Below are positions 1 to 64,000 of a DNA stretch of 64,000 nt, piece after piece. Source of the stretch: Malacoraja senta (taxonomy: Eukaryota); the NCBI GenBank assembly GCA_038087875.1, contig CM075978.1, positions 136,462,001 to 136,526,000 of the forward strand, written 5' to 3'. The position numbers and the translations under genes are program-made. Each line of letters starts with the position of its first letter. The first letter of the stretch is position 1. Below the pieces are notes generated by a model. The model had not been told where the DNA came from. It worked only from the letters and a program-made list of their open reading frames with translations, and searched no databases.

Positions 1-12
1 ATATTTTTCAAA

Positions 13-112
13 GACACAAAATGCTGGAGTAACTCAGCGGGTCTGGCAGTATCCCTGGAGAACATGGATAGTTGAAATTTCGACTTGGGGCCCTTCTATA
101 GACACTTCAGAC
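13..112 (-). mobile_element. Hammerhead-motif short retroelement (Penelope pLTR-like), degenerate copy
   Basis: GACACAAAATGCTGGAGTAACTCAGCGGGTC... is the reverse complement of the 4889-5001 copy. The ribozyme core is mutated. Confidence 0.75.
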
Positions 113-611
113 TCTTCATCAATATGTTCCAGATATTGTACAAGGTGATACGTTAATGATAATTGGTTGCACATATTAGGCATTTACTCTAACGAAATAC
201 TGTTGCAATTAGAATTTGTTTAGCAATGGCAGATAAAACAGAAAGTTATTGTAAAACAATCAAAGGACACTATTGTAGATGAGCAATTGTTTGACTGAAG
301 GTCTTAAATGTATCAAAGGGTTATATATTTTATGATGCTGATTAGATAAAGGAAAATCTGATTTTTTTAAAATCGTTTTTATTGACACCAGTGTATGTAT
401 CATCCCTTCGTGAGAAGGCACGAAACTGACAGTTAAAGCTTACCACAGGGACCTGATGATAAAACCGTTATCCAGCAGCACTGGCTCAGGCACTTACATA
501 TATACATATAAGGAGGCTCAGATATCCCCTGTCCTTCATTGCCACAAGAGGTATTTGTAACTGCCACCCAGCTCTGTGGTAATGTTGCATTGGTGTTATT
601 AGTCTAGGGTA

Positions 612-706
612 GAGTGATAGAGTGCCATAGAGTCATATAGTGTGGAAACAGACCCTTCGGCCCATCTTGCCCAGGCTGACCAACAACATTAGTCCACCTG
701 CCTGCG
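612..706 (-). mobile_element. CR1-clade LINE 3' UTR fragment
   Basis: ATAGAGTCAT tail repeats and GGAAACAGACCCTTCGGCCCA, matching the 62768 copy. Confidence 0.65.
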
Positions 707-865
707 ATACAGCCAGAGCTATTAAAAAATGAAAGCCGGTCAGGAAATCAGGAAAATACAAAATGTGGAATAAAACATGGTATTAAATATAACCATGGAA
801 GCTTGAAATGTGTTTTTTTTATATGGAAGTACATAATGACCAAGGAGGTAAAAGAGTATATTTTA

Positions 866-1058
866 GAAATCCCAAGTGCTGAAGGAAATCATGTGGGTCA
901 GGTCGCATCTGTGAAGGATGCTCAGAGCAATCTGAAGGTGGGTCCCGACATGAAACGTCACCTGTCCATTCTCTCCACAGATACTGCCTGACGTGCTGAG
1001 TTCCACCAGCATCTTGCGATTTGCACAAGATTCCAGCATTTGCCGTTCTTTGTGTCTT
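866..1058 (+). mobile_element. Hammerhead-motif short retroelement, older copy with a short inverted 5' arm
   Basis: CTGAAGGTGGGTCCCGACATGAAACGTCACC at 932-962, followed by the family body GATACTGCCTGACGTGCTGAGTTCCACCAGCAT. Confidence 0.7.
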
Positions 1059-1805
1059 CCTTTTAAAATTCCAACTGACTCACTAATATTCTCAACTGTC
1101 CTGTGCTTTAAGTGACTCCAACCCCATACCATTGTTGCCGACTCTTAACTGACCTGTGAAGTAACGTTGAAGTCATTCAGCAGTTTAGCATTTTTTCAGG
1201 ACAACTTTTGATGAGTAATGCGTGCTGATTCCGCCAGTGATACACACTTCCTAAGAACAAATGGGAATAAAAAAGAGTCTGGCAGAAGGTAGATGGGACT
1301 CATTGCAAAAATTCCCTTGACAAGTCTTGGAGGAGCCTGTAAATGGATGCACATTCTGTCGGCACAAGGAAGCTGTGCACTGTTCAAAAGAAGCCTCTAC
1401 AAATCCATGTGCCCCTGGCCGGGCTCGACAATCAAAGGATATTGAAGGGCTGGTAATATAAAGATTGCACAAACTCATTTGCAATTGTCAGATAAAATGA
1501 ATGAACTAAGTAGTATATTTGTATGGTCCATATAATAGAGCACTAAAATGAGAAATGTTGTTAAGTTAGAAAAGCAATCTGGTATTGCAGCTCATCATCA
1601 ACTTCTGGATTGACACCATGATGAGTTTCCATATCTTCACCAGACCTCTGGGTCAATCTGCTCATGCCAATAAATCCAGAATACTTGGGAGCCATCTCAA
1701 GCTATGCAGAAGAAGCTTACTTCTGAAAATGATTGCAGCATTGGTTTCCTGAAGTCACTCACCAAATCTATTTTGAAAGCAAGTTCAACTCATCAATTCA
1801 TCTGA

Positions 1806-2030
1806 AGATGATGAGGGGAAAGATTTAATCGGAATCTGAGGGGCAACTTTCTCACACAGAGGGTGGTGGGTAGAAATTATAACAACATTTATAAGACATT
1901 TAGACTGGTACATGGATAGGAAAGGTTTGGAGGGATATGGGCCAAATGCAGACAGGTGAAACTAGTGCAGACAGGGCAATGGGCAAACTGGGCCAAAGGA
2001 TCTGATTCCATGCTATATGACTCTATGACA
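1806..2030 (+). mobile_element. CR1-clade LINE 3' end
   Basis: Decayed ORF2 C-terminus (AGGGGCAACTTTCTCACACAGAGGGTGGTG = RGNFLTQRVV) and GACTCTATGAC tail. Confidence 0.8.
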
Positions 2031-2614
2031 CTTAATGGCTCTGTCAACTAAATTGCTTTCTCTCTTCATCCGCAATATGAAATCAGTCGGTTTTGGGAGA
2101 TAAACATCACTTATTTTAAGTTGCAATTATATTTGATGAATGGCTGCTCTTCTAGATGAAGACAGCTCTTATTGTGGCCATTACACATTGCCCTTTGAGG
2201 AGGTGCCCCTAATTTGTTTGTGTTCAGCAGGGTAAGGGTAAATAGATTTCAACATACACACACAAAGTGGTTCATTTAATACTTAAGAGTGCAATTATTT
2301 CAATTTACACCACTGATTAATTGTGAAACACAATGAATACCAATACAATAAACAAGCATGACATTCAAACCTTTAATCAAGTGGATGATCATTAGTCAAT
2401 TAATGTTATCAATTAATAAATAGTTAGTTGAGCACCTCTTCTCACACCATTAAACATCATCTGTTTGAGAATTTGGCTGTAGGGAGGATTTTCACTAATT
2501 ATAGTTTTACCAGATAAAAGGCCAGCAAAAATCTCACCTAAATCTAATGCAAACTGCCTAGAAATTCATCCCTGGTTGGTAGTGTTGCCTACCACGTCAG
2601 CATATCATACTATG

Positions 2615-2925
2615 TAGTAACAAGGAACTGCAGGTGCTGGTTAATATACAAAAGGATACAAAGTGTGAGAGCAACTCGGCAGGTCAGGCAGCATCTCTGG
2701 AGAACATGGATAGGTGATGTTTTGGCTCAAGATCCTTCTTCAGACTATTTGTGTGGGGTGGGGTGGGGTGGGGGGGAAGCTAGAAGAAGGGAGATGCAAG
2801 ACAAAGCTGTGGATGCAAGTGAGGGGGTTTTGATAAGCACATGATTGGAACAAAGGTCAGAGATAAAAGCAGAAGGCATGAGTCAGGATTGAAGAGTAAT
2901 GAATTGTGAAGCCAGAAGAAAGTAG
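2615..2925 (-). mobile_element. Hammerhead-motif retroelement with purine-rich (plus-strand) extension
   Basis: Family body at 2615-2746 ends ...CCTTCTTCAGACT. The following G/A-rich segment resembles 10945-11160. Confidence 0.72.
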
Positions 2926-4888
2926 GCACTATTCTTTCCAGTGAGTCAATCAAATGGAGACAGAGTGGAGTGAAGTCCCAGTTAAGAACATTGTTTTTAT
3001 TACTTTCCATGATCTTTGTTTAAATTTAAATGTAGTTTTACAGAAAAAGATAATAATGTACAAACAAATGACCTGTGTGAATTGACAAGCAGATCTTCAG
3101 GACTATTGCTTTCACAGAGGCAGAAGTCAGCTGTTCTCATCTCACCATCCATCAGTTCAATGAGCCTCTGATGATTGTGGTGATCTGCATGCATTTCTAT
3201 CCGCAGAGTCCTCTATTTTATGTTGTGCTGCAGAGATGAAACTTTTAACATCTTGTGCGAGTTCTTGCTGACTACACATTCATGCTGACTCTCCTATATT
3301 GAGAGTGGAATCTACTCATATGACCTGCCTCACCTTAATTGTACCTTTTGCCTCGGCCTTCTTCATCCCTTAGTTTGTAAATCAGCAGGAAAAAAAATGT
3401 TTACAAATGGGGGATTAGGGTAATGTGTTTATTGTCTCTCCTCAGACATTGAGAAGCTGTGTTTCTCGTAGCCCTGACAGAAACTGACAAAATGCATCAC
3501 ACTTGAGGCTGAAGAAATTCAAGTGTCCGGTGGCCCTAGGGCTCTAACCTGCAACCTCTAAATTCTTATCACTCGACCACTGGGTTGTTGTGGCCATTAT
3601 TCTCAATATGTCTTTCCCAATCAATATTTACTAATTCTGTTACTGCAAGGCTGTCCCATTAATGTATGGGTGGGAAGCATTGAACAGAAATGCACTTGTG
3701 GACTATTTATCTTCCTGTAAAGCTTGAACTCTAATGGTCCAAATGTAAAACATTTAATATTTCCAATAATTCTCGGCAAGGAACGGGCACATAAAAGTCA
3801 CAATGCTTAATATGTGGCCATCAACCTAACTTCTGGTTAACTTTATATTTTGGGGAGGGGTTGTTGGGAACGAGGCGAATGTATAAATCCTAAGTGGCTG
3901 TGGACACAGACACCATTAAAGCTAAAGTGAATTGGATAAAGAGCTGTACAAAATGATTATCCCAAGCTTATTCTGCTGTCACTATTCTGTTTAAATAGCA
4001 CTTTCAGAATTAACATAGAAATAGCCTTTGGAATGTTAATCTTCCAATATGATTCTTTATGAACTCAACATAGATTCAAAATGCTTCTTTTCATTACTTA
4101 CACAGCATTTCAGAAAATAAAAGAGTGGTCCATATTTTGTAGCATGTCTTTACTAGGTGTTGCCGCTATTATAAAATGCCAGTGTGCAAACAATTATTTG
4201 TTAATGCTTCCCTGAACCAAATGGAACTGCCATAGAGAGAAAAACTGTGCACAAGAGAAACAAAAAAAGGTTAGTGTGCATTGCCTCTACAACTTCAACT
4301 AATGGTACGAAACTTGTGCACAGACCTCTTTCCTGGGCAAAGGAACTAAGGTTGCAGTCAGACAGATCTCCAAACATGCCAGCTAGCCAAAATGAAAACA
4401 GTTGCCACTGATCTGATACGAGTGGCAGCAGTCTGATTTCAGTATTTAGGAGGCATGACTGTTCTGCTCATGAGATGATCGGTTCAACTAACAGTCTGTG
4501 GAGATAGCAATGTTGACAGTATAAATCCAATGCAGTGAGCTTGATGTAACCTTTGGCAGAATTTAGCCCAATCAAAATTTAAAAAAAAGAAGAAATACTT
4601 TAAAACTGACTACAGCAGCTATAATTGTGTAGGAAGCCTGAGTATCAGAAATTGTTCTTTCTGTTCACATATTTTGGCTGTATTGTACACTGTACACTGA
4701 CAACAGGGTGATTTGACAAAATCACTCCTTGACACAAACCTGTAAACTAACCTATTCCTCTTGGGTTAAAGTATAGCTAGCAAATCCTGCACATCATAGT
4801 CCATTAGAGAGCCAACTTTTATTCATAATGAAACAATTGTATTGAAAGTGGAATCTATTGTTGTGATGTTACTCAATATAACCTTATC

Positions 4889-5001
4889 TAGTCTTATCCA
4901 GACTTATGTCTGAAGAAGGGCCTCGACCTGAAACGTCACCCATTCCTTCTCTCCAGAGATGCTGCTGCCTGTCCCGCTGAGTTACTCCAGCATTTTGTGT
5001 C
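4889..5001 (+). mobile_element. Hammerhead-motif short retroelement with intact core and 12-bp TSD
   Basis: CTGAAGA AGGGCCTCGACCT GAAA CG TC at 4910-4937. TATAACCTTATC is duplicated at 4877-4888 and 5002-5013. Confidence 0.85.
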
Positions 5002-8000
5002 TATAACCTTATCCAAAGTACACCACCACAATGACACCATCTGGCATCTTTCTAGGATGGGTGACTGCAGAGGTAATGACAGAAGATGCTATATTTAGTC
5101 ATCACCAAGTTTAACAACATGTCTGCCCATGTTTGTGTCGGCTTTTTTTCTGTCACTTACACCTCCCTCAAAGTAAACTTAATAAAGCTAACCCTTCCTG
5201 CTCAGTTTATTTTCCAGAAAATTAACTAAGCTAATTAATGATTTAATCAAATTGAATCAAATTAAAAATTGTAAATTATATTTCAAAAGCCTGGAAAAAT
5301 TGACCATTTACAAAGAACAAATATCCCTTTCAAATACTAGAGAATGACCATGAAGTGCTTCTGATGATAATGAAAGCTGTCTAGCCCTCCTGCTTATCAA
5401 GGATTCACCAAAGAAAAAGTACACATTGTTAACATTAAATCCCTATAGGGGACCTGAAATAGCTTTCACTTAGCATTCCATTTTAATTGCTAGGCTGAAA
5501 TAATTCAAATCTGTTTTTTTGGCGTGCCACTAATTAAAACTGCAAGATTACACAGAGAAAAATAAATACATCATCTCTGCTTGAAAATGAAAGTTTTCTT
5601 GAATGACAAATATTTTTAATCAGAGCCATATGCACAGGAGCTTGGAGGGCGAGCTTAATCTCAAAACCACTCCAGCAGCATAAAACAATTCAGTGGGTTA
5701 TAATTAATGTCACAGTCATAACAGCAAGCTCAAGCCACTGTTTTTCTTTCTACTTAAGGAGAAATAACTAGCTGTTATCTCTGTGCCTGCAGAGCCTCCC
5801 CATTGTAGATTCAATAATACAAGAGGTTTCTTATCACCATTCGAGGTGAATGATTGTAACTGTGATATGTTTAGACAATGTGTTGTATTTAACCCAATTT
5901 ACAGGTGCCCCAGCTTGGCCACAGCAGTAAACACTGGGGACTAATAGGGAATTAAACATGTACAATAGACTAACTCCATTTACTCTCAAAACTGAAATGC
6001 ATTTAGTAAACTCACTTAAAGAGACAGTAGCCTCCTTCAGGGCATGTGCTGTCATTTGTTATTTTCATCATGGGGGAGGGTTGAATTTATCTTATCTGTT
6101 ACAGTGACCAAGATTGCAAGTGCAGCACTCCCCAAGTGCCGCAGTTTATTTCATTCTTCAAATTTGCCGATTCAAGCTGCTGTCTCTTTAATGCGCGTGG
6201 GCTGTTTATTCCACAAGTCCAGTAAAATAATCCGTGTAATTCACTTACATCTCACCGCTCAGGAGATTCCATGCAATTGCCACAACCTGAGCCAGGCATG
6301 ACGTCCATCACTTTGTCAAGAAATAACAATATCACTAATATTCTGAGAATCCCAACGGCTTGGTCACCACATTTGGCTTCTCTGGGATTTAAATAAAGAT
6401 TACAGAGGCCTTCAAAAATGCAGTTTCTAACACAGCAATATCACTGAGAGGAAAAAAAACCTGTACTGCCAGAGGAATCAAAGGAGACGATTTATGATTT
6501 CATTCCGATTGACGGCCGATTAAATTAAAACAGATCAGTGTTGCAATTCTTGGGCAGGTGGCTCTAGCCTGGTGACAGCCTCAGAACTATTAAATTGGTG
6601 CTGAGATGGAAAGCCTTCCGCTTACATTCACGCACTTACTGATCAAACTGTGACAAATGAGATGTTACTGCTCTTGTAAAGCAAGGCTACAATCTGTCAA
6701 ACCTGAACATAATTTGTGACCCTCAGTGACATCTTTTTTTTTCTCTTTCTTACTTTGAATGTGGGAACAGTTGCAGAATTCCCCAATACCACATGTTTTT
6801 TAATGCAGAGAGCTAAACCAGTACAAAATGCTAACGGGAACTCGAAACCATATATAACAATGTTGATAATTTGATCGTTCAGCGAAGTGGCATTCAATAA
6901 ATTATTATTTATCAGTAGAGCAGTCATCTAGCTGAAATTTCTAATCACCAGTAATTCTAGTGGGAGGGTCTCAATTTTCTTTAACAGCTGTCATCTTGCT
7001 CCATTCTGAAATGGAATTAGAGCACTTTAACACTTGAACCTTAAAGCAGTTCTTATTTCCTTAACTTTTCCTTGCAAGATTTTAAGTTGGTAATTCTGAC
7101 AATTTCTACCCAGGTAATACACGTAGAGGGCAGATACAAAAGAAATAGAAGTGCTGGGATTTAAATTCTAATAGCTGGATTTATTGTGCCAGATAAAAAC
7201 AAAATTGTACAGGACAAACCGTTGGTTCCAACTGCAGCTCGCATTTTATGTAAAATGGATAACGTAACATGCAGAGAAAAACTAGTAGGATACGGCATCC
7301 ATATTTGGCAAATGGTGCGGTAATGTGCACTAATCCAGTCTATCACGATGAACTTTTGAGGCAGCTTTTGAAATGCCCAGACATCAGGAGCTGTCATCGG
7401 TCTTTGTTCTTCTCTTAATGCAATAGGGGCCCTGGTCAATGCACTGAGAAAAGACCTGCACCCTGCTAACCTTGCCGATTAAAGGCAGGGTCTTAACAGC
7501 TGTCTAGAGTGCTGAGGTCACAAACACAGTTTGCTATGCCAACAACGACCACTCATCCCTGGTGAGTATGCCACAAGACTTGCGGTCAGGCTGATGTCAA
7601 GAGTGCATTGCAGGCATTTGCAGTTGTTAATACTTTAAGAGGAAAGGAAGACCTATTGTGCTAACAAGCTATTGTATTAAGAGATATAGCTTTTATTCTC
7701 GCAGCCTAACTAAATGGCGGTCATCATTATCATATTAACTCGCGACCCATTTGTCTGCTTTTCAGTTTCCTACTGTTACACTTAGTAAAACTATGTAAGG
7801 TTACTTAAGAAACTGGAATATGTTACAGTTGATTCTGAATAAAACAGGCATGCAATAACAAGCCACAAAAGCAAAGTTAAGTCTGCATATAATTCTCAGT
7901 AAAAATGGAAGAATATTATCTTTTCTTTTGCGGTGGTAAGCCAAATAAGGAGTTGAAGAGGAATATTGTGCCATCTTTGAAGAAAAGGCTTTTTGCATTG

Positions 8001-10853
8001 AAATGTTGTAGTTAGTTCAATGCAAGTCAAGAGTTATTGCCTCCTCGTTATTTTCCCAGAGGTAATTGGAGTATTGGTTTCAAACTATTCCTTGTTAAGA
8101 CCACCATTCAGAGATCGCCACATTCCATTTGTGACTTGTGACAACATTTTGACACTAGGAATGCAGAACTGGAGGTCTTAGCCATAGCTGTCACTTGTCT
8201 GTGTATGATTAATCTTATCTCTACACTTTAGCAACTCCCAAATATAGCCCAAATTAGACATTTAAACAGCTTGTGGGCTTAGGTGAATATTTTAGGCACT
8301 GATATGGCTGCTTCACTTTCACAAACCAGTTAAGACTTTCTGAGTGCCTTTATAAGAGTGCAAGTATGTAACATGTATATTTGTGTACAAGTTGAAAGTT
8401 AAAGAATATAAGCATACACCTGGTTTTGAAGTTATAAGATTTGTGATATCTTGGGATTCAGTTAAAGATGGAATACCGATGATACCATTTTAGCTTTTGA
8501 ACATTACCTCAGTTATATCGTGGATTTAAGATCACCCTTCATTATTAAATGATTGTCATACTTTAAATAGTAAATTGTCGATCATATAATAAAGACTAGT
8601 AATAGTTATTTGAGTCTTTTGGATTTTGTTATTTTGTTAATTGATGCTCCAACTGAATCAGTAATTTAACATTTTCAGTTTCTTTAATAGAATTTGATAT
8701 GAAAAACAAAACATGTTTTGTTAATTTAAATAATATGGAGATCTATATCTTGAAATTATTTGATGATTTGCTCAGAAGCTTTTGAATCTATTCTGACATT
8801 ATTAAATTGAAAAGAACTATTAATAAAGAACAGAATGTTCAATTGTACATCTAAACTCGGAATCAAATGCATTCATGAAATACAATTTAATGCACTGCTT
8901 TTGCCTATTGAAAAATAAAAATAAATAATTTTTCTTCAAGTTTCAGTTTCACAAAATGTGAATGCTTTGGCCCTTTGGAAATTATCAATATAAAAACAAT
9001 AGATTGTGTATGAATAAAGTCTATAACATTTGAAGGATATAATAGCCACGTGCCTAAAAATAAAAATATTGATATTAACAGGAGGGGAAATCTTGTAAGA
9101 TTAACAGGGAATCAATACAAATGGAATTCTAAGCTTTTATTTGCAATGCTATTCGGCTTCTGTTTGTCGTGGGTTCATGAACCAGAAACGACAATCTACA
9201 TAAATGTAAGTAAACAGGATGATGTGGGGAATCTTCTGTCCATTTGTCACCAAGATACATTCAGAATCTAATTGACTTTTATAATCTGGTAAATGGATAG
9301 TAACTACAACAATGACAACATTTGGTTCAAAATCTGTTGGCTGCAATACACTCTCTTTCTCTCTCACCAATTCCTTTCAAACTCCAAATTAAACAATTAA
9401 AGTGGTTGATTTAAGAATAAAAAATTATGCTTCTAGCCTTGGGTGAAAGCATTGATACTATCACAATCCAGATTTGAGCATTGGTCTACACTGGTTATGA
9501 TCAGTAACGAGAATTCCAAAAACTTGTTTTTAAATAGGTGGAAGTTTGGGCTGAATAAATTGCTTATTCTGCAAAAGATTAGTTGAGGAAATTTAAGAAC
9601 ATTAAAGTAATGGATCTATTTCAATAAAAGGAGGCATTCAAAGAAATGAGGAAATGGATTTAAACCCTGCGCAAGTTCAAAAGATAAATGTTCTAAGGAT
9701 ATAATCAACTTACTTCACATTTGACATGAAATATAAAAATATCTTTAGGCAGGGAAATAGCATGAGCGGATTAATTCTCCATTTCTGCATTCAAATGAGG
9801 ATCCTGTTTTGGAAGGCAGCCAGTCAGAAGCAGGTTTGCTTTTTATCTTTTGAAAAAAAAACTACTTGTGGAAAGCGTAGTACAGCTGGAAATATCTTGT
9901 GTCCCTTGCTAGTTCCTCCCTCGAGACCCTCCAAAGGGTATGAAAATATTCACCAACACTTACCCCTTAATTGTATTCAAGCTCCCAGAAGGCAACACTT
10001 GACAAAAATCACCATTAGCTCCTGACAGTACAACATGTTCAGGAAATGCTTACCTGATCAATAGAAAGTCCACGGGGACTTACTTTACAACTTTGGAATG
10101 GTATAAAAAATTCTTCCTTTTGTCCGATATGATAAAGTACGTGGTAGCATTTGTTGTTTTATTCTCCCTTTGTTTTTTTTTGTCTGCCAGAAATGCTAAA
10201 GGCCAGGAGCATATTACAGAAAGCTTTTGACAAATTAATAAGTAAATGTCAGTGAAAGAGAAGTGAAAAATGCACTTATTAAAAAACTTGTTTATATCTT
10301 GATTCCGGAGTTTTATTAAGTCAATCATCTTTCCGGCATCTTAATGAGGACAAAACAAATAGATTGACTTTAAATAGACAAAGTGAAGCATTAGATTGGA
10401 TTTCAGTCTGGAGGGAAAAAATCTGTATCGGGCTGGGCTGCTGTGAGATTATGATTTGCTCAACTAAGAATGGTTTTCTCAACTATTCCTGCAAAACTAT
10501 ACTAAAGAACTTCTTCAAGAGAAGTTCCCAGCCACAAGCAGTATGAGTGATAGGGTGGAGGGCAATCGGCTGGAAGCCTGGTTCAGAAGGTCATAGGCTG
10601 CGAGAGGAGGTTGGTGCATTGGGGACCGAGAGACTCTGTGGTGGGGGAATTTGTTCCAATCAATTGGAGAATCCAAGTCATGGGTAGAACTATATTTTGA
10701 GGTACCATGTGCTCGTCACAAGTAAGTGTGAATGATGGTTGGGGATTCTATTGTTGGCATTTGGGAGCTGGCCAGAGCTGAGGCTAAATGGCAGCTATGG
10801 GCTGAATTGTGCAGGCAGTTTGCTTAGTCGGAGATATGGTGCACTCAATTATA

Positions 10854-11344
10854 ACACAACATGCTGGTGAAACTCAGCGGGTCAGGCAATTTCTGTGGAT
10901 GGAATGGACAAGCAATGTTTTTGATCAGACACTTTCTTTAGACTGATAGTAGTTGGGGGGGAGAAACCTGGAACAGAGAGGTGGAGGCGGGACAAAGCCT
11001 GGCAGGTGGTAGAAGGATACAGGTGAGGGGGTTTCGTTTGGCACATGGTTGGAGTAAGTGATAAGAACTGGAGGTGAAAAGGAGACAATGGCTTTCAGAT
11101 AAGAAGAGTGAAATGTATAGTCAAAGGAAGGAAAATCTAGAACCAAAGGGGTGGAAATGGACTGGGAGGGGAGGGAAGAGAGGGGGTAAAAGGAAACTGA
11201 GGGACTCGGGGATGGAAAACTAGGTAGGAAGGAGGGGAAAGGAGCAGGATGACTGGGAGGGTGGGAGATAGACACATAATGCTGGAGTAACTCAGCGGGA
11301 CAGGTAGCATCTCTGAAGAGAATGAATGAGTGACGTTTTGGGTC
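10854..11344 (-). mobile_element. Two direct-orientation copies of the hammerhead-motif unit flanking a purine-rich spacer of about 320 bp
   Basis: Units at about 10854-10945 and 11268-11344 both begin ACACA..ATGCTGG..AACTCAGCGGG.CAGG. Confidence 0.75.
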
Positions 11345-12300
11345 TGTGCGTGCACCGGGCAGAGTTTGGAGGAAGGATGCACATTAGAAACATTCCTGCT
11401 CCTTCCAGTCAACAAAGGGGGCTGTAAAATTACTTCCTTCATGATTAAGTGACCACCACCCATTTTCAACTAACAGATTTTCAGTGCTGATGAGTTACAG
11501 GTCAGCCATTTGGGGGAATTCAGCCGCATGATGTGTGAGTGAATGGCATCATAAAACTTTATGGGGGGAAAAGATAATTATAAACGATAAAGTAAAGTTG
11601 ACCAAAAATATTGAACTGATACTCCTCACTCACGATATAATTCCCATACCTTGATATGCAAATCTGATAGCAGATTGTTCCAATTAGAATCTATCATGGC
11701 TGATGTTTTTTATCAAATTGTAGTAAGATTTTGGAGGTTGTGATTCATAGGAATTACTAAAGTATCGATTGAAATGCCTTTTTAGTGAAATAGAGTTTGT
11801 GCATGTTTGGTAATACAGTCTAAATGAAAAATGTAATCAAATATAGAGGTTTAACTTACACTAAGTTGAATCAGAATTTGTATTAATTCTTTAAAGTATG
11901 CTATCTGAATGACACCAGCTGCATTTTCAAATAAAGCTCACCACTTGCAGCGATGCATGTGACAGGGCCATAAAAAAGATCCAGCACCCAAACTGGCCAC
12001 AACAGTCCCGATTTTAACCAGGATGGATGGAATGTAAGGTGAGCACTACACTGTACTGATCTCAACAGCTTATACTACGTGACTTTATTTCCAAAATACC
12101 ATCTACATCTAAAAACAATGAAAAGAAGGATTTGCACAGGTCCTGTCTGGGGAGAAGTCTTGATCAACAGAGAAAGTGTGAAGAAAATATACTTATTTGG
12201 ACTATGGATCATCTCCCCATTGCCTTGACAGCAAAAAGCACAGCAGTTCCCCCAATTGGACCAGAGTTCACATTTTAGTCCAAGCTAACATAATCAAAGC

Positions 12301-12416
12301 TTAGTTTAGTTAGTTTAGTTTATTGTCAAGTGTACCGAGGTACGGGGAAAAGCTTTTGTTGCGTACTGACCAGTCAGCAGGAAGACAAAACACGATTACA
12401 ATCGAGCCATTTACAG
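12301..12416 (-). mobile_element. LINE 3' end with (AAACT)n tail (Rex1/Babar-like, family uncertain)
   Basis: (TTAGT)n followed by TTTATTGTCAAGTGTACCGAGGTAC. Confidence 0.55.
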
Positions 12417-13305
12417 ATTGATTTGCTCTTTAATTGAAGGTCCCACCAGATGAACAGGCACCAGTCTTTGCTGTTGGATCAGCAGTGCAGGTTGAAAATG
12501 GTGAGCAGGACTAAGGAAGAAACTAAATCACTAGGCCAATTTTAACTAGCCACTTCCTAGACGTCCATTGAATAAACAGAATGAAAATTACCACACAAAT
12601 GTTTGAATTATCTTAAAATATAAGGTACCAAATAACTATATGGGTAGATAGTAATATTAACGTCCACTGATTAACATGGTCAGGAATTACAACAGTGCAT
12701 TTAAAGGCAATTATTAGTTTGGATATTTACAGTATATATATATATTGCCTCATTTAGTTTCAGTAATCATAATACTGTCCCTAACTGAAGCTTTTACCGC
12801 AGTGATGAAATGTTAAAATGATACTGTTAAAATGTGGAGAAAAGAAATCTTCTTATGTTGGTCATTATTTATCTTCATGTTCTAGAGCTTTCCATGAATT
12901 TAGAAATTGCATAATAGGAAAACCAAGAACTAGCGACAGGATGGTGATTTATGTCTTGAGGCAGGAAGATTTGGAGGGTCCGCAGAGGGTCCGCAGTGCA
13001 ATAGGGGGAGGCTAGACAGCTGCTCTCAGTAGGCTTGCTTTGGCAGCCAGGCTGTAGTTACCTCTTGTGAAACCTGTACCTGCGGACGAGCTGATCCACA
13101 ACCACTCTCCACTAGCAGATTGGGCAAGGAAGAAGCAGAAGATGAATATTAAAGCAACACAACAGTTCTTCTATCAAGCAACAGATTTGAACACTGGCAA
13201 ATTAACTAACAGCCACTGCAGAAACACATGACAACGTAACAAGATATGGCAGATTTTCTTCCTTGTCACCGTGAAGCAAAACTGAGATCTGAGAGCAGTT
13301 CAGAA

Positions 13306-13343
13306 AAATATATGTATATATATTTTTTATATATATATATATA
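13306..13343. repeat. Imperfect (TA)n microsatellite
   Basis: Directly visible. Confidence 0.85.
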
Positions 13344-15660
13344 AAGGAGGAGTATCCGTGCAGTATGATTGCTCCCAACGGCAATCTTCTTCCCAGAGGG
13401 CAATCCAAACTTCGAATACCTTCATGTTCTACATCCAAATTTGTGCTTCATTAGGCTACAGAGTGTTCAAGGTTTCCATTGTGGACACCCTAATTGCCTA
13501 TTTGAAGCAGTAATTCCAGCGCGGGGAAGGACCCCAGTATCAAACTGAGCCACATCACAACAAATGGGAGTGCCATGTTGATATATGTGTATATGGGTGG
13601 CTGGGAGTAGAACAAAAGGCTGCTATTTGTCTGAAGGCTCCTGGGGAAAGATGCCATATCAAAACTAGCACAACATCCGTCAGACCTGTCTCCAACTTCC
13701 CTTATCAATTACTGAGCTGTCATCTAAACTCTTGCACATAAGCAAATGTTAAAACATTTAAAACAAGCCTGCATAATGCGTTTCTGCCACGTAACACAGA
13801 GACCTATCTTGGCAGATGTGAAGAAACAGTAGCTACCAAAGGTGCTCAATCCGGCAACGCAGCAAGAATGAAGCAAACAATTCCAGAACTGGGTTTTATT
13901 TTTGTAAAAGGAAAGGGATATGAAACATTGTTTATTAAACACACCGCATCAGAAATTTTAGGTTTTCAGAAAAGAATACTCCCAAGGTTATATTCTACAC
14001 TTGCTGATGCAATGCTGGCAACATATGTGTTCGGTGCACATGTAAAAGCACCCAGTTATAAAGCTTGATTACCCTTTTTTGTAATTTGTGGATGGAAAGA
14101 GAGATGGAAAGGGCTAGGGCAGCATTGCAAACTACTATGCACGCCAATGCTGCTTTTAACATCATTATTTTCTATTACTTAGAAATAAACCAATGTGACT
14201 CAAAATATTGTTTTAAATTGTAATGTAAAATGGGCTCTTAATTTGCCATAAGCTGTGTTTGTTTGAAGGTAAAATTCTCAGAACCTAGTTTTGGAGTAAG
14301 CTTCACGCACGGCAATAACTTTGAGATTGAAGTAACATCATCTGTATTTTAGGTAGCAACGTAGAGTGAGCCTTGATGCAGAGATCAGTGTAACAATGAC
14401 ATTACAATGACAGTGTCCTTTTAGCTGTGTCAGCATTTCACAACAATTTTGTTTTGCAAATTCCTGACATTAAACATTTCAAGATACATTAATAAATTGA
14501 ATTATGTTGTAAAATGATCCATCTTCTCAGTCCAATGTGGTATCTGAAGTGGATTAGCTCAATTTCATATTTATTTATTCCGTGAAAGATGGCCACATTT
14601 GTAAAGGTAGGTCATGTGCATTTGATTTGTGGTGGTTTTAAAATGCAGTCTAGTAGAAGGTGATAAAGGGGATTCTCTCTCTTTCAAGAGCCATTACTAT
14701 TAACATTTAATTACAAAGTACCATGAGTGCTCCTCTTGCAGAGGTCAGGCTTCCGACTCCTGCAAAACGCGCAGAAATCCTTCCAACGTATTATTTCACT
14801 ATTTAATTCGATGGTCTGTTTTTAAAATTGTAACTGTCTCCCTGTGTACTTTCGTTCTATATCTTGCTTGCTTTTTGAAGATACAGGATCATGTGTTCCG
14901 AGATAGCCTGCAAGCTGGGCTAGTCAATGGTTGTGACAAACACAGTTTTAAGAACAGGTAAGGTAAAAGTGTGATTAAGTTAGGAGAATCCACACAGACT
15001 CAGTTCCCTTCCTAACATCCACAACACCTTTGCACCCCCACGAGCTCAATATTGAATCTCCAATTGAACATACAACAGGTATGTAATCTTCTACTTGGTG
15101 ACTCTGTGATGAAATGAAATGCTTGTTGAAATAGAACTTTGGAATTGAACTCTTGTAATCAGAAGAAATTATTTACATGAAGCTTCTTTATTGACATAGT
15201 TCAGTACTTGAATATACATGTGGGGGAAAACTCAAATAATTGGTTTTCATAAATCCTATTGTTGAGATAATTGCAAAAGTTTGGTGAAATTGCTGGCCAC
15301 TGTGGACAACAACCATAATTAGTTATCTCCTAAATATTATGCACATCACATTATTAAGTCGGATAACATCTCTCAAAAATAAATTGAAAACAATGAAAGT
15401 CATGAAATGAGCTTGTTAAAACTTACAAAATTAGCTACCAGAATGTAATAAATATAAAACAGATGTGTATTTATTTAACCTACCTCTGCAGATTTGTCAA
15501 TGAAACATATAATATTGACATTAATATTATGTGTGCTTATGTTATTTCAGTCACATAAAAATGATTGCAGGGATCACAATGAAATGTGAGTGCATTCATT
15601 TACACCATATTTTGCAATGCATTTAAAAGGTAAATCGATTAAGGCTTTTCCTTACCTTTA

Positions 15661-15918
<258 letters not shown>

Positions 15919-17964
15919 TCATTTAAAGGAGATATAGCTGGATATCTGATTTCTTAAATGTTCCACCTCTTTCTCCCTCTGTGCTGTCTTCCCTACCCTC
16001 CTCCCCAACCTTCCATGGTCCTCTGTGGTTAAATACATTAGTGTCTTAATGAAAATGCATTTTGTTTATTGTCCTCTGGAGAGGAGGGTCATCGCACAGA
16101 GTGCATAAATTGCCAGTGCAGACAAGGCAGGTTGGCAGTGAGTGTAATTGTAACCTTGATACTTCATGTTAGCAGCACTCAGGGTCCATCACATTCCCCT
16201 AGAAACATATGCAACTCCCTGTAATTAGCACCGCATCCACCTGGGACAGCAGCTCTGATGAAATATTTCAGAGTTAATCACACTTTGTAAACACTGATTT
16301 ATATTGACTACCCTTCTCTGAGCCGACGCTTCCTCATTAAATAACAGATTAGTGGAACACTAAGAGACTAAATACTAAAAACTCCTCACTCAATGCAAAA
16401 CCTTGTGCAAAACAACTGGTTTGGGAAAGAAATCTATTCGCACATATACATCCTTTCGGGCAATTGCTTAAAGGAGATTATAATTTACCTTGTATTCAGG
16501 ACGGCATACATTATACAATCTCTGCTTTCGGAAAGAAAAATTGATTGTTGAAATTCCTAATTCCGTTTACATATACCAAAAAAAGCATACATTTCTAACC
16601 ATGCATTTATATGTATTAGAACAGAGACTGGTAAATTTGGTAGCATATAACTTGAACATATGGACATGAAGTTTTTTTTTTGAATGAAATTTTCTCTTGG
16701 TCTTGTCTATATTTGCTTAATAGAAGATATTCAAAATGAAAAATAAAACCTGCTGGGTTCCATTTATGGAAACATTTATTGCTATGTGCAATCTGTAACT
16801 TGCTGTAAAAGTGTCTTCACAGCCACGTAAATGAAAACAGGGATTGATTGACATAATGTAGCATATGGGACGATGATGGTGCATGTATCAGGTCAGTACC
16901 ATTCGGTACAGCAGCCTTTGATGCTGAATGTGACAAACTGCTGGGCAACAAACAGAGTCAGTGACCAAATACTGATTCCATTATAACCTAATTACCTATT
17001 GAAGCTCTTGGAAATTAAATGGTTGCAGTAATGTAATAGGTTCAGGTAGGACAGGAGAGAGGAGCTTTGATGCAATGACTATATTGTGTATTATATCGCC
17101 GCATAAACTCTAAGATTTCAAAGTTGCGAAAGAATAAACACTCCCATTTTCTCAGATGTACCTCATGATATCAGATACAAAATCGTACCTTAATCTAAAC
17201 AATAATTGTGATCTGATTCCGAATGAATTGACACTTTATAGAGGATGCAAGCTGAACATAAGCCATTGAAAGCCAGCTCCCTGTTGGATCTAACACCTAT
17301 CTTTCAATCTTCTCACTGTATCTTAATTTATATCAATGCTTTGTACAGATGTTACACACACAGATACAAATTAAATGGGTCATTGTGGTTAATAGAGACA
17401 TTTACTTCTGGGAAAAATGCTTGAGAAAAATGTTGTGAAAAGTTCTTTTCAAGTTTTTTTATCTCCCTTCACATTAATTAATCACTATATGCACCATTAA
17501 CCAATCATCAATGCAATTCACATAAACTATTCATTTCATTTTAGATATTATGAAAATCTCTGTTCAATGACAAAATTAAGGTATTTTGTTTTAATTTAGA
17601 ACATTATTCACTAATTTAAGGTGAATTATCTTCTAAATTGAAACTAAATACCTTCATAATATATTTGAATTAATGAAAACCTGAGCATTTAAGTAAAAAA
17701 GAACAATGATTGTTTTTAGAGCAACAGACACTTAGCCAAAGCTTAATTAAACCCAGTATTTTAAGAGCAAAAAATAGTAAAGGAAAATTACCAATCAACA
17801 TTTTATCTGAAATAATCCAATTTTTTCAGAATTACACATTTTATTAATTTGTCATTCTAAATGAAAATAATTGTGCACAATCAGACCATCCCTGTTAAGG
17901 ACTGTGGAATAGACTAAAAGAGTTAACAGAACAGGAGGGTTGCACTGATGTGTTGTAGTTTCAG

Positions 17965-18245
17965 CGGCCTGGGTGCGAACCTGACCTTGGGTGATGTGTG
18001 CATAGAGTTTGTATCTTCTTCCCCAGGCCTGTGTGGGTTTTCTCTCGTTGTTCAGGTTTCCTCCCACCTCCCGAAGATATGCAGGTTATTAGGTTGATTG
18101 TTATCTATAAATTTCCAAAAGTGTGGACGAAAGGTAGGTAAAACCAGGGCATTGTTATGGGTTGCGTGAAAGATTAAATAGAGGAGGTGGGGAAATGGGA
18201 TGTGTCTGAGAGCTGGAACTGACTCAATGGGCCAGACCTCCTATG
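17965..18245 (+). mobile_element. V-SINE (HE1-like), degenerate
   Basis: V-domain-like GAGTTTGTATCTTCTTCCC...GTGGGTTTTCTC...GGTTTCCTCCCAC. Confidence 0.7.
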
Positions 18246-18439
18246 TTTGAAATTACCTGGCAAAGACAACTGCTGACCTCTTTGCCTCATCTGAGGAAAG
18301 TTTGTAAAACCAAGTTTGATCTGTACAAAAGTGCTTTATCTTCAGATAACCTAGTAGCTCAAATTTTATTTTGTCAGCTGATAACCACAACCACAAATTT
18401 AGCTTGATCAATTAATCAAATTCGAGAGCTAGCGGGAGG

Positions 18440-18628
18440 AGTGGCACGGCAGTCGAGCTGCTGCTTCAAAGCAACAGAGAAATGCGGGTTGTACATTAAT
18501 TGACCTCTGAAAATTTCCCCTAGTGTGTAAGATGCAAAAGTGGGATAACATGAACTAGTGTGTGATGGTCAGCATGGACTTGGTGGGCCAAAGGGCCTGT
18601 TTCCACGCTGTATCTCTAAACTAAACTA
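18440..18628 (+). mobile_element. HE1-like SINE with internal deletion and (AAACT)n tail
   Basis: tRNA-like head GTGGCACGGCAGTCGAGCTGCTGC joined to a CR1-shared tail GGGCCAAAGGGCCTGTTTCCACGCTGTATCTCTAAACTAAACT. Confidence 0.75.
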
Positions 18629-18752
18629 ATAGAAGCTGACTGAAGCAAAGTTGTGCTAAAACTCTCTTGGTTTTATGTTTTACGTGGCTTTCTGTTTTGC
18701 TTTTTTTACAAATATTGCAAGGATACGTGATAGAATATGAAGGGGGCATTAC

Positions 18753-19165
18753 CTTGTATAGTGCGCTTGAAGAACGCTTTGCATGCCTCACATGAAGCCA
18801 CACCATAGTGATATCCTGATGCTATGTCGCCGCAGACCAAACATAATCTTTTAGGCATGGAGTTCAACATGTACTCGCACTTGGTCTGCGAGTCTTCGGC
18901 TATAGTGCTTGAACAGTCGTCGTATCGTTTACGGGAGCTGCCGTTGGTACCCAGGGTGGTGGTGGTGTAGAGCGGGGGTGAGTCCAGGCCATTCTGGTGT
19001 CCATTCATTGTGGAGCTGTAGCTCCCACTGGCGTCCGACGAGCCACCTGGACTGTGGTGATTGATACTGTCTGTCAGTGAGGCAGGGCTGGACGGCTCTG
19101 TCTTAATGTATGATGAGCAGCTCGAATCAATGTGTCGATCCTTTGCTGACATTCTGCAGAGAAGC
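18753..19165 (-). CDS. ESRRG: ESRRG coding exon 2 (413 nt): [27 protein letters not shown]...[30 protein letters not shown]; contains the short-isoform ATG at 19152
   Basis: ORF 18706..19152 encodes a nuclear-receptor C4 zinc finger with the ER/ERR P-box CEACKA and an ERR-gamma-type N-terminus. Acceptor CACAG|G at 19166/19165, donor CAAG|GTAAT at 18753/18752. Confidence 0.98.
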
Positions 19166-22100
19166 CTGTGGAAAGCATTGAATTAAAAACAACATTCTTT
19201 AGGGCTTTCCTGAGAGGCAAGAGACCAGGCATCATTCATTCGTTAGTCAATACAAGTTGTTCTACACGAACATAATCAGCATAAGGGCACGACAGAGGTT
19301 TATCAAAACTGGAGACAGGTGGTAAACAAAACATAAAGCAGGGGAGGGGGTTGCGTGGAGGAGGGGCAGAAAGAATAGAAACGATCCACACAAACTATTC
19401 CCTCCCAAGATCAGTTCTTGCACTTAAATTCTACCCGAGCAATGACTACTCACATTCGCTGCGAGAACAGTTCAAAGAAAGATAGGCTATCTGCGTATAA
19501 TCGTCCCTGGATTGCGGCAGAAAGACTTACAAGATTGTTTTAATACTCATACGCTGGACAAAACCAGCACGGAAAGATTTAAAAGCAGTGACTGCAGTTA
19601 ACACGTTGAGATTTAAATGTGGGTTGTCTCAAAATGCTAATAGAAAAGTTGTAACCAAAAAAGTACAAAGGCAAAATTCCCCAAAGATTGATTTAATAAT
19701 TTTTCAATTGACACAAATTAACCCCCATTTGAAAAACACAACCGAATCTTTGGCTTCAGTGCAGAGTGATATCAAATTTTGCATTGACAGCATAAAATGG
19801 AAATAAGTCAATTCTTCACCCACAAAAGGATAAGATCATAACCTCCCAAATAGCTTTTTTTCTGACAGAAAAGGTTTTCTTTGTTAAATATAGTTTTTAG
19901 AATTCCATTGCTCGAGTGGCTAATGTGAATTTTAGTGCCTCTAATTTTAAATTCAACTGCAGATCAGAATAAAAACTAGCACCTGACAACTGAATTTATA
20001 GATAGTTGTGGATGTTCCAGTTCCACGTTAATAGTGCCATGGAATTTCAAGGGGAGAGAGGAAGAGTGCACTAATAATTTTCAACTGAAGCCTGTGAACA
20101 TAATGTATTGGAGAGCAGTAATTACAATGTAATAAGTGGAAGAGTAAGTACTCTAAATTAGATGAATTCACAGAGCTGTTGTAAGTCAATGCACATTCTG
20201 CTCACTCTAATGTTGACTTGGGAAAAATTTAATCCCCACTCTTTGCCCCGAGTGGTAGTCAAGGGATGGGAGAGATATCAATTAATTACTGCTCTCATTA
20301 ACAGCACTGGCTGCAAGGAAAATTTGTTGCAGGCAGGGTCCTTGACTCATACAGTCTGGTAAAAGAATGTCTCTCTGAAACCATACTGAGCTGGACAGAA
20401 AGAGCATTTACCTGCTTGACACTTTAACCCCTTTCTATAATAACAAAGAGAAATATGTAGTGCATTGCTAGATAGTAGAAGACAACCGATAAGCCGTTGT
20501 AGACATTTTTATTAAAGCTGCAGTTAAATGATTGACCAAATGCAATTAAGCAACTATAAAGTATAAAGCAGGAAACCTAACAGTCAAAAAGGATTAGTTT
20601 GTTTCCTTATTTATACTAATTAGTTCACTGAATTCATTTAGCTAATAGCAAGGTGCAAGTATTAATTTTACCACTTATTTCCTTCAATTGCTGGGAGTCT
20701 CCAGTAGGCTTATGTCAGGTAGCTGACTTATATACTTATGCTGCCAACAGAGTTAAATAAATCTCCAGGTATTTGAAAACAATGTAGTGAAAGAAAGCAA
20801 CAGGGATGAGGCAAAACAAAACTTAAAAATCCCTTGTTGGTTTTAGTCAATTGATGCATTGGCAAGATACGGCAATCTGTACGTTACTTCCATTACCTCT
20901 AGAGAATATCTGGGTTTGTCAGTAAGATTTCTGTCCATTCAGAAAATTCTGTGAACATATTTACTGCAGTGCAGGCTTGATAAGGCATTTGGAATGGACC
21001 CTTCTATGGCCTCAGCAGCATTCTGTGATCCATATCTATTCTGGAGTATTATGAACAGATATCTAAGAGTATTACGGTCATATTTTTCAGAGGACACTGC
21101 AAGCTGAGGCGTCACAGCATCTGGCCTTTGACCTGCAGATTGCCAAACGAAGAGATGGTCAGTAGTTGGACTTGAATTCTCCTGCCTCGGCTAAGTGAGT
21201 TTTGTCACTTCTTTGTTGGGCTTTGAAGAGGAGAAAATGACATCACTCAGCTCATTGCACTCCAGTGATTTCCAAAGCTAACACAGAACCCTACGTTGCC
21301 GGCTATGACACCTTGTAAGGCAGCAAGCCATCCATTATGAGAAAAACATAAAAGTTCCCCCTTCCATCTTCATATCAAAGGAATATACAGGCACCAAAAT
21401 ATGGCACCATATTTGTTAGACTGGATGGACCATTAATTTCAACAACAATTCTATTGAATTTTGTTAAAATTATTTGAATATTGCCAAGTTGAACATATTA
21501 GTAATTCCTTTGTCCAAAACAGTGCTTAACTATTACTGCTGCAGTTATGTATTTAACTCTATTTACAAACCATTCAATGTAATTGCTATTGTGGAAATGA
21601 TAATAGCTGCATCAATTTCCGATCCTTCCACATTCAGGCAAGATTCAGCATGCATGTATTTCTTGCTTGTTAATCACAAGCTCAGGATAACATTGTGCCT
21701 TTTTTTAAGTGTCAAGTAATTTATTAACTGGTCTGTCCTGGATATAGGTTAGTAATTAAATTCAACAGAATATCAGCCTTTAAAAAAAATCCTTAGCTGC
21801 TCATTTTTGCAAATACTATATTCAAGTTATTGATACATACATTAGGTTTTGAAAAGTATTGAATTTAATCTTGAACTTGTGGCAGCTGACAGTATAGTTA
21901 TTTTATCGGAACAGAATATTATTTTAAGCCATCCTCATGAATCAATTTTCTTTTCATTCTCATATTTCCCTCTTGCTTTGAATAAGTTGTCCAAACCAAA
22001 GAAGCAGGCGCCTCTGAATTTTAGATTAGCGGTTTAGAAAGTACCACTGTAATTATTTTGTGCTTCAGTGAATGAATCCAGTTATGTTGTTAACTCTTCT

Positions 22101-22710
22101 CCTTTGGAGAACACGCTGTAATTCACTTTCTGCCTGAACTAATTGTACTCACCACACAAGGTGCCAAAATAAGAAAAGTGGAAACAAAATGCATACATTG
22201 TGGAAAGGGGTAAAAAAAGCACATCGAGATTATTCAGTATGTTGGGAGTCAACACTGTAATGTATGATTTGGAAAACATGACTATTTCAGCGTGACAAGG
22301 TGTCATTATGGAATCTAAATGATACAATAGCTTGTCAGCTGCCGGAGCAAACATATCATCATTGCATTAAGGCATTGTAGTGAGGAGGGAATGCTTCTTT
22401 TCAGTCGGCAACAATAGCATTTCATAAGTAAACCAGAGATTTCCATTGGTACGGATTAAAATCCCAAATCCAGTCAAATGAAAGTCAGTCAGATTGGGGA
22501 ACAATATGAAATGTGTGCTATTCTAGAGATTTTTTTTGTTTTCATTTTAATTAGTGTATGTAAGTTCTAAATTACCACCATAAAGGTTGTGAATTTTTAC
22601 AGCTAAGGGCAGAAAGTCGAATATTCTGTAAATAGATGTGAAAGAAGGGATCTGCTGGAGGTTGGGTAGTTAAAAATGGCAGGCAGCAGATATTATAACA
22701 GGAAGAGTTA

Positions 22711-23455
22711 TGGGCCTGTCCCACTTAGGCGACTTTTTAGGCAACTGCAGGAGACTATGCAGTCGTCACATGGTTGCCACATGTTCGCGGGTGGTTGCCG
22801 GGGAGTCGCCTTCATGGTCGCGAGGAGTTCCCGCATTCTGGGAACTGTTCGCGGCCTCATTATGGTCGCCGTGAATTTTTCAACATGTCGAAAAATTAGC
22901 GGCGACTAGAATGAAGCCGCGATGGAGAGTAGCGAGAATTCTCGAGCCGTAGGTGGGTCGCCAGGAGGTCCTAATGGGTTGCCAGGAGGTCAAAGGTTCT
23001 CGGAGGTTGTAGCCGGTGCTGACCGGTGAATTTCATTGGGTCATTGGGGGAAAAGAAGGTAAGCAGTAGTTTTCAGAACCAAGGATACGTTAAATGTCCG
23101 CCGAGCTTCACAGCCATGTTTCTCTGGTTTCTTAAAAGTTGTCTCCACTCCTTCTCCCCCATTCTCCCCCCTCTCCCCCTCTTTTAATTTAGCTGTCTAA
23201 ATTACAGCGCCAACCTTCCTGTTCATCGCGGTGTGTGTCTGTATCACCTTGGCTTTGCACCATGTGAATTTTTTAGACAGGGCAAGCGGGGGGAGCGCTG
23301 TCTATAAAATTCACACAGGCTGGTGAAGGAAGCGATGTGTTTGTGTGTGTTCCACTCTGACAGTCGCCGTTCCAGTTGCCAGTTTTTCAGGCGACTGCCG
23401 GCAACTTGACAATCGCGGCAGTCCGCTGAAAAATCACCTAAGTGGGACAGGCCCA
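22711..23455. mobile_element. Non-autonomous DNA transposon (PIF/Harbinger-type MITE)
   Basis: TIR TGGGCCTGTCCCACTTAGG / CCTAAGTGGGACAGGCCCA. TTA on both flanks (22708-10, 23456-58). CpG-rich interior with no transposase ORF. Confidence 0.85.
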
Positions 23456-23510
23456 TTAAGAGGAAAACGAGAAGCTTCACATTGAAACTACTGATCAGAG
23501 TTTGACATTA

Positions 23511-24909
23511 TAGTGCCCTCCATAATGTTTGGGACAAAGACCCATCATTTACTTATTTGCCTCTGTACTCCACAATTTGAGATTTGTAATAGAAAAAAAT
23601 CACACGTGGTTAAAGTGCGCATTGTCAGATTTTAATAAAGACCATTTTTATATATTTTGGTTTTGTCATGTAGAAATTACAGCTGTGTTTATGCACTCGC
23701 CCCATTTCAGGGCACCATAATGTTTGGGACACAGCAATGTCATGTTAATGAAAGTAGTCATGTTTAGTATTTTGTTGCATATCCTTTGCATGCAATGACT
23801 GCATGAAGTCTGTGATTCATGGACATCACCAGTTGCTGGGTGTCTTCTCTGATGATGCTCTGCCAAGCCTGTATTGCAGCCATCTTTAGCTTATGTTTGT
23901 TTTGGGGGCTAGTCCTCTTCAGTTTTCTCCTTAGCATATAAAAGGCATGCTCAATTGGGTTCAGATCAGATGATTGACTTGGCCACTCAAGAATTGACCA
24001 TTTTTTAGCGTTGAAAATCTCCTTTGTTGCTTTAGCAGTATGTTTGAGATCATTGTCTTGCTGTAGAATGAACTACTGGCCAATGTGTTTTGAGGCATTT
24101 GTTTGAACTTGAGCAAATAGGATGTGCCTATACACTTCAGAATTCATTATGCTACTACCATCAGCAGTTGTATCATCAATGAAGATAAGTGAGCCAGTTC
24201 CTTCAGCAGCCATACATGCCCAGGCCATAACACCCCCACCACCATGTTTCACAGATGAGGTGGTATGCTTTGGATCTTGGGCAGTTCTTTCTCTCCTGCA
24301 TACTTTGCTCTTGCCATCACTCCGATATGTTCATCTTCGTCTCATCTGTCCACAAGACCTTTTTCCAGAACTGTGGTTGCTCTTTTAAGCACTTGGTAAA
24401 CTGTAACCTGGCCATCCCATTTTTGTGGCTAACCAGTGGTTTGCATCTTGCAGTGTAGCCTCTGTATTTCTGTTCATGAAGTCTTCTGTGGACAGTGGTC
24501 ATTGACAAATCCGCACCTGAAGGGTGTTTCTGATCTGTCGGAGAGGTGTTTGGGGATTTTTCTTTATTATAGAGTGAATTCTTCTGACATCAGCTGTGGA
24601 GGTCTTCCTTGGCCTGCCAGTCCCCTTGCAATTAATAAGCTCAACAGTGCTCTCTTTCTTCTTAATAATGTTGCAAACACCTGTGAAGCCATGTGTCCCA
24701 CACATTATGGTGCCCTGAAATGGGGGGACTATGTATAAACATAGCTGTAATTTCTACATGGTGAAACCAAAACATATAAAAATGGCCTTTATGAAAATCT
24801 GACAATGTGCACTTTAACCACATGTGATTTTTTCTATCACAAATCTTAAATTGTGGAGTACAGAGGCAAATAAATAAATGATGGGTCCCAAACATTATGG
24901 AGGGCACTG
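23511..24909 (-). mobile_element. Tc1/mariner DNA transposon, IR/DR type, defective transposase
   Basis: About 220-bp inverted repeats (23511-23733 and 24692-24909) ending (T/C)AGTGCCCTCCATAATGTTTGGGAC, with an internal direct repeat of CCATAATGTTTGGGACA. TA on both flanks (23509-10, 24910-11). Minus-strand fragments GTGRPRKTS and FWKKVLWTDETKMN are Tc1 transposase motifs, broken by frameshifts. Confidence 0.95.
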
Positions 24910-27438
24910 TATGTCACACAATCCTCTCAATAGCAGTCTTTTACTCTCCTGGCAAGAAAGTGGCCATTGAAATACAACAATAAAGCAAACTACATTTGTT
25001 ATAATGGAGCTAACACATTGTCTGAAAAGGATACATTTAAAAAGGGTCAAATGCACACTGAAGGTACTTTGCATGAAAGACAAGGTCCCTTCAACCTTGG
25101 TGTTTGCCAAGATATGCATTCTACTTATTCGGAATGAGAGCAATTATTTGAGCAAAATTATCAACCTATTTCAATTTACTTGCATTTTTATTTTAGTTTA
25201 ATTTTATTTCTGCTCATATGTTAATTAAAATATTGTAAATTCTTTATGATGCTTTATGCATACGTTATCCTCAATACGCATAAAACGGCAACAATCTATA
25301 TATTTGTGTTAAATCATGCAGCACACCAGAGAAGATAAATAATTTAAACACTTTTTAATGCTGGGCTGGTATCGTGGCTGTGGTGTTATTTTCACTTTTG
25401 ATTACACACAGTCAAACAATGCAGTGATACAATTTATTCAATAATAATGTTATTATATAAAAGGCTGGAAGAACTGCAGGAAAAACTTTAATTGAGCTGA
25501 CTATAAAGAATAGCAAATTGAAACATTGCTTAAAACACTCTTGTCAATATCCTCACTAAATCTAATATAAACCAAGGCAATTTGATTAAGTAACTGTTGT
25601 AAAATGAATTTTATGAATCCTGATATATTTACGGGTATCCCTTTTCACTAAGTGTCCCTCCTCCTCCATTTTTGCTGTAACTCAATTATGCAACTTCTTT
25701 CAGTTGATCGAAAGATATCAAATGGTCAGCCTGTTACCCATCACTTACAATAAAGTTCACAAGTCTTTATCTATTACACCTGCCAGTTTGCAGAATGCAG
25801 CCATGTTCAATTATATAAATCAGTTGTGTTGTAACTTCTATAAATGCAACTGCATTTTCATATATTTTTTTAAACAACGTGGGAAAGGGTACACTGCAAA
25901 TTTATTGCATGGGAAATAAAAAATCAAAGTTTCTAACCGAAAAATATGTTTTTTACTTCCCCCATGCAATAATTTATTGCCTTATTCATCTTTCATGCCG
26001 CAGTTAATCTCACCTTATTTTTCTTTTACAGAACTTGAAGAGTATGAAATCTAACCTTCTGATATTATAACATATTGGTCACAGTTTCAAAATCTCAGCA
26101 CTGACAAGAGAGGCACCCAAATGAAATAAATCAAACCAACCCGAGGTTTTCAAATTATTTAGAGCAAGGAACAATGTTCATGAAGTAACTATTCAAATAT
26201 TCCCACTACTGTTGGTCACAAATTAAGTTGCTCTATCTACCTGCAGCCTCAAAGCTTAGCAATCTCACCATAATTCCAAAACAGACACCTATGATCCCAA
26301 TTTTGTGACCTTCAGTTTTTACAAATGGGCTGGTGGCTCAGGTCCAGAATTTCTTCCAAATTAGAGGAAATTTGAGAGGAGAAGGTTGATGGGAAAGATA
26401 CAGCAAATAGCTGCCAACAATCTAGGCCGCTGATTTTACGATGACAAGGAAACTGAGGGAGATAAATAGTTAAATTCTGAGAACAGAGGACATAACGTTT
26501 ACAGGAAGACTAAATGTCGGAGCAATGTACAGCAGCGGTATGCCTAAAGAAAATCCAGTCATGGCAGTTAGCTTACTTACAGCCATTAACATTCATATTT
26601 GTATCAGCAAAATAAGTCAGGAAAGTGCTCCTTTACATTGGTGCTGATAGTTTAACGTTGCCTTCTCTGTCATTATATTATTACGCAGATTACTTCCAAA
26701 GCATTGATGCTCATTACAGGACTAAATTTAATGCAAGGGATATATTCCAATAAAAATGAAATTATGCCCTATGTCCTATTATCCTCATTAAACAGAGATT
26801 GTGCACTGATTAGGATACATAGAAATCAATTGTTGTCTGGGAAAACAGACTTTGTAAAAAAAACCTCATAAGAAATACATTCCCATTCAATTTAAGTAAA
26901 TCCTTATTCACAAATTTTGAGAAAAAAACTGGACCTAAAATATACCGCAATCATGCAGCAGATTTTAATAAATGTGCATACGACTTATTGCACAGCTTGG
27001 TGCAAACATTTATTTGCACTAGACTTGCACTTACCTTGAAAATAAAATGCACAGAATATGTTTTCACTGTGATGCTCCTGCAGTTTTCAACAACAAAAAA
27101 GGCCCACACGCTACACCTGTTCGGTTCTTTTGCTAAGCACAGAATGGCATTTCATCACAATCACTGTTTAACTGAATGTTTAGCCTTAACGTCTTGCACC
27201 ATGCTGTCAGCTCACAACGGGGAGTCATGGAGTTGTTGGCACATTTGATTTTACTGCCATTAAGAAACTGACTTTACACACTGATTGTCCCAGCTTTCGT
27301 TTCAGATACTCCACAGTAACCACCTTTGCTTTTTTTTTATGATGACACTGTGACAAGGTGATTTTATACACTTGGATTTAGTAATAAAGATGTCAGTCAA
27401 TCTAAGAACCATCACAGCTGCTAATGAAGTTGCGTGGG

Positions 27439-27473
27439 TTGGTGGGGAGGGGGCGGGGGGGGGGGGGGGGTGG
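27439..27473. repeat. G-run tract
   Basis: GGTGGGGAGGGGGC followed by a long poly-G run. Confidence 0.85.
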
Positions 27474-28366
27474 AAATGTAGTTGGGAGGGAACCTAGATC
27501 TGTAACAAATATATATACATTTACAAGGGGTCACAGTGAGCTGAAACAAAATTGTAATTAAAACCTATATCATTAAGAGGTAGATCTTGATTAAATATTA
27601 CGAGACCGTTTAAAAAAAAATAGAAGCCAGTTTCCTCTGGCTTCCGTATGAAAGTCATGTCTTTAACCAGATCAGATTCTATAAATTGGTTGTCAGGAAA
27701 GGATTGTTGAGATTTATACCCATCTATCAACCTACAGAGATAGTTGTGGCTGAGCAGGCTGCTGTGACTCCCATCTGTAAAGCATCTTAAATGTGAAGAA
27801 GGCCATTTGCTAAAGTCAGTGGCACAAGATCACATTTGAATGATTGTAAATTTACTTCAGAACAAAAAATGCAAACCGTAGATTCTAAGTCGGTGAGTAA
27901 TCTAGAGAAGATTCCAAATAGAAACTTTAAATTTGACCATAAAAGACTGATAGGGTAATGTTACTGCATTACCTACAGCTGGATTTGTTCAGCTCGGAGT
28001 AACAACATACATTATACCTGTACTTCATTGTAACCCTGGATGAAACAGCTTAATGTGCATGTATAAGTCGTGTATACGGCGTGCAGCCTTTAACCCGAGT
28101 CCTGATGTTATACCATTTTGCACAAGGTTCAGCCCACAGCTAATTCATCACATCCAGTTCTCTTAACTTCTAGCATGACCTATTGCATCCTCTGAGCTGC
28201 TGAAATGAAGTGACAGAGCATAAGGAGAAATGGCAGCATCCAGACCATGTAGGCAAGGTAGGGTTTGATCAACAAAGATCATCACTGTTTATGAACATTA
28301 AACTACTAACAAGTGCTCAGATTACGGTACAGAAAAATGTCTTGAAGTAGACATCGTCTAAGGTAA

Positions 28367-28676
28367 TTTTGTTTGATTGAACGATCCAGCATGGAAACAA
28401 GCCCTTTGGCCCACCGAGTCCACGATGCCCATTGAACACACTAGTTCTATGTTATCCCACTTTCTCATCCACTCCCTACCCACGAGGAGCAATTTACAAA
28501 CACCAATTAACCTACAAACCCGCACGTCTTTGGGATGTGGGAGGAAACTGGAGCATTCGGAGGAAACCCACACGGCCACAGGGAAAACGTGCAAACTCTA
28601 CACAGACAGCACCTGAGGTCAGGAACAAACCTGGATTTCTGGCACTCTGAGGTAGCAGCTCTACCGCTGCACCACT
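28367..28676 (-). mobile_element. V-SINE (HE1-like), near full length
   Basis: tRNA-like head, V domain (plus strand GTGGGAGGAAACTGGAG...AAACCCACACGG...TGCAAACTC) and CR1-like tail. Confidence 0.88.
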
Positions 28677-28979
28677 ATAGATGGATATTATGGTGCCAGG
28701 AACAGCAACTTTAATGTTAATGGCACATAACATTTGTACTAAATGGCATAGTGCATGCACATCCTCACCCTTCACTAAAACGTATAAGTTGGACTTCATT
28801 GTTAATTCATGGCCAATATTTTGAGGGGAGTTAGTTACTATTCCCAGACATGAGAATTGATATAAACATTGGGCAAAGCTTTGTGCTGTTTGGTACTGGA
28901 TTCCTACATGCTCATTGACATTAAATGGCAAGTCTCAGGTCAGCCTCCCAAATGCCGACTGAGAGTTCTCTGTAGTCAA

Positions 28980-29077
28980 ATAAATCAAGAGGGGATGAAC
29001 GCTGGGGCAGATCAGCCATAATCATATTGAATGGCAGGGCAGGCTTGAGGGTCCAAATGGCCTCTCCTGGTCCTATC
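28980..29077 (+). mobile_element. CR1-clade LINE 3' UTR fragment (decayed ORF2 may extend back to about 28800)
   Basis: GATCAGCCATAATCATATTGAATGGCAGGGCAGGCTTGAGGG...AATGGCCT.CTCCTG matches the reverse complement of the 56310 and 63581 copies. Confidence 0.7.
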
Positions 29078-29089
29078 TTCCAATGCATT

Positions 29090-29264
29090 GTAGACAAACT
29101 GCTGGAGTAATGCAGCGGGTCAGGCAGCATCTCCGGAGGAAAAGGATAGGTGACGTTTCGGGTTGGGACATCACCGACCCTTTTCCTCCAGAAATGCTGC
29201 ATTACTCCAGCAGTTTGTGTCTATCTTTGGTATAAACCATCATCTGCAGGTCTTTGTTTCTACA
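29090..29264. mobile_element. Fold-back copy of the hammerhead-motif element with 12-bp TSD
   Basis: CAAACTGCTGGAGTAATGCAGC and GCTGCATTACTCCAGCAGTTTG are exact reverse complements. TTCCAATGCATT at 29078-29089 and 29265-29276. Confidence 0.85.
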
Positions 29265-30637
29265 TTCCAATGCATTATGTTCCCCAGTGCTACCTACTCT
29301 CCTGGCCTGACTTCAAGCCACATGTGCTGAGTCCAACTCTAAACTACACGGTTTGAGAGCTGGAGGCTGTGAGTGTGAAATGTTGTGATAGTGTATCTCC
29401 AACAACACTGTACTTTTACGCTCGACCTCACCTTGGGTATCTGAAATTTTAAAAAGCACAGGGATAAGGTAGTGGAGCGAGAAGCGAGAGAATTTAAGAG
29501 GTTTGCAGCTTATAAATCAGAAAGGAATGTTGAAGCAGGGGTTGGATGGTGAGAATGAGAACAGGTTTGAGACAATCAGCACCAATGATGGCTTCAGTCC
29601 TCCTGTGGTCACAGGTATGAACATCTCATGATGGTGATCACTATCTAATGCCTGGGGTAATTGGTAAAGTCTGCTCTGTCTGAGTGGGCACCATCTTTAC
29701 CCGCAAGAGAACGGGTTGTGTATCAGCACGTGTGGTGCAATATGTTTGAGTGCTGATTAAAATGCTGCCATTATGAATGACTTGTGCGTATGAGGCTTTC
29801 AGTGGTACTAAGTATTTGAGCCTAGTTAGCTTTCAGTCCTGATTGTAGCGGTGTTACAGTATATTGTTAAGTACCTGAAGCTAAGATAGATATACCACTA
29901 AAGATGTGCTTCCTGACCTTAACAATTAGCGTGTTCACTGAGCTTTTTAATCACACTTTTTCTAGATTCCTCACAGAGGATTCCAGCATTGACCTCAGGG
30001 TTATTGGTTCCCTTACCTTCTGATGTGGACCTGGTTGCTCTCCTGGCTCAACTATGAGTTCAAAACATTTCTCTTGCTTCCTATCTTCTCCATCAAAGAC
30101 TTTGGTTACTATATCTGAAAATTGGTCCATTTTCTCCTCGGTGTCCTAAGTCGGATTGATTGTGGAATGCCCACCCACACCCGTCCCATTTCTCCGGTGC
30201 TGCCTGTAAGCAGTGCAGGCCGGCTTTAATTGGTGTTAGCCACTCGCAGGTTTGGGCTCCGCTGAAGGAATAGCAAATGAACAGCACGACTGGCACTAGC
30301 TGGAGGCAGAAATCACAGAAATGAGCAAGCGGCAAAAAAGCTGGCGTGCTGGCTGCCTTCCACTGAACAGGCAAGGGTTAATCATACATCTCTAACTCTG
30401 CAGCCATTTCATGGGCTGTTGGATTCTGCCTCTGCCACTTCTAAAAATGTCTGTATTTAAGAAGAAATATGTTCCATATTAATACAAGATTCCAGTACAA
30501 GTATGACCCATGGAGTTCGTCTCCAACAATTTCATAAACGTTCTTGTATTTACTTCCAACGCAGCGCCTGCTACAGATTGACCATCTGATGAAAGGGAGA
30601 AAGAGACTACATTGGATTCAGTCACCATGAGCAGACA

Positions 30638-30959
30638 TTTAGTTTTTATTTGTTTTACAGATACAGCGCAGAAACAGGCCCTTCGGCCCACCGAGTCCAC
30701 ACCGACCAGCAATCCCCGCACATTAACACTATCCTACACATACTAGGGACAATTTACATTTATACAAAGCCAATTAACCTGCAAACCTGTATGTCTTTGG
30801 AATGTGGGAGGAAACTGAAGATCTCGGAGAAAACCCACGCGGTCACGGGGAGAACGTACAAACTCAGTACAGACAGCACCTTTAGTCAAGATTGAACCCG
30901 GATCTCTGCCGCTGCAAGCGCTGTAAAGCAGCAACTCTACCACTGTGTCACTGTGCCGC
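30638..30959 (-). mobile_element. V-SINE (HE1-like), near full length
   Basis: Minus-strand A-box-like GTGGTAGAGTTG and B-box GGTTCAATC, V domain, and tail ACAGGCCCTTCGGCCCAC. Confidence 0.9.
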
Positions 30960-32859
30960 TCTGTAGAGCCTGATATTACTGCACCAACCAAACTGATTCC
31001 CATCTTGTATCCCATGGAAACTATTTGTTCATGTTGCCCGACTGTGCTAAAGTTCCTCAAGCTTTTTTTAAAAAAGGTGATTGTAATTGGGGAACAGTTG
31101 TCCAAAAATCAAACAGAATTATATATTTTTAAGACTCAATGATGGTCAGCAGCAACAACTCATGGGAGGTTGGAAGAGTAATTAGTCAATCTAAATTTCT
31201 GATTAAACTGGGTTAGATAAACAATGGAAATCAGGCAACAATGTGCAGTTACAAAAGATACATATTTTACTGTTAATCAAGTGCAGCAATGGGTATTCCT
31301 TACTGTGAGCTTTTATTGTAATACACTTCTTTTTAATCACTATTATTGCTAGTTGATTTTTTATTTTCTCCCCCTATTTCCAGTATTATTTTAACTATAA
31401 ATTTCAAATAGATCATACTTTAAAATTGTGCCAATATAATGCAATCTTTTTAATCTTATTGGTTGTAAGGTGTATAAAAATGCAGTCAACTTATCAGCTA
31501 TTTAATTTTTTTATTTTAATACACATTAATTTAACTGTGCGAAATATGACTCCTGTAATTGCATTCCATTTTTTAAGATCCAAACTAAATTTTTCATGTT
31601 GAGTTTAATAGATTAATATTAGATTGCAGCATATTTAAGACACGATCACAAATTCATAGTTATATTGTCTTTTCATCCTCAAGCACAAAGGTCCATTACA
31701 AATTTTGTAAAAAAATTGCTCTTTTAATTTTCCTTGTGCGGCGGATGCCTCGATTATTTCGATTCTGTTTGTCCCTGTGCTTGACTGTGATTTGGTAGAA
31801 CTACAGCACATGTTGGTTGTTGAGTCTTATTCAACAGAACATGTTAACATGAAGATGGGAAACAAAAGCAGGAAAAAAACTGAATGCAGTTGGCCATGAA
31901 AAGTTGGGAAGCGGAAGCCTGGTGGGTAACCTGGAATGGTTCAGCAGTCAGTCATTTAAAAAATAAAATGCCTTTAACATATAAAAGTTTGGGGTAAAAA
32001 ATGTATGAACCGAAGTTTACAAATCTTTCTCACAGCATCAGCTCACCAAGAGGTGACACCCCATGTAGGGACCTGTTATATGCAAGTTGCTTGATCTGTT
32101 TGACTATATTACACAGTGGTTGTGCTTAAAACATCCGTGTTGTGAACCACTTTGGTCTCGAGGACGGAAGGCATTTTTCTTTCTTTCTCCTTATCAACAA
32201 TTCCAATTGTTACTTTATACTCGCTTAAAAAGGTACAATTGCACGTCCTTGGTGGAATGAGAAACCCTAGAATAATGTACAAATTCTCACCAGGTAACGG
32301 ACGCTGGACTAATGTGCAGCTCATATATGCGATCGAGTGTTTGACAGACCGTCGGCATGGATCTGCCGGGTACTGCAGGGCTGCAAGCATCATCTGCTGT
32401 GTGAGAACTCAGTTTGCAGCAATATCTGAATAGCTGAGTTAAACGCCCTGGTTTAACTGCACTTTGCCCTTGTTTGGCCTTTGTTTCTATTTAAATATAT
32501 ATTGCTGGGAAGCCAAATATGCAACTTATAAATTCTTTGAGTCACAAACAGTTTTCAGGAACGGAAACCTCTCGTAACCTGCCTGGGGAGGACCTGCAGT
32601 CCACAAACAAAATAAATGTACACTTCCTCCACGGCAGACAGTTTAAAAAATAATAATTTGTCAAAATGTTTATATATTTACTGCGCAGTCTACATATAAC
32701 CTCATGGTCTGCTCCCTCCCCTGCTACTGACTGCATACGAGTTATTCAAAGCAAAGGGTTAGAAGCAATTATACAGGCACAATTCTTCACTTCCATATTT
32801 CTATAGGGTTTAAAAGTAAACCATTTTAGTCTGCTGAGTCCATGTTGGATCATAGAGCT

Positions 32860-33068
32860 GTCCTCCAATCCCTGCTGGCAATTTACACTGGCCAATTAAC
32901 CTATCAACCTGTACATCTCTGAGATGTGGGAGAAAACCAGGGTCAGCCCATGTAGGCCCGTAAAAGATGCGCAAACTCCACACAGACAGCCACAGAGGTC
33001 GGGACTGGAGCTGGGCTGCTGGAGCTGTGAGGCAGCTGGGTTCTAGTACCTGTGCCACTGTGCTGCCC
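32860..33068 (-). mobile_element. V-SINE (HE1-like), degenerate
   Basis: CCAATTAACCTA...GATGTGGGAGAAAACC...GCAAACTCCACACAGACAGC. Confidence 0.75.
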
Positions 33069-34832
33069 ATTTATGAGGCCAGATGAAACCTTGAGAAATG
33101 ACAGCAGAATTAACTTGCTCAAGCTAAGAAAACAAGCAGCCACTGCTGCATTTCATGGACCTGTTATAAATGCTAATTCACAATTCTATATTTATCTGGT
33201 AAAGCAAAATGCTTTCTGAAAAATGAACTTGTGTTAGAACATTTAGTGAATCTCTGTCTCTTCATTAGTAACTGCCTCTTTGTTCCACCATCTGGGTAGC
33301 AGCAATACACTTATTACAGTTTCAGTAAATTTACAGTAACAAGACATTCCCTTGACAAATTAATCACTTTCCAAGCATTTTATCATAAATAAAATATCAC
33401 CTCTGGTGGGAAATCAGTTAAATCAGTTGATTTAACCCATCTATCAGCTAGGCCTAATATCTTCCTATTTTTTTATAAAACAGATGGACTTTTCTGCTGA
33501 CCAGAGGCGATATTAACCCACTTCAGAATTGAAGAATGCCTTCAGATGCGAGTAGGATAGATTGCTGAATATATAGTGAATTATAGAAGATCATGGGTGA
33601 TGTAGATATTACCTTATGTCACTAAAATATGCACAACACTGTACTGACCACAGCAGGACTTTTCAACTGAATTGATCTTAATAGGTTTGACGGGAACAAA
33701 CCTAAGGGAGAAGCCAATCAAGGACTGCTTCTTTAACAGCTGGTCTGCATGGCAATAAGGCACCATAACCCTTCATTGAAGACAAGCTGATTTTATTTCC
33801 ACATCATGACAACTAATTGATATTCTGAACTAATGTGCATACAAAAAGGAGTTAATTTAAAGAGACTCCATTTCCATGAGCCGAGGGCTAAGATACTCTC
33901 TTCCCTGGCTGGATTGGCACAACTGTTGGTCCTAAATTAAAAATAAATAAATACAGAAAATAAAGTTAAAATTATGAGAGTACCTGCGAGCAAACAGCAG
34001 CCTTGACAGTATCGCAAAGGGCAAGGTTCATGTGGAGGTTGAAGTCTCTTTGCACGAGCATGAATCTATGTTTTCTCTTGCAGATGTTAATGGTTCATCT
34101 GTGTATTAGATTGTTCAATCCGTTGATAGGGTGTGCTCTACACTCCCAAACTACACTGCGTGCCAATTGTTACAACCGTAAAATAACAATAGGGTAAAAT
34201 TGTTTTTAACGATAACGATATGGCAGATTGTTCTCAAGGAACATTTGAATCGAGCACTTAAACTAACATTTCTCCCCTTTGATCAGCTTACACAGAGAAT
34301 TATTGTACAAGCATTGTTCCCCATTTTTATGAATATTCATAAATCCATTCAGATGTTTCGTTGAACCTTAGAAAATCTGCATACATCGTTTTATAGCATC
34401 TCACTTTTTTTTCAGTTAATGCTTGAATTATTATCTCCTAAACTACTTGCATTCATTGTGAAGTGCTTTACTGGTTCTGTTTTCTACCAGAACAGCATCT
34501 GCGACAAGGCAATTGATCTTGGTTATTTAAGGCTAAGAGGCAAAATGTTGATGTGGATGCAATTGAGGAACTCAAACAATTGTGGTGTCAGTAAGGTCCA
34601 GATTTGTGGTGTCAGTATGGTCCAGATGGATGAGTTGTGTCGCCTCTCGTGGTTAATTAGCCCACCACACTTAGGCTTCTGAATGAAGAATGGCAACTTG
34701 AGCATGGTGCTGAATGAAGCCAGATCCTATGGACATATGACCCACTGGGCATCTCAGCCCAGCAAACTTGACCAACAAGCCGCGATGGGTGTTCCAATTA
34801 AGTCATTACTAGTTAGTGATACAAAAATGAGC

Positions 34833-34848
34833 TAGCAGCCTCTAGTGG
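34833..34848 (-). promoter_or_regulatory. Candidate CTCF site
   Basis: Minus strand CCACTAGAGGCTGCTA. Matched by eye. Confidence 0.4.
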
Positions 34849-37034
34849 TGTGTAAGGTTCCATTACAGTGGCACAACATATTTTAATTTGGCTTGAAGCG
34901 GGTTATCGACATTATGCTCTCTACTAGTATGAAATATAAAGAGATCTCTGAATTCACTATCTACCCCTGAATTGTGGCAGCCTCCATATTAGCTTGGGCA
35001 GTTTTTAGTCATCCTAAAGCAGTTTTTAATTTTCCTCAACGGGGTAACCAACCTCCGAGAAACAACATTCAAGAATAAACGGTTGGTGCTTTCTCAAGGG
35101 ATTCTCAGTTTCTCCTTTTGAGGGGTCAGGAGAAGCATCAACTCTCTACCTATTTCAGAAATATTAAACTTATTGGTGACTCGCTCTACAAATTTCAGGT
35201 CCAAAATAAGCAAGTCTCAGAGATCGGACAGTTTGCATTCTTGGGTCCCATTATATGGCTGATAAAGCTGACAATTCAATGTGTCTTTAAAAATCCATGG
35301 AAGTTTAGTAAAAGTTATGCAGAAATGTAACTTTACAAGCACTCTCTTGGTTTGAAATTATTTTGTAAGTGAGTTTGACATCATTATCTCTTAAAAGGTA
35401 AAGTTTCTATCTTCCTCTGTCCTGCGAAGTAATAAAAATATCAAAAGTAGTTTTTGTTAAAGTATTCAGAGGTAGTGTTATTTTATGTGGCTGATATTAT
35501 AATTGATAAAACTAAATGACCGCCATTGCTTTCAACAATAAATATCCATTCAAATTGATGGGAAACACTGCTGTTTTTTGGTGAAATTCAAAATAGATCT
35601 TTTAACCAATAATAAAAAATTAAAGTGTTTCAAATACTCTGCTTTGCATTTTTCTGCAAACTACCTGGAACACAAACAAATGGGCTAGATAGATCTGCTG
35701 TCTTTAAAATCCTTGCTTGATTTATTCCCCCTCTTTTCGTTCTATGTTTTCCATTTGTGTTGTTTTTTCATTTGAAATCCCATATCAGATTTGCAAAGAC
35801 TGCTTAGCAAGTAAGTTGATGACAGGGAATAATAAAATGCAGTCTTGATGTTCTAAAGAGGTTCGGGCATATTTGCTAATGCTTAGTGCTCTACTAAAGG
35901 GGCTACAACCCTGCAAATATTTTACCTTCATCTTCCTCGCAAACCACAAACAAAAACATTCCAGAAATATTCATATTCGTGCCTGACACAGACAAGAAAA
36001 AATGTCCTGTAACAATCTAGATAAAGATAATTTGGTTGCTATCTCCTCTATGATCTATATACAGTATCTAAATCTATATGCAAATAGAAGCTTTCAAGCA
36101 TTTAACACAATCCCCAGCATCCAGGGTGAGAGCTTTCAGTTTACATTGGCTGCTTAAATAATTTACTCTGCTTGCTTGCCTATTGGCACTGAAGCTGCTC
36201 CGGTAAAACCCACAAAGCACATTCTGAATAACCAGATGGACTAACTATGCAGCAGGTGGGACAGATGGCACACAGCCCTGTCTGACGCTGGATGCTTCAG
36301 CACGAACTAGCTTCCTTCCAGGTATATTAGCATCAATCCAGCAGAAACCAATTTTCATTTGAAATTCCGCAGCTTATTTATGGAATCGTCCACCTCGTCT
36401 TGAAAACCATGCGTTCACAAAAGACCTACAATACTGTCCTATTTTGTCAAGGGATGGCTGAGTAACAAAATATGATTATCTCCAGGAATAGAATGATAGC
36501 TAACCTTAATAAATAGGCTTTAAATTTAAACACCGGCTAAAATGATTTAAGGTCTAGTTACTGGGGGAATGATGGGAGCAGAGACACATGGAGGCAGTGA
36601 ACACCTGTGAATGGGCACAACTTCTCAAAACCGTGATTAACTTCACCTTAGTAAACTCATGCTTGAATTAGTACCTCTGTTTGCTCTACAGAATGAGAAG
36701 TCTTAGACGGTGTAAGTCACCCATCAATAGTAATCTAATTCCCTTCCTTATTATGAATCTCGAAGCATTGTTTAAAAATAACTTTGTCCTCCAAATGTAA
36801 ATAGATGTGCTCTGGTTCCCTTCTTTTTTTCTCTCAAAAGTTGTATTTAATTGTCAGTCTTAGATCAGTGACTGTGAAATATGAAGTACAGCTGGTTAGT
36901 CTAAAGTTATACTGTAGGCTGTAAATTGCATTTTGCATGCTGGGTTGAATAAAGGCTGTTCTCCGAGTGTTGTACTGGTGAGGGAGTCAACCAAAGCATC
37001 CACTTGTTCCCAATATTTTAAAAAAGTGCCGTGC

Positions 37035-37400
37035 GATGATCTTGTAGAGGTTTAAAACATCATGAAGAGTATAGATGAGGTGAACAGCCACAGCATTTTC
37101 TCCCAGGTTAAGGGAGTCAAAAAACTTGAGGGCATATGTTTGAGGTGAGAGGGGAACTATTTGAAAAGAACCCGAGGGGCAAACCTTTCACATGGATTTG
37201 TGGAATGAGCTGCCAGAGGAAGTGGTAGAGGCGGCTACAATTATGGCATTTAAAAGATACTCGGACCAGTACATAGATAGGAAAGGATTGGAGGGATATG
37301 AAGCAGGCCCAAGCAAGTGTGACTAGTTTGGCTCATCAACTGGGTCAACTTGGACAAGCTGGACTAAAGGGGCTGTCTCTATGCTGTATGCTTCAATGAC
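37035..37400 (+). mobile_element. CR1-clade LINE 3' end, degenerate
   Basis: GATCTTGTAGAGGTTTAAAA...TGGAATGAGCTGCCAGAGGAAGTGGTAGAGGC (WNELPEEVVEA) and the same 3' UTR as 1806-2030. Confidence 0.82.
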
Positions 37401-40400
37401 ACAATTCAATATGAAATAGTTTAAAGGAGCTAAATCTTCCAACGGACCATCTTGGCATTTCAAAAATCCAGGCTCATGTCAATTTGGGACTGCAATGCGC
37501 ATGGTGTTCAGCCCTGTGTTATAACATTTGGTTTTTAAAGTCACCTGACACGTACGTTATAGTATGGCTTCGCAATGGGAACGATGTCTACAATCCAAAT
37601 GAACAAAGAGCACCTTAAAAAACATATACAAGGAACCAAATTCACAAATTCAAGTCCACTTTGGTTTGGTAATATAACTTTACCACTGTGGAAAACTTGA
37701 AAGATTCAAACAACAATTCAGAAACAAAAAAAAGTATTTTTGGACTATGTGTTCATTAACTGGAAGGGTGCAGAGCTCTCGACGGCACCCTGTTCTTTGT
37801 TTAGAAAATAAACCCAACCCAGCGGAAGACGACTTCAAGCTTTGGTTTAGTCTGTTTGGGTTGCCAACAGTTTTCTGGAATTAGCCTGTTTTTTGCATTG
37901 TGTACACCAGCTGATGACTAGATATTAACCAAACTGTTTTGTTTTAGGGAGTGACCTGTATCATGCACACAAACAACCTCACCTGGCTCAACTTACCATC
38001 CTCAATCTCAAAGGAATAGAGGGGGGGGGGGGGGAATAAAAGGAGAGAGATAAGGGGTTGACCTGCCGTAATCCACAAGGATGAAAGTTGCAACCTATGG
38101 CACAGAATAGCAACATTCCCGCACTCTGTCAGGGCTAACTAGCGTCTGCCTTTATCAGTGCTCGGCGCAATGGGTTTTGGTGACATGCTCTTGAACACCA
38201 GCATCATTCTGTCAGGACAAATTTGAGGCACATAGAAGGGACTAAATTGCAATTTATGATGCTGATTAAAGAGAATAAAGATCGCTGAAGTGGTTCTTGT
38301 TCCTTTAAAACGTGCTAACAAAATATAGTCATAGACTAGTCTAATGTGGCTAGAATCGAAGATTACATTTGCTCAATATAAAATTTAATTCTGGCTTCCT
38401 AACCAAGCAGGAGCTGAGGAATTTAGAAAAAGAACTTGACAAAAAGGTCCATATATTAATTACAAAATCTCCAGGGACTATCCTGGAGTTCAGCAGCAGC
38501 AACCAGCTGATGCGTTATTGAATTACTCTAACTGATAAGGGGTTTACATGCAAAATCTTTACCAAAAAAATCTTTAAAAATAAAATAGCCTTTAACTGTT
38601 TGAAATAACTTTTAAACTTTTTTGAGGGTGTATAAAAATAAATCCAGTGCTTAAAAAATGTGTTCTTCAATATTCTTACTGTAACAAATTGAAAAAACTA
38701 ACCCTCTAGATTGCTTGCTTGCCTAAAGCAGCCTGAATGAAAATGAAATAGCTGCACTAAATCGACTTCGGGAAAAGGTAGTCATTTTACTAAGGTCTCC
38801 TCGGTTGAATTATCCAACACTGTCGCAAGGAGAGAAAAAATTCAAACATTGAGATGCCACAGCATGGCTTACCGCTGTTTGATTTGAAATCCAAAGTATG
38901 AATCATTGAGTTTCACTGATGTAAAACTTGGCATTTTATTCACACTGGGTAACAAGCTGCCTCCAGTAATGATTGCTCGTGTCTATTCAAAATATATCAA
39001 CATTTCAAAGCCCTCATCGTTCTACCGAGTAGCTGAACAGAACAATTACAACAGTTAAAAACATTTTCTATGTTATCTGAGGCCACATCGTGATATAAAA
39101 AAAGTATTACAAATAGAAATGCAGCCACAATTAATTAACTCGGAAGCCTTTACTCGGTTAGCCATTTAACGCATGCTATACTTATATTTTTGAACTGGAC
39201 ATTAAAAACTGGATGTTATTGCTAATTTCAGAATTTCTGATCATCGTTTTAAAATCCTGCACAAGAATATTTAAAATAGAGAAAGGTAATTTCCAAGCCA
39301 AAGAATAATGCATGAAGAAGCAGCATAACCGAAGAAAAGACTAAGTAGTAAGACGAACCCTGAGCAGTAGGAGGGTATAAAATTACCCTTTAATTTATCT
39401 GCTTGAGAATTTGCAGACTGGACAATTGGTCAGCCGCAGCACTGGGCCTCAAGTGAAACTGGACATATACTTGTTCTGAAATCTCTTATCTGTCTAACCT
39501 GCTGGGATTAGTTTAACACAGTAAAGCCAATTATAGCACTTGCCATTACGCCAGCTATCTACAAAGCACCCACCCATCTTCATACACGCACTTTAAGACT
39601 GAGCGCTGTCCATAAGTGTGGAATGAATATTTCCTCTTGATTTCCAGAAAGGATAACAATATGAAATAAGACAAGTATGTGCCATGATTTAGTAGCATTT
39701 TTAAGCAGGCAAGACCCATTCCATCTGTAGAGCTCTGGCCACATGATTGATTGGACAGGTGTCATTCATACTAATGTTAAAACCTGACAGTGCTGATCTG
39801 TAAGGCTCTACTGACTAATACAATCTGAAGCCAATTACATAGCTCCATATGGGTACAGTAAAGCAGCCACTGCAATGAACAACTGCGCCTGGCTCACGCC
39901 TACAGTGGTCATTTAAGAGGTCATTTTGTCCAGCAAGAGCTGAATCCGGCTGCTCCACCACCCTTTAATGTGGCATTTTACGAATTTATATTTTGCTTCC
40001 ATCTGAGATGAGTCCCCCTTGAAGAACAAACAGGCACTTCAAAGGAAACAAAGCAGAGAAAGTAATGTCGGGAATCTGACGCGTCACTTTTTTTTTTACT
40101 GTGGCGTAAAGTCCGGGGAGGTGAAAGCAAAGGAAGAAGCTGTAAGTGAGCATCAAACCGGCAAGATTGTTGGTGTCAGAGTCACGCCATCAAACACGCG
40201 TGAAGTATGATTGGGGACACAAGAGGGTAAATATTTCACTGTCTGGCAGTATTGAAAGCTGCAATTCATTTCTTTCTTGGTTTAGGACAATGACAATTTA
40301 ATACAAGGCGAGTGAATGTAAAAGAGATAATACTGCACAAACTGCTCCAGTGTAATCGCCTATTTCCTCCAGAGAGCTTAACCATAGGCAGAGATACACA

Positions 40401-41154
40401 TTCCAAGCAGATCAAAAATATATTGCTTTTTGCCACAGTCTCGCCAATTAAAATATCATTTGTAGCATTCTAATCTTTGTAATTTATAGCGACCACAAAG
40501 CCAGGGAATAATTTTTTTTTTTTTTTTAAAGAAGCTTTTTGTGTGGGAATGAAATCAGGAGTAGCATGGGTTTTATTTTTACTGCAGGTTAATTACTATA
40601 TCACTGGAGGCTCTGACAACAAAAGAGGTGCAGCAAAAAGCATTCAAATGAACACACTAAATAGCCTCTTCCCTTAGAATACAAGGTTGTCATAGAGTAC
40701 ATCTTGCATCTTTCAAACGGAGCATCTGACCTCTTGCAATATTTAAAGCTCCGTGCAAATATGCAAAACCTGCCGAACAGCGGGAGAAAACTCTATTTGA
40801 AGCATTTCAAGATGTGAAGGTATTTTCATACAGGTTTGTGACGTTCTTCCCATAGCCCGTGCCTGTTGCTCCTTGAACAGGGGCGATCATTTAAAGGGAC
40901 AATCGTTTAAATAGTACAATGAAAAGTGAGAGAACTTGATACAAGTTGTCAGCTAGGTTTTATTCTCCCTTTCCTCGTTTGCGGCAAGCTGCCTGTTAAA
41001 AAAAATCTCTGCTTAAAATCAGTAACAAAAGCTATGTTGTACAAATTTCATTTAGATGCAACTACATCAAGTGCATTATAAGAGACAATCATAGTAATTT
41101 GCTTTGAGAATAAAATAAAACATCATTTAAAAAAAAGGTAATATCTGTTTCTCT

Positions 41155-41212
41155 CTCACTCATACAGACACATACACGCAGGCACAGACACACTCATAGA
41201 CACATACACACA
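41155..41212. repeat. Imperfect CA-rich repeat in proximal intron 1
   Basis: CACTCATACAGACACATACACGCAGGCACAGACACACTCATAGACACATACACACA. Confidence 0.75.
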
Positions 41213-41478
41213 GCAGAGACCTTGTCCATTCCGATGGCTTTTTCACATCTTTGGCTACATTACAAATAGCAGCACAATATGCAGTAACAGTAGACTGCTT
41301 CTGGGAATCTGGAGATAATTCAGAGAACATCCGTTACACAGAAGAGTAGGACATAATCCTGGCACAAAACATGCAAGCAGGCAGCACAGACTCACAGGGA
41401 CAGACACATATACAACAAATCCCCAGTAGCCCTGTAAAACAAAAAAAAAGCCCGGAATGGAAAGAAAAGGGTACCTAC

Positions 41479-41534
41479 TCTTCGTTGTAGCGGAGAGAAA
41501 AAGATTCAGGGAGACAAAGTTCTACAAAATCCAT
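41479..41534 (-). CDS. ESRRG: ESRRG first coding exon of the long isoform (MDFVELCLPESFSLRYNEE, 56 nt, phase-2 end)
   Basis: Minus strand reads ATG GAT TTT GTA GAA CTT TGT CTC CCT GAA TCT TTT TCT CTC CGC TAC AAC GAA GA|GTAGGT. This closely resembles the human ERR-gamma N-terminus as recalled (MDSVELCLPESFSLHYEEE). It splices in frame to the exon starting at 19165 (GA+G = Glu). Confidence 0.93.
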
Positions 41535-41900
41535 GTGCGCTCAGCACCATTATTCGAGTCCACACTCCTGGCAATAAATCAAAGTTCCCTGACAGAGTGG
41601 CACAATTAACACAAATGTTCTCTGGTGACAGCCTATAGGCAAAGCCAGCTGGGACCAAGCTCGCACTCTCCTAATCAAGGTCTTAAAGTCCCGATTGTAG
41701 CTTATTAATATGAAGCAGGTCTTTACATATGCAATCCCCGACCTCACCAGTCTTCGCATTGGTGGGATTGTAGCCACTCAGAGCAAAGCACTGCAGACAG
41801 GACAATTCCTACACTGGCTAAGGGAAGCAATGCAGGTACAGTAGGCGGGAAATCAGTAAACTGGGAGGAGGGAGACAAAATTCCACAACCATATACGTTG
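41535..41900 (-). promoter_or_regulatory. ESRRG: 5' UTR (about 41535-41703) and proximal promoter of the ESRRG long isoform
   Basis: Directly upstream of the ATG at 41534 and repeat-free. The minus-strand leader AAGCTACAATCGGGACTTTAAGACCTTGATTAGGAGAG... resembles my recollection of the human ESRRG mRNA 5' end. The TSS position is inferred. Confidence 0.65.
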
Positions 41901-44900
41901 TACAGCATTTAAAGCACAATTTTTATTAGTCTTAAAGCACTGCGAAAAAAACACCTTAAAGGGATCTTGCTCATATACCGCTGCAAAAGTTTCTGTGAAA
42001 TTGACAGCTTGAGCTGACAAATAATTTTACAAGTTTCGATCATTATTTTGCCTCAGTTTCTCTATACCATTTTATATATTTTATCGCTGAAAGTACAACG
42101 GCAAATTCTTTTTAGCATTATATATTTTATAAAATGCAATGGCATTTTTATTCCTTTTTGAACTGAATGGTCTTTCCTATGAGAAGATTCATGTGACTCG
42201 GTTAAATATTTTAAAGTCAAACACTTTTTAGAAATGTATTAAACATAATATGACAGAGTAAAATCTAAATTTTAGGTCATTTTGAAGGGAAGGCTTGAGA
42301 TTTTTACTTCTGAAATTTAAGTTTGTATTGGATAATAGGTCTTACATTTTATTTCATTTTGCTGAAGTGTTGCACGCTGACAGCTTTTTTTTTAAATGCC
42401 ACTTGCAAATATAGCACGAAGCTGAGAGTTCAGGAATGACGATGAGAGAAAAACTCATCAGGGCGTTTCACGTCTTCATACCCAATTTGAAAACTCTGGA
42501 TGCTCCAGAAGTATGATGACAAATGCTTCCCTTGTGCAAGCACCGATATCTTTACTGTGTTGACATGAATTGCCTGCTACAGAGCAATACGACAATGTGG
42601 CCCGAAGCAATTGTGGAAAGGCTAACCGGCGTAGTCAAAGCCATTGCAGGAACTGTTCTGAAATACAGCTCCTCCAATCATGGTCTCCTTCAAATAAAGT
42701 GAGCTCCAACAGCTGGCTGTCCCTCTGCATTCCGTTAACCCAATGTAAACCCTTTTTAGTGTCCAAAAACAAGGCTGTCTCAGAATTGCTTCTGATGTTA
42801 AATTAACCATTCAGCAGGCACAGTGTTGCTGGCAGTTGCTTTCCTGAAAGGGTTTCCTAAAGGTCTGGTAATCAGTCAGGACAAGTTAAAAATATTTAAC
42901 AACAACAAAAATTCCGCCGAATTATCGTATGGCTGACGACCAGCTTCAAGTACATTTGTGAATTTCATCAATTTCTAATTGCATTGTCTCTAATCTTAAT
43001 TTAAAAAATGTCTGTGTATATTTATTATTCAATCAAAGACTGCTGGTGGGGTCGACTAAACTAATACCTACGATTAACAAACAATAATTCAGAAATTAAA
43101 CGTCATTGTTTTGAGGTTCCATACTTCCTTATTTTATAATTTAAATTCAACTTATCCAATTACTAAATTAAATGTAGTAAATTAATATTATTGTATTTCA
43201 CCTCGCACACACAACCCCCCACACACACAAAAATGGCACACATTAAATCTATATTATTAGGAGATCTTAGCATTTAATAATCAGTATAAGCATAGTCCTT
43301 TCCACAGTTCAGAAACACATTCTTCCTCAACCACATTATGCTTCTTTAAATAAAATGCCACATGACTGCATCCAGCCCCTTTGACTTTCAAATCACCCAA
43401 GAGAACATTTTAAATAGAAACATTATCTTCTTCAGACCCTTCCCTTTAAAGAGCCGTTACACAGTTAAGGACAAGTTTTATTTAATCCTTTTTGGCTACA
43501 AACAGGAGGAACAACAGTGCACCTAGCTCCATCAATCGCACATGACCGCCCCATGATATCGTTTTATTTTGTACTGACAGTACACACCTCAATCCATTTT
43601 GTCTATGATTTGTTGCTTAGAAGAAATGTTATCATGTGCAATGGCCTTGATCATATGGTATTGACCAGCCCGACCCATTTCACATTTATTTGTGTCGAAT
43701 CCTGATTTTCGGTGGGGTTGAATCAACTAACCACAACAGGTACAAACAGAACCTGCAAAAATCTGCCTCATCTTAGACTCAACCGCTTTGCACTTGCCAG
43801 CATCAGAATTCCGCATCCTTTCTGAACACAAACTTTACATTAACCCAATGTTTGGCAATAAGCATGGATGAAAGCGCTCGCAACGTGCTGTGTATTTGTA
43901 TACAGAATGCTTCACAAAGCCTGTGCACACAAAACATCGATCAACAGAGCTACAATGAAAGTAGCCCACTGACCACAGCAATGTCTTTTGCGCTCAGAAC
44001 AACTCCTTTAAGGGAATGGGGAGGTGGTGGCGGGGAGGTGGTCACAATGCATTTTAACACAATGCCACAGAAACAGTGCAATTTACCACATAAAACAATG
44101 CAGCATTTCACAACTTTCCAAACCAGGGATCCAGACACCTTTACAAGATCTCTAAACACAAGATTTCAGAAATCTGTTGGCATTTCCATGCATTTTTATT
44201 TTTCCAAATGTTATCAGCGTGGTATGATATCAGTATCATTATTACACCCAAGCGTCCAGAATACTCGTTTATACTGTGAAGTGGATTGCAAATTCTACAA
44301 ATATGATATTTCTCTGGTGTTCATAGGTTATTAATTTCTAAATTTATTCAGATTAATTTTGATTGTTCCATTAATGGCAAAGTCATCATAACAGGTAATG
44401 TACTGAATGTTCCTTGACAAAATTAACTTCGCTTCTTTGCTCCTGTGCCGTACTGATGCGTAAATTCAAAAACCTAACACGGAGCAAAGCATTAACTAGA
44501 TACAATAATCGCTCAAATAAAACAAAATTTCATTCCAATGGATGTAAATACAATGCTTTGTCTTGTAAATCTCCTGCAGTCATTCTTGCTGTGGATTAGA
44601 ATAGACGCAGAACTATTCATAGGTGCTCATGTTTCTCTGCAACATTAATGCAAAGTATTCAGTGCGATGCAATGCAATTCTGAAAAATATTTTAACTTGG
44701 TGATATACTGTAGATCATTGCAACCAAGCAAGAAAAATATTAAAGGCCAAGTAAATTTACATTTTGAAGAGCATTTACTAACTGTTTTTACTGTTGCAAG
44801 ATCAAAGGCATTTAGGCTTGAGAAACAATCTAAACACACCTTATGTTAAGACTGATATACATGTACAAAGATTTAGATCACCTCCACCCATTGCACGTGT

Positions 44901-45317
44901 GAACATTACCCGACCATTGAAAAAATACGGAGGTATTTCAAATGTCAAATTATGTATTTTAAACATTTTGTTCCTTACATTTTATCCTCGTGCAGTAAAT
45001 TATTGGAAGAAAAATATTATGTTGGGTACTCTCTTGATGTCATTTCATCAGGATTTTGAAGCATTTTGGAAAGTTATCAATGCACAAAAAAAAAACTTGA
45101 TATCTAAAATTGTGCTTTTGAAAAGTATTTTCAACTTGTTTTGTAACCAGTAGATTTGTGGAATGTTTCTGTTGATGACAGAGAGTTCTCGAAAGAGTCT
45201 GCAGATGGATGTCGGTAATGTCGGCAAATGTGTATTCATATCTTAGTCCCATGTTCCCCTCCCCTTTGCATCTCTGTCTTACTGCTCTATTTTGTTTTGT
45301 TTATTCTTGACTCTCAA

Positions 45318-45380
45318 TGTAAAGCGACTTTGAGTCCTGAAAAGCGCTATATAAATAAAATGTATTATTATTATTATTAT
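45318..45380 (+). mobile_element. L2-type LINE/SINE 3' end with (TAT)n tail
   Basis: TGTAAAGCGACTTTGAGTCCTGAAAAGCGCTATATAAATAAAATG(TAT)6 resembles the L2 3' stem-loop end. Confidence 0.65.
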
Positions 45381-45688
45381 ATCCATTTTACTCGCAATGC
45401 CAGAGTTGTCATCAGAAATTTTGATCTACACCTTGTAATCTCTGTAGCTATTAAACAGGTGACTAAGTAAGCCATACATCTTTTTAATAATCACCAATAA
45501 TTAGGTCTCATGTGATGCTCTGAAATATTTTGTATCTCATTGATGAAAAGTAATAGGAACTATTTGGTCAAAGGCATTATGAGCACTATTGTTTTTTTTA
45601 TTTCAGGGAAAAAACAGCAGCAGGCATTCCAGGAACGTTGTGCTAGGAAACATCGTGGGGAATTTTAAAACTGGTCGTTAAAATGTCC

Positions 45689-45720
45689 TGCCGTTCCATT
45701 TCTGACAATAGAGGGCAGTA
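45689..45720 (+). promoter_or_regulatory. Candidate CTCF site with upstream (U) module
   Basis: Core ACAATAGAGGGCAGTA (45705-45720) is preceded by TGCCGTTCC (45689-45697) at roughly the usual U-motif spacing. Matched by eye. Confidence 0.5.
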
Positions 45721-47014
45721 GTGACTCTAAGCTTCTTTCCAGGGCACAATGAATTTACACAATGTTTCATGCCGCAACCAAGGCTCTGCCAACATGCACT
45801 TGTATTTAGAAAGTGGAGAGAATTAAAGGAAGCCCACTAGCATCAAATACTCAGCCTACCCTCAGAAGACACATTGCTGCCCAACTGTTATGAGCAACTG
45901 ATAAAATAATCTCCATGTGCATCAGGCAATGCAATTGTCACATAGCAAAAAAAAAGGTGACAGGTCTCAGGCACCCTACCATTTTGATATGTTAATAGCT
46001 CTTTGTGGACTGTGGGTGGTCTGCTTTTGATGCTATTAACAACTTCAACACTAAATCAAGTGACGGGTATGTTCAGGGGAATAGATTCAAAAACCTTCAC
46101 CCCATTTAAACCCTATGATAATACTAAAATAATAGGAAAAACAATCTACATATATTTAAGGTAAAAGTAATGTGCAACTTTCTTAATTTGACTCTATAGA
46201 GATATCCCCACAAATCATGATGATTTGATAAACCAGCACTATGGCACTGGAACTATAGAAGGCAGCAAAGGGATTTCAGAAATCGACTTGCTATTATTCT
46301 GTCTTGCATACCATGTTAATTTAATTTTAGGATTTTCATAAAAAAGTGATTTCTCAAACTGACCATGGAGTATTTGCAGGGTTAATGCAGTGCAATCCTC
46401 ACACTGCATTTGTATGCACTATATCAGTACACTATACATCACCTTTATAGATGCATCATTTAGCTTCTTTAAACTGGCAAAGTGAATTGTGGTTTCCCAT
46501 TTCATATCAGCTAATCATGAGACATAACTCTTTAACCACTACAATACATTTAATTCCGCACTCCATACGCGCTCCAAATAATGCATAGCATGCGAGTAAT
46601 TAAAAAAGTCAATTAATTAGGAATCAAGCAGAGTCCCAGCACCTTCTCTCCCAGGCCACATTTCACAGATCATTTTATTTGCGTGTCCCTGATCTAAACG
46701 TCTGTTGCAGTTGAAGATTTTGAAAGAGATGTTACTTCTGACACGTTATAGAAACATGTTTAAGATGGAAAGTGCAAGATTTCATTTACAGAGGGTAACC
46801 AAATCTTTCCGCTTCCTGTAATTTCCTTTGCTGCATTTCCATGAAATACTAAGAGTGCAAACTAAAAGTTTCTGTACCGTACTTCACCATCTGGATCTAG
46901 TTTTTTTAAATTCACGTTTACAAAATAACCTCACTCATAAGTAATATATAATTCAAATAAAATATGGAAATATACAAAGTTGTAAGCTTAAGTCAGAGGC
47001 ACTTTTTAAAATAT

Positions 47015-47214
47015 GTAGTAGGAAGGAACTGCAGATGCTGGTTTACACCGAAGATAGATACAAAATGCTCGAGTAACTCAGTGGGTCAGGCAGTATCTCT
47101 GGAGAAAATGAATAGGTGACGTTTCAGGTCGAGTCCCTTCTTCGGACTCGGGTCTCGACCAAAACATCACCAGAGCTGCTGAGCTGCCTGACCTGCTGGG
47201 TTACTCCAGCATTT
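47015..47214. mobile_element. Fold-back copy of the hammerhead-motif element
   Basis: Minus-strand unit 47015-47148 (core CCGAAGAAGGGACTCGACCTGAAACGTC) is joined to a plus-strand unit GGGTCTCGACCAAAACATCACC...TTACTCCAGCATTTT. Confidence 0.8.
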
Positions 47215-47828
47215 TCCTTTTAATATCTTTGTGATTATCTTCAGGGAGGTAGTGTTGGATTTGCCCCAGACCCCACCCAATGTTCTCAACCTTCTCATGT
47301 CTGAGCGGGCAACAAAACCATCATGATGATATTCTCCCCTTAATTACTGTACAAGTTGTAAACTCATTGTGATCCCCAATCCCACAGAAACCTATGTTTA
47401 CACTGTCCTCTACCCTGTTTACTGCCACACAACAGTCACAACCTATTTAAAGCTCACGAGACTGGATTTAAAATTATGAAGTTCTTTCTCAAATAGAGCA
47501 TAGATCAGATTTAACCGAATGGATAAAATCAGTTCAGACATTATTATCTCTTGGGACCAGAGGATAAAAATTACTGTAATGTTCAATTTAATTAAACTAA
47601 ATTTAAAAGATTTTATTAGTTGTACATATGTATATTTTGTTATTTTCTGGGAAGAGAAGCAATGGACAATCCTCAAATAATAATTCAATAGCAGATTAAA
47701 ACATACATCGGACACAATAACTGGTATTTCTATGGCATTTTGCATGTAAATACAACAATTTAAAAACTGTACTGTGCCCATGATAGGCAAATGGAATACA
47801 CCTTCTGCCCAACTCACTTAAACAACTG

Positions 47829-47988
47829 AAGAATATTTTGGGTCAGGACCAGTCCGCAAAAGGATCCTGAACCAAAACGTCACCTATCCATTTTCTCCAG
47901 GGATGCTGCCTGACCCGCTGAGTCACGCAGCATTTTAGGTCTAACTTCACCTTCGATTTTTCCAGCATCTACAGTTCTTTCTTAAACA
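47829..47988 (+). mobile_element. Hammerhead-motif element with 15-bp TSD
   Basis: Family body ends CTTAAACA. TCACTTAAACAACTG at 47814-47828 and 47989-48003. Confidence 0.82.
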
Positions 47989-48298
47989 TCACTTAAACAA
48001 CTGGTCAGTCACTAAGTACCCAGCTGAGTTGAAGAAAGCAGATAACACAGCAGTTAAGCTAATGACTGTAGTTATCAGAGCCGAAGAAGTTGAGATAGAA
48101 AGTGAGGGAAAAGTAATGTAAATCAGGTCAATTCAGCAGACTTGAAGTTAGTTTAGAACTAGAAATGTTGCACATTCAAGAAGTCTGCTCTACCATTCTC
48201 CAAACCCCTGCATGTAGTGTGGTGATGCTGGCAGGAGGGCTTGCCAGATCCACATTATCTAAATGTGGCCTGAATGTGGATGTACGGGGGCACTCTGT

Positions 48299-48401
48299 AA
48301 ACACACACACGCACTCACACATAGACACACACACACATACAGACAGACAGACAGACAGACCATCCGATACACACACACAGACACAGACACAGACACACAC
48401 A
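48299..48401. repeat. Compound (CA)n/(GACA)n microsatellite
   Basis: Directly visible. Confidence 0.95.
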
Positions 48402-49821
48402 AATCATGATGCATTACAGTACAGCACTTGCAAATAAATGTGGTCTACTGAGATATGGTCCTTCTAATCCTTATCTAAATTGCAATTAACACTTCACAGC
48501 TACAGATATCTCCACAAAACCCAAGCTGTGTTCTGTTATATTGTTGTTATTGGACGAAAATCAAATCAATCTTCAAATAGGATTGGAATGAAAAAGGCTG
48601 ATCTCTAATTGCAAGAACAGATAACAATTTCATACTTTTTGCCCAAGTACAGCTATCAGGCTACAGGAGGAGCAAAAAAAAAGAAATTAGCCAGGAAACA
48701 TTGCCGCTGTATAGCATTTCATGATATTCCTCATCATATGCAAGATAACACAGGGCAAATATTTGAAAAAATAAACAAAGAGCCATAACGCTGAAAGAAA
48801 CAGAGCATTGTGTTTTGTGTGTATGTCTGCTTTCTTCAAATAATTTGTCACTCTAGATAGTCACAAAATGAAGTCACGAGGGCTTCATAAAAGAGTGTTT
48901 ATGAATTTCTTATCAAAATCTCTTGTGGCGCCATCCCAATTATCAGGTAAGAACAATCATATTAGAAAACACATTGGCTGTTTAATGTAATTTGCAATTG
49001 TTAAAAAAACAAATAGACGTACAGTAATTCTATTGCAATTAATCTCCAATCTAAACATGGCAGCACATAGAGGGAGAATAAAATACAGTCTGTGTTAACT
49101 GATGCAGGCCTCTTAATCTACCATTACTGAATGCGCTTATCATCTCTGCTACACTTAGCTAAGTTATTTCTTTGTCCAAACATTAAGGGGAAAAAAAATC
49201 AATTCAGCTCAGGTTTTCCCACATCTTCATATCACTTCTCATCTGAACTCTATGGAGGTAGAATTTCAATTACCTTGGAGAACTCCCAGCGAGCCTGGAT
49301 GAACACGGTCCTCCTGGTCACAGCCAGTAATTGTAGAGGGGTCTGCATCTTACATTTGATGATATGGCTTACAAAAATAGATATTCTTCGTTACTTGATA
49401 ACAGTATAGGCCTTCATAGGAACATTGCCACTATTTCTCTGCTCCATCAGGCAGCACATAAACAACTAATTCTGTTACTTTGTAAACGTAATAATTAACA
49501 TATATACAATGTGAAAAAAAAATACTGACTTTAATTGTAGCGGCAAAAAGGTTCCCTGGGGAGGATAAATGAACTTTGAATATTCACTATTTGGTTGAAA
49601 AAATAATTAGCTTGGTATCTCATTCTCCCCTGTCCCAATGAGATCGTTATTTAAAAAAAAAACATTTTCCTTCATTACAAAATATGAAAATGATACTGAA
49701 TTCATTTAGAAACAATCTCCAAATCTTTCGTTACGGTAATGTTCAGCACATTTGTTGCATGGAACAAGCAACAACAGCAAATACAAAATACAACTTACAA
49801 TATATGTAAGTGCATTTTGTT

Positions 49822-50136
49822 GACACAAGAGACGGCAGATGCGGGAATCCTGAGCGCAAAACAAAATGCTGGAGGAACAGAGTGTGTCACGCAGTATCTA
49901 TGGAGGGAAATGGACAGGTGACATTTCAGGCCAGGACCCTACCCCATGCTGAAACCCCACCTGTCCATTTCCCTCCACAGATGTTGCCTAACCAGTTGAG
50001 TTCCTAATCCTCCTATTCCTTCGCTCCATAGATGCTGCCTCACCCGCTGAGTTTCTCCAGCATTTTTATCTACCTTCGATTTTTCCAGCATCTGCAGTTC
50101 CTTCTTAAACAGTTGAGTTCCTCTAGTGTTTTGCTT
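49822..50136. mobile_element. Older fold-back copy with a younger family member (50006-50109) nested inside
   Basis: Arms GGAGGGAAATGGACAGGTG / CACCTGTCCATTTCCCTCC. The insert is flanked by CAGTTGAGTTCCT at 49993-50005 and 50110-50122. Confidence 0.82.
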
Positions 50137-52487
50137 ATTGCTTTTGGTGCACATTGTTATTCTTTTACTGATTATAGCCACTTTGTGAAGAGTTCAGCTT
50201 AAGGGTAAAACAAGACTGAAAGGAGATTCTGGATATGGATTTACCTCCATCCCTCCAGCAAATTACAACAAATACAAATCCACTCGTTACTGCAAAGCAA
50301 CACCACAATGCCATAGAAGCATATCGCCTACATTTCCTTGTGAAATCATACTTTTTCCACAACAGGTTTACTATCGATTCAATTTTCAGAGTACCAGTCT
50401 TCCAAACAAAAAGTCTATGTAGCTCCATAAATTAAGGAAGAGCAGTGTCCAATTTCCTGGGTGAATCTGCAGCACCATTGACCCATATCCTCCAATGCTT
50501 GTGCATCAATGAAACCTACAATGACATCAGATTTGTGTCCATTCTATTTGTGTTTGCAACACGATACCAAAGCACCAAAAGTTATCCTTTAAGTATTGCT
50601 TTATTTTCCACTTATTTATAACATTGTGCAAAATGTCTGATGGTATTCACCACTTTATAACAAGGAACTTTACAATGTTATACTTTAATATCAGGAGATA
50701 ATTAGCATGCACCATTGTTCTTGAGAAATGCAAGGGCCAAGTCTGCTGCAAAGACCATGTTGCTGTTAATATATTGGATGGGAAATTGCAATATACATAA
50801 CAAATGAGATAAGATGTTCCAAATCAATCTAGGGTTTTAGTTACAGTGATTTCATACAAAAGCAGCATACTGCCATCCACTGGGATTAAGTGTCTCCTCT
50901 TCACTGTTAAATACTTTAGGCTGAAATCTATGATGGTGCACATTTTTGTGCTATTTTAACTTGAAAATCAGAAATTACAGAAATAAACTGAAAACCAATT
51001 CTTATCCTACTATTATGCTTCTTAATCCGATTAGTATATAATTTCCAAATGTCAACCCATTTTCAAAAGACAGTATTTTGAGACGACTTATTCTTTTTTT
51101 CATTATGGCTGGGCTCATCAAATGTCAAAATACACTAGTTGTGACTTAAAACCTCAATGCACACAAACAAGCTAAACAGTTTTCTGCTTCTAGTTGACAG
51201 TAGGTGTGAACTGTCCTATCATTAGCGCCATGAATATATTAGCAAGTGAATAGGCCTGACCCTGAAGTTAATCCTTTAATCCTTTCGCATCTGTTTGGCA
51301 ACATTTCTGCAATCTTTTCTGACAACTTATTTTTTACATTGTTAAGAATCAACTGGTCTTACTTTGTTATATATTCAGTGTGTTCTATAAACTTAATTTA
51401 ACGTCATGTCCCATCCAACACATTATTATAAAATGTATGCTGCACAATAGTCACAATACCTATTATGAAACCACATCTGGCACGGTTTAAATACTAACTA
51501 GACACACTAAGAGATGCTCAAGATGAAATGTCCAAATGCAATAGCAGTAATGGGTTAATTACTATAACTCTTCGCCACCTTTCCCCAATGAAGGGTAGCT
51601 TTATCCTGCCAGTTTGAAACTGCCAGATTTATGGATGCACTTTAAAATGATTTATTCATCCTATGTTGCACTTTCAGTCTCAAAATATATTTATAATTCA
51701 AATTGAAAATACATGTACTCTACAATAAACAATATCACAATACAGTTACTCGCCAATAAAATTTCTATTTACCAAATCTAAAGAGAAAAAGAGAAAGTAC
51801 TAAAGAATACAAAATATGTATTCCAAAATTGGAAGAATCCCTGGGTTTTAAACTGAATTCTACACTGCACTCTGGAAGTGGCTTTCAAGGTTCTTAGAAA
51901 GAAATGTCGTAATTTAAATGATCTTTGCTTAAAAAATAAATGAATGAGAAACATTCTATGTCGCACTGTCATTAATATTTTTTACACGATAACATATGAA
52001 GTGTTTGAATGCTGTTATGGCAAATTATGCTTTCGAAACATATTACAACAAATGCAAATAAGTTGATAAATAAATCCGACAGTTGATTAACTTTCTCACA
52101 GGATTTTGCTCGCAAAATTTGACATAAATACAGCAATCATTTCAGAGTTTTGAAAAGTATCACCATCTGACACGAGCACAGATAAATAGCACTCACAAGG
52201 AGGATTAGACTTGGGACGCAAGAGAAATAAAATGGCCACAACAAAGATTTAGTGCTAAGGAAGAGGCAGAGATGCATAAAAATATGCCATCGTTGATCAC
52301 AAAGTGGTTGAGGAACATCAATAGTTAGGAGGAGATGGATTGAAAGCCATTTTATATTTACTGTTTAATTTTTTTACACACTGAATATATGTGTGGAAGC
52401 TCATTTAGACTCAATCTGTCTTTTTTTAATTTTGCACATGTCCTCATGTTGAATCCTGAGATCTGCTAAACCAAAGGTGGGTGGGAG

Positions 52488-52803
52488 TTTCCTCTGGTGG
52501 GAGAGTCTAGGACCAGAGGCCATAGCCTTAGAATTAAAGGGCGCTCTTTTAGAAAGGACGTGAGGAGGAACTTTTTTAGTCAGAGGGTAGTTAATCTGTG
52601 GAACTCATTGCCACGGAGGGCTGTGGAAGCCAAATCAGTGGATATTTTTAAGGCAGAGATAAACAAATTCTTGATTGGAACGGGTGTCAAGGGTTATGGG
52701 GAGAAGGTAGCAAAATGGGATTAGGAGGCAGAGATCAGCCATGATTGACTGACTCGATGGGCCGAATGGCCTAATTCTACTCATATAACTTGTGAACTTG
52801 TGA
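52488..52803 (+). mobile_element. CR1-clade LINE 3' end with open ORF2 C-terminus
   Basis: ORF 52497..52724 (SRTRGHSLRI...FFSQRVVNLWNSLP) is the typical CR1 ORF2 tail. AACTTGTG repeat tail. Confidence 0.92.
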
Positions 52804-53799
52804 AAGCAAAAATGCTTTCACGTTTAGAAGAAAGTATATATTAAAAATATAGTTTTGATATTTCACTTATTATATATGGCTATAACAGTGGTGAATTTGT
52901 GATCAATGGTTGGAGGCAGAATATGTTTTTCACTCAGATGGAAGTCGGTAAAGAGATATGCAGAATGTGAAATTGGGTGGGTGTGGACAAGACAACATAT
53001 AACACCCATTAATGGAAGGAAGGAATACAGAAGAAAATACAATAGTTTCCGACTTGGATCACCTTGTATATATTTATTGAAGAAATCAATTAACCTTTTC
53101 AACTTCTTTGGATGTATTAAATGACAATCTTTTCACAGTTGTAATGTGAGGCGGAAAGAAGGAAAGCAGAAAAGAAAGTTTTATTAAGTCACCTGGTACA
53201 AAATAAAAATCAATTTTTAGGTAGCTTTAATGTAGTCACTGACATTTTAAGTGGTTTCAAATGGCAGCTTACTTCATTCTGATACAACTGCATGTTTTTT
53301 TTCCTATGGCCTTGTACTCATTACTATATGTACAAGGCCATTACTATATGTTCAAAGGCCCCACTTGTCTGACAATACAAATCTATGTAAGGTGGCAACA
53401 GCCAATAATAGAGTTGACCAATTCTCCACTGTGCTTACATTCCTGAAGTAAGAAAATCTAAATTATGTGTGAAATTAGATATGAAGATAATAGAGTGCAG
53501 ATTTTAACTTTCAACACAAAATAGAACCGTTGTAACTTTGAACATCTAAAAATCTGTTTTGAGGAATTTTACTATACACTGCATACAAATGCACAGAATA
53601 CAGATATAACTCTCCCAAGGATATGCTGGAGTCTATAAATATAGAACACTCATTTATGGATCAATGCTATTGATGGTGATGCAACTTCACATTGATTACT
53701 TAAAATGTACAGCACAGAAAAACACTCTGCCCCACTGGTTCATTGCCCCATTCCCATCCTTCCTCACCTACCTCTATCACAGTTTCAAAATAAAAGAGA

Positions 53800-54225
53800 A
53801 AATGCAGATGCTGGATATCGGAATTATAAAGAAAAAATGCTAGAAGAATAGCTCAGCCAGTCCGGCGGCATCTGTGGAAAGAGAAACTGACTTTTCAGGT
53901 TTGGGATTCTTCATCAGGACTGGAAAGGAGAGAAAACAAGTTTGTTTTCAATGGCAGAGAGGGTTCGGCAGTTTTGGAGGAACGGGGTGGGAGGGGGTGG
54001 GCAGCGAGAACAAAGAGAATATCTTTGATATAATAAGAACTAAATTAGGTCATTGATCACTCTATCAGAGATATTCCCTTTGTTCTCACCATTCCTCCCC
54101 CATCTCCTCTGCTAGTGAAAACTAACATGCTTTGCCTCCTTCCCAGTTCCGATGACGAGCCCCAGATTTGAAATGTGTTTTTTCTCACATAGGCTACATG
54201 GCCTGCTCAGTGTTTGTTGTTTTCT
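53800..54225. mobile_element. Old, diverged fold-back relative of the hammerhead-motif element with a longer spacer
   Basis: TGCAGATGCTGG head. Minus-strand CTGATGAAG...CCTGAAAAGTC at 53889-53917. Decayed plus-strand CCGATGACG...TGAAATGT at 54149-54176. Confidence 0.6.
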
Positions 54226-54943
54226 GAATCTATCACCATTTCCTTCCATTCCCTTCTCTTTTATGACCTTAAAATCAACAACTCCTTTGAATAGTGTGTT
54301 TTGTATTTTCTCTATTTTCTGAATAAAAGGGGATGTTTCCCTGATACTTTATATTTATTGCTGTGTGATGCCTGATTTCAACTGACACCTGCGCACAGTT
54401 GCATTAAAGAAAGTAAGGAGTTAAACAGGTGAAAGGGTATAATAGCTTACTGTTTGAGCAACTGCCCCATCGAATAATGCAGGTCCATAACCAGGGCACA
54501 GGGAAACAATGATAACTTCCATAGCTCAGGAGTGACCTCTCAGTTAAGTGTTGATCAATGTCCCACCGATGTGCCAGAGAGCCTTCAATTGACTGAGGAA
54601 AATGGTGTTCAATTACTAAAACCTTAAACATTCTAATGGATACCTCAAAGAATTGGAGAGGTATTGACAGTGTTGTTTTTGTACAATCCTCCAAATAAAT
54701 TGGCAGGGTAGATAAATGGAGCAAGGCCAGTTTCCTCACACATGCTAATGTATAGGCATATGATCCACATGCCTAATACAAGCACTCTACTCCATGCTCC
54801 ATCATGGCAAGAGATTTCCAGGAGGACAGAGAAAACACTTTGAGGATGTTCTTAAAGTCTCCATGAAAAACTGAAAGATCCTTACTCATTCTGATGAATC
54901 TCTTGCCTGTGACCATTTAGAATGTAGGAGTATCTTGTGTCTC

Positions 54944-55218
54944 TATTGATTGAAAGTTACAGCATAGAAACAGACGTTTCGGCCCACTGAGTCCACGCTG
55001 ACCATCGATCACCCATTCACACTTTCTCAGCACTCCCTACACACATGAGAAATTTACAAACCTACACATTTTTGGGATGTGGGAGGAAACCAGCACACCC
55101 CGAGTAAACCCACACAGTCACAGGGAGAACGTACAAACATTGTACAGACAGCACGTGTAGTCAGGATCGAACCAGGGTCACTGGTGCTGTGAGGCAGCAG
55201 CTCTACAATTGCACCACT
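54944..55218 (-). mobile_element. V-SINE (HE1-like)
   Basis: Same head, V domain and tail as the 28367 and 30638 copies. Confidence 0.85.
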
Positions 55219-55596
55219 ACACCTCTGATCAGAGGAAGTTTTTGAAATCAGGGTTAAGGCACACAGATTATAGGAATTTAATTTTTCAGGCATTTAATTC
55301 TTACCTGAGAAATATTCAAATCCAAGAAAAATATATTTCCTGATCTCAAATTTGGCATAACTCATCTCAATAATAAGCACAAAACAATTGGTAAGAACAT
55401 AGATGTGCAAATATTCCTGACCTGGAGCTTAAAACTTTAACTGATTTTTCTCAAAGTGTTTATTATTATAATCCAATTTTAATATCTAAAATCTCACATG
55501 ACCACAATGCTGACCAAAGCAAAACAGCAATGTAATAACATTAGTTGTCATTATTAAAGTGTGAACATTTTCAAATAAAGTCTAATTGTTCAATCG

Positions 55597-55883
55597 CTCC
55601 TTTTTCTCTTTATCTCCTCTTTCATCTCACTCTTCCTCCTCTCATCTCCAAAATCCCTCTCCCTGTCTCTCCTTTGTCGATCCCCACACTGTTATCTTCC
55701 TTCCCTTACTCTTTCCTTCCTTCACAATTCCTTGTCGTCCTCCTTTCTTCCTCACCACTTATTCCTGCTCCTTCTCCCTTCCACCCCTCCTTCCCCATCG
55801 GCTTCTTTAACATTTCTCTCACCCTCCTCCCCTTGCTTCCCTGCCTTCACTCTTCACATTTTCTCTCTCCCTCATTCTTCCCC
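55597..55883. repeat. Polypyrimidine/polypurine low-complexity tract (about 290 bp)
   Basis: Strongly C/T-biased plus strand. It explains the spurious S/P/L/F ORFs at 55545 and 55586. Confidence 0.9.
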
Positions 55884-56309
55884 ATGGGAACTCTTGCAGT
55901 CTTGCACATAGAAAAGCAACACAAGTTAGAGAAGCACATCATTGTCTTCAGTCACTGGGTATCAGTAAGACATTAGGCCAGTGCTGTCTTCACTCCTGTG
56001 CCTTGAGATTATAAGTGCTTCATTGATGTAGCATGAATAGGGATGGGATTATCTGACAGAGTGGGCAATTGGGAGTAGTCAGCTTGTTGTCTTTCACTGG
56101 ATGGGGTGGGATGTGTGGCCAATATCCAAGGTCAAATGTGGGACCTGAAAGGTAGCTTGCTTGATAACTTTGGATTTTTTTCTTTAACTGGTTATGTTGC
56201 AACTACAGTTGGGAATTCCTGGTGTAAGTGAAAGCATTGGATACTAGGGATAACATAAACTCGTTTGGGCTGCCTTCAATATATGGGTGTAAACTAGGTG
56301 TACAACATA

Positions 56310-56504
56310 TTAGACAATAGACAATAGGTGCAGGAGTAGGCCATTCGGCCCTTCGAGCCAGCACCGCCATTCAATGTGATCATGGCTGATCATCCCCAAT
56401 CAGTACCCCGTTCCTGCCTTCTCCCCATATCCACTGACTCTGCTATTTTTAAGAGCCCTATCTAGCTCTCTCTTGAAAACATCCAGAGAACCTGCCTCCA
56501 CCGC
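56310..56504 (-). mobile_element. CR1-clade LINE 3' end, young
   Basis: (TAGACAA)n tail. Nearly identical to 63588-63770. Confidence 0.88.
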
Positions 56505-56714
56505 ATTAACTGGGACGGGTTATACTAATATGCAATGAAAGGAAGGTGTTAGAAATTTGTTTTTTCCCCTCCTGCTGGATCCAGGGACAGTTATTCAATC
56601 TTCCCACACTCTATTACAACTCTAACTTCCCCAATCTGGGGGGACCGAAGAGTGATGAAGTCAAGTCAACACTTTTCCTGAATGAGGTTTATGGACTAAC
56701 ATCTGTCAGTATTA

Positions 56715-57233
56715 AGGGGCTGTCCCACTTGGGCGAGTTTAGAAGAGTTTGAAAAAATGACATGTTGAAGACCTCCTTCGACTATGTAGAAGACCTCCTT
56801 CGACCTCCTTCGACTATGTTGAACACCAGCTTCGACTAGCTACGACTAGCTATGACTAACTTCGGGAAAATTGGACACCGAATAGTGAAGACAACCTCCT
56901 TCGATCTCCTTCGACCTACCTTCGACTATGATGAAGACTATCTATGACTACCTTCGACTACCCTCGATTACCTACGACTAACATGCCGACCTACTATGAC
57001 TAAACCTACGAGTATTGATTTTTGCTATGGCGACCTTTTTTTACTCGCGGGCATTTTTTAACATATTGAAAAAAACGCCGCGACCTAGCTGAGGCCTCGA
57101 GTACGCGGAGACCACTCTCGAGCATGAAGGAGAGTTGACCTCCTATGACCTCGTGTCGACCATGCTGCGAGTATGAGTCGAGGGCAAACTCGCCAGAACT
57201 CGCGGATTAGGTTGCCCAAGTGGGACAGGCCCT
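56715..57233. mobile_element. Non-autonomous DNA transposon (PIF/Harbinger-type MITE) with internal degenerate tandem repeats
   Basis: TIR AGGGGCTGTCCCACTTGGGC / GCCCAAGTGGGACAGGCCCT, related to the 22711 element. Flanks TTA and TCA. Many CTTCGAC/CTACGAC units at about 56770-57010. Confidence 0.82.
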
Positions 57234-60200
57234 TCAGGCCTCTTAGATTGGAGTGTATTTACAATACGTCCAGGCAAACAAATATGTACACATAATTTCC
57301 TAATTACCCACTGATATGTTGCAAACTGTTGCCCAGTACCTGGCTTCAGCAATCAAAAACACTTTTTATTTAGAAAATACTTGTACATGTTGGGCAATAA
57401 GATTTCATTGGCTCCAAGTTGTTGACTGCAGTTGCTAAACTATTCTCTCTGGTTTATGGAAGTGACCTCAAGTGTGGAGAAATGCCCTCCTTCTTTGGCA
57501 CTAGATGTTAAAACTATCTTGGCACCTTCCTGTAACCTTTGGGTCAATAATCAAGAGCCTCCCAAACAGCAGCCAATGTTTGTATTGTCAATAGAGATTT
57601 GGGCATGACTGAGAAAGGTGAAACAGGTTTGAAAGGTGCAACATGAACTCTTAATGTACTGGAAGCAAAACATTCCTTTATTTGCCATTCATGGTTAACT
57701 TGATGGATCACACATCAAAGAGGAAATGATGGTAAGTCAGGCCAAATTTTAACACCGTAATGTAGACCATTTAATTATTTTTTAAATTTCTAGATTGACT
57801 CTTGGTATAAATTGGATTTACGATTTTTTAAAGCTTATCTAAAGTTTATTTTTAAAAATTAAATACTCGACTTAATTTGTTATTCCAAAGCCAGAATTGT
57901 TTGATCAGCAATTAATATTTATATAATTAATCATTTTTAAGATAAATGTTTACAGGGAATGATATTAAAAAATAAACTTGGAAATTGTACGAAGATGGAT
58001 AAGGGGAGAGGACCACATCAGCTCACAGAAAAAACACCGTTGTTTACCTTGCCAGCATCAAGTTGTTCGAGTTATGATTTTTCATGATCACTGAAGCTCC
58101 ATCAATATACAACATTGCAGGAAAATATAGAAAACAAGCAACAATTGAAATAAAAACCACAAAATAATGCCTCATAGATTATGAATATTTTTCAATCTGT
58201 TCAATTTTTCATTTAAAGTAATACAATTAAAATGTCTTTCATTAGTTTGGCCAACGTAAGTTGTTTCTCCCCAGTTCAATTCAGTGAGTGCAACCATTGT
58301 ACAATGGGATAAATATAGAGAGACCACTGTATAAACAGCTCAAGCAGCTCCAATCGACCAGAATGAAAAGGTATCTGCCCTGAAAAAGGAGTTTCAGGTT
58401 TAGCAGCAAATCTGAAAAGTCATACTGTAGTTTTGATTTAAAAGCTATTTTTGCAACTTGGCTTGCAATATTAAACAGGCATTTATCTGTACACCACAGA
58501 GCCTGATTGCATCACGTAACAATATGCACTGAAAGGGCCAATGTACAAGATCACACAATGAAGCGTTTTGGCATTACAGTGGCTGCAGAATTAAGAATAA
58601 AAGAATTCTGGAAAAAGATCAAGCAAATCCAAATTAACCCTAATCCCCCACAACAATAAAGATTACTGCATTTGACTCTTTTAAAATGATAAACAACACT
58701 CAAATTCTAGGGTTTCTCTGTTAATCCCGTATAAAGCTTGTCAGTTCAATACTCACAGCCGAACTGCAGAGCATTCATGCAGTCACCAATGCTCCACCCA
58801 CTGAATAAGTGTTCTACAAGAAAATGCCATTAAAGTTTCTTGCACAGTGCTCTAACTTTAACCTTTTATGCTTTCGATCGTTTATATAGGTCTATTCAAT
58901 ACAGGGGAGAATGCATGGAATTTCATGGTCCAGCCCAAAAAGCAATTGTCTTAAGCAATAAGCATTTTCAAAAGTTTTGAATTGTATCAATATTTCTTAT
59001 TATTACTGACCTTCGACAATGTCAAAATGCCCAGCAAATACATTATTGGTGCAAAGGCTCATGTATGAGTTGCAAAATATATGTTTTTAATACATTGAAC
59101 GTTTCTGCTTAAAAAAAAAAGCTTTCAAAGAAAGAATGTGCATTTTTATCAAAGTAGTTACCTCTCTTCAAAAACATGAAGACATAATGGTTTTCCTAAT
59201 ATTCCGAAATCCTGGCATTGAAACAGAACACGTATTTATAACTGTAATTATCGACAATGGCTGTTTATTGTAGAACTTCACTGTGCATGTGAATACTCTT
59301 ACTTGACGATTCTAATTGTGTGTTCTTTTCATTCCACCCTGACGGTGCAGATTTCCATCTAAAGTCCTTGCTGGCTCCTGTATCTCACACAAGTCCATTT
59401 TTTGTCCATCGTGTGAGCGTCAGCCTTTTTTTTTTACCAACTCTGGGCATATCCTGCATTTCTCTCAAGTAATATACATATTTAAGCATTTTCAAGAAAC
59501 AGCACTTCAAATAGTCTCTTCTATTTGGGTAGGTCTGCAAGATTGATAGTTTATAAGAGTCCCATAATTTTATATCTAGGCAGAAGCCGACTTTGCATTA
59601 TATTTAGAGAAACATCAAATTGCCGATTATTTCAGTGAGACGCAGGGGGAATGATGACTTAATTTTGCAGCTTTAATTCCTAGATTTACAATAAACCTGA
59701 AAATCACTTTGTTTCCAATAACGTTAAGAGATTACCTATTAGAGGAACTCCAGTGGTGATCTTCAAAAGTAACAGTCAATAACATTTCATGAAAGGGACT
59801 AATATTTATAGTTAACTATGATTATATGTACTTGGCTTGCAGGGAGTCAAAAGCTGCTGAAAGTGCCAACTATTGTATTTGGTAAAAGTTTTTGCTTACA
59901 TCCATACAATCAATTATTATTTGTAAAGCTCACATGAACATATATATTATTGTTCGTGTTACTATTTGTGGTACGTGTGGTTTTGATATAAATACGCATG
60001 CTCTTTTTGAGAGGTTTTAAAATATAATTACATTTATTGAAATCATTAAGAACCCTTTTGAACTTTTGAAACTATTGTGGTGAATTGACGGAATTTCAAA
60101 CTGGCATTTCAGCAGCAATACAAATACATAAGTGCACGCTGTCACAGTAGTTCCAACATTACTCAGGACACGGATTAGCACCTGATTCACAGACAGATGG

Positions 60201-60353
60201 AAGAAAAAGATGTGAAATCAGAACCAATGAGTAACCACGCTTTATTTGAATTTCACACTCGCTGAAGTGAAGCTCCAGTTACGAGCAAAGTGTCATTTTT
60301 TATATGCTCAGGGAGTCCATTGGAACCTCTGAGTACTATGTTTACATATCTGT

Positions 60354-60535
60354 GTAAGAAGGAACTGCAGATGCTGGTTTAAACCGAAGATGGACACAAA
60401 AAGCTGGAGTAACTCTGCGGGACAGGCAGCATTTCTGGAGAGAATGGGTGACGTTTCGGGTCAAGACCATTCTGAAGAATGACCCTTCTGATGCTGCCTG
60501 TCCCGCTGAGTTACTCCAGCTTTTTGTGTCTATCT
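60354..60535. mobile_element. Fold-back copy of the hammerhead-motif element with 17-bp TSD (1 mismatch)
   Basis: Inverted arms of about 46 bp (AAGATGGACACAAAAAGCTGGAGTAACTC...GCAGCAT). TATGTTTA(C/A)ATATCTGT at 60337-60353 and 60536-60552. Confidence 0.85.
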
Positions 60536-62091
60536 TATGTTTAAATATCTGTTGTGCTGGCTGCAAGTAAGAATTTTATTGTTCCGTTTCAGGACATATG
60601 TCTGTCTGTAAAACACCCTCGACTTGATCTTAAATTTATATATCATTGTTTTCGATATTAGAAGAAAATAAGCATTCCCGTGTGTGTTTCATTGGTGTGA
60701 AGAACTGACATTCCTGTGAAAACTGATAAATAGAGCTCTGTTGTCAGTAAGTGCAAAATGCAGTTAGGAATATGATTTGTGTCTGCCAGTTGTTCTTCGG
60801 ATACAACCAAAAGCTTTAATTTGAGATCTCTGACCTGGGTCAACTAAAAATACACAAACTCTTAAACACTTTAAAGACCAAAGTCTGGAAATAACATAGT
60901 TAAGCTATGTTGTCTTCTGTTGAAGCTATTTAATACTCAAAACATAAGATTCATTTTGGACTTAAAATTGGATATTTTTGGAATTTATTATTTAAGCCTA
61001 TAATCAGAACAACCGTAAGGTCTGCTCTGACCTATGGCTCTCCACTATAAAGCAGGAGTAAGCAGAGTTTAAAGACTTCTTAACCGTTCTGGTGCTGATA
61101 TGTGAAAGCTATTCATAAGTTACTGACAGTCATAGGCTCTGATTGGAAATCAACATGAATTGGAGTCGAAGTTGAAATGAAGCAATCAATTATTATTGGA
61201 TTAAGTTTGTATGCTAGAAATTGAATTTCGCCCTTTATTGGTGCACTAAACACGTGCTGTTTACGGTGCTACTCCTCAACTAGATCACCTGCAAAAATAC
61301 CCGATAACGGCCAAGGGAAATAGTGCCTCGCTAGTTTGCACCCGGAATTAATGCATTAAATCAGGATCTGCACAGGACCTTATTTCCTATTTAGTGCAAA
61401 AGAAAACAGAGTAGGGGCTCATCCCTTAAAGGCACATGCCCCTTCACAGCCTTAAACTGCAACACATGCAAGGCAGCTCTGGTGAAGGGTGAGGCTGCAG
61501 GCAAAAGGGAGAGCTTGGTGATATTCACGTTAGGCTTTGGTGGCTGTGAGAAGAAGGGGGTCCCGGACATGAGATATATCAGGGGTCAACATTAAAGAAT
61601 GTGGCAGAAGGTGGTTACAGTATTCTCCAGAACAACAAAATCCATAGACCAGATCTCGAGGAAACTTGATTATCTCTCAATTCATATCATGGTAATGTTC
61701 AGTCTAACAGAAATGCTGCTCATTCATTCTCACAAAGGTATGAGCAGATAAGGTTAGAGGGATGCAGGACACAAGAAGATAAACCAGGCACCAGTGACTA
61801 CAGTCTGTCGCATGGTGCAGGGAATCTGATATCAGCACTCATACTGGAGAGAGGTATGTGTATTCATCCTACCTGAACGGATTCAGGTGAGGTTCATGAT
61901 TGGGATGCTTTAATGACAAAGCTGATGCACAAGTACGGGTGGAAATGGTCAGTGATCTGACAGTTGTCCTGGCCTCATGCAAGAGGCGTTAAGAACCTGG
62001 AGGACAGAGTTTTCAATTTCTCACAGAGGATTCTGCATTGCCAAGAGACCATGTCCTTCACTCTGGACCCAATAACCTCCACTTTTTTAAA

Positions 62092-62403
62092 ACACAAAGT
62101 GATGGAGTCCAAAGAAGGGTCCCTAACTGAAATGTAGAATCAAGGAATTGCAATGCTGATATACACAAAAGGACAGAAAGTGCCGGAGTAACTCAGCAGA
62201 TCAGGCAGCACCTCTAGACAACATCTTGGGAGTATTTTATGTCCTTTTCTGTATTCATGTTTTTCATCAGCTGAGTTATTCCAGCACTTTGTGTCCTTTC
62301 CAGACCTGAAAAGTTGTTTGTCCATGTTCTCTGAAAATGCTGCCTGACTCACTGGGTTACTCCAACACTGTTACTCATCATTCCAGCATCTGCAGCTCCT
62401 TGT
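62092..62403. mobile_element. Scrambled cluster of hammerhead-element fragments in both orientations
   Basis: Pieces GGAGTAACTCAGCAGATCAGGCAGCA, GCTGAGTTATTCCAGCACTTTGTGTC, ATGCTGCCTGAC and TTCCAGCATCTGCAG. Confidence 0.65.
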
Positions 62404-62767
62404 CCATGCACACTTCTTTGTTGGGTATCAATACAATCATGTTGTACAATGCCATGCAGAGATGAAAGCCACACACAATTTGGCTGATTCTATGCAGTCT
62501 CACTCTGATCCATTAGAGGTCTGGTCCCAGACACCCAGAAGCATCTTGACACTCAATAAGACACCAACGAGCTGCTTGATGACTTCATTGAGCAAAGAGA
62601 TGCCAGGAGTAAGCAGATTGCAGCATCAAAGATCAGAAGGTCGTTACCTGTGAGCAGCTTACAGTTCCACAGGAGCGAAAGGATGCTGCACATGAACAGC
62701 TAGTTCTCTTGAAAGAGCAGAGAGATACTATGCAGAAGTAGCACAGACTCCTTCCGGAAACAGACAT

Positions 62768-63078
62768 GTCATAGAGTATAATAGAGTCATAGAGCCTAAC
62801 AGCATGGAAACAGGCCCTTCGGCCCAACTTGCCACACAGGAAATCACATGTACCATCTACACTAGTCCCACCTGCCTGCATTTGGTCCATATCTCTCTAA
62901 ACATGTACCTGTCTAAATGTTTCTTAAACTTTGCCTCAACTACCTCCTCCGGCAGCTCATTCCATACCATTCCTATTAAGTGTTTCAACCCTCACCTTAA
63001 GCCTATGTCCTCTGGTTCTTGATTCCCCTACTATGGGCAAGAGACTCTGTGCATCTACCTGATCCATTCCTCTCATGT
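62768..63078 (-). mobile_element. CR1-clade LINE 3' end
   Basis: ATAGAGTC tail, GGAAACAGGCCCTTCGGCCCAAC and decayed ORF2 (ACCTCCTCCGGCAGCTCATTCCA). Confidence 0.82.
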
Positions 63079-63359
63079 CACGCTCCCTTCACACACCAGA
63101 CTTCAATGTTAGCACAGTCCTGTTCAGAATGCACAGAGAGCTGAATACAAGGAAAAGAATAAGGTTGAAGGGACCTATGGCTGGAAGACTGTAAGCTAGC
63201 TCAGCCCTGGTTCTTGATATTGAAATAATGAGGGAGTGTCAGCAGGGTACTGCATCTTCCTCTGAGAGGGTTTCAATGTGCAGGCAGATTCAGGCCACTG
63301 ACAACCTTTCTCATGAGAAAACCAAGTCAATTTGCATCATGTAAGCGAAAATCCAATGA

Positions 63360-63580
63360 AAAACTGCAGATGCTGGAAACCAAAAAATTTAAGAAAAAAC
63401 AGAAAATCCTAAAAACATTCAGCAGTTTAGGCTGCATCAGTGGAAGAGAGACAATGTTAATGTTCCTGGTGAACGACCCTTCGTCAGAACAAGGGTGAGG
63501 AAGGATTTTATTCCTGAAACATTACCTTTATTATTTCTTCCCACAGATGTGGCCTGACCTGCTGAGTATTTCCAGCATTT
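63360..63580. mobile_element. Old fold-back hammerhead-element relative, abutting a CR1 tail
   Basis: AACTGCAGATGCTGGA head, minus-strand CTGACGAAGGGTC, and plus-strand CCTGACCTGCTGAGTATTTCCAGCATTTT. Confidence 0.65.
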
Positions 63581-64000
63581 TAGACAATAGACAATAGACA
63601 ATAGGTGCAGGAGTAGGCCATTCGGCCCTTCGAGCCAGCACCGCCATTCAATGTGATCATGGCTGATCATCCCCAATCAGTACCCCGTTCCTGCCTTCTC
63701 TCCATATCCCATGACTCCGCTATCTTTAAGAGCCCTATCTAGCTCTCTCTTGAAAGTATCCAGAGAACCTCTGGAACTTCAGAATTCTCTGCCTCCACTG
63801 CCCTCTGAGGCAGAGAATTCCACAGACTCACAACTCTCTGTGAGAAAAAGTGTTTCCTCGTCTGCGTTCTAAATAGCTTACCCCTTCTTCTTAAACTGTG
63901 GCCTCTGGTTCTGGACTCTACCAACATCGGGAACATGTTTCCTGCATCTATCGTGTTCAAACCCTTAATAAACTTATATGTTTCAATAAGATGCCCTCTC
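63581..64000 (-). mobile_element. CR1-clade LINE 3' end, continuing past the window edge
   Basis: ORF 63739..63960 (ESRTRGHSL...FFSQRVVSLWNSLPQRAVEA) and (TAGACAA)3 tail. Confidence 0.93.

What the first reader, a model, noticed from the sequence alone, without database searches (positions are those of the whole stretch)
4889..5001. Dispersed short retroelement family carrying a minimal type I hammerhead ribozyme (about 13 loci in 64 kb)
Seen: 4910-4937 reads CUGAAGA-AGG[GCCUCGA]CCU-GAAA-CG-UC. This is the full hammerhead core (CUGANGA...GAAA...UH) with a short stem II. The flanks GU(4908-09) and AC(4938-39) start helix I, and helix III is reduced to the palindrome ACGU. The motif, variably decayed, marks related units near 70-100, 932, 2713, 10915, 11330, 29149, 47114, 47853, 49917, 53889, 60447, 62117 and 63460, giving the rough consensus GTCTGAAGAAGGGTCTCGACCCGAAACGTCACC. 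The units have no tRNA head, no poly(A) or microsatellite tail and no ORF. Established: Penelope-like element pseudo-LTRs and metazoan retrozymes carry minimal type I hammerheads whose palindromic helix III lets two copies cleave as a dimer. Inference: this is a very high-copy, non-autonomous Penelope-derived or retrozyme family in a chondrichthyan. It could be a source of self-cleaving or circular RNAs and is easily mistaken for a plain SINE. I cannot tell whether it has already been catalogued.
Basis: partly seen in the sequence, partly recalled or inferred. Interest (0 to 1): 0.85.

Follow-up and report, generated by a model that had tools for sequence, protein, structure and literature searches.

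The report
Penelope-type short repeat with hammerhead motif
A 100-160-base jumping-gene fragment, found in well over 100,000 pieces of this animal's genome, carries a mostly decayed 'hammerhead' self-cutting RNA motif and the insertion scars typical of Penelope-like retroelements; this is a known kind of element, here in an unusually abundant family.

Summary
Positions 4910-4937 carry every hammerhead core base in type I order. I found about 16 loci (24 arms), 3.9% of the window.

Laid reads put the family in more than 150,000 contig pieces in the source species and in a relative.

The family shows three insertion marks described for Penelope-like elements:
- two alternative 3' ends about 40 nt apart (the optional "tail");
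- head-to-head inverted copies inside a single duplication;
- rare partial tandems.

The motif also has three hallmarks of Penelope minimal hammerheads: an extra base before stem II, G10.1-C11.1, and the palindrome ACGU with no loop 3.

Not supported:
- No RT or GIY-YIG ORF lies in the window.
- Helix I has only 2 bp.
- The copies show no covariation.
- Only 1 of about 16 loci keeps both an intact core and a stem II.
- A competing hairpin is about 7 kcal/mol more stable.
- PolyA RNA reads show no pile of ends at the cut site and no circle-type joints.

Verdict: a new, very abundant member of a known kind. The same family was noted by first-stage readers in many other windows of this genome.

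The parts
4889..5001 (+). The finding: a 113-nt tail-less copy of the unit. 4889-4907 is a copy-specific 5' extra piece whose reverse complement weakly matches the unit's own first 11 nt. Family-wide homology starts at 4908.
   Evidence: (depth jumps at 4908)
4877..4888 (.). Left copy of the 12-bp target-site duplication TATAACCTTATC
   Evidence: 12/12 identical to 5002-5013
5002..5013 (.). Right copy of the 12-bp target-site duplication
4910..4937 (+). Minimal type I hammerhead motif. CUGAAGA is 4910-4916 and the extra A is 4917. Stem II pairs 4918-4921 with 4926-4929, and loop CUCG is 4922-4925. GAAA is 4930-4933, C15.2-G16.2 is 4934-4935 and U16.1-C17 is 4936-4937. The predicted cut lies after 4937. 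This copy has C at 4921 and U at 4929, where the family majority has U and C.
10..109 (-). Decayed copy (core CUAUAGA)
867..1062 (+). Fold-back. The primary copy 892-1062 (+) carries the tail. A short inverted arm lies at 867-917.
2609..2876 (-). Long-form copy: the unit plus tail, with at least 130 nt of shared C/T-rich upstream sequence ending in YAG just before the hammerhead box
10807..11115 (-). Long-form copy, with upstream body shared with 2776-2876. With 11265-11344 it forms a same-strand pair about 420 nt apart.
11265..11344 (-). 5'-truncated copy that starts inside stem II
29090..29264 (.). Fold-back insertion inside one 12-bp duplication (29078-29089 and 29265-29276). The minus arm is tail-less and the plus arm has the tail. 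The arms share a 23-nt stretch, 100% complementary, that contains private variants.
47010..47224 (.). Fold-back. The primary minus copy 47010-47163 has the tail and the core CCGAAGA. A short plus arm runs to 47224.
47829..47989 (+). Single 161-nt copy with tail between perfect 14-bp duplications. Its first 24 nt are a small inverted copy of its own stem II region.
49814..50005 (.). Old fold-back (arms 75% complementary)
50006..50109 (+). Nested 104-nt copy, 5'-truncated inside the hammerhead, with tail. It lies between 13-bp duplications and is inserted into the arm of the previous fold-back.
53799..53917 (-). Older subfamily copy with core CUGAUGA (N7 = U) and decayed stem II
60354..60536 (.). 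Fold-back insertion inside one 16-bp duplication (15/16 identical). The minus arm has the tail and the plus arm ends at the tail-less site. Arms are 93% complementary over 55 nt.
62105..62412 (.). Cluster of decayed arms on both strands
63361..63582 (.). Old fold-back. The minus arm has the core CUGACGA (N7 = C).

Best explanation
The unit is the 3'-terminal non-coding module of a Penelope-like retroelement. Penelope enzymes supplied in trans copied it to enormous numbers, either as extremely short (5'-truncated or short-transcript) copies or as a non-autonomous derivative.

Shown:
- Insertions are flanked by 12-16-bp target duplications.
- cDNA ends at one of two sites about 40 nt apart: tail-less just after GTGTCTA, or tail-bearing after the CCAGCATCTGCAG...ACAT extension.
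- About 40% of loci carry a second, inverted copy head-to-head inside the same duplication. One arm has the tail and the other does not, and young pairs share private variants.
- Most copies begin within a few bases of the hammerhead box. A minority continue about 110-175 nt further upstream.

Inferred:
- A GIY-YIG/RT protein nicks both DNA strands and primes at two internal RNA sites, as shown in vitro for the Anolis Poseidon element.
- The hammerhead motif is inherited from the Penelope terminal repeat. It could cleave after GUC (4937) only when two motifs pair through the palindrome ACGU, as in tandem or dimeric RNA.
- In the solitary, decayed genomic copies it is inert.
For: Motif:
- The strict descriptor hits only here; chance is about 2e-5 per repeat consensus.
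- The genome-wide majority has U at 4921 (88-91%) and C at 4929 (64-74%). This gives stem II GGGU/ACCC with G10.1-C11.1, an unpaired A before it, and C15.2-G16.2 with no loop. PMC4209133 lists these three features as emergent hallmarks of Penelope minimal hammerheads.
- The one free core position, N7, is A, U or C in different subfamilies.

Architecture:
- Target duplications are verified.
- The tail-less copy at 4889-5001 and the tail-less secondary arms contrast with tail-bearing primary arms. The loose-end consensus behind 5004 is the tail.
- Fold-backs lie inside one duplication, with arms 93-100% alike.
- Fold-back and head-to-tail joints recur in DNA contigs of two species.
- PMC8557442 and PMC11167929 describe the tail, the adjacent inverted 5'-truncated copies, the partial tandems, and extension of both strands from two internal RT start sites as Penelope signatures.

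Abundance: 160,531 and 148,244 contig pieces were laid in two species.
Against: - None of the 30 ORFs of 80 aa or more that I tested in the window has an RT or GIY-YIG domain. The link to an autonomous Penelope element was therefore not tested; only unchecked first-stage notes from other windows claim it.
- Helix I is 2 bp.
- Rfam hammerhead models give nothing, even at E up to 10.
- Stem I and stem II show no covariation in 12 or 8 copies.
- The monomer's minimum-energy fold (-19.9 kcal/mol) pairs the CUGAAGAAGG box with a downstream CCUUCU..CAG stretch. It beats the hammerhead-compatible fold (-12.6 kcal/mol).
- PolyA RNA raw reads of a related species show equal strands and no position where read ends reach a fifth of the depth.
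Confidence: 0.78

Rival explanations
1. It is an active animal (non-LTR) retrozyme. Tandem units would be transcribed, the hammerheads would cut as dimers, and unit-length RNAs would circularise and serve as templates.
For: - Head-to-tail joints 5000-5004 to 4908-4911 stand in 13-19 DNA contigs per species.
- A same-strand pair lies about 420 nt apart at 10807-11344, and joints show the same composite elsewhere.
- A 2026 preprint reports retrozymes in one chondrichthyan and derives them from Penelope terminal repeats.
Against: - Units in the window are solitary or inverted, not tandem.
- Tandem joints are tens among about 1.5e5 pieces.
- No tail-less head-to-tail joint was seen in RNA reads. 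The one back-joint seen in RNA also stands in DNA contigs.
- There is no pile of read ends at the cut site.
- Insert ends do not coincide with the cut site. Copies run from 4908 to 5004, not from 4938 round to 4937.
Confidence: 0.1
2. It is an ordinary LINE-dependent SINE or LINE 3' fragment, for example a partner of the LINE whose 3' ends lie at 29050-29077, 56311 and 63590. On this view the hammerhead-like string is a coincidence.
For: - The last 23 nt of the tail-less unit match that LINE's 3' end at 17/23. For copy 4891 only 1-5 of 300 shuffles reach this score.
- Two of the three LINE 3' ends in the window abut a unit end.
Against: - The similarity is not significant for four other copies.
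- There is no terminal microsatellite and no Pol III head.
- Tail-less copies with perfect duplications need internal priming.
- Fold-back arms duplicate the same region, unlike twin-priming inversions.
- A strict hammerhead match has a chance of about 2e-5 per consensus, and it carries three extra Penelope-type hallmarks.
Confidence: 0.07
3. The box is a true Penelope hammerhead relic but is no longer kept for catalysis. The CUGAAGAAGG box would persist because it is one strand of a hairpin with the downstream CCUUCU..CAG stretch, and because it abuts the transcript's 5' end (the consensus TCAGTCT resembles an initiator).
For: - The alternative hairpin is the minimum-energy fold, by about 7 kcal/mol, and is also the RNAalifold consensus.
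- It has 84% of cells paired and 4 pairs with compensatory changes; only 7-15 of 500 shuffles reach this. The hammerhead helices have none.
- The sharp family-wide 5' border at 4908 has TCA just upstream in the loose-end consensus.
Against: - The hairpin was derived from the same 8-copy alignment it was scored on, so it is biased.
- The compensatory changes are single decayed copies.
- Core bases are slightly better kept (0.88) than non-core motif bases (0.78).
- Alternative inactive folds are normal for natural hammerheads.
Confidence: 0.3

Closest known systems
Minimal hammerheads of metazoan Penelope-like elements (Cervera and de la Pena 2014, PMC4209133; Lunse, Weinberg and Breaker, RNA Biol, cited in PMC6765202)
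   Same: - Type I order.
- No loop 3, with a palindromic 15.2-16.2.
- An unpaired base before stem II.
- G10.1-C11.1.
- Mostly dispersed single motifs, read as truncated elements, with some close pairs on opposite strands.
   Different: - Stem II is only 4 bp, against 6-8 bp in the described families.
- Helix I is 2 bp, as in the D. virilis variant.
- The copy number in one genome is far above the 2,000-9,000 per genome quoted there.
Poseidon element of Anolis carolinensis, PAc (Frangieh et al. 2024, PMC11167929)
   Same: - Two alternative 3' ends separated by a 30-40-nt 'tail'.
- A hammerhead about 65-105 nt upstream of the insertion's 3' end.
- No RNA-seq read ends at the predicted cut site.
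   Different: - In PAc the ORF start overlaps the ribozyme. Here no ORF runs through the unit.
- The enzyme partner is not identified here.
Animal non-LTR retrozymes (Cervera and de la Pena 2020, PMC7229834; Li, Clavereau and Pollet 2026 preprint)
   Same: Short non-coding units with a type I hammerhead, derived from Penelope terminal repeats. Tandem joints do exist in the genome.
   Different: Here the overwhelming majority are solitary or inverted insertions with target duplications. No circular RNA evidence was found.
Schistosome Sm-alpha / Sj-alpha SINE-like elements with hammerheads
   Same: A high-copy short retroposon carrying a hammerhead.
   Different: Those have a Pol III promoter head and canonical, active ribozymes. 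Here there is no Pol III head and only a minimal motif.

Membership tests
Hammerhead ribozyme, type I | Core bases C3 U4 G5 A6 N7 G8 A9 ... G12 A13 A14 ... A15.1-U16.1, H17 in type I order | tested here: met
   The core is intact at 4910-4937 and in the family majority sequence. Most other window copies carry core mismatches or are truncated.
Hammerhead ribozyme, type I | Stem II closed by G10.1-C11.1 | tested here: met
   The majority letters are U4921 and C4929. This copy has G-U and a C-A mismatch.
Hammerhead ribozyme, type I | Helix I of several base pairs joining the 5' and 3' flanks | tested here: not met
   Only G4908-C4939 and U4909-A4938 pair; the next positions mismatch. Family homology stops 2-5 nt upstream of C3.
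Hammerhead ribozyme, type I | Match to curated covariance models (Rfam Hammerhead families) | tested here: not met
   No hit at gathering score on the window. No hit at E up to 10 on 4850-5050.
Hammerhead ribozyme, type I | Covariation in the helices | tested here: not met
   There are 0 compensatory pairs in stem II. Paired cells equal the shuffled controls. The copies are neutrally decaying, so the test is weak.
Hammerhead ribozyme, type I | Site-specific self-cleavage 3' of H17 | tested here: inconclusive
   PolyA raw reads of a relative show no pile of ends at 4937/4938 at the threshold of a fifth of depth.
Penelope-type minimal hammerhead | No loop 3, with palindromic 15.2-16.2 that allows a dimeric helix III | tested here: met
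   GAAA-CG-UC, giving the palindrome ACGU.
Penelope-type minimal hammerhead | Unpaired nucleotide between A9 and G10.1 | tested here: met
   A4917, with no variant at 5% or more among laid reads.
Penelope-type minimal hammerhead | Lies in the terminal repeat of an element encoding RT plus GIY-YIG endonuclease | not testable with these tools
   No such ORF lies in the window. Scans of other collections were empty.
Penelope-like element insertion | Optional 30-40-bp tail present at one end only | tested here: met
   Tail-less end at 5001, with duplications. Tail-bearing ends at 47989, 29264 and 60354. Secondary arms are tail-less.
Penelope-like element insertion | Inverted 5'-truncated copy adjoining the 5' end | tested here: met
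   Seven of about 16 loci, two of them inside verified duplications. Recurrent opposite-strand joints appear in DNA contigs.
Penelope-like element insertion | Partial tandems (pseudo-LTR arrangement) | tested here: inconclusive
   Rare head-to-tail joints. One same-strand pair at 10807-11344, with the composite seen in about 10 other contigs.
Animal non-LTR retrozyme | Tandem arrays of hammerhead units giving circular RNAs | tested here: not met
   Window units are solitary or inverted. RNA reads have no tail-less head-to-tail joints. Circles were not directly assayable.
tRNA-, 5S- or 7SL-derived SINE | Pol III head and A-rich or microsatellite tail | tested here: not met
   No tRNA gene, no Rfam hit, and the 3' ends are ...GTGTCTA or ...CTACAT.

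The most novel reading that the evidence does not exclude
The true master may be a promoter-bearing mini-Penelope of about 280 nt: unit, tail and a ~110-nt C/T-rich body, working only in tandem. The >1e5 short copies would then be full-length cDNAs of transcripts that start at an initiator-like TCAGTCT abutting the hammerhead. On this reading the CUGAAGAAGG box has three roles: transcript start, one strand of a switch hairpin, and ribozyme core. The hairpin-versus-hammerhead choice would decide whether an RNA is cut or copied.
Probability: 0.12. Interest if true: 0.55.

Novelty: new member of a known kind. Interest (0 to 1): 0.3.

Why it matters
Why Penelope-like elements keep hammerheads is still unsettled. 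In vitro the ribozyme is dispensable for insertion, and whole clades lack it.

A family with more than 1e5 copies offers a large natural data set. It has several subfamilies, a discrete 5' border at the ribozyme box, and both tail-less and tail-bearing ends. One could ask whether master copies are selected for the ribozyme core, for a competing hairpin, or for neither.

For annotation, the family makes up about 4% of this window. It would be mislabelled as a plain SINE, and its fold-backs can break assemblies.

Tried and rejected
- **Rfam:** the search at gathering score on the window and at E up to 10 on the locus gave no hammerhead.
- **Public contig collections:** exact-pattern scans of metagenome and prokaryotic genome contigs, for the motif and for the conserved 3' domain, found nothing.
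- **Protein database:** I searched with the antisense ORF over the long-form copy, hoping to reach other loci of the family. No candidates came back, so no further copies and no Penelope ORF could be fetched.
- **Pfam:** 30 ORFs of 80 aa or more gave only a zf-C4 nuclear-receptor exon.
- **Covariation of hammerhead helices:** none was found.
- **Excess conservation of the core:** it is slight, 0.88 against 0.78-0.83. In the laid reads it is confounded by clipping at alignment ends.
- **SINE/LINE tail sharing with the neighbouring LINE:** significant for one copy only.
- **Literature search for the sequence strings:** it found only unrelated primers.
- **Lunse et al. paper:** it is not held in the library.
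- **DNA-transposon/MITE reading:** rejected. Single arms have their own target duplications, the duplications vary from 12 to 16 bp, and the arms are asymmetric.

Full report
**The motif**

Positions 4908-4940 read GU CUGAAGA A GGGC CUCG ACCU GAAA CG UC ACC. All invariant hammerhead bases are present in type I order. I wrote a strict descriptor: CUGANGA, an optional extra base, a stem II of at least 3 bp, GAAA, a Watson-Crick 15.2/16.2 pair, then U and H. It hits the window once, here. In 192 million strand-bases of composition-matched random sequence it occurred 11 times. That is about 0.007 expected per window and 2e-5 per 170-nt repeat consensus. Rfam's hammerhead models do not see it, even at E up to 10. 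Those models expect a helix III hairpin and a longer helix I.

**The family in the window**

A profile built from eight copies finds 24 arms in about 16 loci on both strands, 2,506 bases or 3.9% of the window.

Five insertions have clean target-site duplications:

| Insert | Duplication | Form |
|---|---|---|
| 47829-47989 | 14 bp | single copy with tail |
| 50006-50109 | 13 bp | nested copy with tail |
| 29090-29264 | 12 bp | fold-back |
| 60354-60536 | 16 bp, 15/16 identical | fold-back |

There is no tRNA gene, no Rfam family and no A-rich or microsatellite tail. None of the 30 ORFs of 80 aa or more that I tested has a Pfam domain, except a nuclear-receptor zinc-finger exon at 18709-19152.

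**Two alternative 3' ends**

Copies end in one of two ways. Some end just after GTGTCTA, as at 5001. Others end about 40 nt further on, after an extension containing CCAGCATCTGCAG and closing in ...CTACAT.

- In fold-backs, the arm that abuts one duplication carries the extension and the other arm does not (29090-29264, 60354-60536).
- Genome-wide, the loose-end consensus just behind 5004 is this extension: 3,074 RNA reads with agreement 0.6.

This matches the optional 30-40-bp 'tail' described as unique to Penelope-like elements. In vitro it is explained by two internal start sites for reverse transcription (PMC8557442, PMC11167929).

**Fold-backs**

Seven loci are head-to-head inverted pairs.

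- The two youngest lie inside a single duplication.
- Their arms are 93-100% complementary, well above the 70-85% typical between copies. The 29-kb pair shares private variants.
- Both arms cover the same region of the unit, which does not fit L1-type twin priming.
- It does fit the inverted 5'-truncated partner copy typical of Penelope insertions, and the finding that the Anolis Poseidon protein cleaves and extends both DNA strands.
- The single copies 47829-47989 and, weakly, 4889-5001 start with a short inverted copy of their own 5' region.

**Genome-wide view from public reads**

I laid 4860-5030 against four runs at 80% likeness.

- *Abundance.* It collected 160,531 contig pieces from the source species and 148,244 from a relative that shares about 55% of 31-mers with this region.
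- *5' border.* Depth rises by four orders of magnitude at 4908. The loose ends before 4908 agree only on the last three bases (TCA). Most copies therefore begin 2-5 nt upstream of C3.
- *Majority sequence.* The majority letter is U at 4921 (88-91%) and C at 4929 (64-74%). It has stem II GGGU/ACCC, a G10.1-C11.1 pair, an unpaired A before the stem, and C15.2-G16.2 with no loop. Cervera and de la Pena list exactly these three as features that emerged in Penelope minimal hammerheads without being part of their search descriptor.
- *Variation.* The most variable motif positions are the loop and the CpG sites (4924/25, 4929/30, 4934/35). That is the pattern of neutral decay.

**The long form**

Two copies, at 2609-2876 and 10807-11115, share about 130-220 nt of C/T-rich sequence upstream of the box, ending in YAG.

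- Laying 10780-11400 shows this body is repeated at roughly 0.3-13% of the depth of the core.
- About ten DNA contigs join 11088 directly to 11224-11234. A composite of unit, tail-like stretch, ~110-nt body and unit therefore exists elsewhere.
- Rare direct head-to-tail joints (5000-5004 to 4908-4911) also stand in 13-19 contigs per species.

So tandem, pseudo-LTR-like arrangements exist but are a small minority.

**Is the ribozyme likely to work?**

The evidence here is negative or neutral.

- *Helix I.* It has only two pairs, although the D. virilis Penelope variant also has 2 bp.
- *Intact copies.* In the window two copies keep all 12 core bases (4910 and 53917). The second has lost stem II.
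- *Covariation.* The hammerhead helices show none: 68-75% of cells paired, no better than shuffles, and no compensatory change in stem II.
- *Core conservation.* Core bases are slightly better kept (0.88) than non-core motif bases (0.78) and the rest of the unit (0.83). The free position N7 is A, U or C in different subfamilies. This is modest support for constraint on master copies.
- *A competing fold.* The predicted minimum-energy fold of the majority monomer is -19.9 kcal/mol. It pairs the CUGAAGAAGG box with a downstream CCUUCU..CAG stretch. The best hammerhead-compatible fold is -12.6 kcal/mol. RNAalifold chooses the same hairpin. It has 84% of cells paired and four pairs with compensatory changes, reached by only 7-15 of 500 shuffles. 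It was derived from the same eight sequences, so this is a lead and not proof.
- *RNA reads.* In polyA RNA raw reads of the relative, 0.21% of reads carry the unit and both strands are equal. No position shows read starts or ends at a fifth of the depth. The only back-joint seen in RNA also stands in DNA contigs. Frangieh et al. report the same absence of cut-site ends for Poseidon.

**What could not be done**

- The window holds no RT or GIY-YIG ORF.
- Routes to other loci failed: pattern scans and a protein search with an antisense ORF.
- The physical link to an autonomous Penelope element therefore rests on architecture alone, plus unchecked first-stage notes from other windows of this genome.
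- 'Chondrichthyan' cannot be verified with these tools. The only taxonomic evidence is a chordate-type nuclear-receptor exon.

**Verdict**

The best reading is a very abundant, short, Penelope-mobilised family that carries a dimer-type minimal hammerhead, inert in nearly all genomic copies.

This phenomenon is already published. Dispersed single minimal hammerheads have been read as truncated Penelope elements (PMC4209133), and animal retrozymes as Penelope derivatives, including one chondrichthyan (2026 preprint). I therefore rate it a new member of a known kind.

Its noteworthy points are the copy number, the discrete 5' border at the ribozyme box, and the competing hairpin.

Noticed in passing
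window 18709-19152 (-): An ORF carries a C4 nuclear-receptor zinc-finger (Pfam zf-C4, E 2.7e-15). The window therefore lies in or near a chordate nuclear-receptor gene.
   Followed up: partly
window 4910-4956 and homologous positions in other copies: A competing hairpin pairs the hammerhead box CUGAAGAAGG with a downstream CCUUCU..CAG stretch. It is the minimum-energy fold and shows four compensatory pairs in eight copies. It would hold the ribozyme core inactive.
   Followed up: partly
window 4904-4910; long forms 2744-2800 (-) and 10942-11000 (-): The family's 5' border has the consensus TCA|GTCTGAAG, which resembles an initiator (TCAGTCT). In long-form copies a C/T-rich tract ending in YAG comes just before it, like a 3' splice site. 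In D. virilis Penelope the intron is reported to end at helix I.
   Followed up: no
window 56311-56480, 63590-64000 (sense on -), 29050-29077 (+): A second repeat family has a 3' end carrying TATTGTC repeats (probably a LINE 3' end). Two of its three 3' ends abut an end of the hammerhead unit. Target sites of several unit insertions resemble the unit's own 3' end (CTATCTT), which suggests microhomology at priming.
   Followed up: partly
window 10807-11344 (-): Two units lie on the same strand about 420 nt apart. The stretch 11089-11223 between them is locus-specific, and other contigs join 11088 to about 11224-11234. The common composite therefore has a period near 280 nt.
   Followed up: partly
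window ~24100-24250 (-): The translation contains a Tc1/mariner-like transposase stretch (…GGGGVMAWACM…LIFIDD…), a DNA-transposon remnant.
   Followed up: no
window 53799-53917 (-) and 63361-63488 (-): Older, divergent subfamilies keep the CUGANGA box with N7 = U or C. The copy at 63488 could form a 4-bp helix I (GUU/AAC plus U-A), where the main family has 2 bp.
   Followed up: no
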